A stretch of 62,612 nt of DNA, the filler included, from Nemertoderma westbladi (Eukaryota; Animalia; Xenacoelomorpha), in assembly GCA_032718475.1 (NCBI GenBank). It is 3 parts of 3 records of this genome, joined end to end, with 100 filler letters (N's around TTAATTAATTAA, not from the genome) between each part and the next. Parts side by side here need not be neighbours in the genome. Positions count along the whole stretch, not along the records: positions 17,718 to 47,086 come from JAUCBJ010004043.1; 2 more parts are not named here. One strand, given 5' to 3'. Positions within the stretch are counted from its first letter, which is position 1. The number at the start of each line of letters is the position of its first letter. The notes below the pieces were generated by a model. The model had not been told where the DNA came from. It did not search any database and saw only the letters and a program-made list of their open reading frames with translations. Position numbers and translations under genes: made by a program. Shown here one piece after another: positions 1 through 62,612 of this stretch.

Positions 1-9
1 ATTGAGAGA

Positions 10-57
10 ATGGTACCTGTATGCTAAGCTCGCTTACTTTCGTGTCTCGCCCCACAC
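10..57 (+). repeat. Dispersed repeat terminus motif (CTAAGCTCGC..TTCGTG(G/T)CTCGCCCCACA), possibly the end of a Helitron/HINE-like element
   Basis: The same motif recurs at about 17733-17765 (+), 29471-29496 (+, after a (CA)n tract) and twice at 33745-33850 (-). Confidence 0.55.
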
Positions 58-920
58 TGATGTTCCAATCTCTTGGTAGCGGTGAAGAAATCGCTGGTTG
101 TGATTAGTAAAAGTAATAACTATTTAAATGGTGGCAAAAAAAGGGGATTTTTTTTTGTCGAGCATTATTATTTGGCGACCGTAGCGATACAGAAAGACAG
201 CAAAAGAAAGCAAGACAGAAAATGTTAATTTTTGCTACCAGTTACGTCTTTTTATTTGTTGTTAAGTCTTCTCAATTTTATCTGGGTGAATTTCTGCATA
301 AATATGGTCCATCAAAGCTTCTTCCATAGTGAAATACTGTTATATAAAGCGAAATAGGAAAATTGGTAATGTAAGCCCTATATGATATTATAATATTCTA
401 TAATATTAAATAACTTGTGGATACCATCAACGCTATCCATTTAAATGCACTATTACTATTAATGTCATGGAAATTACTTTGAAATTTAATTCAAACATTA
501 CTTATTTTGTTGACAAAAAAAGTGTTATTTTTTTGTCAAACTTGTTAACGAATTTGACAAAAAATGTGACTTGCAACAAATAAAATTCAGTGTATGTGAA
601 TTATCAGATAGGCTCATCTCCCTTAGATCTGTAAGACTAAAACAGTGAGGGCAAACACCGTGTAAATACCCAACATCTTCCCTTATATAAATAATTAAAA
701 AAATAATTAAAATTTAAAAATGATAAAAATTAAAATGAAATTAAAAAATAAATTAATGATAATAAACAAATAATAAATTAACATAAAAAATAAATTTTTA
801 TAATTTTTTTCGTTATTATTTTAATTTAATTTAATTTTTTAATTTAATTATTTAATATTTTATTCTTAAGTTTTAGATCACTTGAAACTTATTAATTTAA
901 CTTTTGTAACTAAACAAACA

Positions 921-2330
921 ATGAGTGACACAAGTGAGAACTCCGATTATCAAAAGAAGATTGACTCGGCTTCGATGAAATATACATTAGAAAATGAAAA
1001 ACCAGAAGAAGACAAAAGAGGGACCAAGAAAAAAAAAATGGGGGGGGGACAAAGATTTACAAAGATTCCCCAAATTTGTATCAAAGCGAATCAACAGCGT
1101 TCCCTTGCACTTCTACTTCTTTTATTTTTCATTCTCAACTTATTTCTGCCAGAATTTCTTCATCGCCGCGGCCAGTGATCTGGTAAACAAGAACATAAGC
1201 TTGGTGATGTTCTTCCTAACATCTCCTCAGATACTGTTGAAGTTAATTGGCCCTTCATTCCTGCACAAGATTAAAGCTTCCACTAAGATGACAATAGCAA
1301 CCTTATTCACCGTTTCAACTGTCCTAATTGTTTACTTCTTTTTCGACATGGCGGGCCAAGAAGAGCAAGATTTTAAGTTCTTTGCAATTTCACTTGCTAT
1401 GAATCTCTCTGCCCTCTCCTTGGCGCTGAATGAGACGACCATTATGGGCTGGTCTGCCGACTGCCCGGAGACCTGCATTAACTACTGGAGCATGGGGTCG
1501 GGGGTATCCGGATTGTTTACAACTTTAATAAGCTTGGGAATCTCCTTCTTTGAACTTGGCATCAGGACCTTTATACTCGTGTTCATCTTCGTGCCCATCC
1601 TTAACTTCATATTCTTTATTGTGAGTTATAAAGGGGCAGGGGAAAGAATGAAGAGGAAAGTCAAAAGACAGCAACGGCTGTCTAAGTCAAAGACTGACGA
1701 GGGAAGTAAAGAAAGCAACGGCTGTCTAAGTCAAAGACTGACGAGGGAAGTAAAGAAAGCAACGAAGAATTCAGTTATTTGAGAAAACTAAGAATCGTCA
1801 TGATAGAAATGGGGTACTATTTCATCTCCCTGTTCGTTGTTTATGTATCCTATTCGACGATAGTTTCAGGAGTGATTAATTCATTATCAAACAAACACAA
1901 GAGCACGAACAGAGCCTTCTCCTTCCTGTGTAAAGTTGGCGTGATGATATCCAGGACGCTGCCTTCCATCGTCGAGTTTAATCATGTAGCGCTCTTCGCG
2001 GTCGGAAACGTGACAGTTCTAGCTGTCACATTGGGGGTGGTGGTGAACAGCTCTTCTCTTCTTAGGATTATGGATGTTAGCGGAAAAGAAATAGCGAATA
2101 GCAACTCTGCCCCGGGGTTCACGAAGTTTCTAATAATGTTTCTAGGCTTCTTACTCGGGCTTTCTCATGGGGGTGCGAATGGGTTTACAAACCTTTCTAT
2201 TAGAACTCACTATGATGAGAAAAAGAGAAGAATAGGACTCTCGTATCTCAGTCTTGCATGCCCAATTGGTCAAATGCTTGGGACGCTGCTCGGATTTTTG
2301 TTGGAAAATATTGTTGTAAAGACTAAGTAA
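921..2330 (+). pseudogene. Divergent battenin/CLN3-family membrane protein, split by two frameshifts
   Basis: Motifs align with the intact CLN3 at 21762: FIAAASDLV~MLSAANDIL, ALNETTIM~GLGEITYL, WSMGSGVSG~WSSGTGMAG, KVGVMISRT~QIGVFVSRS. Frame breaks occur at the A/G homopolymers (~1029-1048) and at a 44-bp tandem duplication (1671-1758). Removing the duplication fuses ORFs 994..1782 and 1779..2330 (KESNEEFSYLRKLR). Confidence 0.75.
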
Positions 2331-2944
2331 TATAAATGTTAACAGTGTACATTATGTCGAAAAAAAGTCAATGCAATACTTGAACGATTTTCCTCAGGTC
2401 GAACTTTTGGCGAGAAATGGGATTGGTTGTTAGTGTTTTGCTTTTATGTCTGTTGTTCCGCATAACATCCGATTATTGTACATGCGAGGAATCTGTCTTA
2501 ACTTTGTCATTGTCTCGATTTAGCATTTGAGGTATAAATTGGGCGTTGTTTGTAAATCTAACGTGTGTAAATATTAGATAATTTGTAATTTTTATCGAGG
2601 TCTGTACAGTAAAATGTTTAAATCGAGAAAAAGCGTTATTACTGTTGTCATACAAGGCTATCATAGAACCCCTTGGAGAAGCTTTACTACAAGATGTTCA
2701 ACATGATCGTAAAGGCCCACTAGATATTTATCGATGGTCTTTCTCCAACGTTAAGACACGGAATTTGGAGAAAGGATATAGAGCACAAGCCTTATATGAA
2801 GGTAGGTTCAAAAACGGGTGTCAAGCCGACAATCAGGGACAATTACCGCATACAATTTGTTCGCAATTTAACGTAATCATTCAGACATAGTGGGATGACA
2901 GTAAAACATACCACTTTCCGGTGATTTTTTTGTTAGTAAGTTGG

Positions 2945-3390
2945 TTGTTGGCAGATACTTTGAACACGGACCCAAATGTTAGCAGATACTTTGAACACGG
3001 ACCCAAAGGATGTCAAATACTTTGAACATGGACCAAAATGTTGGCAGATACTTTGAACACGGACCCAAAGGATGTCAAATACTTTGAATACGGACCCAAA
3101 TGTTGGCAGATACTTTTCACACGGACCCAAAGGATGTCAGATACTTTGCACACGGATCCAAAGGATGTCAGATACTTTGCACACGGACCCAAAGGATGTC
3201 AGATACTTTGTACACGGACTCAAATGTTAGCAGATACTTTGAACACGGATCCAAAGGATGTCAAATACTTTGAACACGGACCCAAATGTTGGCAGATACT
3301 TTTCACACTGACCCAAAGGATGTCAGATACTTTGCACACGGACCCAAAGGATGTCAGATACTTTGCACACGGACCCAAAGGATGTCAGAT
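2945..3390. repeat. Minisatellite, ~29-30 bp unit (CAGATACTTTGAACACGGACCCAAA(GGA)TGT), ~15 copies
   Basis: Visible tandem units; they explain ORFs 2933..3130 and 3038..3415. Confidence 0.9.
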
Positions 3391-4730
3391 TGTCAAGGCG
3401 TTTATGGGAGGTTAACCTGAGGACGCCACGGCAAGTCTTTGTGAAATTCTTATGAGTGCTATCAAGTGCCTTAGGGTACCTGAGGAACACTCACGAAAGT
3501 GTGGGCGTATATATATATATTATCCAATATATATATCTTAACGGGATGTAGAATAAATTACTGTAAGTATAAGGCCTCGGTACTTATAAACTGCTTCAAA
3601 GGGGGGCGATAGTTACGTGTAAACCGTTCCGTTATGTTGTGTTGTTGGCTAGTAAATGTACGTATGACTTACATATATCACAGGTAGGACACTACGTTGG
3701 CTCAGTGCGTGATAAGCGCACAGTTTACTCGTATTACTTGCATTGACAGTAGATGATATTTACTAGTTGGGAATAATATTGCAGTACTATGGACACACAC
3801 ACTCGCATTAAATGAACCAAATCTATTACTGTCAGGGCGCAGTATGCACTCACAGTGTGGAAATCGAGTTGGTTTGATCTCTGGTCCTGTATATTCATCA
3901 ATAAGTATAAGTAATGCAAAAATAGTAAATACAAGTAATGAGTTGTTAAATGCAAGTGATAAGGTAAAATAAGTCGAAAGCCGTATAATTAACGTGACTT
4001 GCCAGGCGATAAAATTGATGTAAAGTACCTGAATATGATCTCAGGTTAAGCCTGTAGTATCAGGGTAGGCACTGGTTATATAAAGGCACAAAACAAGGCT
4101 CAGTGAAATAGAACAGCCAATAAGACGCAAGAATGCCGGCTTTGGTAGTTACCAATGAGAGTTCAGTAATACCACAACTGCTGCTAGGCAACATATAAAC
4201 AACTTTATGGACTACTCAATACACGTGAGACACAAATGTTATATGCACTGAAATTGAATGATAATCTGATAAAAATATAAGATTTCTGTATACAGTTAGC
4301 ATTTGCAGCAAAACCGTTCCCTAAAATCAGGTACAAGTTCATAACACAATATGTTAAATGACACAATGTTGAGTTTTTCTAACATTTACATCAAAAAGAG
4401 TATATACAATCTTTCAACAATCAAATTATGTTGATATTAAATACTCGCTACATACAATTAAATGCGATAAACGATCTAACAAAATTAAACGAAATTAATT
4501 AAGGGTAGGTCAACTTTCAAATAATACTAGAGTTTGATATATTTACAGATACTCTTTAGGTACGTATGTAAGTAATATGAATCATATTATCTCTTTAGGT
4601 ACTAATATACTGAGTTTCAATCTTGCTATAAGAAATACATGTTGTTCATTATTTACAAATATGATAGTTTGCGAACAGGTACAGGGATTTTATAAAGTTC
4701 GACAGGCTAACTAATAATAATCTTATATCA

Positions 4731-7700
4731 TCACTTTCGTTTGGGGTGTTTGGGAGTACTACCCATAAAGAGTCGTTTCCTCTTCTTTGCGGGCGTCGGG
4801 GGCGCAGGTAGTGCTAGGTCGTCGCTCGAAAGCGTTTCATCGGGACCTGGGTGTATATCCACCGCATCATGCGTCGGAGAACTCGGATGATCAGTGTACG
4901 TTCCAGTGGAGGTGCCGGGTAAGGACAGGAACTCAGCCTACTACGACTACTACGATCGGCATGCTGCATTGCAGCTGTATTTTTAAGAATGCTGTGCCGG
5001 CTTGTCAACAAAATTGCACCGCCACAACTCCCTATAACCCATGACATTTGCTAGATCATCCGCATCTTTAAGGCCAGTGTCCTTTAAGATGCGTCTCAAG
5101 AAAGTCATGGGCTGTCCACCATGCTTATTCATTCCATGAGGCTGCCAAAGTACAAGATTATGCACTGGCTGGTCCTCACGGCGAAAGCAATGTCCTGCAA
5201 AGCGGAGGCGATTTTGTTCTAGTGTCAAGCTTGGGGGAACCAATGAAACACCTCCAATGTTATATAGTGTCTGGTTGGAGATGTGTGCATTGTACTTGAC
5301 ACAATGAACCCGGCGTAGCATTCTTGTGAATGTGCCATCCAGAGATTTGGTGTCCTCAGCAGTTAGAGCCCAGCATGGACTCCCGTAGAGGAGTGCTGGA
5401 ACTACTGCTGCTCTAAATAATCGGAGCTTAAGTTTCCGATTAATTCTCGGTGACTTCCAAATCCTGGAAAGCCTATTCAAGGCTGCCCATGCCTTTCCCT
5501 TACGTATTCGAAGGTCCTCACCTGACTTCCGGATCCATGATCCCAGGTAACAGAAGTCGTCCACATGCTCAAGCATACCATCCTTTGAGCTTATGCTCAT
5601 CCGATCAGAGACTTGCTGAGGACTTTCAAAGTTAACTGTCAGAATTTTGGTCTTTCTGGAGTTAATATAATCAGGAACTCAGCCAGTTTCGTGGCGCCCG
5701 AGTCGACAGCCGGTCGACGGATTTCCGGTTCCAGAGGAGCGGCTAAGCGCTTCCGCACAGTGGCCTGCACTGGTCCGGAGGGGACAGTTTGGGTAGCAAT
5801 ACCAAACGGGGACTGCTGGCCGAGGAAAATTCTCAGAGGCACAGCGTGTGGAACCGGTCCTTCATGATGAACGTGTTCATGGAAGACTCGATGCTGTGGA
5901 AGCAGGTCGGGATGTCTCTCCAGGAAGTGGGGACCATAAAAAGGGGAGACTTTAACGAATTGTATTATATCGTAAGACGTTGCATGTTCCGGATGTATTT
6001 CATGAAGAAAACGTCGGACGAAACGGGTGTTGGTGCAGGAAGCTACACAGTTGAGGAGTTCGTAGCTGGGTAGCCAAGCACATCGGACGTCGGTGGCGCA
6101 AATAAAGGGGGCAACTGCGTACACTCCAAGATGAGCCTTTGCTGCGGCGTATCGGGACATAGTAATTGCGTTGAGGTCTGCACATCCTTCCCATGACCGG
6201 ATGTATCGTGTAACGCTAGTCTCGTCTTCTATTTCTATGTCATGGCCAAAGGGACAGTTTGAACTACTGTGTCCATAAATTGACAGCGCTCGCAATGTGT
6301 AGCAAAGACTGTACACGAGAAGAAAATATGATCGCTACTAACACGACAGTATGGACAATGGAGTTTAATATTACTGTCAGTGAGACGCTCACAAAGAACT
6401 CCAGGTTGGGTGGGAGTCTTGTGTGTGTGGAGACCACAGTGCGCGCAGCGGATATGTTTTCGGAACGACGCGTAACAGAAACCTCGGACGGTGAGCCGTT
6501 CAGTTCCACGATACCAGTCTATTAGAGCGGACTCGTTATCGGGCGTGGACACAACAGTAGTGGTTACTGAGGTCGCTTCCAAATTGGTCTGGGGCGTCCA
6601 CGATATCAGTCTGTACTTGGCCAACCGAGAAGCCAGGTTTGACGATGGGTCTCTCGATCACCAATGGGTGCGGGTTTGAAACGCACACGTCCCGGAATAT
6701 GGCAAAGGCACCGCTGGCTAGCCCATCCATGGCGGAACGACGTAACTTCCGTTGAGACAGTGACTTTACGCGGAACTGACTGTCGATGTAAGCGAAAGGG
6801 GTCAAGAAACGTCGAAAGCATTCGAAGTTCAAGAATTTACCAAGTTCATTGAGCTTGGCAAGTTGGGTTCCTAATAGCAACAGGTGCGCTCTCAACGTAT
6901 GGCTACATACGTCAATCTGAATCAAGCCATCCGGATAATGCTTGGTTTTCGAATATGAGGTACATGCCAATGAGGGGGGCAAGGAGACACTCATGAAACT
7001 ATATACAGCACTGGGAGCAGTGAGTGGTCCCTGAAAGTAATAGGGCGAATATGCGCCACCATAAACTTGGGAATACGTCTCGTGATCGGTCTCCTTGAAG
7101 TTCCAACCATACTCCTGGAACGTGATATGGCCGGAGGAAGTATGGTCAACTCAGTTATATGTATCATTAGCATTGCGTCGATACATAACTCGGAAAATGC
7201 CGTGAGATTGCACCCAAGGAAGGATAACTTGAGTGTCGACGAAGGGATATGGTATATCGTGGACAACAGGAAAATCATCCGTTAAGTCCCGATATATGGC
7301 TGAACCGAGTTTGTAGATGGATTCGTCCAATAGAATGTCCAACATGTGCTGCGGTAACAAAGCGGCATCTATTCCCATAGCCGTGTGTCGGTTTGTGTCA
7401 TTGACATAAGCCTCTGCTTTAACAAATTGTTGATGCCTCGCACGGCATTGATAAGTGGTCAAGGCGGGGAAAACGCTATCGGTACCACTGCAAGTACGCG
7501 TAAAAACATATGTAGCTCCAGTGAGACCGCGTATGTGTATTAATAGAGTTGAACCGAGCTCATGGTCTGGCACCGAGCCTTCGTTGTTATGTATCATAAC
7601 ACCGTAGCTGTGTATAACGTTGACTGTATGCGACCACTCAGAGTTAGCTACTTCAGTGGTCAGTTCTACTGGTTTCCATAGAGTATCTAACGAGCCGGAT

Positions 7701-9537
7701 TCTCCATGCGCTATCCTTATGGATTCATAACTGGGCATCTCATGAGCGTTTACAATGGATTCGATATATTTCAGGTCATCCTCCAGAAAGGTTACATCCA
7801 AATTCCAGTGTATCAAGCGACGGTAATCTATAAATGTCTCTAAGTTGAAGGGTGGACGTGGGCTGGCTTCTATTGTCACTATATTGTAGGGTTTTTTAAA
7901 TGAGTTTAGTTTTACCAGAGAGTCTAAATGTTGATGCAAAGCTTCTAATTCCACAAGGTCCCAAGGATTTACTAGTGGTAGAAATCGCATATCCCATCCA
8001 GGGTGCTCAGGTTGTATTACATAATGTTGTTTAAGCATCACGAATCGGGGATGGTCTTTAATCCCATAGAAGGGATAGTGCAGAGGGCGACGCGATACGT
8101 TTATTCCGTGGACCTTTTCCCGAATCACATCCGCTCGAGTGCGAGAAGGGGGAACTAATTCGCCATCCACAGGCAACGGTTCCAAGGTAGGTGTTTTTAA
8201 TATGGGAATGTCAGCAATAGCACAGGTGTTTTCCACGGGTTCGCCGAAGATATACGGCTGTTTAGCGCCGAAAACTTTGTGCTGCATGGAAGGGTGGACA
8301 TAGCGTTTAGGCTGAAACCCTTCCATCAAGGATTGAATGTAAGGTTGGCGGTAGATGGTAAGGTCAGCATCATCCAACGCTATCTCTTCTTCTTCACGCC
8401 GTTCTTTCTCCTTAGCTTCGGCTTGGAGATTAGAGAGGAAATCTGAGAAGGATTGTAAGTCTCCTTTGGCGATGCGGGCTCTTAACGTATTGATTTCCGG
8501 TTGAAACGCGGCGTTGTCCATGGCTTCCAACAGAGCGAGTTCCATTAATAAGGTACCGGATGGAGTCATAGATAAGCGCGCATGAATGCCGGCTAGACTA
8601 GATGACATTATTAACTGGGTGGTTTCATCGCGAAGGGATATGACTACGCCTGGTGTCAATCATTCGCCTGGCGTTACGGCTCTGGGCGTCCTAAATCCTC
8701 TTCCGAGTCCAGGGACCAGTGGGACCAGTGGAGCTATCACCGGTTCCTCTTGGGGAATCAGCTGTTCTGGTAGAACCGTGTCTAAATATTCGGAATAGTC
8801 CTTGTCTAAGGGGCCGAAATCCTGGGGGAGAACTGGAGATGGTTGAACTTTGGGAGCTGGAGGTCGCACCGAGAATCCCAGGACGTCGACGGGTAAACGC
8901 TCCATTCTACGTAATTTCTTCAAAGCTCGTTCATCAACACCAAATAGATTGCACTCATATCCTCCATATGTGAATCGTGTATAGCTATGCTTAGGACAAC
9001 ATTCACGGTGGTGATTGATTGGTCAGCCCCATCACACATGGTCGTTATGGTTTACCTACTGGTTGGGATGTGGACAATCGTCACAGTAATACCATAATTT
9101 AAAGTCCTGGTGACTCACGTGCGGGGATCGAGCACCGGTTTTACAATATTCTTCCATAGCGTCGAAACGGTCCGGCAACACGGGTAAAGGTCTATCCGCA
9201 GTCAAGTACATCATTGTATGATATAAGTGCTTGAGTTCCGCTATCGGATCGGGGTGAATACCTTTAGGATAATGAGTTTGGGCCGCCGTTACTTTTAAAT
9301 AGGTTTCTCGGAGGAACGCAACTAAGTCCTCAAATCTGGCCGCATTATCGCTAGTATCCACATCGTTCGCCGACATGGTGTCTCGGATGGTGTCTTCCTT
9401 ATCCATCTGAGCGGTATCCTCCCGTTGCCTCTGTACATGATAACGCCACATTTCCATATCTTGTCGCTCATGAACGTCTTCTGAATATATAAGTTCGCTC
9501 GGATGTCCAGATATGACAAACGGTTTATAAGATCCAT
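4731..9537 (-). pseudogene. Decayed extra ORF (copy A) of a BEL/Pao-like element: DEDDy exonuclease-like domain, three CCHC zinc fingers and basic tail
   Basis: ORF pieces 9056..9457, 8660..8923, 7151..8659, 6536..6994, 6235..6624 and 5639..6316 are collinear with copy B wherever B survives. After removing the LINE insertion, the frame continues LAEFL-SLPGTSTGTYTDHP...PAKKRKR...PKHPKRK to a stop at 4731-4733. LLPQHMLDILLDESIYKLGSAIYRDL..FVDTQ resembles WRN/EXD2 exonuclease motif II. Confidence 0.75.
4939..5671 (-). mobile_element. 5'-truncated RTE-clade LINE with 13-bp TSD
   Basis: Encodes post-RT C-terminal motifs (VDDFCYLGSWI, KLRLFRAAVVPALLYG, RLRFAGHCFR) and has a (GTA)n 3' tail. TSD CAGGAACTCAGCC lies at 4926-4938 and 5672-5684. 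A near-identical copy lies within 55189-57490. Confidence 0.92.
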
Positions 9538-9544
9538 CTATATT

Positions 9545-11207
9545 AGTGTCTTGGTAAGGGTACTTCTAACTGAGTCATAGGCTGGCAATACAGTTTCCTA
9601 CAGGGTAGACAGCTGCATAGAACTTTGTTTAAGGCTTTCCTGGGCTTTACAAGATAATAGCGGGTGCGTATTTCACTAAGTATATGTTCCCTCCCCGCGT
9701 GCAACAGCTGATTGTGCACGTCCTGTATTATTTTGCATTGAATGGCGGGATTGTAGATGATAATAGGGAATATCGTGTAGCGGGAAAGGGGGCGTTGGTA
9801 AGCCGGCCTCCCACTCTGATTAGGCCGTCGAACATCACACTAGAAAATTTATCGTTCGACTGTGTAGCGGGATGCTTCAGGTGTTATTCGTATGTTGGAG
9901 CCCTTTCTTGGATTTGAGATAATCAGAGTAATTGCCTATTAGTATAGTCTACTTTGTGATCCAGCAACTTGCTTTGTGTAAATTTGCGTTTGTTACAGCG
10001 GTAATACACATATCGTTTTAATATTGTAATGACACGGCAAAGCTTGTGCCAGGAACTGTAATGGGCCATGGCTTTGCTAATGAGCAGTGAAAGACCGCCA
10101 GCCAGGTCTGGGACTGAAAGGGTAATAAGGGCTTCACTGTCTGGGGGGCTTTGTTGGTTCACATTCTCACGTACATACAGTGAAGATATGTCGATATTTT
10201 TGATAGTTTTGACTTGGACGCTTTGTTCTTAGACTTAGCGATTTCCGCACCCTTCACTTATCTCTGCCTTATCTCTGCAGGCGTTAAATTTGGGGGCCAA
10301 CTATCCTCGGGGCCTTGCAAAATGGTAGTTCCCTGTAACCAACACTTAGTATCTATCAGTTCCTGAGGGGTGGCACAGCGAGATGCAATGTCAGTGGGAT
10401 TTAGCAATCCTGGACAGTGTCTCCACTGATCAACATTTGTGTCCTTTAGTATCCGTGCCACACAGTTTGTCACATATACTGGCATGCCGTGTTGGTCAGA
10501 TATTCTAAAACCAATGCAGCATCTGTCCAGTAAACTGTCCTTACTACCTTATAGTCTGTCTGCGCTAACACATTCTTAGCAATGATAGTAGCGTATACAG
10601 CTGCCTTAATTTCGGCTCGGGGAATGGTTAAGGTGTCTTTGGTCTTGGCGATTGGCCTTATCAGAGCCTTTGAGGCAACTAATGCTACTGAGACACCATC
10701 TGAGGTTTCGCATCTAAAGTAAGCTACAATCCCGACACCCTTGTCGCTCACATCACCGAATACATGGAGTTCATAAGTCTGCAGGTCAGGTAAGCACCGT
10801 TCCCATTTCCACCAGTCTTCCAGCAGTTTCCCTGTCAAGGGGTCGTCCCAACTGTCATTTCCCTTCCACATTCGCTGAACGAGGTCTCGAGCCAGTAAAA
10901 TAACTGGGCTAATAAAGCCAAGGGGGTCGAAATAAGTGCTAAGTATGCTAAGGCAAATGCGCTTAGTTCGAGTGTTACCCTTTCTTAACTTAACTTTAAA
11001 CACCATGGTGTCACTTTCAGTCAGCCAACGAAGTCCTAATGTCTTAGTCTCGGGCAGATCGTCCTTATTTAAGTCAAGCTCGGTATCACCACGCTCTGCG
11101 GGTGGTATGGCCTTCAGAAACTCACGAGAATTGCTAGTGAATTTCGTCAAGCGAAATCCTCCAAGTTTCAGGCCAAGGCCACCTATAATACAGGCCTTGC
11201 AGCCCAA
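9545..11207 (-). mobile_element. BEL/Pao LTR-retrotransposon pol remnant (RT end, RNase H, integrase HHCC finger)
   Basis: Motifs: LGLRW...TKRICLS..FDPLGFISPV, ELHVFGDVS, LTIPRAE, YWTD, WRHCPGLLNPTDIASR, YSSWHKLCRV, DGLIRVGGRL, HNQLLHAG..LSEIRTRYY..CLPC..QPMTQLEVPLP. Frameshifted; integrase core deleted. Confidence 0.9.
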
Positions 11208-12399
11208 TAATTGCCAAAATTTGCTAGGGCCGAAGTTTTACAATCTACATTTCACTTAGATGTCCCTTTGAAGCGACATATTTCGAATTATGGATGTGGA
11301 CAGAACTATTACTATTTTTCAGGGGACACCAAAAGTGTTACCAGTAGGCCTATACAAAATCAGACTGATTGATCATTCTATCATTACCGGTACGGTTAAC
11401 AGTAGGCTATTACTGTATTATGTGGGTAAGCCTACAGCTTTCAGACGTTTCAGTGGTTACCACTTACTCTGTTACTACCACTAGTGTTCGCGCTTTCAGA
11501 CCTTTGGCAGTTTAACCCGCCAAATTAAGATGTCTTCTAGATATTAAATCGCTTTTTAGCCTATGACAAGTATTTGATTCACTACACTAGTCGAAACCAA
11601 TCTGTGCGCGATCATTCACCCGCTGGATATTCCCGGGAGATTGGGTTCGACGGTTTAATTTTATTGCTATGTAAGCCTAATGTATTATTCGACTGACAGT
11701 ATTATATAATCTCTGACAATATTATTCACCTTCGGGAATATTAACAGTTCCTTTAGGACGTGGCGCTTTATTTATATAAACAGAGTTATGACTTAAACTA
11801 CTCACAACGATATGGCTTAATTATAATTCACATATATGGCGCATTCTTTAGGAAATGCTTCTTTAACAGACTCACTCGTACACAATGCTGCACAATACTG
11901 CACACTAATCTGCCAATCTTCACTGATTTTAGTCACATATAAAAGGAACACAGACTGACTCATGTAGGGTCTATCAAATAACATTAGATTCACTTCAAAC
12001 CACTTTAACATAAGTCACAATCGTTATTGGTAACCTTTCTCTCTTACCTTCGGTATATCAAGAATATTGGGTGTCGGGGTTATTTCTCGTTATTCCAATA
12101 TAATAATTCATCAACAAATATAATGAATAACCGACAACAAATAGCAATATACAGTATTGATTGAGCAGGTAATTTTAGCAGTTTCAGCAGTTATTAAAAG
12201 CCGTGTGTCAGCAGTGATTACGAAATTGCAGTGATTCCATGAGTTAAAGGATATATGTCCTTATAATTAAACCTACTAGTGTTGAGCTAAAAAGCAGAAA
12301 GCACAAAACACTACAAAGCCGTTCTTTCGTGGCTTTGAAAAACTCGTGACTACTGCTCTATACGAGGATACCAACTACCCTTATTCCACGAAGCTCCCG

Positions 12400-12708
12400 T
12401 TCAACACAGAGAAAGAGCAGTGAGATAGGAAAATTTCAGTTCAATAGCTCTGTGATAGGTCAAAATCAAGGCTAACTCAAATTCTATTGGGAGATACAAA
12501 AACAAGGCTATGACGCAACCTTTCTAGGCTGGTTGGCCGATTAAACAGAGCCCAGATACCTGCGTACAGCAAATCAGCCAATAAGCTGGTAGCTTGCACT
12601 ATTTTAACTATAGATCCCCTTTAGAGTATTCTAGCGACCGGGGGGGGGGGAACTGGCCAACAAGGCAAACGAATCAGTTATCCCACAAAAGCTTTTACAC
12701 CGCTCCCA
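12400..12708 (-). mobile_element. Putative polypurine tract (GGGAGCGG) and start of a 3' LTR (TGT at 12699) downstream of ORF copy B
   Basis: A short purine tract directly precedes TGT about 80 bp after the stop codon, and CCAAT-rich sequence follows. A similar GGGAACGG lies at ~4314-4321 downstream of copy A. The far LTR boundary was not determined. Confidence 0.35.
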
Positions 12709-12777
12709 GAAAATGGGATTTAAGTCTATAAAATATACAAAATCACAGTTTCTAAAATATAAAAATACTCTAAACAG

Positions 12778-14553
12778 TTAGTCTTTCTTGCGCGGACGGC
12801 GTTTACGCAGTTTTTTAAAGCTAGCAAGAGTCATTTTCTCTTTGGGGCGAGCCACTTTACGAGGAGGGCTGTAGCTCCTAGGCGAAGGGTGCAATATAAT
12901 TGCATCAGAAGGTGCAGGGTTACGATCGGTATACCCGCCGGTCGAAGTACCTGGTTGATTAATATCAACCTCAGTGGAGTGAGGTCTAACGGCCTTTAGA
13001 GCGCGTCTTAGGACAGCAGCTCCTACGGGTCCTTGACGGATCGTCTGGACACTAGCGGTGGGTGGACCGTGAGTGGTGAGGAACTTTCTCGGTTTAATGG
13101 TTCTCTCCAGCTCGCGTTCTCGGGTTCGATATTCATATGGGCGCCGAGATACTTCCTGGAGTTCAGGATGCGAGTTCACGAAAATGTCGCCATACTCAGG
13201 GTCCTGACGGATAAAATTGATCAGGTGATATGTGGTTATATCATTGGGGTTAACGTTTCTAAGGTATTTCCTGACAAACTTGGTGGAAATACACTCACCA
13301 ACACGCTTTATTAACTCGTAACTTGGTACGCGTGTTTTCTGTTCAATCGACGCGAATAGGTAAGGATGGAACGCGTAAACTCCCTCGTAAGCTCGTCCAG
13401 GGTAATAGCGATGTCTGGATTCGCAATGTAAATCTGCGTTCGCTTCCCAAGCTCGGATGTATCGCAGGGTGATCATCTCGTCTACGCTCTCTAAATCGCG
13501 ATTAAAGGGACAATTGTAACTTTCGTGTCCTTTAAGTTGGCAGTAGTGACATTGAGTCATAAATTGTGGGCAGACGGCAAATATATGAGAGTTATTAAGC
13601 CGGCAATAAGCACAATATATTTCCATCATCGGTTGTTCGAGGAAATAGGAACAAGGTACGCTCGAGTCTAGAGGAGTGAAGTGGTCTCTCGATGCGCATA
13701 ATCGACAACGTTTTCGGGAAACGTAGTTGGCGTGTCGATAATCGTACGCTGTGAGACGCTGTGGACCTTGATACCACTCTATGACATAATCATTGTCACT
13801 GCTCCGAGAAGCCGTAGGTTGAATCGCTTCTGATTCCAAGCATACTGGTTCATCCTCCAGCTGCATAGACGAAGTGGGTGCGTCGGTTTCCGTAAGTGGA
13901 CCCACTGTCTGTATTTCCACGACAGAATAACCTGTAGATATTCGGGGTCTTTGTATAACGGATGAATGTAGGTTCTGTATACAAACGTCTTGAAAGACGG
14001 CAAATCCAGCGCTACTCAGTTTCTCCGCAGCTGAGTCTCTAAGACTGAGCTTGGTCAGCGCGCGATCCTTGAACTGACTATCGACGTTACGGAACGGAGT
14101 CAGAAAGCGCCGGAAACATTCGAAACGTATGAACTTATTGTGTTCGTCTAACTTGGCAAGTTTAGTTCCAAGTATTAACGGGTGAGCGCGTATGGTACGA
14201 CTGCACACATCGGCTAGCCAACCGGCAAGTGCTGCGTTTTCAAAGATCGTGTATATAGCTAAGGAAGGGCGAAGGGGAACACTCATAAAGCTATATACGG
14301 CACCAGGCGCAGTTAATGGTCCATCAAAATATAAACGAGAGTAATGATCTCCATATACTTGCTGGTAATTTATAGGATTTCCAACTTTGAAATTCCAACC
14401 ATATTCTTGAAAGGCAAGATGTCCGATGGATGTCCGTTGTACTTTAGTAATGCCGCTGGGTGTATTGGCATACATAGTGCGAAAGAAACCTCGGCCTTCG
14501 GCCCAAGGAGCAATCAGCTGAGTATCAACGAAAGGGTATGGAATGTTCTCCAT
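12778..14553 (-). CDS. Extra ORF copy B (C-terminal 591 aa): exonuclease-like C-half, three CCHC zinc fingers and basic NLS-like tail
   Basis: Uninterrupted 591-aa frame. Shares blocks with copy A (IPYPFVDTQ, FQEYGWNFK, GPLTAP.AVYSFMSV, FECFRRFLTPF, RYIR.WE..ADL). Fingers are CRLC..H..C, CAYC..H..CP and CHYC..H..CP; the protein ends KKLRKRRPRKKD. The true N-terminus is separated by foreign DNA. Confidence 0.8.
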   Translation of the reverse strand: MENIPYPFVDTQLIAPWAEGRGFFRTMYANTPSGITKVQRTSIGHLAFQEYGWNFKVGNPINYQQVYGDHYSRLYFDGPLTAPGAVYSFMSVPLRPSLAIYTIFENAALAGWLADVCSRTIRAHPLILGTKLAKLDEHNKFIRFECFRRFLTPFRNVDSQFKDRALTKLSLRDSAAEKLSSAGFAVFQDVCIQNLHSSVIQRPRISTGYSVVEIQTVGPLTETDAPTSSMQLEDEPVCLESEAIQPTASRSSDNDYVIEWYQGPQRLTAYDYRHANYVSRKRCRLCASRDHFTPLDSSVPCSYFLEQPMMEIYCAYCRLNNSHIFAVCPQFMTQCHYCQLKGHESYNCPFNRDLESVDEMITLRYIRAWEANADLHCESRHRYYPGRAYEGVYAFHPYLFASIEQKTRVPSYELIKRVGECISTKFVRKYLRNVNPNDITTYHLINFIRQDPEYGDIFVNSHPELQEVSRRPYEYRTRERELERTIKPRKFLTTHGPPTASVQTIRQGPVGAAVLRRALKAVRPHSTEVDINQPGTSTGGYTDRNPAPSDAIILHPSPRSYSPPRKVARPKEKMTLASFKKLRKRRPRKKD

Positions 14554-14555
14554 GT

Positions 14556-15330
14556 TCCCATTGTATGCCTAATATGTTCTCCGACAGCGATGGTAGAGCA
14601 GAGGAAAAACTATTTCGCACTCTGAAATATTCAGAAATAAGATCTCAGTAGGAGGATTGTAACATTCGAGTACTATCCCCAACCGAATTTATCCCCCAGT
14701 GTGATGAGGTAAACACCAGTTCAAAGATATGTTTGCCTCAGTTGTTCTACATAAGATTTATATCCCCAATCATTAAGGGAGGTGAACAACCAGATTTATG
14801 ACACATAATGGTACCAGTTGTTCACAAACTATCCGCGTGTCCTTTCAGTCCTTGTTTCACGGTTGTGGACTTGAGGAAATTAGGAAGTGGTTGATTATCT
14901 AATCAAGAACGAGAGGGTGGAAGTTGATATCATAAATATCAACAGAATATGACATGGACAGGAGGTGCGGACACCAATATTAGCATCCAGATGAACAGTA
15001 AGGGATGGGAGGTTTAGTATTCGTTTCCCGAAGCTCCGAGCACGTTGGGAAGAGAAGGTGGGATGAAATATGTCGTATCTTTAGTAACAACATATAAGAG
15101 GGTAAGAGGAGTAGAGAAGAGGGAGGATATACGATAGTATCCATAAGATACCACAATGGATGTGTTTTCCGTCACATCATCATTCATTCCTGCCTTTTAA
15201 TTGTGACACTGATCACAATAATTACAGGAAAACGATGAAGGAAGAGAAAGTTACAGCCTCCCGAAGGAGACCGCCCGCGAGCACCCGTGCCCCGGGGAAA
15301 ACTATTCACATTATGGACCCTGGACATTAA
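14556..15330 (+). mobile_element. Decayed insertion, possibly an LTR-retrotransposon integrase remnant, replacing the middle of ORF copy B
   Basis: SDGRAEEKLFRTLK resembles the integrase SNGxAERxxRTLK motif; homology to copy A is lost across this interval. Confidence 0.35.
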
Positions 15331-15401
15331 CCCATGTCTCTTCTCCAGTGGTTCTCCTTTATTTGTCCGCATCAACCTTCTTCCACGTTCTATCCTTCGA
15401 G

Positions 15402-15767
15402 TTAATTTCGAATAGGGTTCTCGTGTTCTATTCTCGATTTATCGTTTCGACTCCGCTGGGCATGATATTTAAATAAAACCATTTCCCTTTCGGTGTCTAC
15501 ATCGTCCGTATCGTGTAAATCAATAGGATGACCAGTGGTCAAGAAGTCCATATACGTACCATTACGATGAGTGTAGCGAGCAGTGAACTTTCTATAATCC
15601 AATTCACGCGTAAGTTGCTCCTGGGACATTGGCGGTTCGATATAACGACCATCGTCCTCCGTAGTAGTTGGATCAGCGTCGCCGCGTATCAAGCTATCGA
15701 CAAATGCTTGTAAAGGTAGAGTATATCTCTCCCTGATACCAAGATCATCTTCTATTAATTCAGTCAT
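15402..15767 (-). pseudogene. N-terminal fragment of extra ORF copy B
   Basis: EREMVLFKYHAQRSRNDKSRIEHENPIRN aligns with copy A QDMEMWRYHVQRQREDTAQMDKEDTIRD (9056..9457). Confidence 0.65.
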
Positions 15768-16363
15768 ATCTGCTATACAAGTTCACCAATATTATAATGA
15801 GTTTATATATCGTTAGGCGAGCGGGCGTCGCTGCCTATTTCTCCCTTGCCCCCGGACAGTAGGAGATTCTCAGCGCCGATGTACCGCTGTAGCTGTACTT
15901 TCGCCAACGACGTAGCCGTACAACGACAACGATAACCGGCACAAGTCACTCCACTGTCCGTCCCAAAGGCTTAGATGTACTTCAGGTATTCCTTGGAGAG
16001 TTAGGTTATTTTCACGATTGCGACTAGCTACTGTAAACACACTTTAGCAGTAACATTCACCTATAAACTCACAAATACCACACAACTGGTCACAACTACG
16101 CACATTCGGGCCATTTGTCCGTTAGTCAATGCCTTCCAGAATGTCACTGTATTATTATGTATCCTTGGATACTAGTAGTGCGCTATTTATTCCCTATGCT
16201 ATTCAATGGGACAAGCTTTCTATTGTTCTTTTAACTCAATTCTAATTCTAGCGTGGTTGTTGCTATGGTGACATTATGTAAAGCTAGCGAGTAGTAATGG
16301 TTTACCCTATTTCGGCGACAGTTTGGTCCCACTTCACACCTTGGGTGTTAAGTAGGTCATTAA

Positions 16364-16470
16364 TTAATCAACCAATTAATTAATTGGTCGATTAAACAAT
16401 TAATTAATTGTTTAATCAATCGATTTGTATCAAATAATGTTGCCAAAGGCAATTTAATTTGATACAAATC
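16364..16470. repeat. Cluster of three adjacent palindromes/hairpins
   Basis: TTAATCAACCAATTAATTAATTGGTCGATTAA; perfect GATTAAACAATTAATTAATTGTTTAATC; GATTTGTATCAAAT...ATTTGATACAAATC. Confidence 0.85.
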
Positions 16471-17039
16471 AATCAGATAGGGACGCGAGATGAATAAATT
16501 GTACTATAACAAACGAAATATACAATACAATAGGCACTGTGTGGCCCAGTTTGACCCCGGCTCACTCCCTCAATAATCTATGGCTGCTCGGGCTCTTATT
16601 AGCCGTAGCAAGATTAATCCCCTCGAATCCTATACTGTACGTCAATGCGTGAATGGGACCTGCTACAGAGTTTAAATTATTCAAACCCACAGCTTCGTTA
16701 TTATGCCAATTCGTCCGAGAAATTAGAATAAACATCTGCTCTTGCAATAGTTTGCATTCTTTCATATTGTACTTTATGAAGCGGTTTACGCATGCATTAG
16801 CTCAACAACAAAGCCATCGCCAAAACACCACATGTCAAACTAATTCCCAACCATCTCTTTACCACAGTGGATACTGCAGTTTTTTGTTTGAAGTAATTTC
16901 AGAGATGCTCTAGCGTAACATTAATTAACATACCCAGTCTGACGCAGCAGCCCATTCATTACACACACTTTTCTCCGACGCACTCCCCCGCTTCTCAATT
17001 CATCCCATTTCCCAACCTAACTAATGTTTTACATTTAAT

Positions 17040-17530
17040 TAACCCAATGAAATGTGTTTATTATTCCCACAATCCAATAGCGCGTCTCTCTCTCTCTCTT
17101 TTTATTTCTATTGGTTCCCACAAGCTTCACTTTTATTTTCATTGGTTATCCTTTCCCTTATAAACCCCCACCCTTCGCTTTGAACTTTACTTACAAAAAT
17201 ATTATTGACAATTTTACTTTTTATTTAAAGTTATAATACATTTATTGTTATTCATAATATTATATTTTCTTCAAGATTGTTATACGTAACACATTTATTA
17301 TTATAAATAATATATTGTTGCAAACATCAACGTGATTTGATTTTCCTTCTTATTATTCCTAATCGAGCAATTTTCTTTTTCCAATACCACGAATCAATCT
17401 GCAGGTAAGAACAATAAATTTGTATTTTTATGAATTCGTTTAGTTTTAACATTATTACCTCAAAATAAAAAGCAACCCCGCGAAACCTTCCCAAAACTTA
17501 TTATTATTATTTAGTTTTTTTATTTTATAG
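17040..17530 (+). promoter_or_regulatory. Putative promoter (CCAAT boxes, TATAAA ~17159) and 5' UTR intron (17405-17530)
   Basis: Several CCAAT/ATTGG boxes and a TATAAA; CAG|GTAAGA donor and T-rich TAG acceptor lie 5 nt before an ATG. Confidence 0.5.
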
Positions 17531-17535
17531 CAAAC

Positions 17536-17617
17536 ATGCCTAGATTTTCATTATTCGTTGACTGCCCCGTCTGCAATAAGAACATGCGTAGCGATCATCT
17601 CAACAAACATCTCGGAT
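17536..17617 (+). CDS. Start of a zinc-finger protein (CPVCNKNMRSDHLNKH), cut off by the contig end; probably transposon-encoded
   Basis: ATG follows a splice acceptor; C-x2-C...MRSD.L..H finger; the frame is open to the gap. Confidence 0.55.
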
Positions 17618-17717
17618 NNNNNNNNNNNNNNNNNNNNNNNNNNNNNNNNNNNNNNNNNNNNTTAATTAATTAANNNNNNNNNNNNNNNNNNNNNNNNNNN
17701 NNNNNNNNNNNNNNNNN
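17618..17717. other. Artificial contig linker
   Basis: 44 N, then TTAATTAATTAA (stops in all six frames), then 44 N. Confidence 0.98.
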
Positions 17718-18170
17718 ATTGCTACCCGTCTCCTAAGCTCGCACACCTTCGTGGCTCGCCCCACAGTGTTAGTCAATTTAACGGGTGCTTGTCAGTTCTG
17801 TCACTGGCCCTGTGTTACCGGATAGTGACTCTACAGTAGTATTTTTAAGACCCTTAAAATAGTTCTTAAAATTACTAGAATCACTATTTCCTGTCGCCAT
17901 ATCAGCAATATGGCATTTTGAAACCAGCTGATGGCGTTGCTAGGTACCCAGTTTAAAACCAAGTCCATTGGCTTGGTATTGCTTTATACTGTTATAGACA
18001 TTGTTATCAAAGGATTTTCATGAAATTTAGTACACACTCCAGCCATCGTGTGTCTCATGTCGGACCCCACGATACGGTACTGAAGTAGCAGAGCTGCAGA
18101 GTGTAGGCTTCAGGGTTTTACAGCTTTACTATGTAAGAAAACTTGGAAGTACAGAACTACCAGTAATAGC

Positions 18171-19898
18171 GGGTGTAAACGTTAAGCCACTGCAGACACT
18201 GGTTGGTGCAGATGCTGGTGCAGACAGTGGTGCAGACAGTGGTGCATAGACAGTGGTGCAGGCACTGGTGAAGATACTGGTGCAGACAGTGGTCCAGACA
18301 CTGGTGCAGACAGTGGTGCAGACAGTGATGCAGACACCTGGTGCAGACAGTGGTGCAGACAGTGATGCAGAAAGTGGTGCAGACACCTGGGTGCAGACAG
18401 TGGTGCAGAGACTGGTGCAGACAGTGGTGTAGACACTGGTGCAGACACTGGTATGCAGCAGACACTCGTGCAGATACTGGTGCAGACAGTGGGGCAGACA
18501 GTAAAGGAGCAGGTTTAGTAAAGGAGCAGGTTAGTAAAGGAGCAGTATTGGGGGAACCAAATCAATAAACGTTATTGTTTTGAGGTCTAAGAATACCCAA
18601 CCCACGGGCTAAGAATACTCGCGGGCTAAGAATACTCGCGGGCTAAGAATTCCTGAGACCTTTCTGTAGTTAGTGAATGTATATCCCCAGCATGAGACAA
18701 TAACTTAATTAGCTCGTTTTATTATAATAAGCAGTGGCTCCAGTAAAGGGAAACAAATTAAACATACTCTGTATAAAGTATAGTGAATTAATGAATTAAT
18801 GATTTCAAGAAAAATACTCAGTCGACTGTCTGACATTTTGTCGACGAATTAAAAGGGATTAAAATTAGGGAATTAAATAAATTAGTGTATGTTAATGGAG
18901 GAGGCCATTGTTAATGACTTTGGTTGAATGGGGTATAAGTAAGAAGAAAAACGGATAGCCTTATACTAATTTCCAAATTCAGTGCAGGGTGCGGGAACTA
19001 ATGACTCGATCGCACTAACATCTCACTTGCAGACAAGGTCCTCGGGCACTAATGACTCGCGGACACTAACGTCTCACTTGCAGACATGCTTCCCGGGCAC
19101 TAACGTCTCGCGGGCACTAACAACCCCCAATCTTCAATAGTTACTCGCATATTTGTAGATAATAAAGTCTATGATAAAATATAATATAATACTGTAGTGC
19201 CTGGTGGTATTCTGTTTTGTGGTACTCGGGTATTTCAATATTTTCACCGGGTGTCTGCACCAGTGTCGGCACCACTGTCTGCACCAGTGTCTGCACCACT
19301 GTCTGCACCACTGTCTTCACCACTGTCTGCACCACTGTCTGTACCACTGTCTGCACCACTGTCTGCACCAGTGTCTACACCACTGTCTGCACCATTACCT
19401 ACACCAGTGTCTGCACCACTGTCTGCACCAGTGTCGGCACCACTGTCTGCACCACTGTCTTCACCACTATCTGCACCACTGTCTGCACCACTGTCTGCAC
19501 CACTGTCTGCACCAGTGTCGGCACCACTGTCTGCTCCAGTGTCTGCACCACTGTCTGCACCACTGTCTTCACCACTGTCTGCACCACTGTCTGCACCACT
19601 GTCTGCACCAGTGTCTACACCATTACCTACACCAGTGTCTGCACCACTGTCTGCACCACTGTCTGCACCACTGTCTGAACCACTGTCTGCACCAGTGTCT
19701 GCACAACTGTCTGTACCAGTGTCTGCACCACTGTTTGCACCAGTGTCTGCACCTCTGTCTGCACCACTGTTTGCACCAGTGTCTGCACCACTGTCTGCAC
19801 CAGTGTCTGCACCTCTGTCTGCACCACTGTCTGCACCAGGTGCCTGCACCACTGTCTACACCACTGTCTACACCACTGTCTGCTTAACGTTTACACCC
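18171..19898. mobile_element. Non-autonomous Foldback/MULE-like element with 9-bp TSD
   Basis: Perfect 17-bp TIR GGGTGTAAACGTTAAGC / GCTTAACGTTTACACCC. Inverted arrays of a 12-bp unit (TGGTGCAGACAG) lie at ~18190-18500 and ~19250-19882. TSD AGTAATAGC lies at 18162-18170 and 19899-19907. Confidence 0.92.
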
Positions 19899-20062
19899 AG
19901 TAATAGCAGAGAGGAGAGCTCTGCTGACAAGCGGGTTCATGGAGTATGGAGTTCAGTTCAGATTGCTGAATGGATGATTTTGATCCATGGATCCGAGATG
20001 AATTTGAATTTCACTTGTTTCAGTATCGGGTCTAGGCCTACTATACAGTATGTACCATACGA

Positions 20063-20500
20063 ATTAACCCTTCTGCCCTTGGAATTATTAACCCTCGGAG
20101 TACTAGGCTCTTTTTCACTTACGCCAACAACGCCTGGGGGGGGGGTCATCATGACCCCCCCACCGCCCACCCCCCCCCCCCCTGATAAAAACGTTTCTTT
20201 CCATGGTGGTCAAACTTATAAAGAATGTGTTTTTCGGGGTATTTTGGTGTGCTGATTCTAATAACGATGTTAAAAAGTTACTTTTCGTATCGCCAATGCC
20301 GTAATTTTGAAAAATTTCTTAGTGAAAAATAAAAAAAAAATCAACCTTAACTTCCCTATTATTATAATATCAATTACGCTTATTGCACTTTTCAAAATGT
20401 TTTGATACATTATAGTCCTAATGCAAATATAACTTTGTTTTTGAATTTTTCCAAAAAAAATTTGAAAATGTTGTGAAAAAAATTTTCAAAAATTTAAATA
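20063..20500 (+). mobile_element. piggyBac-like MITE fragment
   Basis: Starts with TTAA-CCCT and contains the GGGGGGTCA..ATGACCCCC hairpin shared with the element at 55356-56914. Confidence 0.4.
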
Positions 20501-20689
20501 ACAGCTGATTACTCTCAAAAATAAAACTGTAACCTGTTCTATTGTGTTTAGTTTATTGTTTTGGTTAAAATAACGTGCCACTGTAACCTGCTCCTTTCCC
20601 TAAATTGAGAATTTAACATTGAGGCGGGATATTAATTCGCCAAGATAGGATTTTCGTCCAGTCCCCCCCCCCCCCCCCCCCCTGACTCC
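20500..20689 (+). mobile_element. Partial copy of the MULE-like MITE seen at 34945-35209
   Basis: Near-identical to 35029-35205, ending in GTCCAGT followed by poly(C). Confidence 0.8.
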
Positions 20690-20804
20690 CATTTTTAAGT
20701 CCGCGTAACGAGACCTCTAGTAATCACTACGGTACGTTTTTTGTTGTTGTTGTTGATTTCCACTTTGCTTTTGCTCACTTAGTAACGTAGGGCGATTTTG
20801 CTCC

Positions 20805-20880
20805 AGCCCTAGCGCAGTTGTATAGCCCTGGTCGCGGAATTCAAGGTTACCGGGTTCAATCCCACACTCAGATGTTACGT
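20805..20880 (+). mobile_element. tRNA-derived SINE head
   Basis: A-box TAGCGCAGTTG and B-box GGGTTCAATCCC; no proper cloverleaf. Confidence 0.55.
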
Positions 20881-21761
20881 TTTTTCGAATAAAATATTTG
20901 GGTTTTGTAAAATTGTAAAAAGCCATTCAAGGAGTAACCAGTTCATTCGTGGTCCTGGTTTTCACTTTTTGGTAGATATATTTTATTGGAATTTTATATG
21001 TGCATAATTTATTATTAAGTGTTAAGTGTTTTCTTAAAACCTATGCAAAACCAGTGTTTTTAGTGAAAACTAGGTATCTTCAAATGGGGGTTACTCATTA
21101 CCGATAAAAAACCCCGCCACCGTAACCAACTGATTTCCCTTATACAGTATAATGTTTTAAATTAAATTAAATTAACCTTTCCAACCCACTAGTCTTAAGA
21201 ATGGTGATAGCGGTCAATTGCGCCATTAGCTCCATAAGGGATACAAAGCTATTTTATATTCATGTAAATTTACATCAACGAATAATAAATACAGTATGTA
21301 GTTATCATTATTTTGTTATAAATCAGAACCTCAAATTCGGGGAAATCTCAATTCACTCAGACCGAATAGCGACTCTTAAAGGTACAGTAGTTAGATTAAA
21401 AGGGAGCAAATCATATTGATAATAATATAATGATATGAAGAATGGAATAAGAGTTGAAAATATCTGTAAGGGGTCTTAGAACAAATGTATATTTGAATAT
21501 TTCATTGTAATTTTTCTGTTTTCAGACTACAGGGCAGGCCTTCATCAAACAAATCAGGGTGTAACTTTAACTTTTCTGTAGATGATAAGCCTGTATTATG
21601 TTTGATAAAGGCCCATAGTCTGAAATATTACATTGAACGTTACGCGTCAATGATCTTTCATTTCAACTCATATTATTAATATTTGAATTATTCCTTCCCT
21701 TCAGTGCTTCAGTCCTTTGATCTGTGCTGCTGTTGGGGTTGATAGTTAATAGTATTCGCGC

Positions 21762-23165
21762 ATGGATTCTGTTAGCTACGGACGTGATACCGGTACCGAT
21801 GTTTTACATGATGAAAGTATGGAATTTGAGATTACCGCCTCAATTTCGAGCGATGATGACACTGTCAGCTTAATGTCGGACGACCCATTACTGAAGGCGA
21901 TTCATACTGCGAACACGGAGCGCCGGAAACCGGCGCACCTTCGTAACCTGCTCGCATTCTGGTTCCTGGGATTATGCAACAATTACCCGTACGTTGTAAT
22001 GCTGTCAGCTGCAAACGATATCCTAACTGACACCGTTCCGCAGGTTATTATAACGAACAGCACAGCTGCATCCAACGGTACTACGACTACATTCAGCTAC
22101 AACGAAGACGTAAATACCGTCGATAAACTAATATGTAACCCAATGTCTGCCGGGGTTATTCTCTTAGCTGATGTTCTACCTGGACTCCTCATGAAATATA
22201 TTTCTCCTACATTTATTTACAGGATTAGCTATAGATCTCGAGTGATTCTCTTTGTGGTTGGATCTACAGCTAGTTTCATAGTGGTTGCCATGAGCGCAAA
22301 AGTCGGTTTATGGCTGGCCGTTTTTGGAGTAGTTCTGGGTAGTATTGGCGCTGGTCTTGGGGAGATAACCTACCTATCGCTGACATCGTTCTACGATAAG
22401 GGAGTAGTGGGTTCGTGGTCTAGTGGCACTGGGATGGCGGGGGTCGCAGGTGCGTTGATCTACGCAGGTCTACGAGATGTCGGGTTGTCTGAGGAAACCG
22501 CCCTTCTTGTTAATATAGTCTTCCCTGCGTTGCACGCTGTCTCTTATTTCGTTCTGCTTACAAAACCGAGTGTTAATCTTAATGAATCTCATTCAGGTTG
22601 TATAGATAAAGATACCGAAATACTTGAAGTTAAAAAAATCGTTTCTATTGATTTATCATTGAATGATAAACTCAGAGTTACTCGCTCGATGCTCAAGTTA
22701 TTTATACCTCTAATAATTGTCTACTACGCTGAGTACAGCATCAACCAGGGCCTAGCCGAACTCATGTACTTCTCTGGAATCTTCCTCACTATCCCCGCTC
22801 AGTATCGATGGTATCAGGTTATCTACCAGATCGGGGTTTTCGTCTCGCGTTCATCCGTTGGTATATTCCACGTTCGTGGAACTTGGATCTTCGCGGTGCT
22901 CCAAGTCATCAACCTCGTGCTCTTACTCTTCAACGCGATGTACCGCTTCATCCCCAGCATATGGATTGTGTTCGCAGTAATATTCTACGAAGGTCTCCTT
23001 GGAGGGTTCGCTTACGTTAATACCTTCTATCGTATCAGCAACGAGGTTGACCAGTCTCTAAAGGAGTTCGCTATGGGAATCACTTCATTGTCTGACTCAA
23101 CAGGCATAGCAATCAGTGGCTTTACATCCATTCCATTACACAACTGGTTATGTAAAACATTTTAA
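21762..23165 (+). CDS. CLN3: Battenin (CLN3), no coding introns
   Basis: 467-aa multi-TM ORF with FWFLGLCNNYPYVVMLSAANDIL, LLADVLP, GLGEITYL, WSSGTGMAG, VYYAEYSINQG, YQIGVFVSRSS and YEGLLGGFAYVNTF. Splice-acceptor-like sites lie upstream at ~21524 and ~21704. Confidence 0.96.
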   Translation: MDSVSYGRDTGTDVLHDESMEFEITASISSDDDTVSLMSDDPLLKAIHTANTERRKPAHLRNLLAFWFLGLCNNYPYVVMLSAANDILTDTVPQVIITNSTAASNGTTTTFSYNEDVNTVDKLICNPMSAGVILLADVLPGLLMKYISPTFIYRISYRSRVILFVVGSTASFIVVAMSAKVGLWLAVFGVVLGSIGAGLGEITYLSLTSFYDKGVVGSWSSGTGMAGVAGALIYAGLRDVGLSEETALLVNIVFPALHAVSYFVLLTKPSVNLNESHSGCIDKDTEILEVKKIVSIDLSLNDKLRVTRSMLKLFIPLIIVYYAEYSINQGLAELMYFSGIFLTIPAQYRWYQVIYQIGVFVSRSSVGIFHVRGTWIFAVLQVINLVLLLFNAMYRFIPSIWIVFAVIFYEGLLGGFAYVNTFYRISNEVDQSLKEFAMGITSLSDSTGIAISGFTSIPLHNWLCKTF

Positions 23166-23610
23166 TACCTTGATGAGTTTAATTCATTCCCGCCGCTTGC
23201 GAATTAGTGTTAATCGCATATTTGTCCTAAATTAATTTCCACATAATTATTATTTATTGTAGTAACTATTTATTGTAATAACCAAATAGTGCTGCTCCTA
23301 TAAAGTTACTCAAATTGGTTGTAACTGAGTCTATTTTACTAAAATATCCCACAATGTTAATAATGACGTAATTTTATATTTTCACTACAAACATAATATT
23401 GGATTGGTTAGGTATATATTTTCATTTTCATTGTTAAATATTAATTATTATTACTCTTTATTAAACAGTGAATTATTTAATAAACTCCTTCGTAACCAAA
23501 GATAATAATCCCAATAGCTTCTTTTGTTTCTTATCGAATATGTGTACGAGAGAATACTTGAGTACTTGAACCGAACCAGGGAACGCACGCTTTAGCGACT
23601 CGGTAATCGA

Positions 23611-23788
23611 CTCAGACAAGTTTAACATCCTCCCAGATAAAGAGTTACGATGTCGATAATATTCAAATAATTTAATTAAATATTATCGACATCGCAAATC
23701 TTTATCTGACAGGATGTGAAACTTGTCTGAGCTGTCTAAATTTAAAAAATAGTTATTTAATAAATAACTATTTTCTAATTTACCAGCT
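23611..23788. repeat. Two abutting long hairpins (53-bp and ~29-bp arms)
   Basis: 23611-23663 pairs with 23679-23731 with 5 mismatches. The second hairpin (23730-23788) is centred on AAAATAGTTATTTA-A-TAAATAACTATTTT. Confidence 0.9.
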
Positions 23789-24688
23789 GCAGATGCGAAT
23801 TCAGCAAAATTTGTTTTGACAATATAACAGTAACACAGGGTTTGATGAATAATGAGAAATTCAAATATGTTTCGTGATTAAATATGTTATATGTTAAAAT
23901 ATTGTATTGTTCATATATGCATTTATCTTAAACGAATTTCGATTCTCTGTTTGACTGCGATCGTAGCTTTATACATTTGGTTTGGTATCGGCCAAAATAT
24001 ATGAAATAAAACAAATCTATATTTTTTTTAAAACTTCCAAATGATTTAGGCTTAGGTGACTAGTGTTAGGTTAGGAATGAGGTTTAGGTGTGATGCGAGG
24101 GCATTAATTTGTTTGCCTAAGTTGATTACCCCCAATTAAGAGTTCAGTCCCGATGAGACAAATAATCTTCACTCACTATATCCAGCTGATCGTCTGCTTC
24201 TGCTTTCCGGTAAAGCATTTCCTATTCAAGGAAATCTCAACATGTTTAAACGTCTCAAAAACTCATAATCGCACAGCGATGTAGTTTCTATAAACCTTTA
24301 ACAAAAAGTGTTTCATCAAAATAATTGACTCCGCCTAATAATATTTTATAATTATAATACATAATAAATATTAATGGCATTAACAATGGACTTGAACAAA
24401 CCAACAACCGCATTAAAACTGTAGATAATTATTTATGTGAAGCAAAATAAACTAAATAAAATTAATGAATATATCGCGATTAATGTTATTGCTAAGGCCC
24501 GGGTTAGATCACAATACAGCCTAGATGGATACGTTCACGTAGACAACTTTATAAAAGTGTCAAACGATCGCAACTTATCTAGTCCTGTTCCATTTTCATC
24601 CACCAAATTAATCTGTTTTTATTTATTGAAAATATAAATTATTCCCAAACCCATTAACCGAACACCATAGAGACGAGGGATTAGTTGG

Positions 24689-26329
24689 TTATAACTTTAT
24701 TAATTTATCGCAAATCGAGTTCCACGAACAATAATTAACGGCGATATCCCGAAGTCGTGCCCCGATAACATCCCGCGTGCTCGAATCGGCGAAGTTGCCG
24801 TTCGGATACAGATAAGTCAACGCGTCGGCGAGCTTATCGGGGAGCGAGTCGACCAGCTGGTCCGGATCCACCAACCCGTAGTCGCCGCCCGGCCGCGTGG
24901 AAACCCGCATGACGCGACCCAGAAGAGGCTCGAGTCCGTCGACGACGGAGAGCAGCTCGGACAGTCCGGAGTGGTCCACCGACAACGGAAGGACCCCGGC
25001 GGCCATCGCCTCTACGTTAACCATCGCGAAACCTTCGGAGAACTTACTGACCGTGGTCGAGACGCTGGCCAATGGGAGCAGTCGACACAGCTGGGCGTGG
25101 TTGAGACACCCGGTAACTAGGATTCTAGAACGAACGCGGTCGTCGATAGGCTTAAAATGTGACTCGATATCCAAACTGGAATCCAGGAAGGATATCCCCT
25201 CGGGGTCGCGACAATGACCCACGGCTTTAAACAAAGCGACGTCCCCCGTTACCATGGCGTCCAGTAAGACCTCGATATGTTCCCGGTAGCCACCGAAACC
25301 TACTAGAACCAATCGGAGAGTCGGCCAGCGTTCCGCCATAGACGGGAAGGCCAGTATCAGCTCGCCGACTCCCTTAGTGTTGAGGAACTTACCGAAGAAT
25401 ATGAGTAGCGGTTCCTCGGGTAGTAATGTGGGAAACCGAGTGGATAGATCGGAGTCTACAACCCGCTGGTTGTACAACGCGCCGCGCCGCACTAAATCCT
25501 CGTGGATGCTCGGAGAGGCAACCAGAAGGTCGCCGTCGATTTTGGGAAGTTCAGAGGCCTTCCTGCCGCTCCCGTCCGCGGCTACAGTCTTGTCGACTTC
25601 ATCAAGGAATACTTTGACATTATTATCGAAGCTATTAGTAATAACGAACAACTCGGGATCCAATCCCGGCGGTATTATAACCAGTTTGCTCTTTAGGTTA
25701 TCAACATGGGCTCCGAATACATTGACGACTAGGTTGTACACGTGTTTGCTACCTGCTATTATCTTATTGCAACTGTTCATCGCCTCCACAGCGTACTTAA
25801 TATACTCCGGGTTGGGTTTAATAACGAAAGTTATCGCACTGCAGTGAATCTTAATATCGAAGGGAATGTTGGTCCCGGCGAGAGCGCGACTAGCATTGAC
25901 CGGGGATAAAAGAGCGTGATTGGCTAATACTTTGTGGCAGCCCCCACTAACAGCTTTCCGTATGGCGTCCACGGTTCGTTCGATGTGCTGTTCTATCTCT
26001 TCCTCGGAGCAGTTCGGGATTGTTTTTACCCTCGGAAATCCGTCGTAAACGTCGTACACATAGACCGGAAGTAGGTCGCCTATATCCGGTACAACGACGC
26101 GAATTCTACCGTAACCAGGGTTACTTTTCGGGATGACGTCATTTGGACCGTAGTATTCGTCTACCCACAGGTAGCTGCCGGCCTGTCTGTCCTGGCAGAC
26201 TACGGTGACGGCGTGACCTTGCTTCTTCCATTCCAGAGCTACATTGTAATTATATATGTTGGAACCAGTTCCACTGACCAAATAACCGTGAACAATAACT
26301 ATATGTTTCCTATCAGATTGTGCAGACAT
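24689..26329 (-). CDS. GT-B fold, family 4 glycosyltransferase of bacterial type, no coding introns
   Basis: 546 aa with HGYLVSGTGSNIY, PDIGDLLPVYV, FFGKFLNTKGV and the E-x7-E motif SEGFAMVNVEAMAAG. Confidence 0.9.
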   Translation of the reverse strand: MSAQSDRKHIVIVHGYLVSGTGSNIYNYNVALEWKKQGHAVTVVCQDRQAGSYLWVDEYYGPNDVIPKSNPGYGRIRVVVPDIGDLLPVYVYDVYDGFPRVKTIPNCSEEEIEQHIERTVDAIRKAVSGGCHKVLANHALLSPVNASRALAGTNIPFDIKIHCSAITFVIKPNPEYIKYAVEAMNSCNKIIAGSKHVYNLVVNVFGAHVDNLKSKLVIIPPGLDPELFVITNSFDNNVKVFLDEVDKTVAADGSGRKASELPKIDGDLLVASPSIHEDLVRRGALYNQRVVDSDLSTRFPTLLPEEPLLIFFGKFLNTKGVGELILAFPSMAERWPTLRLVLVGFGGYREHIEVLLDAMVTGDVALFKAVGHCRDPEGISFLDSSLDIESHFKPIDDRVRSRILVTGCLNHAQLCRLLPLASVSTTVSKFSEGFAMVNVEAMAAGVLPLSVDHSGLSELLSVVDGLEPLLGRVMRVSTRPGGDYGLVDPDQLVDSLPDKLADALTYLYPNGNFADSSTRDVIGARLRDIAVNYCSWNSICDKLIKL

Positions 26330-27627
26330 TACGAATTTAATTCTGTAATTCGTTTAAAAGTGTCAGTGTCATAAAAAGATTAATGAAATAATATAATATC
26401 TTACTATCCACCGGTAGGCAGGTAGGCCACAGATTTAACAAGTACAACTGCAAACTGAACTACGTCTCACCTGTAAACTCTAACTCGCAGTCTAACAATA
26501 GTAGTATTGCTGTGCAAATGTCTGGGATGTAAACTATGATGTAGTCGTGGTCCACGTAGATACGCTGTCTGCTCTGCAGGCCTACAACTTCAAACACAAG
26601 CTGTTAATTGCCCGTAACAATAATAAACAATAATACAGCTACAACAAATCCACTGATTTAAAAAATTAGGCCTATGGCGTCTACTATAGTACGCCATGAT
26701 GGGATGAGATAGCAGCAATGTTTCATGCACCAGACGCCAGAGTGAAGGAAGTAACAAACAGTGAGTCTATCACTATCAGGAGTCGATTGGAAATATTAAT
26801 TAATAAATAGATATCTACTCCCCTGCGAACCACGTATGTTGTTTGTGTCTGGGCAAGTTATAGCCTATAGAAACATGTTAGTCAGATATTTTATGGGTTG
26901 GGACGACGGTGCACAAAGATAGCAGCTTTTACTTCCAGTTTACATTTGACAGTTCAGTAATTTGATAGGAGGTACCCGCACCGGTAATTAGTTTCAATTT
27001 CTCTCAAACGATACCGTTACATCTACAACGTATTGTTTAGATTCATTTTCGTGAATGGATTTTTGCATACCGGTAGGGCTAGTTGCCTTTTTATTGTAAT
27101 GTTTTTACATGTGTGAAGAAACACGTTGTGGGGTCTTCGAGCAGCACGTGTTCAAATGTTCAATGACTGAGCAGCGACTAATTAACAAATTTATGAGAGA
27201 TTCATTGACCAGCTACCGACAGACCAATATTGTGACATATATTTTAGTTTAATGTTTGATTCAATTAGAGGCACAAATTAAAAAGGCTACAAATATATAG
27301 GGGTGAATAATTAAATTAGTCACCCATTTAGGCCTAAAAGGTAGCCAAATATAAGTTGCAATCTATATAAATTTTTGAATTCAGTAGTGTGGGTGTGTTG
27401 TGTATTGATTCCGTAGATTTCATGTTGAAATAGCGTTCATTAATTTAATTTCTATTTAATGATTCATGCATACTAATACACACATTAAATTAGTTCGCGT
27501 GTGTTAAGTGTGTAAGATTTGATTGTTTCGTCACGAAACCATTAGGGCACAGAAACTGACGGATTCTTCGCGAATTTCGCAAACGTCGCAAACTTCGGGA
27601 ATTTGTTCTACAATTTTGACTCCTTAA

Positions 27628-28002
27628 GCAAAAGGGTCCCGAATGAGTTTTTTAACCTTTATTTTTTGTGATTTTGAGTGCTTTTTTTATACTAGTGAAT
27701 ATTCTAGAACCTTAGTAGATTTTTAATGGTATATAGCTAGTATTTTTTACTAGCTAGTAATTTTTGGAAATTATTTTGGTCATTAATATATTCTTCAACA
27801 GTTTAACCTGAAATATCATGGACTTTCACATTTTTTATAATTTCAAAAAATACTAGCGAGCAAAAAAACACTAGCTATCATAAAAAACATATCTACTAAT
27901 GTTGTAGAACTTTCACCAATACCAAAAAAATTTAAAAACTCTAAAAAAGGATTGGTGAAAAATGGCTGGGGTGTCGACAGGGCGAAGTAGGGACCGTGTT
28001 GC
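27628..28002. mobile_element. TTAA-flanked MITE (Kolobok- or piggyBac-type target site)
   Basis: TTAA at 27624-27627 and 28003-28006; TIR GCAAAAGGGTCCC / GGGACCGTGTTGC; long degenerate internal inverted arms. Confidence 0.75.
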
Positions 28003-28006
28003 TTAA

Positions 28007-28075
28007 CCCCTTAGAGCCTATGACGTCCACTGCACGTCACAATGGACAGCACGAAGACGTGCAGTGAACGTCATG
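28007..28075 (+). mobile_element. piggyBac-like left end sharing the TTAA of the preceding MITE
   Basis: TTAA-CCCCTT followed by the hairpin ATGACGTCCACTGCACGTC...GACGTGCAGTGAACGTCAT. Confidence 0.5.
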
Positions 28076-28249
28076 CTGGAATACATGTTTTATTGGAAGG
28101 CTCTTGGAGTAGGTATACTGGTGGATAGTATTAATGACATTTATTGCTCTTCGTGGCAAAAAATCCATTCTGTACTGTAGATAGGCTGTATTGTAGACTG
28201 TATTATTAGTGTTAGGTATATGGCGTAATGCCAACCACAGTACAGTAGT

Positions 28250-28650
28250 ACAGACTGGCAGTAAGACCGACAGACAGACAGACTAGATTTATGTAAACGT
28301 GTAAACTGACATCAAAAATGAAATCAGCAACCCTTAAAACCACCATAGCGAGAATGTTGGTTAGTTAGTATACTTTCTTAAGTTTTCACAGACTGACTGA
28401 CAGAAAGACCGACAGCCAGACAGACTAGATTTTTTTAAACGTGAAAACTGACATCTGAAATAAAATTAGCACCCATTAAAACCCCCATAACGAGAATGTT
28501 AGTTAGTTTGTATTATTTTTTAAGTTTTGACAGACTGACTGACTGACAGAAAGACCGACATACAGACAGACTAGATTTATGTAAACGTGAAAACTGACAT
28601 CAGAAATGTAATCAGCACTCCTTAAAACCCCCATAGTGAGAATGTTAGCG
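28250..28650. repeat. Three ~145-bp tandem units with (GACA)n, Helitron/HINE-like
   Basis: AAGACCGACAG..CTAGATTT..AAACTGACATC..AAACCCCCATA recurs at ~28263, 28405 and 28551. Confidence 0.75.
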
Positions 28651-29390
28651 ACAAGTTTTAATTATTAACCATATTTCGTAAGATATATTTTAAAACATTT
28701 ATTTATTAATAATGCAATAACTGAATAACCAGATAACGGAACGACAAACCGAATTGAAACTTTTAATTACTAATAATAATTGTGGTGAGAGGTGATGGAA
28801 ATCAAGGATATATGTTGTTATGTTATGGAGCACGCGTTGGTAGGCACAGGCAATGAATTGATGTCTGTTGAGATGTATTGAAGGAGCACTATTCCTTCAT
28901 TAGTAATAATATTAATGTCATTGAATAACTGATACCTAAACACACACACACACCCCCGTCAGCCAGTTCTATGGAGAGTGAGTGAATGTTTAGGGAATTA
29001 ATGCTATCCTACCATCCCCAACCAGCAGCAGTCTGCCTCTAACAGGCCAGGACATTCTCAGCGTTGCTAAGACACGGGAAGGAATTACTCCGTATTGACT
29101 GTCATTAAGCGGTTAGAGCCTGCAGTGTGAATTAATTGATAAAAATGCAATTTTAATTGTAAATCAATAAATAACTATAAAACTTGACATTAATCTCGAG
29201 TATAAAGTAAAGACTTTGATAGAATGGGACACGGCGAATCTACCCATGTTAATTTTATACCAGATGGGATAAATGTTACCCCCATAAATAATTAATTACC
29301 GATAGAAGAATCGAAATAATTCGATTCAACCATACAATTTAACTGAAGATATTAACTTCGATTATGGCTTCCGACATTTATGGCTACCGA

Positions 29391-29497
29391 CACACACACA
29401 CACACACACACACACGTCACACACAGACTTTTGAGAAACGGCCATAGTATAATTATATCAGTTCGCTGATGGCTCGCCATACGTGTCTCGCCCCACA
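29391..29497 (+). repeat. (CA)n microsatellite followed by the dispersed terminus motif
   Basis: CA tract, then GGCTCGCC..GTCTCGCCCCACA. Confidence 0.7.
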
Positions 29498-30174
29498 TTA
29501 ATGATATAATGAATATTTGCACTTGTGTCAAATAGACGATTTACGATTTGCCTCCCAATCTGCTAATCCTGAAATCACCTAAACAGAAGTCACTAGTGCC
29601 CGGTTAGTAAAGGAGCAGGTTACAGAGGCGAGTTGAAAGGAACCAAAAAAATAAACGAGAGTTAGGAATATTGTTATCCCCTGCTAAATTTCAGGATTAG
29701 CAGATTAGGAGGGTCCCCTATTTTACACAAGTGCCGAATATTTATATTTGCTTTGTTATTAATAGGCGATATCATAAATACAAGCACCCACCATCCACCA
29801 ACTATATAATTACCTGATGTTTCTATATAGTGATATAACCTCACTTTAAATATATAGACACAAACGCACTTAAAGAATTAATATTTTCCCAGCACATTTG
29901 GAATGATCCAATTTATTGCAGCTTTAATGTTATAAGTTCAAATATGATTTACTTAATTCCCAATAATGCAACTTTTAACCATTACGTTAGAGTTTCCCCG
30001 CACGTGGACACTATTCATATATTTGAATAAATATTACTATGTATTAAAAGTTCCTAGTTAAAAAAAGTATTTGATTAATATTAATATAAAAATATTGTCC
30101 TCCTCCCCAAACCAATTCATAAATACTAAATATAAATAAGGACGATTTATAGGATACATCAATACTATATCCAG

Positions 30175-32046
30175 TTATCGATCTTCCACAGTATCGGTAA
30201 CAGTATCCGAATCATTATCAGCAACAGTATCATAAGTATTCTCGCTAAGATTAATCGTATCAGAAACATTCTCAGTAACAGTATCTGAACTGTTCTCAAT
30301 AACAGCGTCATAAACATTTCCCTTAGCAGTATCAGAAACATTATCAGTAACTTTCACATCCTCAGTAATTATCCCACCGCCCACTCGACTAACATCGTCG
30401 GTCCCGGAATCCGGTTGTATTTCCGAGCTATTCACCGTAGATTCCGAACCGATGGTAAACGACTCAGTAACCAGTGGTAACAACGTCGGTTCAACAGGCA
30501 ACAGATGCTCTATAACTCGACCTATAGTAGATTTACTAGACTCGAGATTCGAGTTTACGAAACTATCCACCTCGGTGGAAGAGAAGACGAGTCGGTAGCA
30601 GTTAAAGAGGAACTCGATAGTTTCTACGTAGAAACAGCGGATTAGTCGGGAGAAGGCGGACTCCTCTGCGGATGTTAGACCCTCCTTCTCTAGGTTATGG
30701 AACTCGTTAAGTCGATGAGCCGAAGCGACTAACGATGTCTCGAGTCGTCGGTAGACCAAGGCGTGGACGCCGATGGGAGCGCAGAGACGCAGAGAGTTGA
30801 AAGCGTTGAGGAGTCCGTTGATGTAGGAAGCGAGTGGGAGGAAACTGAGCGCGTCTACGGGTGGGAGGAGTTCACCGGAGGGCGGCAGAACAGCCGGACG
30901 GAGGCTCTCCATCAAGGAATAGTTCTCCATAGAGTTCGTAAACTCAGAGTCGACGGAGTCGATATCGGAGGCGACGGAGTTGTAAACAGCGCGAATAAAC
31001 ACCGGGACCATTAAAGCTCGGAAGTCTAGTCCGACACGACCGAAAGATAAACCGAAGTACATCGCCTGGCCGAGGAGAGCCTCCATCTTAGTGCCGACGG
31101 TTCCGGTAGACAGATCGGTCTCGAGGGTAGCGAGGAACCGTTGGATTTGGGTTCCCATCCAGGAGACGAAGAGACATCGGTCGTTGGGCGCGTCCGAGTC
31201 GTCCGAGAACACCGCTTTATATTGAGTTACGACGTCGAATAGGTGAGTTCGAGTGGCGTCAATAGTTCGGGATAGATGCGTGTAGGGTTGATCGCGTGGG
31301 ATCGAGTCGAGAAGGGAAGAGAACCACAGGTTCCGAGAGTGTAGGAACTGTAGACGCAGTTGAGACTCGTTCAGTAAGTTCATTCTCCTTAGGTAACTTA
31401 CGATTTTCAGACAGGTCGGTAATTGCAGGTTGCTCTGTAGTTGGGCGATCAGCTGGGCGTGCATGGAGGAGTGATGGCGTTCCACTTCCGATAGAATCCC
31501 CTCCAGTATCGGGAATCCGGGGTGTTTTCTCGCGGTGTGGCGGATGTGGTCGGTTAAGTCCAACGCTTCGTCGAAATATCCGTTGCGGACGCAGGTTTCC
31601 GTTATTTGCGGCACTTCCAAAAGCTCCAGGAGCTGCTGATGTTTGGCGAGTGTCAGCGAGTTTGAACGTCTGTTCCTAGCAATTAACTTCGAGTTTGTTT
31701 TGAATTGATGACACGATGACTCAAGGTCTGGAAGTGTGTTGATTATGTCGTCAACTACCCCCCTGACAGTACCGAAATCGCCACAAACTCTTCGCGAACA
31801 GTCAGCCGTTTTTATAAAAGTTTTATAGTTTTTAAAAGCCAAATCTTGTGTCTTTTCGGTGATGTAGCGCTTTTCATTTTCTAGCTGGGTCGGCTCTCGA
31901 GATATTTGACCGATACTGTAGTTGCTTAATTCCGCGAGATATTCATTAAATTCTGCGTCATATTTCCAGCTGTCTGGGAAAGCGTCGCCGAACAGTTCAT
32001 GTAACGGCGACGATATAACGGGGTTCTTATCTTCAACGTTTTCCAT
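30175..32046 (-). CDS. COG8: Conserved oligomeric Golgi complex subunit 8 (Dor1 family), no coding introns
   Basis: Motifs TQDLAFKNYKTFIKTADCS, LLELLEVPQ..TCVRNG, LQLPTCLKIVSYLRRM, HLFDVVTQYKAVF and MYFGLSFGRVGLDFR. First in-frame ATG is at 32046; the frame is open from 32115. Confidence 0.95.
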   Translation of the reverse strand: MENVEDKNPVISSPLHELFGDAFPDSWKYDAEFNEYLAELSNYSIGQISREPTQLENEKRYITEKTQDLAFKNYKTFIKTADCSRRVCGDFGTVRGVVDDIINTLPDLESSCHQFKTNSKLIARNRRSNSLTLAKHQQLLELLEVPQITETCVRNGYFDEALDLTDHIRHTARKHPGFPILEGILSEVERHHSSMHAQLIAQLQSNLQLPTCLKIVSYLRRMNLLNESQLRLQFLHSRNLWFSSLLDSIPRDQPYTHLSRTIDATRTHLFDVVTQYKAVFSDDSDAPNDRCLFVSWMGTQIQRFLATLETDLSTGTVGTKMEALLGQAMYFGLSFGRVGLDFRALMVPVFIRAVYNSVASDIDSVDSEFTNSMENYSLMESLRPAVLPPSGELLPPVDALSFLPLASYINGLLNAFNSLRLCAPIGVHALVYRRLETSLVASAHRLNEFHNLEKEGLTSAEESAFSRLIRCFYVETIEFLFNCYRLVFSSTEVDSFVNSNLESSKSTIGRVIEHLLPVEPTLLPLVTESFTIGSESTVNSSEIQPDSGTDDVSRVGGGIITEDVKVTDNVSDTAKGNVYDAVIENSSDTVTENVSDTINLSENTYDTVADNDSDTVTDTVEDR

Positions 32047-32532
32047 ATCTGTTACTCTGTTAGTATCAGCGTGCAGCCAGCCATTACCGTTAGGTTGATT
32101 ATTCGCAGTGAACAAAATATATATGTTCAGACTGTCAGACTGTCAGATGTTTGTTCAATAAAAGCTGGGCTTAAATTTTGTATTATTACAGATTTGACAC
32201 TGCTGCACTCGCACTGCCTGAATTCCTAAATAAACGCAATAATTTTTATTGTCCGTTTAAATCCTTTTTTTGTCCTTTTTTTTTATTTTTTATGTCCTCC
32301 AAAAATCTAATGTTAGGTTCCATGCTACCGGTTTCTCTACTGCTGTTCTCTCAGGCTATCAGTACCGGTATTAGTATAATATATAGCACTATTTTGCTGT
32401 ATTGTATGTGCAGATGTAGGTATAAAGCAGGCATTTCTGTATTTTAGTACCGGTACCGGCACCGGTACTGCTGTAGGCCTACTGTGTAGCCTACCATTTA
32501 AATACGGTACTGGTAGGCCTACCGGCTGACCG

Positions 32533-33140
32533 GTTGTTTTGGTTAGAAAATCCCGCCTCATCTGTAACCTGCTCCTTTGCCTGATTTGGTAAAGTGACCG
32601 CTTATTGTTTTGGTTAGAAAGGCCCGCCTCTGTAACCTGCTCCTTTCCTTCATTTTGTAAAGTGACTGTTTATTGTTTTGGTTAGAAAATCCAGCCTCTG
32701 TAACCTGCCCCTTTCCCTCAATTAATTAAGTGATCGTTTATTGTTTTGGTTAGGAAATCCCGCCTCTGTAACCTGCTCCTTTCTCTCAATTGGTAATGTT
32801 ATCGTTTATTGTTTTGGTTAGAAAATCCCGTCTCTGTAACCTGCTCCTTTCCCTGATTTGGTAAAGTGACTGTTTATTGTTTTGGTTAGAAAATCCCGCA
32901 TCTGTAACCTGCTCCTTTCTCTCAATTGCTAATGTTATCGTTTATTGTTTTGGTTAGAAAATCCCGTCTCTGTAACCTGCTCCTTTCCCTCAATTAGTTA
33001 AATGATCGTTTATTGTTTTGGTTAGAAAATCCCGCCTCTGTAACCTGCTCCTTTCCCTGATTTGTTAAAGTGACTGTTTATTGTTTTGGTTAGAAAATCC
33101 GGCCTTAACCTGCTCCTTTCCATCAATTGGTAATTGTTTT
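32533..33140. repeat. 68-bp tandem array (~9 copies) of a TE-internal motif
   Basis: Unit TTTATTGTTTTGGTTAGAAAATCCCGCCTCTGTAACCTGCTCCTTT...; the core also occurs at ~18500, 20550, 29600, 35080 and 40680-41100. Confidence 0.9.
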
Positions 33141-33744
33141 TGGCTATAAAATGAGTGTTTGGATACGTCATGTGGTAATCGATTATCGACAACAACCACA
33201 AACTATTAAATTTAGAGTCTTTTACCACAGGCGTATATGGAATTCTATCCCATAGTCTATAAATCATGGAATCATGGAATGTTTTGGCACAGGCATAGTG
33301 AAACCAACTGTCCGACAGACCAGAAATCAACAAATTTTGAATGTTTTGGCATAGGCATGTTGAAATCAAGTCTGACAGTCCAGAAATCAGCAAGTCTCAC
33401 AGTTTGAAGAAATACATACATAAAAAGTCATTAAAAGGACAATAAAAGTCATTAAAAGGACAACAAAAGTCATTATGCACAATTCGTAAAAAAAGGAGGA
33501 CAAAAAAAGTCAAATAAAAGGACATAAAAAATCACTGCCTAATAATAGCTCATGAGAAGCTAGTAAGCTTATTCAAACTGTTTAGGGTAGGGAAAAAATC
33601 TGAATGTATAATATTGTGAAAATAATCTGAAATTATAGCCTAACAGGTGTCGTCCGCGCTGGTCTCAACACCCAAAGGCCCCGCCCCCCGACTCCAGTCA
33701 TCGACAGCTGTCACACGTGGCCAAGTCGCCTGGTCAAACGCCTA

Positions 33745-33960
33745 TGTGGGGCGAGCCACGAAGTGAGAGAGCCTTAGCGTAGTGGTACCATTAATCAACC
33801 TGTGGGGCGAGCCACGAAGTGAGTGAGCCTTAGCGTAGTGGTACCATTAATCAACCTGTCGTTCTGTCGCGTTTTTTTTCAGTATTTTATTTTAAACGTT
33901 AATAACTCGGCCAATCCTTGATGAAATCTATCCAAACTTGGTACACATGTTGTTTGGCAA
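33745..33960. mobile_element. Dispersed Helitron/HINE-like repeat with tandemly duplicated 57-bp terminus
   Basis: TGTGGGGCGAGCCACGAAGTGAG..GTACCATTAATCAACC occurs twice, followed by an AATAACTC..AAACTTGGTACAC core (reverse copy at ~35545-35605). Confidence 0.55.
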
Positions 33961-34189
33961 AAGTTTGAAAATTTTCCAAGTAGAATTTGCGTGGGGCCTT
34001 CGTGCAGCATCAGTGTAACTGTTATTGTAGTTATAATATATTTATTTATCCAAAATTAACATGCGTTAAATTATTATTACTGTAGGATAAATCAGCTGGT
34101 TTTCTGACAAATTTTCCAAAACCTGGGGTTAGGAATAATCCATTTGTTTTAGCATTGAACTGTTGAATCCCCTTATTTATTATAAAACC

Positions 34190-34800
34190 ATTGGAAATAT
34201 TCGCAAATGCCGCTCCATTACTGTCTGAAACGCTCCCGACAGTCCGATGTATCTGGACCCGAGCAGCCGAGGTTCAAGAGGTGATTAACGGGGGAATACT
34301 ACGGAATTGCTTGTTTGTCAGTACGATTCTATTTGGGTAGCCTATTTACTACACTCAGACACTGGGAATACGGCGGTCGGTCAGATCGTAATGCGGGCCA
34401 CTGCCAAGTTCATCATGCCTCACTCCGGTCACCCACCTTGGAGTGCGGTGGGAAGAGTCCCACTTACTGACTTACGTCGATGACTGGACGAATCGACGAG
34501 GATTGCGATCTGGGTTTAGCCGCGGCCCGGATCCTGGGATCGCCTGGGGGAAATGGTTGAACGTTGGGCAGACATTATCGCACTGGATTACGTTCTCTGT
34601 GACGCGAAAGTGTGAAGCGAATTCGTTGTCGAATTGGGTCGGAAGCTGCGGGAATTCTACTGTTCTACGGGAGTAAACCGCAGCGGTCTGGTGACTACGG
34701 ACGGATACTACTGGGATAAGCAGGTATTTCGATCGAGTTTCTCGTATTCTCGATGCTCGAGGCGGATAGAGAGTTGGTTGTGTTGGGCGGTGTTGTTCAA
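34190..34800 (+). pseudogene. ALDH3: Aldehyde dehydrogenase family 3 pseudogene fragment (not in the ORF track)
   Basis: Across frames: LPMYLD, VINGG, TTELL, YTGNTAVGQIVMRA, LECGGKSPTYVD, EDCDL..AARIAWG, KWLNVGQT, DYVLC, LREFYG and DYGRI, in ALDH3 order. Confidence 0.88.
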
Positions 34801-34944
34801 TTCTATCAAACATATTAAATAATTGGTAAAATAATAAAAACACACCAGATAAAGATACTGAGCTTATGGTAAAGAGATAGGCCGAACTTACAATTTCCAA
34901 ATAGATTGTTCATATAATAAATATACTTTTGGTATTTGATTTCA

Positions 34945-35209
34945 AGATAGGGGGGGGGGGGGGGGGGGGGGGGAACTGGACGCAATAAAAATTCATCCCT
35001 CTCCAGGGGAAATTGGACGCAAATAACAACAGCTGATTACTCTCAAAAATAAAACTGTAACCTGTTCTATTGTGTTTACTTTATTGTTTTGGTTAAAATA
35101 ACGTGCCACTGTAATCTGCTCCTTTCCCAAAATTTAGAAATTAATATTGAGGCGGGATATTAATTCGCCAAGATGGGATTTGCGTCCAGTCCCACCCCCC
35201 TCCTATCTC
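34945..35209. mobile_element. MULE-like MITE with 9-bp TSD
   Basis: TIR AGATAG-polyG-AACTGGACGCAA / TTGCGTCCAGT-polyC-TCCTATCTC; TSD TTGATTTCA at 34936-34944 and 35210-35218. Confidence 0.85.
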
Positions 35210-36053
35210 TTGATTTCACTAAAAAATAGAATACATTGCATTTTACTGTTATAATTACTGTATTGAATAAAATAATTAATTGATTGTTTATTAAACCGTG
35301 CTAAGCACGTTGAACTGGAGCTCTAACAATTCCCCACTAGCGGCAGACAGGAACTGTAAAAGTCTCTGTAGAATTTCTAATTAAGCAATGCTCTTAGGTA
35401 ACTACTACTAAATTTCAGATGAATCTGATCGTTGGTTCTATAATTACAGCTATTTTTACGTTTCTGTTAATTCCCCCCCTAGCGGCAGACCGGGGAACTG
35501 TAGAAGTCTGTCTGTGTGTAGAATTTCTAAATTTTTTTAAGACTACAAGTGTACCAAGTTTGGTTCCATTTCATCCATGATTGACCGACTTATTAGCGTT
35601 CAAACATTCCTGCCACGAATAAAAGCTGCAGGAACTCGAGCGATAATTAATTTATTTATTATTAAATACTGTTTCAATTAAATTCTTTACGAAAATCTAG
35701 TCATCTTCTTTTAAATATGGACCCTGCATTCATGGAAAATATAATATTTGATAATTCATCAGTCACCAGTCAGCCTACGCTAATTTCACAGCAAAGTCCT
35801 TGTCATGGCCTGTGTGTAGTAGGCCATGGTACCACCCTACTACCGGTACCGGCTGACCGGTGGCAACTAGCACTTGCACAGCAACAGCCCTACCGGCGAT
35901 ACACAGGTTGAAATTTATGTAGAGTTTGCTCAACAGTACAGATATAAAATAGTTATCTAAATTATATATATTACTATTGACAAGTATTGAAATATATACC
36001 GTTATTCGTGTTATCAGTATTTGCAACATCTGACATTGAAGAGGTGAGAGAAG

Positions 36054-36385
36054 ATGAATACCGACACTCAACAAAACCAACGCTTATCACAGGTCGGTAT
36101 GGTTACCTCGAAACCGGCGCGACTGTCCACTCGAATACAACTTCAAAACACAAACGCCAACAATAAACTGAAAGCGAATCGAACGTCTTCAGAAGAATCT
36201 GTCATTGGGACGAAGAAAAGGAAGCCGAAACCACGGGAATGAACCACAGCTAAGATTGAATGCTCCCATTGTCAGAGTTCCTGGACCGAAATTGAAACAC
36301 CAATTGCCGATGGGCTTGATCTCTCAAACCAAAACTTCCTCTGCGGGGTTTGCGCGGCAGTAAAGATTGAAAGTCTGGAAGCTGG
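36054..36385 (+). mobile_element. Remnant of a CR1/L2-type LINE ORF1 (zinc finger)
   Basis: Reading through the stop at 36240 gives IECSHCQS...NFLCGVCAAVKIESLE. Confidence 0.45.
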
Positions 36386-36894
36386 CATCCCTAGGTATTA
36401 TTATTATAAAGAGCGTCAGCCTGCGTTTAATAAATATATTTTAATACAAAACAGGTCGAACGCAAAGAGGCTTATAATGAAGACGAGTACTGCATTGATT
36501 AGGTATATTCCTATAAACCACCTGGCTTTGCATATTGAACGTGCGTTTGGAAATAAGTTCGTGCTACCCTTCCGTGGGTGGTAGATGTCGCGGTTATATA
36601 TTGGTGGGTGGGAAGGGAGGAGGGGGGGGGGGGGGTGCAGATTAAAATGGGTGAACACGTACTGTCCCCCTTTCTTTGATTAATTGGTGGTGTTGGTTAA
36701 TCTCTCATAACCTGATTTTGTGATACAGTCGCACAATTTTAATTTGTATCTCATAACTGGGCCTCGTGCTGCGCGAAGGCCCCGCGAACGTGTATACTCT
36801 GTACACCTCTACCTGTCCACTGTCTACGGAAAAGACGTACCCAACAGAAAGTTTGACTTATAGCAATATTAGTGATTAGGCGGGCCATGAGTCC

Positions 36895-37330
36895 ATGGTA
36901 ATCTTTAAAAATCTAAACAGTTGTAGGCCTAAATTGTACACGCTCGCAGATAACGTCTGAATTACTCAGGGATTTGGAAGGCCTACCGGTACCGGAACCA
37001 AATTCCCTTTAACAAATAAACCTCACGTTGTTGTTATACCGATTCGTTGTTACGGGATACCGACAGTAAATCCAGAAATCAGCGATATCTAAGCTGAACT
37101 CGCCGGTCTGCCGGTAGCGGTGTAACCAATGTATCTCCATTGGTAACGAAGGAAAGCGAATCTCCGGATACGAACAAGGAAATTCCTCTCAAACATCCGG
37201 TTTTATTTAAACGGTTTCCTTCCGGGGTGAATCCGGAAAGCGGGGAGGTCTATGGTCCAACTGGTCCGGAACCTACGAGGTACGGCAGTACGGGGACTGG
37301 GAGCGGAAAGGCAGAGTTTGAGACATTTAG
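36895..37330 (+). pseudogene. SDHAF4: SDHAF4 (DUF1674) pseudogene
   Basis: VNPESGEVYGPTGPEPTRYG, then an 8-bp insertion, then DWERKGRV*DI* (canonical EPTRYGDWERKGRVSDF). A second 8-bp insertion lies at 37103-37115, and there are internal stops. The start position is tentative. Confidence 0.88.
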
Positions 37331-37424
37331 GTTAGACTTGCAGACTTTGTCATTTAATTAACCAACACAAATAAGTCGATGTTTCCATTTAAATTTATCC
37401 GCCATCCCTAAATAAACAACAAAG

Positions 37425-38447
37425 ATGTTTCATATCCCCTTAAAAGGGTTTATTAGTCAAATTTCAACAAAATCCCTTACGACTTATAATAAGTTTTGCT
37501 TGCGCAGACGAAATTCCCTTTATTTAGTAGCTGCTAGAAAATGCCAAACATTAACAGGCAGGTTGAGCGATAGTAAACGAAATCCCAACGAACAAACTAC
37601 TAACTGCAGTCACCAGAAAGTCTCCGAGCGAGATCCAAACGAACAAACTGCACATTTTGGTTACCAGACAGTCTCCGAACGAGATCCCAACGAACAAACT
37701 ACACACTTTGGTTACCAGACTGTCTCCCCCACAGATAAACCCACTCGCGTTCACGCCGTATTCACCAACGTAGCCGCTAACTACGACTGTATGAACGACG
37801 CAATGAGTCTGGGTCTACACCGCCGCTGGAAGGACAAACTCATCGACAGAATGGCGCCCCCTAGCGGTACGAAATTACTAGACGTTGCCGGGGGAACGGG
37901 TGACGTAGCTTTCCGATTCCTAAATCGTACCGCTAAGGGGACACCGGAATCACACGTCACTGTCTGCGATATAAACCAGTCTATGCTGGACGTCGGTAAA
38001 CAGCGAGCCGTTACTAGTAATATTGACGGTTCCAGAATAGACTGGGTAATAGGAGATGGAGAGAATCTCCCCTTCGCTTCTGACTCCTTCCATGTTTATA
38101 CAATCGCTTTCGGAATTCGCAACTTTACGAATATTCCGGCTGCTTTGTGCGAAGCTCATCGTGTTTTATGTCCCGGCGGTCGGTTGTTGGTTCTGGAATT
38201 CACCCCGCGTTTAGGCAACCCCGTTCTAGAACGTCTCTACCACGCCTACTCGTTCAACGTGATCCCCCCGTTGGGTAAAGTCGTCGCAAATGACTGGAAG
38301 TCTTACGAATACCTCGTGGAGAGTATACGGAGGTTTCCGGGACAGGAGGAATTCCTACGGTTGATTCAGGACGCCGGATTCCGGTGTGTGAAATTCGAGA
38401 ATATAACAGCTGGTATAGTTGCTATACACTCGGGATATAAACTCTAG
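37425..38447 (+). CDS. COQ5: Mitochondrial ubiquinone C-methyltransferase COQ5, no coding introns
   Basis: Motifs THFGYQTV, VFTNVAANYDCMNDAMSLGLHRRWKD, LLDVAGGTGDVAFR, YTIAFGIRN, SYEYLVESIRRFP and VAIHSGYKL; basic presequence. Confidence 0.96.
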   Translation: MFHIPLKGFISQISTKSLTTYNKFCLRRRNSLYLVAARKCQTLTGRLSDSKRNPNEQTTNCSHQKVSERDPNEQTAHFGYQTVSERDPNEQTTHFGYQTVSPTDKPTRVHAVFTNVAANYDCMNDAMSLGLHRRWKDKLIDRMAPPSGTKLLDVAGGTGDVAFRFLNRTAKGTPESHVTVCDINQSMLDVGKQRAVTSNIDGSRIDWVIGDGENLPFASDSFHVYTIAFGIRNFTNIPAALCEAHRVLCPGGRLLVLEFTPRLGNPVLERLYHAYSFNVIPPLGKVVANDWKSYEYLVESIRRFPGQEEFLRLIQDAGFRCVKFENITAGIVAIHSGYKL

Positions 38448-38944
38448 TCGACTTCTAGAACATTCTATGCATTCATGATGGTTGGATCTGTCTCTGTCTC
38501 CACTAACTCCAGTTATTATTATTTTATAAGCCGAGTTTTTCTTGGCTTTCAACACATTTATGCCGTATTAGTAAGTTTCGAGTCAGATTTTTAACTACTT
38601 TCTGGTGCTGATCGTCTTTGAAAACTGCAGCTGGTGCTAATTGTAACGTCGTAATAAATTATTATGTACTAGAAATAGGAAACCTTGCCGCTGCTTAATG
38701 TTCATAATAATATTCATTTGGTTTTAGAATTGACTAGAACTGACTCAATAATTTGTGTAATTATAATATTTGAAAACTGTATGTATTAAAAACTTGAATA
38801 GTGTAATAATTATTTTTATCTCTTAACCTTTTTTATTTATAATATATCTACATCCATTATCCGTGTCATCTTTTGAATTATCATTTGTGAGACTTAAGTT
38901 CGTAGTGTCAAGTTCCAATTTGAATGGGCGACTGTAAATAAGGC

Positions 38945-41249
38945 AGATTGAGGGGGGGGGGGGGGGGGGGGTGTCACCATGATTGGTGATCTTTATATAG
39001 CATTCCATGGTGTCACACAGAAAAGGTTTCTCCGGGAGAAATATTCATATCTCAAATTAGAATTCGGGATCTGGTATTCTGACTTCGTTATTATCCCATT
39101 TAGTATCTGGCAATATGGAATTTGGGAATAAAGGTTTTGGGATTTGAATTTGTGGAATTTAAGTTTTGTTTATTCAGCTTTATTACAGCTATTAAATTAC
39201 ATTATAATACTTAGTGTAGCGATATCGTACCCTTTCTTGCAGTGACTTAGTGTAGCGATATCGTACCCTTTCTTGCAGTGACTTAGTGTAGCGATATCGT
39301 ACCCTTTCTTGCAGTGACTTAGTGTAGCGATATCGTACCCTTTCTTGCAGTGACTTAGTGTAGCGATATCGTACCCTTTCTTGCAGTGACTTAGTGTAGC
39401 GATATCGTACCCTTTCTTGCAGTGACTTAGTGTAGCGATATCGTACCCTTTCTTGCAGTGACTTAGTGTAGCGATATCGTACCCTTTCTTGCAGTGACTT
39501 AGTGTAGCGATATCGTACCCTTTCTTGCGGTGACTTAGTGTAGCGATATCGTACCCTTTCTTGCAGTGACTTAGTGTAGCGATATCGTACCCTTTCTTGC
39601 AGTGACTTAGTGTAGCGATATCGTACCCTTTCTTTCAGTGACTTAGTGTAGCGATATCGTACCCTTTCTTGCAGTGACTTAGTGTAGCGATATCGTACCC
39701 TTTCTTGCAGTGACTTAGTGTAGCGATATCGTACCCTTTCTTGCAGTGACTTAGTGTAGCGATATCGTACCCTTTCTTGCAGTGACTTAGTGTAGCGATA
39801 TCGTACCCTTTCTTGCAGTGACTTAGTGTAGCGATATCGTACCCTTTCTTGCAGTGACTTAGTGTAGCGATATCGTACCCTTTCTTGCAGTGACTTAGTG
39901 TAGCGATATCGTACCCTTTCTTGCAGTGACTTAGTGTAGCGATATCGTATCCTTTCTTGCAGTGACTTAGTGTAGCGATATCGTACCCTTTCTTGCAGTG
40001 ACTTAGTGTAGCGATATCGTACCCTTTCTTGCAGTGACTTAGTGTAGCGATATCGTACCCTTTCTTGCAGTGACTTTGTGTAGCGATATCGTACCCTTTC
40101 TTGCAGTGACTTAGTGTAGCGATATCGTACCCTTTCTTGCAGTGACTTAGTGTAGCGATATCGTACCCTTTCTTGCAGTGACTTAGTGTAGCGATATCGT
40201 ACCCTTTCTTGCAGTGACTTAGTGTAGCGATATCGTATCCTTTCTTGCAGTGACTTAGTGTAGCGATATCGTACCCTTTCTTGCAGTGACTTAGTGTAGC
40301 GATATCGTACCCTTTCTTGCAGTGACTTAGTGTAGCGATATCGTACCCTTTCTTGCAGTGACTTTGTGTAGCGATATCGTACCCTTTCTTGCAGTGACTT
40401 AGTGTAGCGATATCGTACCCTTTCTTGCAGTGACTTTGTGTAGCGATATCGTACCCTTTCTTGCAGTGACTTAGTGTAGCGATATCGTACCCTTTCTTGC
40501 AGTGACGGTTGATATACAGGTTGTTACCTACAATACATTATACTCAACTAACATAAACCTTCTGAAGTCTGTATTACTTTTTCTTTAATAAAGATCGTTT
40601 TCATCCACTTCACTGTTATTTGGTATCAGGGAATAAGGAATTTGGTATAATCCAAACATAATCTTGAAACACAGTTTACACTCCTTTATGTTTTGGTTAT
40701 ATTCATCCGCCTCTGTAACCAGATTCTTAACTAACCAGCATAATCTTGTTTACACAGTTTAACAGAAACACAGTTTACACTCCTTTATGTTTTGGTTATA
40801 TTCATCCGCCTCTGTAACCAGCTTCTTAACTAACCAGCATAATCTTGTTTACACAGTTTAACAGAAACACAGTTTACACTCCTTTATGTTTTGGTTATAT
40901 TCATCCGCCTCTGTAACCAGCTTCTTAACTAACCAGCATAATCTTGAAACACAGTTTACACTCCTTTATGTTTTGGTTCCATCCACCAACCTCTGTAACC
41001 TGTTCCTTCACTATCCCGCATATATTCTTGGAACAAGTTTAACTTTCGTTTATTGTTTTGGTTCCACCCAACCGCCGATGTAACCTGCTCCATTACTAAT
41101 GCATTTCATTACTATCAAATTCGTTCGTAAAATTCCTTAGTTACAAATCCCAAATTCTTAAGTTCCAAATTCTAGATTCCTTAGTCACAAGTCACAAAAA
41201 TTCGCTAATTACATAATCTCTTGTATTTTCGTCCATTTCCCCCTGTCTC
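38945..41249. mobile_element. Large non-autonomous MULE/Foldback-like element containing the 36-bp array
   Basis: Left end AGATTGA-polyG follows AAATAAGGC (38936-38944); right end ..GTCCATTTCCCCCTGTCTC precedes AAATAAGGT (41250-41258). GGAATTTG-rich (39060-39165) and CAAATTC-rich (41115-41200) arms are inverted. Internal CTGTAACC motifs. Confidence 0.6.
39209..40506. repeat. 36-bp minisatellite, ~36 near-identical copies
   Basis: CTTAGTGTAGCGATATCGTACCCTTTCTTGCAGTGA head-to-tail with no spacers. Confidence 0.97.
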
Positions 41250-44200
41250 AAATAAGGTACATATAATCTCTGGTATTTCCGTCCATTTCCCCCTGTCTCA
41301 AATAAGGTACTTATAATCTCTGGTATTTGCGTTCATTTCCCCCTGTCTCAAATAAGGTACTTATAATCTCTGGTATTTGCGTCCATTTCCCCCTGTCTCA
41401 AATAAGGTACTTATAATCTCTGGTATTTGCGTCCATTTCCCCCTGTCTCAAATAAGGTACATATAATCTCTGGTATTTGCGTCCATTTCCCCCTGTCTCA
41501 AATAAGGTACTTATAATCTCTGGTATTTGCGTCCATTTCCCCCTGTCTCAAATAAGGTACTTATAATCTCTGGTATTTCCGTCCATTTCCCCCTGTCTCA
41601 AATAAGGTACTTATAATCTCTGGTATTTGCGTCCATTTCCCCCTGTCTCAAATAAGGTACTTATAATCTCTGGTATTTCCGTCCATTTCCCCCTGCCTCA
41701 AATAAGGTACTTATAATCTCTGGTATTTGCGTCCATTTCCCCCTGTCTCAAATAAGGTACTTATAATCTCTGGTATTTGCGTCCATTTCCCCCTGTCTCA
41801 AATAAGGTACTTATAATCTCTGGTATTTGCGTCCATTTCCCCCTGTCTCAAATAAGGTACATATAATCTCTGGTATTTGCGTCCATTTCCCCCTGTCTCA
41901 AATAAGGTACTTATAATCTCTGGTATTTGCGTCCATTTCCCCCTGTCTCAAATAAGGTACTTATAATCTCTGGTATTTCCGTCCATTTCCCCCTGCCTCA
42001 AATAAGGTACTTATAATCTCTGGTATTTGCGTCCATTTCCCCCTGTCTCAAATAAGGTACTTATAATCTCTGGTATTTGCGTCCATTTCCCCCTGTCTCA
42101 AATAAGGTACTTATAATCTCTGGTATTTGCGTCCATTTCCCCCTGTCTCAAATAAGGTACATATAATCTCTGGTATTTGCGTCCATTTCCCCCTGTCTCA
42201 AATAAGGTACTTATAATCTCTGGTATTTGCGTCCATTTCCCCCTGTCTCAAATAAGGTACTTATAATCTCTGGTATTTGCGTCCATTTCCCCCTGTCTCA
42301 AATAAGGTACTTATAATCTCTGGTATTTGCGTCCATTTCCCCCTGTCTCAAATAAGGTACTTATAATCTCTGGTATTTGCGTCCATTTCCCCCTGTCTCA
42401 AATAAGGTACTTATAATCTCTGGTATTTGCGTCCATTTCCCCCTGTCTCAAATAAGGTACATATAATCTCTGGTATTTGCGTCCATTTCCCCCTGTCTCA
42501 AATAAGGTACTTATAATCTCTGGTATTTGCGTCCATTTCCCCCTGTCTCAAATAAGGTACTTATAATCTCTGGTATTTGCGTCCATTTCCCCCTGTCTCA
42601 AATAAGGTACTTATAATCTCTGGTATTTGCGTCCATTTCCCCCTGTCTCAAATAAGGTACTTATAATCTCTAGTATTTCCGTCCATTTCCCCCTGTCTCA
42701 AATAGGGTACTTATAATCTCTAGTATTTGCGTCCATTTCCCCCTGTCTCAAATAAGGTACTTATAATCTCTGGTATTTGCGTCCATTTCCCCCTGTCTCA
42801 AATAAGGTACTTATAATCTCTGGTATTTGCGTCCATTTCCCCCTGTCTCAAATAGGGTACTTATAATCTCTAGTATTTGCGTCCATTTCCCCCTGTCTCA
42901 AATAAGGTACTTATAATCTCTGGTATTTGCGTCCATTTCCCCCTGTCTCAAATAAGGTACTTATAATCTCTGGTATTTGCGTCCATTTCCCCCTGCCTCA
43001 AATAAGGTACTTATAATCTCTAGTATTTGCGTCCATTTCCCCCTGTCTCAAATAAGGTACTTATAATCTCTGGTATTTGCGTCCATTTCCCCCTGTCTCA
43101 AATAAGGTACTTATAATCTCTGGTATTTGCGTCCATTTCCCCCTGTCTCAAATAAGGTACTTATAATCTCTAGTATTTCCGTCCATTTCCCCCTGTCTCA
43201 AATAGGGTACTTATAATCTCTAGTATTTGCGTCCATTTCCCCCTGTCTCAAATAAGGTACTTATAATCTCTGGTATTTGCGTCCATTTCCCCCTGCCTCA
43301 AATAAGGTACTTATAATCTCTGGTATTTGCGTCCATTTCCCCCTGTCTCAAATAAGGTACTTATAATCTCTGGTATTTGCGTCCATTTCCCCCTGTCTCA
43401 AATAAGGTACTTATAATCTCTGGTATTTGCGTCCATTTCCCCCTGTCTCAAATAGGGTACTTATAATCTCTAGTATTTGCGTCCATTTCCCCCTGTCTCA
43501 AATAAGGTACTTATAATCTCTGGTATTTGCGTCCATTTCCCCCTGTCTCAAATAAGGTACTTATAATCTCTGGTATTTGCGTCCATTTCCCCCTGTCTCA
43601 AATAAGGTACATATAATCTCTGGTATTTGCGTCCATTTCCCCCTGTCTCAAATAAGGTACTTATAATCTCTGGTATTTGCGTCCATTTCCCCCTGTCTCA
43701 AATAAGGTACCGGTACTTATAATCTCTGGTATTTGCGTCCATTTCCCCCTGTCTCAAATAAGGTACTTATAATCTCTAGTATTTCCGTCCATTTCCCCCT
43801 GTCTCAAATAAGGTACTTATAATCTCTGGTATTTGCGTTCATTTCCCCCTGTCTCAAATAAGGTACTTATAATCTCTGGTATTTGCGTCCATTTCCCCCT
43901 GTCTCAAATAAGGTACTTATAATCTCTGGTATTTGCGTCCATTTCCCCCTGTCTCAAATAAGGTACTTATAATCTCTGGTATTTGCGTCCATTTCCCCCT
44001 GTCTCAAATAGGGTACTTATAATCTCTGGTATTTGCGTTCATTTCCCCCTGTCTCAAATAAGGTACTTATAATCTCTGGTATTTGCGTTCATTTCCCCCT
44101 GTCTCAAATAAGGTACTTATAATCTCTGGTATTTGCGTCCATTTCCCCCTGCCTCAAATAAGGTACTTATAATCTCTAGTATTTCCGTCCATTTCCCCCT

Positions 44201-44570
44201 GTCTCAAATAAGGTACTTATAATCTCTGGTATTTGCGTCCATTTCCCCCTGTCTCAAATAAGGTACTTATAATCTCTGGTATTTGCGTCCATTTCCCCCT
44301 GTCTCAAATAAGGTACTTATAATCTCTGGTATTTGCGTCCATTTCCCCCTGTCTCAAATAGGGTACTTATAATCTCTAGTATTTGCGTCCATTTCCCCCT
44401 GTCTCAAATAAGGTACTTATAATCTCTGGTATTTGTGTCCATTTCCCCCTGTCTCAAATAAGGTACTTATAATCTCTTGTATTTTCGTCCATTTCCCCCT
44501 GTCTCAAATAAGGTACTTATAATCTCTGGTATTTGCGTCCATTTCCCCCTGTCTTAAATAAAGTACTTAT
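41209..44570. repeat. 50-bp satellite, ~67 copies
   Basis: TTATAATCTCTGGTATTTGCGTCCATTTCCCCCTGTCTCAAATAAGGTAC head-to-tail; one 6-bp insertion at ~43710. Confidence 0.97.
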
Positions 44571-44602
44571 TTATTTTTTTTATCTTTATTGTTTTATCGT
44601 CA

Positions 44603-44855
44603 CATTGTCTCAGTGGATACGGCGCCTGAACTGCTTAAACAATAATATTTGGTGGCGCAGGTTCCAATCCAATTGAAGGCTGGATAAATTTCACACTGTT
44701 TGTGTGTGTCCATAGGCAGGGACGGCACTTCAGACATTAGTGCCTACACCAACCCAGCGGTATAATGGGAACGAACCTGACTTTCCTGGGGTAATAATAC
44801 TAAAATGCCGAGCGCTGAAAAGCGTTGTATAAATAATTAATATTAATAATAATAT
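44603..44855 (+). mobile_element. tRNA-derived SINE with conserved central domain and LINE-type tail
   Basis: A/B-box-like head (TCTCAGTGG..GGTTCCAATCC), body GTGTCC.TAGGCA.GG.CACTT..ACCCAGC..AATGGG, tail AAGCGTTGTATAAAT followed by (AAT)n. Confidence 0.65.
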
Positions 44856-45683
44856 CTGATAAATCTTTTAACATCAAGGTTGGTCCTTTCAGCTAATTTT
44901 ACCCCCTCCCCGTATAAAATCACTACATTTATTTATATTTTCAATATTATATACAACTAGTGCCATCCAAGATGTCTTGGGATGTCTTGGGATGTATTAA
45001 TGTATTTTCCCCATGTCATGGGATTTGTCACGAATTGTTGTCGCTGGTCGCTAGTATATCATCTACGCGTATCATTCTATGCAGTGGAAGAAGATTTAAA
45101 CATTTTTACCCAAATCTTTAATACGAAATTAAAATTCCCTGATATTAATAAAATAAATATACTTCTTATTCCATGATTAAATTAACATTGGGCTTTATCT
45201 TTATAAAACTTTCATTATATTCATCATCGAAAATAATAAAAGAAAACGTTATACTAAACATAACATACCTGATAGAGACAAGTACGTTGATTCTTTACAA
45301 CTTACATAAAACTTTGTAACTTTGTTATTATTAGCAAAACTAAATTAAAAGACGATCAATTACTGAAAGCTATTCCCATCAAGATTTGAATCCAAAGCGC
45401 ATTTAAACAATACTATAAAGAAATTTAAAAATGATACAATATCACAATAATACAATAACTCATACAATAATGGGCCTTAAGATAATGTCCAACCAGTAGC
45501 TTTATAAAAAAAATGGCTTAATTAATGTAAGAAAATTATACATATACTGTATACTGTGCATAACGTAATAATTCGGGAAAAAAGAGTATAATAATTACGC
45601 TTAGTAAGGCAAATGAAGCAAAAATAGATTTTTTAAATACGAATAATGCAATTAACAAAGTTATTTGTATGAACAAAATTTCA

Positions 45684-45952
45684 GTCTAGGCATCGTACTA
45701 CCATTGGTTACTCCCCTGTCTAGGCATCGTACTGCCATTGGTTACTCCCCTGTCTAGGCATCGTACTGCCATTGGTTACTCCCCTGTCTAGGCATCGTAC
45801 TGCCATTGGTTACTCCCCTGTCTAGGCATCGTACTGCCATTGGTTACTCCCCTGTCTAGGCATCGTACTGCCATTGGTTACTCCCCTGTCTAGGCATCGT
45901 ACCGCCATTGGTTACTCCCCTGTCTAGGCATCGTACTGCCATTGGTTACTCC
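45684..45952. repeat. 34-bp tandem repeat (8 copies) of the last codons and stop of the adjacent gene
   Basis: GTCTAGGCATCGTACTGCCATTGGTTACTCCCCT; the minus strand reads SNQWQYDA-stop. Confidence 0.93.
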
Positions 45953-47086
45953 TCGGTGAAACCAACTGTTGGGGGGAGTTGTGACCAATCAGATTATAGG
46001 CCTCAGCTAGAAGTCGAACCATCCGTTGTCTTTCCCTCTCCAATGATACATCAACGGAGTCAGTGTCATCAACGTCCTGCGGAATGTTCACGTTATCCAT
46101 GTAGGTGCTTTCCCCGCGGGTGTAAACAATATCACTGACTGATTGGACATGATCAGAGAACTCTTTAGTATCTGCTACACCCTGTAACTCTTTACCGACT
46201 GCATTGTTATTTTCTTTATCGACACGGTACTTACGCATCGACTCATAAACAGTGATGGGTTCATGTGCGTAAGTTGATCGCCCAGGGTATTCTTGATAGA
46301 CGTGGTGTAAATATCTTGGTCTGTTATTCGATCTTCTTTTCTTAGATTTAGTATCTCCTTTACTACGTTTGGTTAATTCTCTAACCCCGTAAGAAGTCGG
46401 TTTCATTGAGTACGAATTTCTCGATTCCCTGGCGACCAACTGATCGATTTTTTGCTGCCTAATTTTCTCCATTTGTAACCGCGACATGTACTTCTTCTTT
46501 CGACGAACATAATATAAAATTAATAGAACAATTAGTCCCGAGACTACTGAACAAGCGGCGACCACACCAATAATCCACAGATTATCTTCATTTTCAACAA
46601 CATTAACCTCATCTTTAACTGGAATTGCGATGTTAACAACTTCATATGGGAACGATTGGACTGCTTGTAAGCTGGCATTGCCCATAACCGTAACAACCAC
46701 ATTAGATTCCACCATTACACCATCCTCAGCAACAACAAAAAATACATTAAAAATGGTATTATTAACTACATCAGTTACAACTTTATATATTTGAATTTCT
46801 AGACCATCGTGCCATCCAGTGGTTACCATACCAATGGTACTGGCCCCAGATGCATATATGGTCGACAAGGCAGCCTCAAGTACACCCCATATTGATTGCG
46901 ATTTTAATTGAGCAACATCATTACTCTCCACCACCTTAATCTGGGAATAAACTTGGTATCGTGCGTCTGATATTTTCAATTGAAATACATAGGGTTTCGC
47001 TTTTTCAATAATAGAGTATTGAATCTGCTTTTCTGCTTCAATAATGGAGACACCGTCCATTAAATCAACAACTTCCAGGCTACCCA
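45924..47086 (-). CDS. 3' part of a single-pass membrane protein, KIAA1549/UPF0606-like
   Basis: Frame open to the contig edge. SEA-like ectodomain, then YEVVNIAIPV..DNLWIIGVVAA TM segment, then an RRKKK stop-transfer and cytoplasmic tail. Confidence 0.6.
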
Positions 47087-47186
47087 NNNNNNNNNNNNNN
47101 NNNNNNNNNNNNNNNNNNNNNNNNNNNNNNTTAATTAATTAANNNNNNNNNNNNNNNNNNNNNNNNNNNNNNNNNNNNNNNNNNNN
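47087..47186. other. Artificial contig linker
   Basis: 44 N, then TTAATTAATTAA, then 44 N. Confidence 0.98.
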
Positions 47187-47357
47187 CCGCTAGCTGAATG
47201 GTTACAGCATTAGTAGGACCCCTGCATATATGGCATTGTCTTAGCGGGAAATTAAAATACAAGCCTTGCTATCTTTACTTTTTCATTCATCAGATCTAGT
47301 TTTTTTTAACCTAAAACAAAACAAAAGTAAGTACATGGTACATAGTACATGGTACAT

Positions 47358-48108
47358 GGAATGATGGAGCGAAGGGTGAGTGGAGTGATGGGGCGAAGGG
47401 TGAGTGGAGTGATGGGGCGAAGGGTGAGTGGAGTGATGGGGCGAAGGGTGAGTGGAGTGATGGGGCGAAGGGTGAGTGGAGTGATGGGGCGAAGGGTGAG
47501 TGGAGTGATGGGGCGAAGGGTGAGTGGAGTGATGGGGCGAAGGGTGAGTGGAGTGATGGGGCGAAGGGTGAGTGGAGTGATGGGCGAAGGGTGAGTGGAG
47601 TGATGGGGCGAAGGGTGAGTGGAGTGATGGGGCGAAGGGTGAGTGGAGTGATGGGCGAAGGGTGAGTGGAGTGATGGGGCGAAGGGTGAGTGGAGTGATG
47701 GGGCGAAGGGTGAGTGGAGTGATGGGGCGAAGGGTGAGTGGAGTGATGGGGCGAAGGGTGAGTGGAGTGATGGGGCGAAGGGTGAGTGGAGTGATGGGGC
47801 GAAGGGTGAGTGGAGTGAAGGAGTGAGTGGAGTGATGGGGCGAAGGGTGAGTGGAGTGATGGGGCGAAGGGTGAGTGGAGTGATGGGGCGAAGGGTGAGT
47901 GGAGTGATGGGCGAAGGGTAGTGGAGTGATGGGGCGAAGGGTGAGTGGAGTGATGGGGCGAAGGGTGAGTGGAGTGATGGGGCGAAGGTGTGTAGTGGAG
48001 TGATGGGGCGAAGGGTGAGTGGAGTGATGGGGCGAAGGGTGAGTGGAGTGATGGGGCGTAGGGTGAGTGGAGTGATGGAGTTAAGCATAAGTGGAGTGAT
48101 GGAGCGAA
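47358..48108. repeat. 24-bp G-rich minisatellite, ~31 copies
   Basis: Unit TGGGGCGAAGGGTGAGTGGAGTGA. Confidence 0.95.
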
Positions 48109-48709
48109 GAATACCCAGGATACAACGACAACAACGTAAGATATTCAATCCTATTTCTGCTGCGGCTCGAAAACACATTTTTCCAACATTAGGAATAGTC
48201 CGTATTAAATCTTAATATTTTAACAAAAGACCTGTTCTGAATACTCCGAGCAAAATTCATCAAAATATTGGCGATGATAACTGCTAATCGTGCTATTTCT
48301 TTTGTTTTAACTGGCACTGATAAACAACATTTGAAGGTTGGACATTTAATAGTAGCTCATAGTCATATGGCTCTGGATATTTCTGCCATAGGTTGGAAAG
48401 TTTCATGGGCGAAATTGTGACATCCTATTTCCTTCGCCACGAATGACTGACGACGGTGTTTGGGCCACTACCTTCAGGAGAAAATAAATCTGGAGTCCAC
48501 ATTAATGTTGTTGTTTCTCTGAACCATGAATAAATTAATATCATTAATCTCTTCACATAAACATTTTAACGAATAAATAATAATTAATAAATATTAATAA
48601 ATAATTAATAAGAATTAATAATAATAAATAATAATAACTGCTGCCTTTAAGTAGTACTAATTGCCTGGGCGGTTAATACACGGTAGTATCTGATGCCTAG
48701 GCATGTTGC

Positions 48710-49372
48710 ACTACGGTAGTACTGAGTGTCGCGGCACCAGGTACTACCTGTACAGTATGGTAGTATATTTTTGAGGTAGTACTGTATTACTGCCTGTACA
48801 GTATGGTAGTATATTTTTGAGGTAGTACTGTATTACTGCCTGTACAGTATGGTAGTATATTTTTGAGGTAGTACTGAGTGTCGAGGCACCAGGTACTACC
48901 TGTACAGTATGGTAGTATATTTTTGAGGTAGTACTGAGTGTCGAGGCACCACCAGGTACTACCTGTACAGTATGGTAGTATATTTTTGAGGTACTGTAGT
49001 ACTGAGTGTCGAGGCACCACCAGGTACTACCTGTACATTATGGTAGTATATTTTTGAGGTAGTACTGTATTACTGCCTGTACAGTATGGTAGTATATTTT
49101 TGAGGTAGTACTGTATTACTGCCTGTACAGTATGGTAGTATATTTTTGAGGTAGTACTGTATTACTGCCTGTACAGTATGGTAGTATATTTTTGAGGTAG
49201 TACTGCGTGCCGAGGCACCAGGTACTACTTGTACATTATGGTAGTATATTTTTGAGGTAGTACTGTATTACTGCCTGTACGTACAGTATGGTAGTATATT
49301 TTTGAGGTAGTACTGTATTACTGCCGTACAGTATGGAAGTATATTTTTGAGGTAGTACTGTATTACTGCCTG
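48710..49372. repeat. Compound minisatellite (~46- and ~60-bp variants)
   Basis: CTGTACAGTATGGTAGTATATTTTTGAGGTAGTACTG core with alternative TATTACTGC or AGTGTCGAGGCACCAGG linkers. Confidence 0.9.
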
Positions 49373-50110
49373 TTACACCAAACCTAGATCTACAATATCT
49401 AGAATTTATGTTAGCGTTATTGTTTTTTTATGCTTATCGCGTTTTACTTTCTTAATGTTATGAGATTCCCAGGTGACACATTTCTATTTAGACCAATATC
49501 CAACCATACCCCACGAAACCTATTGATGGCAACTCTTTCGATGATAGTTCTTACACTTTCAGTGGTCCTTTCATCGATGGCGATCCTAAAATTCTCCTCA
49601 ATGACGAACATAACAGTATGGTTAACACCCTAGAGGCAACAACCTTCTAGCGCCGGCTTCTGTGTTGGCTCCATTTCCTCGTTCTCTCATCCATCACATA
49701 CACTGCCCACGTCTATCATTATAATATTATTATTGTAGTGCAATGAAATGTATCTGGTGGTGGGTGAAACACTTGGAAAATAAAATGATTGTTTGATTGA
49801 TGTAGATCTCCCATTCAGGCACTCCATACATACACCTATTGGAAGGACTATTTGAAGGACTTTATGAGTGACTTTGATTCTGATAATTAACTTATCATTG
49901 AAGCATATCGGTATCCAACATAATACTATATATTCTTCACTTATTAGCTATTATAGTGATGGTCTAATTGACATTAATATTTGTATAAAGGCTTCTCTTA
50001 TTTGTAGCATATATACGAACATGTAATCTTTTATGTCAGCTTTGTAGTTCCTTTATTTTTGAGTGCAATCAGCTGTTATTTGCATCCAATTTCCCCCGGA
50101 GAGGGATGAA

Positions 50111-50695
50111 TGTGACGGGATCCGAAAATCCCGGTTTATCCGGTGTCTAATCTACGCGTCCCCGCCGTGTGTATGTGAAAAGAGTTCTGGGTTGTTGAAT
50201 AACTTTGACTATTGTTAATATATATGAGATAGAATATAAGCACAGGTTGAATGAATATAAAGTGAAATAGCAATAACTGAATAAAGTGACTGGCAGTGGA
50301 CGGAGACGGTGATTAGAGTTCCGGTACTGCCCTAACTAACTGACTTACTAAAGAGTGAATGAATGATACAGTAAAATGGTAATATATATTGCACTGGTTG
50401 GCCGTGTTACGTTACTCAGTGGATGCCTTCCCCCCATTGGCTAATAACTCACTTCTCACCCTCTCATCTCTCTGGGAGTGCCTCCCCCCTCTGCTGTCAC
50501 TCTCTCCCTCCCGGAGGTGTAACCTCTGACCCCCGCTGTGTGTGTGTCCCTTTGGGGTTTGTCGCCCCGCTTATTGGGGTGATACAAGGTTGATTGGTAA
50601 TCAACCTTGTACTCCCAATATTGCTTAAGGGTCTCGCTGGCCCAACTTTATGGGGGTTGGTGAGGCGGAATTGAATATGCTCACACTCCCCCCCC
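50111..50695 (-). mobile_element. 3' LTR (50111-50685) with polypurine tract (50686-50695), Ty3/gypsy-like
   Basis: On the minus strand a poly-G tract is followed by TGTGAGC...CCGTCACA (TG..CA, inverted TGTGA ends), with CCAAT and TATA-like motifs inside. It abuts a fragment of the MULE MITE at 50040-50110. Confidence 0.75.
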
Positions 50696-51266
50696 ATGCT
50701 ATCTTCCCGGTGAGAAGATAGCATCAACCTCTAAGTGCGCTTCAATTCCTCAATTCCGCTGGAACTCGATCTACTATCGGGTGTGGGGTGGGGTTATTTT
50801 TTCTTGGAGTCGGCTTTCCAGGCCGCTCCCTATGGGTATGATGTCACTACCCTCTGGCGTCTCGTGTCGGGCCGATCGTGGACTCTCACACAATTTTTGT
50901 TTCCCCAACACTCTCACCACTCTAACTCCGCTCTTACTCTCTCCCACACCTGAATCGCACTCTCCTGCACTCTTTCTCGCCAGCAGCTCCTCTCCATACT
51001 CCTCTACTCTTTATCACTCTCTAAGGGCCTAATCTCTAATGCTACCCCTGGGCTATCATATTATCTACCTTACTACTTACTTGCTAACTATCTAACTCTC
51101 CTACTCTCTACTAACTCTCCGACTCTAACTAGCTCTACTAAGTCTACTAACTCTTACTACTTCTAGCTCTAACTAAAAACCTCTAGCTCTCTAACTCTGC
51201 TGACTCTCTAACTTCTACTAATTCTAACTCTACTGCTACCTCTAACTCTGCTACCACCTCTATCTT

Positions 51267-51977
51267 CGTGGCGCTTGCGGTGCCCACAACCACACTCTGC
51301 TACTACCTCCATCTATGTGGCGCTTGCGGTGCCCACAACCACTCTGCTTACTACCTCTACTCTGCTACTACCTCTACTTCCTCTAACTCTACTACCTCTA
51401 CTTCCTCTAACTCTACTACCTCTACTTCCTCTAACTCTACTACCTCTACTTCCTCTAACTCTACTACCTCTACTTCCTCTAACTCTACTACCTCTACTTC
51501 CTCTAACTCTACTACCTCTACTTCCTCTAACTCTACTACCTCTACCTCTACTTCCTCTAACTCTACTACCTCTACTTCCTCTAACTCTACTACCTCTACT
51601 TCCTCTAACTCTACTACCTCTATTTCCTCTAACTCTACTACCTCTACTTCCTCTAACTCTACTACCTCTACTTCCTCTAACTCTACTACCTCTACTTCCT
51701 CTAACTCTACTACCTCTACTTCCTCTAACTCTACTACCTCTACCTCTACTTCCTCTAACTCTACTACCTCTACCTCTACTTCCTCTAACTCTACTACCTC
51801 TACTTCCTCTAACTCTACTACCTCTACTTCCTCTAACTCTACTACCTCTATTTCCTCTAACTCTACTACCTCTACTTCCTCTAACTCTACTACCTCTACT
51901 TCCTCTAACTCTACTACCTCTACTTCCTCTAACTCTACTACCTCTATCTACGTGGCGCTTGCGGTGCCCACAACCAC
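51267..51977. repeat. 24-bp CT-rich minisatellite bracketed by GTGGCGCTTGCGGTGCCCACAACCAC direct repeats, in the LTR element interior
   Basis: CTCTACTACCTCTACTTCCTCTAA units; the 26-bp motif lies at ~51268, 51317 and 51952. Confidence 0.9.
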
Positions 51978-52859
51978 TTTACTGCTAAACAATATTTTTT
52001 TCAAATAATGTTATAAGATTCCCAAATGTACAATTTTTAAATCTTATGTCTTTCACACCGCACATAATATGGTCTGTACAACCATGGGGGGGGGGGGGGG
52101 GGGGGGATGGGACAAAATAAGTAAGTAAGGACAAAATATCTGGCCAGAATGGGGACAATGACCTATTTGACTCGGTGAAATGACAAAATTTGACCATGAA
52201 GTTCTCACTTTTTGACCTTTTCTGCCTATACACAATCAATGTAGACCCTCTGTGTACCACATACTGTATATTGTACTGTATATAGTGCAGTGCAATATTA
52301 TGCTACAGTAGTAAGAGTAAGTAAGACAGCGAAACAAAATAAAAAACAAATAAAGATGTGAACGACACCAAGGTCATTGCATCATTATTAAAACTTTCAT
52401 AGACCTCGGTAACATGTTAGGCCTTAATGAAATTCCCTAAAAACCACATGCAGATACTTAACACCAGTTTTAACAATTTCAGTTTCAATAACATTGACGC
52501 AATCATGGTGGTGGTGTCAGATATAATCTCAAAAATGTGTCCCAATTCCAAGGTCCATCAAACATGCCACCCAAAATTATAAAATTAATAGATTAATTAA
52601 TAGTGGTTTAAACAGACGATTAAACCGAGCTGTTTATTCGAAAATGAGAAGATTATTAAACTTACACGTTCTCCCTATAAACACTTTACAAATCCCAATT
52701 ATCGTAAAACAATATATAGGCCTACCGGTGTTGCAGACCAGTATACCCCCCTAAAAATTCTCCCCCGGTTAAAATTCACAAGTGTATTTTGAACTCTCGG
52801 TTAGAATTCACTAGGGTACAGGGAACAGGGGTAGTAGGGTCAGGATGGAATTGCTACAT

Positions 52860-52950
52860 GAAACTTTTCACATTCCCTTTCCTTGTTTATGTTAACGACA
52901 TTGCTGCATCTCAAGATCTAGAGCTCATTCAATATGCCGACGTCACGCAA
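52860..52950 (+). mobile_element. Small LINE RT remnant
   Basis: FLVYVNDI...LIQYADVT, a degenerate YADDT. Confidence 0.6.
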
Positions 52951-53119
52951 CAGTACGTCAGTACGATATATTTCAAACTCAGATCATCACATAGCCACCC
53001 AATTGGGGCAATTGCTATCGGATGGCATAGTCATGGTATTAACAGATCAGAGGCCATGAGGAGGTAAATTGCGGACATACAAGGTATCAGATAGTATTTC
53101 CAGGTCTATCTTTTACCTG

Positions 53120-53192
53120 AGCCGCTAGCTGAATGGTTAGAGCGTCAGACTTCCAACCCGGAGTTCGCCAGTTCGATCCCACCTGGACGTCA
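53120..53192 (+). mobile_element. tRNA-derived SINE head
   Basis: A-box TAGCTGAATGG and B-box GTTCGATCC; a partial copy lies at 47187-47210; stems do not close. Confidence 0.6.
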
Positions 53193-54452
53193 TTGACGAC
53201 GTTGCAAAAGCTGTGCCCAACAAAATGTTGTAATAATGTTATAACAATACCACGCATTCACCAATAACACCAATAATATATATATATATATGATATATAA
53301 AGACCAAAATGGGTACAGTACAACCTGACTGGCAAAGTATATACTAGAGACGGGCCTAGCAGCCCATGAAGCAAGTCGTAGGAGACAGTACGAGTCAAGT
53401 AAAAGCTTTTTGTTCTGTCTGATAATTAATTAGTGTGAGGGTAGTCCCGGTGGTGTACGAGAAATTTTCTAGACAACTTCGAACTATAATTATGATGTTG
53501 TAATCATCTAATGAATTATAAAAGCTGTTGTGATTATAGAAGATAGAGGGCAGTTAGCGAAATGATTATTGTGTTCTATCGGATAGAGTAGTCAGAGTCT
53601 CAGAGAGGAGTCGAGGTGTCAATTGATTAATAATAATAACAGCAGTTGTCATGAATACAATACAATCGCGCACAAGAAGTGATAAGACAAATTCGTTCTT
53701 ATTTTTGTAATAAATAAAACAAGTTGAGATGTTTAAATGTAAGCCGCGGTTAACAATTTACACTGTTCAATGTAAACCACGATATTAATTAAATACAACA
53801 ATTATATTATTATTATAACAGATTTTTATATTTCAAACTATAATGTTATCCTTATGGAGAATCATTATGAGGCTGAGTATACATTCAGCCTTATAAATAT
53901 ACTATTTGTTTAAATTTGTTTTAATTAAGTTTTAATTTTTATTTGTATTAATGTTGGCACAAAGATCTTAAAATGAAACAATAATTAGATGAGAGCTAGA
54001 GAGCACAGTACAATCAATAGTAGCCAACACACTGTGTAACTAAAAGTCATTTAGCTTGCACGCCAATTAATTAATATAGCAAGGATGCATTGGGAAGAGT
54101 TATTCAGCTGAGACTGTAATAGCCAGCTAAACCAGTTAATTTTTGCTTACAGTCTGGGTTGTAGAGTAGAGTGATAATACTTGGCACAGAAAGTACTTCT
54201 TTGTTAGTTGGTCCTTCCTATTGAATGCATTACCAGGTCATCACTATACATTTGTCATGAGTGCCAGCTGGGTTTTTATCATTGCGCCTATGGGAATTTT
54301 CGTGTTTTGGTGCTATTTTTCGAAATAAAACAAGTTGAGATGTTTCAATTTAATCCGCGATTTCACAAGTACCCATAGAAATCTATTTTCATGGTCCATG
54401 CAAAATTTCATCAAAATCGTTTGATGAAATGTTTGAGCCGTTTTTGCTCTAG

Positions 54453-54546
54453 GTCAGTAGCAAGTAGCCAGTAGCCAGTAGGCAGTAGCCAGTAGCCATT
54501 AGCCAGTAGGCAGGAGCCAGTAGGCAGTAGCCAGTAGTCAGTAGCT
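54453..54546. repeat. 7-bp repeat (CAGTAGC/CAGTAGG)
   Basis: Visible tandem units. Confidence 0.85.
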
Positions 54547-55188
54547 TTTTTTTCTTACAGTAATCAAGTCTAACGACTTGCTAATAATATATAAAACCAA
54601 ATAGAAACCAGCCTCCTATCAAAAATGTACCCCACCTACAAATAAACATTAATAACTGCACGAATAACTATCCTACTGTATATTATTAGAAAATACAGGA
54701 CTTTTAGTCCGCCGAAAGGGGTAATTCTACATACAAAATTTAATAAAAATAAAGGGTTTCAGGATTTCAACACTCTACCCAGAGAAACACATCTCCATCG
54801 TCAGCAGTGTACTGTGAGTCCCTAACCCTATCTTAATACAGCACAGTACCAATTGACCAATATAATACAGGAAATGAAACCAAATACTGAAATAGAGAAA
54901 TAAACAAATCAGACCGGTAGTAAATAGATGAAACCCAAAAACTGATACCACTAAAGCCTAAATAAAATACATGCAACCAAAATAAGAATGAACCCAAGTG
55001 AGAATAATGACCAAATAGGGTACTACTATATCTATATCTAACCTGCATAATAAATTATTTACACATACAAATTATATATATGATATATATATATATAATA
55101 CAGCTGCAATACAGCATGCCGATAGTAGTAGTAGTAGAGTCACACCCAAATGCCAACATTTTCTAAATCACTTAACTCAATATTAGTG

Positions 55189-58092
55189 CTACTACTACTA
55201 CTACTACTACTACTACTAGGATCGGCATGCTGCATTGCAGCTGCATTTTTAAGAACGCTATGCCAGCTTGTCGACAAATTTGCGCCAGATACAACTCCCC
55301 ATCACCCATGACATTTGCTAGATCATCCGCATTCTTCAAGGCCAGTGTCCTTTAACCCTATTAAACCCGGGGGGGGGGGGGTCAATATGACCCCTCCCGT
55401 GGTTTTTTTATTATAATTCTGAAACAAACGCAGTTGGGAATCTGAAATTTTATGACTTTTCCTAAAAATCTATTGTCTTCCTAGTAGTGAAAACCGTTTT
55501 CAAAAATATTGGGTACTTTTCGAGTTATAGCGCCATTTTTTAACCCTACTTTTGGCACTTTTTTTGAGACGTTTTTTGAAAATTACATTTCATTAAATAT
55601 GAATTGTAACATCTCTATTTTTGATTTACACCGGTTTTTTGGTGTTAGAAATTGGATGGAATTCATATAAATTGATTTAGAAATTTCAAACTTGTTTTTT
55701 TCGGTGGGTGCCAAATTTTGGTGCCAGCACCAAATTTTGAAATATGTCAATTTTGTAAATTGATTGTTTGAAACTTGTTTTTTTACGCAATTGGGGTTTT
55801 TTGGGGTTCTGGATTCGATAAAATATATACGAGTTGCACCAAGCGTATCAAACTTGTATTTTTTCGGTGCTGTGTGCAAATTTTGGTGCTAGCACGAAAT
55901 TTTGAAAATCCATTCAATAGATAAAATTGCTTGTGACAATTTATTTCTTGCGTTTTAGAGGTTTATGGCTGTTCTGAATTCAATGGCATATATAATTATC
56001 GAACTAGACATCTCAAACTTGTATTTTTCGGATGTGGGTGCAAAATGTGGTGCTAGCACCAAATTTTGAAAACCATCAAATAAATCAATTGATTGGTGTC
56101 ACCTTGTTTCTTGCGTTATAGGGGTTTGTGATGGTTCTGAATTCAATGGAATCAGCAAAAATTTCATAAGAGTTCTCAAACTTGTATTTTTCGCCGGTGG
56201 GTGAAAATTGTTGTGCCAGCACCAAATTTTGGAAAATATGCAAATTGATCAGTAGATAGTATCACCTTGTTTCTTGCGTTACACGGGTTTATGAGGGTCC
56301 TGAATCCGATGGAATCAATAAAAACAGCACTGGACATCGCAAACTTGTACTTTTTGGTGATGGGTACGAAATTTGGTGCTAGCACCAAAATTTGCCAAAT
56401 TACGCCGAAAAATACAAGTAGCAATGATCTGGCATATTAGAAATGTATTCCATTAGAATCAGGGCCCTCGAAAACCTGAAAATGTGAATTTATAGCATCG
56501 TATAAGTGAATTAAAAATTTTGTGTTCTAACTGAAAAGTGCTGGTTACTTGTTTTTTTCATTTTTTTCCTACGCAGAGAGGACTAAACAGCCATTTATAG
56601 TAATCATATCATTTTTAAATATTTTCCAATGTATTTTGCGCCCCAGAAAACCTTTATTGAAAAATAATTAGCCGAAAATGTAACTTTCAAATTTTGTGAA
56701 AATTGTGCACTACTTGTAATTTTGGTGCTGCAATATAACCACCCCAGTACATTTTTTCGAAGATTTTTTTTTTCGGTCGGATCTAGACAAGTGATACCTA
56801 CGTACAAACAAAAAATCAGACGTTTTCGTAAATATTTGTAGATTTTAGAGGGGGGGGTCAATATGACCCCCTCCCGGTATTTGTACAACATTTTATAGCC
56901 CGGTACTAATAGGGTTAAGATGCGTCTCAAGAAAGTCATGGGCTGTCCACCATGCTTATTCACTCCATGAGGCTGCCAAAGTACAGGATTATGCACTGGC
57001 TGGTCCTCACGGCGAAAGCAATGTCCTGCAAAGCGGAGGCGATTTTGTTCTAGTGTCAAGCTTGGGGTAACCAATGAGACACCTCCAATGTTATATAGTG
57101 TCTGGTTGGAGATGTGTGCATTGTACTTGACACAATGAACCCGCTTGTGAATGTGCCATCCAGAGATTTGGTGTCTTCAGCAGTTAGAGCCCAGCATGGA
57201 CTCCCATAGAAGAGTACTGGAACTACTGCTGCTCTAAATAATCGGACCTTAAGTTTCCGATTAATTCTCGGTGACTTCCAAATCCTGGAAAGCCTATTCA
57301 AGGCTGCCCATGCCTTTCCCTTACGTATTCGAAGGTCCTCACCTGATTTCCGGATCCATGATCCCTGGTAACAGAAGTCGTCCACATGCTCAAGCATACC
57401 ATCCTTTGAGCTTATGCTCATCCGCTCAGAGACTTGTTGAGTACTTTCAAAGTTAACTGTCAAAATTTTGGTTTTTCTGGAGTTAATATTTAGTTGAGGA
57501 GCCTTTGGGTTCCCTCTAGTGTTTCTGAGAGTACTCTTAAGTCATCAGCAAAGTCTAGATCAGTTAGGTACTTGGTAGGATTTCCTCGACTTCTGGAGCC
57601 AGTAGGTGGAGTTATCATCACCCCATCATCATTATGATGATCTAAGGACATGCGTAGAACATAGTCAACCACAATAATGAACAAGAATGGTGCAAGTGTG
57701 TCTCCTTGGAGGACGCCCCATAACACTTCAAATGGTTCTGTGTCACCGTCAACAGTAGACACAAATGTTGTCAAACCATCGTATACTGATCTGATTGCTG
57801 CAATAATTTCATCAGGAATCCCATATAATGAAAGTATACTGAACATACGTGAGCGAGAGACTGAATCAAAGGCCTTGAAGAAGTGAACAAAGATAACAGC
57901 CAGATGCATGTCTTTCTTTTTTGATAACTCTTCAATTATCCTTCTAAGTGCCAAAATGGGCTCCATGGTCCCACGACCTTTATGGAACCCATTCTGATTT
58001 CCACGGAGCAGTCTCTCAATGGGATCTCTGATGCGATTTAATATAATTCTATTGTATAGCTTTGCAGCAATCGAGATCAATGAGATTCCCCG
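55189..58092 (-). mobile_element. RTE-clade LINE (RT domain plus 3' end), interrupted by a MITE
   Basis: RGISLISIAAKLYN, NQNGF, KAFDSV, GVLQGDTLAPFLF and LDFADDL. The 3' part matches 4939-5671; (GTA)n tail at 55189-55218. Confidence 0.92.
55356..56914. mobile_element. Non-autonomous piggyBac-like element with ~163-bp internal tandem repeats
   Basis: TTAA TSD (55352-55355, 56915-56918) and CCCTATTA / TAATAGGG ends. The paralogous LINE at ~5080 shows the empty site CCTTTAAGATGC. Confidence 0.92.
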
Positions 58093-58302
58093 AAAAGAAA
58101 AGAATATTAATTCACTATATGTTTATTAGCAATTTTTCATACATTTAGCTGCATATTCTTGATATGAATGCTATATCAAGAAGCTGCACAGCTTCTTGAT
58201 ATGATGATATTCGTCATCTGCAAACAAGGTTCTGCTTACCCAGTGTTTTTAGAACAAATTGATTTCTGGAATTGAAATGACCTTATATCTGTAGAAGTTC
58301 AA

Positions 58303-58410
58303 TAAATCCAGCCAATATCCTAACTGATCTAGACTTTGCTGATAACCTAGGAGTACTCACAGAATCACTAGAGCAAGCCAAAAGGCTCCTCAGCTCATTA
58401 GCACAGGGTG
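58303..58410 (+). mobile_element. Fragment of a related RTE LINE in the opposite orientation
   Basis: LTDLDFADNLGVLTESLEQAKRLL versus LTDLDFADDLRVLSETLEGTQRLL. Confidence 0.75.
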
Positions 58411-59126
58411 CTTGTCGTTGTTGAGATATTGTTGGTCTTCAAATGGTGAATATAATTGGTGTTATCAATTATATGAGTCAATATTATGATGAAGGTTATA
58501 GCTGATGGTAGCGAATGGCATATTTCTAGAAGTTTCTCTATGGGGTGGCAACTAGTTCCAGCAAACCATATGTTGGAAACTGGCATACCACACACGTGTC
58601 AATGAGGACTGAGACCATTATTGTGGTGGAGACAAGTGTTGTGCAAGTGTTACATTTATTCACACTAATTTGTTGCATTGATTTACCCGGGAGTATTGGG
58701 GACTTCCCTGGATGAGGATGTTGTCTTCCTTTCAATCTACCCTAGCTGAAAGGCATCTTTTACCATTATTCGCTCCATGGTATAACAGATGAATTTATTA
58801 ATTAAAAATATTTTTATTTTTTTATATGTGTTTATTGTATGTTGTATATTTATTATTGATTTGAGACTTATTTTTCATAGCCAATGTTTTCATAAGAGGT
58901 ATTATAGAATTTGGCAAATATCATCGTGGACAAAGATACTGGATATTTACAATTATTCGTTTCGCCATTGGCAACTTTAGACGTTAATTTATATATTATT
59001 ACATGTTAATAATAATATATTAATAATTAACAATGATATATTGACATATCTGATATAATCTAATATATCATCGTGTAAGTATTATTTTTTACAGACAATA
59101 TATTTTGCTAATTCGTTACATTGTAG

Positions 59127-59482
59127 ATGACTGTGGTCCTGAATCCAATTGGCCATTGAGTATCCAGTATGGAGCCAATGAGAAAGTTGGGAATCTAAAT
59201 GGAAATGTTAAAGGTGGACCATCATTTGGACCAGGACCAGCAGGAGTTAACAACCAGGCAATAAATTGTCACAAGGGCTATATCACAATCCACCATGGAG
59301 TCGAGTTGCTCTCAGAAACATTTACAATGGTAGCATTTATTAAATCCCAATTCGCTGCTGATTTTGGTCCTATTTTTGAATTTGGGGATCCTAATAAAAG
59401 AGGTTCTCATATGTGGATATGGCCTGACTCAACCACCCTTTGGTACAACAAGTGGAATGGTCCGTCTCTAATATCAATCTAA
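59127..59482 (+). pseudogene. Truncated duplicate of the LamG-like exon
   Basis: AG acceptor at 59125-59126. Very similar to 59619 onward; ends in a (CTAATATCAAT)x3 repeat. Confidence 0.7.
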
Positions 59483-59618
59483 TATCAATCTAATATCAAT
59501 ATTAATGTACATGCTGTGCATTGTACATAATGTATATAAGATTAATTGTCATTTCTTTATATATTTTAGAAATTGGTAAATAATAATTATGAAACCCATT
59601 TAATAATTTTTCTCATAG

Positions 59619-60289
59619 ATGACTGTGGTCCTAAATCATTCTGGCCATTGGGTATCCAGTATGGAGCTAATGATAAACTTGGGATTCTAAATGGAACCGT
59701 TAAAGGTGGACCATCATTCGGGCCAGGACCAGCAGGAGTTAACAACCAGGCAATAAATTGTCATAATGGCTACATCACCATCCACCATGGAGTCGAGTTG
59801 CTCTCAGAAACATTTACAATGGTAGCATTTATTAAATCCGAAACTGTTGGTCCTATTTTTGAATTTGGGGATCCTAATAGATTAGGTTCCCGTATGTGGA
59901 TTAACAAGAGTCCAACCACTCTTTGGTACGACAGTGTGAATGGTGTGTCTCCAACACAGTTTAGAATGGACAATGCGATTGAAATAAACCTGTGGTATAT
60001 GGTGGCTTTTGGAGTCAATGCTCTAGAGAAGAAATTGATATTCTACAGCCAAAAAGTGGGAAATCAAGATTATCTGCGATTGGAGTTAGGTACTCCATCA
60101 ACAGGTCGACTTTCTGGAGATTCCAGAACCCTAACGATAGGGAAAGAACCAAGTGAGAATAAATTGTTTGAAGGATACATAGCCCATGTTCGGTATTACA
60201 GCTGTTATATATCAGATATTCAGTTGGAGGCTATTTATGAAGAAAGCTTACAGAATGAAGTGCGGGTTGGAAGTTCAGAAGGTTTGTAA
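59619..60289 (+). CDS. Terminal exon encoding a LamG/concanavalin A-like domain
   Basis: AG acceptor at 59617-59618 (phase 1). Motifs WPL..GPSFGPGP..FTMVAFIK..GPIFEF..INLWYMVA..LTIG..FEGYIAHVRYY. Upstream exons were not identified. Confidence 0.8.
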
Positions 60290-60350
60290 ATGAAAATATA
60301 ATATTTATTATAATTGTTGCTAATATTGTTGATGATGAAATGCAATTCAC

Positions 60351-62298
60351 TTAAATACTGAAAGGCAGTGGATAATTGTAGACTGTCTGGATAAAATCTA
60401 GAGTCATATATTCCTTCATGGTAAGCGCTGACTGGCCTAACCTAGAATCTAGGTTCTTTTGGTCATATTTGTAAGTCATAAGAGAATACACTGATGGCAC
60501 GGGGTGGAGCTTTCTGCACATTTGGTGAGTTGAAAAGTATGTATATACTGTATCTGTATATTTCCTACCGCTCAGATTCCACGAGGCCTTCTGTAGAAGG
60601 CTCTGAACCAGTTCGTTGGGGTATGCAGCTGTATGGATCAGGGTGCCGATATTGCTTCTGAAGAGTTCGTGTGATAGTGCAAGTGGTCGACACTGCAATG
60701 ATTCATAGAGTGTACTATTTGTGACAACATAATTTCTTAGGTATACCATCTTGCGTAGTGACTTTCTGTAAGCTGCATCGACGTTGTTGATTTCAGTAGG
60801 TGACATGCTCCCACATAAAATTTGTGTAGTAAAAGATGGAAGGAAGACCTACTACGCGCCATCCCAAGTGTATCAGGGTCAAGGTATTGCACGGTCCACC
60901 CTTTGCACACAAAGGCCTCTGAGATACTGCCCGTAATGATCCCTTTTACTTTTTGGCCATGTTGTTGGTACTCGGAGTCTTGATTTTGTATCCAAGAAAT
61001 TTAATACCACTGGAAGACGAGCTCGGATTTAGATATGTATATGTGTATATTTATATGAGGATTTGCTGGAGGTAAAATTGAAAAATGTACATTTTGTCTT
61101 ATCGGCTTCAAATGACAAACCAATTGAACCATATTCCTTACTTAGGACTGGCACCCATGCTATCTAACTCCTCCCGAGATCTTGCAAACAATATAACATC
61201 GTCCGCGTAAGCCAGGGTTACAATCCACATAAATTCGAGTGAAGCTACGAAGCCTGCCCTCACCAGGGCCTCAAGTGGATCTGCTGTATAAATTAGGAAG
61301 AAAATCGGTGAACACAATGACCCCTGTTTCACGCCTTTGTAAATAGGTATTCCAATTTCATCTATCCTATTTCCGAACTTGAGGTAGGCGATGGTGACCG
61401 CATAATACTTTAAGAGTATAATACATACATAAGGATTCATGATTTTGGAGAGTTTCTCAAACAGAGTCGAGTGTTGTACATCGTCGAAAGCTCCCTGAAT
61501 ATCGAGTTGGCACATATGCACATCTTGTCTACTTTCACTCTGCTTTTCCAAGAATTCTACAATTATGGCCGTAATGATATCAGCTCTCATCTTCTTCTGG
61601 TATGCTAGTTGATTTGAGGCAATGTGGTCAGCTAGATTGGGCGCAAGTTCGTCGACTACCAAGCTTTCAAGGATTTTCCCCATTAGAGATAATGTTGAGA
61701 CAGGCCTGTATGACTTCGCCTCATGGATAGGTTTGTTGTTTCCCTTATGTATGGGAATGTTCACGATAGCTCCAAACAAATCAGACACATGCTTGAGATG
61801 AAAGTACAAGTTTATGATGATGACCAGGAACTCGCAGCAAAACTGTTGATCTAGACCCAAGAGATGCTCCACTGCCAAACCAAAGAAATCACAGGACTTC
61901 CCCCGATTTAGTGTTGATATCAGACGACGAACTGTTTCCGCTGACACAAATGGAACTGTTGCATCTTTACAAGCAATATTCAGGTTAGCCGTGATATTAC
62001 TCAGAGATTTCCTGTACTCATCTTCTTTACCTGACTGACGTTTGGTTCCCTCTCGTATGTTATCTTGGACATCCATAGGAGGAACCTGTTTGCCTTTATC
62101 ATTGAAATAGGACCAGAAATTCCTGGGATAGCAACTTCTGTTCGTCACCGCCATACGGACATCCCTGGAGATGTTGGACTTCATTAGGAAGTTTTTGAGG
62201 CGTCTTACTGATCGACGGGTTTCCCTAAACATGGAGGAGTAGATACTATCTGGATGACACTCGACAACACCATATAATATCATGACGTTGCTATGCAA
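60351..62298 (-). mobile_element. Decayed LINE (RTE-X-like) reverse transcriptase
   Basis: GKSCDFFGLAVEHL, SYRPVS, LDIQGAFDDV, GVKQGSLCSP and LAYADDV; the C-terminal part is in 60351..60806. Confidence 0.88.
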
Positions 62299-62612
62299 TT
62301 TGCATTTAAATTAAATTTTAACAGAGTTTAATACACTTTCTTATTTTTATCCTGATTTTGTATACTGTTTGCACTGATATTTATATCTATATTTACTTAC
62401 TTGTAAGTAAATAAATATAATTTATTGAAAAAAAATATATTTAAAAAATATTAAAGCAGATTAAAGGGAGTAACAGTTAATTAATATAAGTTTGGTATCA
62501 GTTTCATTTCATTCATTTATTTGCACCGATTCTGCGATATAGTATAGTAGGTGGTTAATTGGGACTTGGGAGCATTTGGGCCACATGATTAAATAGATAT
62601 CCTCGAAGTATA

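Follow-up and report, generated by a model that had tools for sequence, protein, structure and literature searches.

Eight-base insertions with a CAG or CTG core in Nemertoderma westbladi DNA are probable excision scars of a cut-and-paste transposon that duplicates 5 bp of its target

The window analysed here is a stretch of 62,612 nucleotides of Nemertoderma westbladi DNA (assembly GCA_032718475.1), made of three parts joined by filler. Around the site of interest it holds four apparently intronless genes of housekeeping type, CLN3, a GT4 glycosyltransferase, COG8 and COQ5, which form a compact block of single uninterrupted ORFs (21762-38447). COQ5 reaches at most 61% identity over the full query among its best 120 relatives, and its N-terminal region contains three 51-bp in-frame tandem repeats (37576-37727). 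A second, divergent CLN3-family gene, in two frames, lies beside a 44-bp tandem repeat (991-2330), and two long related ORFs (7151-8659 and 12778-14568, minus strand) that have no Pfam match lie beside a Pao/BEL-type peptidase remnant (10470-11237).

On the plus strand, positions 34196-34800 hold a dead coding fragment of a class-3 aldehyde dehydrogenase (ALDH3), which was identified by PDB matches and frameshift-aware alignment and carries frameshifts and an in-frame stop. In the PDB it matches class-3 aldehyde dehydrogenases best (E = 2.8e-5 in one frame, 0.03 in another), and in one frame all matches (7/7) are chains of ALDH or fatty-aldehyde dehydrogenase. One frame also gave a Pfam match to avian gp85, below the cutoff (20.8 bits against 32.2; E = 2.5e-4), which was set aside as chance. 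The preliminary description had called this fragment an ALDH3 pseudogene, and the identity holds, but the fragment belongs to a high-copy repeat (34020-36790, boundaries approximate) and is not an ordinary single-copy pseudogene. Comparing the window with contigs from four public sequencing runs (X1, X3, X4 and X5), we found a summed contig depth of 1e4-1e5 over the repeat, against 21-25 for single-copy DNA. For one family variant the depth was 6175 in X1 (single-copy DNA 24.7) and 3890 in X3 (single-copy DNA 20.9); contig depth being a rough measure, these ratios suggest ~250 and ~190 copies, respectively. The carrier might be a Helitron-like capture. A deletion form of the repeat, in which 34754 is joined to 36508, occurs in contigs of X3, X4 and X5. 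The repeat also contains a 270-bp element (34943-35212) with CAAG...CTTG ends, a poly-G arm, a 4-bp ATTT duplication and very high read depth over part of its length, which we take to resemble a Sola1-type MITE.

Directly upstream of COQ5 lies a pseudogene of SDHAF4 (DUF1674; 37020-37350, plus strand), recognised by Pfam PF07896, of which positions 14-39 match in one frame and 37-49 in another. It ends ~70 bp short of the start of COQ5, which has the same orientation (window 37020-37424). The pseudogene is single-copy and is covered without gaps by contigs of X1, X3 and X4. No second copy at 80% likeness was present in the runs compared, and this animal may therefore have lost the gene.

The ALDH3 fragment carries seven 8-base insertions of one design, a 5-mer repeated around CAG or CTG, each of which adds one further copy of the 5-mer and the trimer to an otherwise ordinary site. 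Six of these had been reported before and were recovered at their places, four as perfect motifs (ACACT-CAG-ACACT, 34351-34363; ACTTA-CTG-ACTTA, 34462-34474; GGATC-CTG-GGATC, 34529-34541; TTCTA-CTG-TTCTA, 34655-34667) and two with one mismatch each (CCCGA-CAG-TCCGA, 34235-34247, right behind which the ALDH3 match begins with PMYLD; and the motif at 34479). The seventh, the perfect CCGAG-CAG-CCGAG at 34259-34271, had been overlooked. A further perfect motif, TTGAA-CTG-TTGAA (34155-34167), lies just 5' of the fragment, with no empty site seen in the contigs displayed. The SDHAF4 pseudogene has perfect motifs at 37068, 37103 and 37281 and one with a single mismatch at 37336, plus a nonsense codon; since this pseudogene is single-copy, the process is not tied to the repeat. 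Two perfect motifs, at 26338 and 26414 (26338-26426), lie just upstream of the glycosyltransferase gene, and upstream of COG8 stands TCAGA-CTG-TCAGA-CTG-TCAGA (32127-32147), either a double hit or the slippage of one.

At the DNA level the feature is real and well supported. Five perfect motifs fall within 34225-34675, against a mean of 0.011 and a maximum of 2 in 5000 dinucleotide shuffles, and three fall within the 331 bp of the SDHAF4 pseudogene, against a shuffle mean of 0.005, so the claim of non-random clustering is borne out. Across the 50,367 bp of the window outside tandem repeats (25 tandem-repeat intervals and the two gaps were masked), we counted 26 perfect N5-CAG/CTG-N5 motifs where 4.6 were expected from the other spacers (Poisson p = 5e-12), an enrichment over other central trimers. 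About 5 of the 26 are therefore expected by chance, and some are not independent (32127, 32131 and 32135 overlap; 32521 and 35848 are one common 13-mer). Of all combinations of duplication length (4-8 bp) and spacer (0-6 nt), the 5-bp signal centred on CAG/CTG was the strongest. When all unfiltered CAG/CTG centres were taken (n = 1918, low-complexity matches excluded), 4-bp duplications occurred 11 times (the control rate), 5-bp duplications 27 times and 6-bp duplications not at all, so the duplication is exactly 5 bp, with no enrichment at 4 or 6 bp. The duplicated 5-mer itself varies at all 26 perfect sites and has no fixed base. Centres of CAC/GTG (5/1670) and TGT/ACA (9/2349) are at background, and the TG/CA-core class (N5-TG-N5) is weakly enriched window-wide (18 vs 11.5, p = 0.046).

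Outside tandem repeats, duplications of 2 bp around CAG/CTG are enriched as well (120 vs 68), and TA-CAG/CTG-TA, with 26 occurrences, is the commonest TA-NNN-TA with two G/C bases; ordinary Tc1-type footprints thus likely coexist in the window.

Deleting the seven 8-mers from the ALDH3 fragment raised its frameshift-aware alignment score against a Bacillus ALDH, the reference used in place of the animal's own protein, from 174.5 to 212; 12 control sets, each of seven 8-nt deletions placed at random, scored 114-188.5, all lower. The expectation that removal of 8 bp restores ALDH3 thus held for five lesions, which gained 5.5 to 13 when deleted singly, but not for those at 34235 and 34259 (-3 each), which give no gain because they are not part of the stretch that aligns once the deletions are made. 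Even with all seven 8-mers removed, five frameshifts and a stop persist, and the piece is therefore dead on other grounds too. One of the SDHAF4 lesions splits the conserved domain end between two frames; deletion of the lesions brings it into one frame, and the nonsense codon remains. No intact ALDH3 protein was found at E <= 0.01 among 2295 candidates, and a query of 1.84 billion representatives returned 0 matches, both weak blanks because the query was a frameshifted frame.

Contigs of the public runs also display these sites without their lesions. Five of the seven ALDH3 lesions are absent from related copies; these are all the lesions in 34341-34770 (5/5, X3 and X4 contigs combined; 12 of 14 indel rows and 12 of 47 loose ends displayed, the latter compared with the window by eye), and the empty sites confirm that the insertions measure exactly 8 nt. 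At 34351, the 8 letters are missing from four X3 and two X4 contigs, the X3 contigs having a depth of 878, or ~42 copies. The lesion at 34462 is absent from an X3 loose end behind 34467 and from an X4 loose end before 34493, the latter lacking 24 nt (3 x 8) between 34462 and 34492. It thereby also shows the neighbouring interval empty (34479-34499), where the family form reads GACGA-CTG-GACGA followed by an 8-nt insertion with an ATC core and a third GACGA. Position 34481 is C at depth 15753/15770 in X3 and 1371/1398 in X4, so the mismatch at 34479 is private to the window copy and the family motif is perfect. X4 loose ends behind 34533 and 34660 lack the lesions at 34529 and 34655, respectively, the second of these loose ends being only 8 letters long. 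For 34235 and 34259, no empty sites were seen among 12 of 134 indel rows.

Two insertions of 7 nt with a TG core (N5-TG-N5) could likewise be compared with lesion-free letters. One is CCTCA-TG-CCTCA (34411-34422, family form), absent from the loose end behind 34410 in two contigs, where the window has a private change at 34412 (the family has A>C at depth 14701/14701 in X3); the other is CTCGA-TG-CTCGA (34749-34760), whose 7 letters are missing in one contig each of X3 and X4. Two 8-nt insertions have other cores, GGG (family form near 34330) and ATC (34492), which indicates that more than one process made 8-nt insertions. Within 34330-34345, the window copy has five extra bases, giving TA-GCC-TA, inside the family-wide TATTT-GGG-TATTT insertion; these may be the scars of two other element families.

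Other copies carry new lesions at two sites that are empty in the window. The CACTT at 35871-35875 is CACTT-CAG-CACTT in two X1 and two X3 contigs (8 letters inserted behind 35868), and one X3 contig (depth 685, ~33 copies) has 8 extra nucleotides behind 34754 that give CTCGA-CAG-CTCGA at 34756. Both also parse as longer duplications (6 bp around CA; at 35871, 7 bp around C), and are thus consistent with the pattern and no proof by themselves. Repeated strikes on one 5-mer are seen at 34749/34756 and at 32127. One X3 contig that lacks the 34462 lesion retains the start of the 34479 lesion, and lesions were acquired stepwise, in different repeat copies. As the fragment lies in a repeat of roughly 200 copies, the ALDH3 lesions in these copies are largely inherited. 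Another X3 record (record 9, with 32 gap letters), considered as a copy without four of the lesions, was rejected, being 8 letters longer than the window across the span they share.

Two long lesion-free X4 loose ends differ from the window only synonymously (4/4 and 3/3 differences), which suggests that they come from separate ALDH3 genes that are likely in working order. This bears on the possibility that the 8-mers are micro-introns or editing sites removed at the RNA level from genes that are alive, a reading that would suit the retention of the SDHAF4 lesions, gapless and in single copy, in three samples, and the splitting of that gene's most conserved motif by one of them. With separate, likely functional ALDH3 genes at hand, further stops and frameshifts in both genes that removal of the 8-mers does not repair, and four intact genes that are free of the motif, we regard it as extremely improbable. 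None of the runs recorded as RNA contained the stretch. Run X4 is recorded as 'DNA?', and its depth, which is even across repeat and single-copy DNA, resembles that of an RNA run.

A sequencing or assembly artefact, such as the scars of a transposase-based library, is hardly credible at all. Only the regularity of the motif speaks for it; the lesions occur in contigs from the runs of several studies (one of which may be the window's own source), those at 34235 and 37336 have since acquired point changes, and intact ORFs are avoided.

The origin of the central trimer is more informative. Examining 25 sites, we could derive the core from the reverse-complemented end of the 5-mer or from a flanking trimer in only two (2/25), and in 15 of the 25 reconstructed 17-bp empty sites the core does not occur anywhere. 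The preliminary description had named 8-bp hAT footprints and slippage as possible better fits; when tested, neither overturned its reading. Slippage belongs to a broader alternative in which no transposon is involved: a 5-nt staggered break is filled in by host repair or replication, and three bases are added by a polymerase or from a small template. Such a process would explain why no element was found in the window, why tandem units and repeated strikes on one 5-mer (32127-32147) resemble slippage, and why other 8-nt and short duplications occur in the ALDH3 fragment. Yet slippage yields spacer-free tandem copies rather than a constant core, and here the core is both CAG and CTG, is missing from most empty sites and is paired with exactly 5 bp. 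We know of no repair pathway with such an output and hold this alternative to be improbable.

The second alternative, that ordinary flank-hairpin footprints of hAT type (8-bp duplication) or Transib type have been misread as 5 + 3, is less probable still. The insertion totals 8 nt, as long as the duplication made by hATs; the extra 8 nt at 34492-34499 can also be taken as a tandem duplication of 8 bp in which one base has changed; and hATs carry G as the third base of their ends (PMC1131882). A hairpin junction should, however, be templated by the flank, and the core's rare agreement with its flanks, with no fixed flank position, argues against hAT-type hairpin footprints. Moreover, hATs are described as excising blunt or with a 1-nt 5' overhang (PMC8151067), and the footprints of Tol2 as variable indels (PMC3553969). 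The hairpin explanation is thus largely refuted. We consider it probable that the 8-base insertions are excision footprints of a CAG-ended cut-and-paste transposon with a 5-bp target duplication. The preliminary description had reached this reading, and its length of 8 nt, its 5-bp duplication and its CAG/CTG core all stood up; the transposon and the 3-nt cut that it postulated belong to the interpretation, with no element found in the window.

The search for that element covered several kinds of evidence. No CAG...CTG element with a 5-bp duplication was found in the window. A search for exact 5-bp duplications with inverted ends returned 77 pairs; two satellite arrays accounted for 70 of these, and no pair began with CAG. 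When CAG...CTG ends were required together with an exact 5-bp duplication, at most 9 of 12 terminal bases were complementary, and a relaxed search gave 26 inverted CAG...CTG pairs, none with the full duplication. Among the loose ends displayed (24 of 2000; 12 of 47 for 34341-34770), no filled allele or CAG element end was seen, nor did any of 17 window translations (a selection of 86 ORFs plus the pseudogene frames) match a transposase. Repeat motifs of the window had no match in metagenome contigs.

Two other inverted-repeat elements were noted in the window. The first, of 143 bp (55101-55243), has CAGCTG ends with 19 of 20 terminal bases complementary and 2 of 5 matching flank bases, its left flank being an AT microsatellite; that it belongs to the CAG-ended family sought here is possible but unproven. 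The second, of 1.7 kb (18171-19898), has complementary ends (17/18), long subterminal arrays of 12-bp units and a 9-bp duplication, and is presumably Mutator/Foldback-like.

Perfect motifs are distributed unevenly with respect to genes. The four intact ORFs contain none in 5761 bp (177 CAG/CTG centres), and none occurs in the 10.3-kb region of retroelement-like ORFs, while the 500 bp or less upstream of the four gene starts contain nine in 1975 bp (84 centres), the ALDH3 piece five and the remainder 12 in 41,725 bp (1134 centres). The upstream excess (Fisher p = 3e-6) concerns four genes only and is overstated by clustering; a single cluster supplies three of the nine matches and the SDHAF4 remnant three more, and CLN3 contributes none. 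The starts used for CLN3 and the glycosyltransferase are off by 12 and 3 bases, which changes the class of no perfect match. The flanks of the lesions are also biased: in 25 hand-picked sites, symmetrised and leaving out 35871, C occupies position -2 in 22 of 50 flanks (background 0.215, p = 3e-4) and position -1 in 18 of 50 (p = 0.013), p values that are uncorrected for nine columns. The bias toward C and G is confined to positions 1-2 on each side; the duplicated 5-mers are not themselves rich in GC.

Scar density in the two dead exons is 12-15 per kb. Between the two copies of their 5-mers, 3 of 55 positions differ in the window, ~2.7% per copy, a value biased to young scars because older ones escape detection. 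Taken together, and if scars accrued evenly, these figures suggest very roughly one scar for every four substitutions.

We propose the following model for the formation of the scars. The element would begin with CAG and end with CTG, and would insert by a 5-nt staggered cut. At excision, the non-transferred strand would be cut within the element, 3 nt (sometimes 2) from each end. The donor would retain two CAG overhangs, which would be joined with a central mismatch, and repair would resolve this to CAG or CTG, as for Sleeping Beauty. The rarer TG core could arise by loss of one base or by the 2-nt cut, and TG-core cases with empty sites are indeed expected if the core is the element's end, an origin that we infer. 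Insertion would favour open DNA near gene starts and sites with C on the left and G on the right. Matches in live coding sequence would be removed by selection, and dead exons would for that reason record the scars best.

Transposon footprints as such are textbook knowledge. To our knowledge, many DDE transposase superfamilies have never been assayed for excision. Three excision chemistries have been described for eukaryotic DDE transposases (PMC5499845), and a fixed genomic scar reads out the position of the cut without an experiment. If the element is hAT5-like or CMC-like, the scars contradict the rule that transposons of those clades leave no bases of their own at the site; should it be Tc1-like, the TA rule is broken. 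The scars are in addition a cheap, countable record of past transposition that orders repeat copies and marks gene-proximal DNA, and they explain frameshifts otherwise taken for assembly errors.

We found no description of a 5-bp duplication around CAG/CTG as a footprint in the literature accessible to us, to which Repbase Reports, most subscription papers and supplements did not belong, and no matching family in passages of PMC4455052, PMC6004678 and PMC10045372. The closest parallel in the core is Sleeping Beauty, whose footprint is TA-CAG-TA or TA-CTG-TA (PMC6943129, PMC8151067) and which cuts the non-transferred strand inside the element, so that repair keeps three terminal bases (PMC6943129). 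As there, CAG or CTG stands between two target copies, with shorter cores as variants, and a constant CAG/CTG core (TG in two cases) would, if it derives from the element ends, correspond to the 2-4 nt retained by Tc1/mariner elements. In contrast to that superfamily, the duplication here is any 5-mer and never a fixed TA (variable at 26/26 perfect sites). A Tc1/mariner-like enzyme without TA specificity is an unlikely source, although one to be reckoned with.

The hAT5 families, members of the Blackjack lineage of hATs that make a 5-bp target duplication (TSD; PMC12730594), share with the lesions the duplication length and the animal hosts, and, only if CAG is the end, the G at position 3. 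Where they differ is in excision: studied hAT, Transib and MULE enzymes hairpin the flank (PMC5499845), and this excision without element bases, shown for Hermes and assumed for hAT5, is not matched here. In the printed sources accessible to us we found no termini or footprints of hAT5, which Repbase Reports and supplements, outside that scope, may give. The earlier statement that the combination fits no described family survives for the cut alone; CAG ends with a 5-bp duplication do match descriptions of hAT5 and hAT. Speculatively, CAG could also remain on the flank if a hairpin enzyme placed its first nick 3 nt into the element; for a hAT5 element nicked in this way, 5 + 3 would give back the 8 nt typical of hAT. 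Among single candidates, a hAT5-like enzyme whose first nick is displaced ranks foremost, albeit as a doubtful one.

Transib has 5-bp TSDs, CA..TG ends, GC-rich targets and invariant CAC ends (PMC1131882). The likeness of Transib/RAG-like elements and the CMCT clade to the present lesions lies in the 5-bp TSD and the CA..TG ends (PMC1131882, PMC12730594), and in one published Transib target the flanks read c...g, in keeping with the bias found here (PMC1131882); CAC ends and flank-hairpin excision nevertheless set Transib apart from a CAG/CTG core, and membership of the CMC/Transib clade is the least likely of the assignments considered. TDD-4 and TDD-5 (Ginger2/TDD) have 5-bp TSDs in Dictyostelium and TGTNR ends, and animal members have 4-bp TSDs (PMC2836005); the duplication length agrees, but TGT...ACA ends are not matched by the lesions. 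Some other family is as unlikely a source as a Tc1/mariner-like enzyme. The described groups with 5-bp TSDs thus either have other ends (CAC in Transib, TG in TDD) or, in the case of hAT, come from a clade whose cuts lie outside the element. It is a tentative proposal, one to which we give somewhat less than even weight, that the scars record a new kind of transposase, which combines a Sleeping-Beauty-like cut inside the element with a free 5-bp target, possibly a hAT5 enzyme with its nick moved by 3 nt, and whose frequent gene-proximal hits make it a major mutational process.
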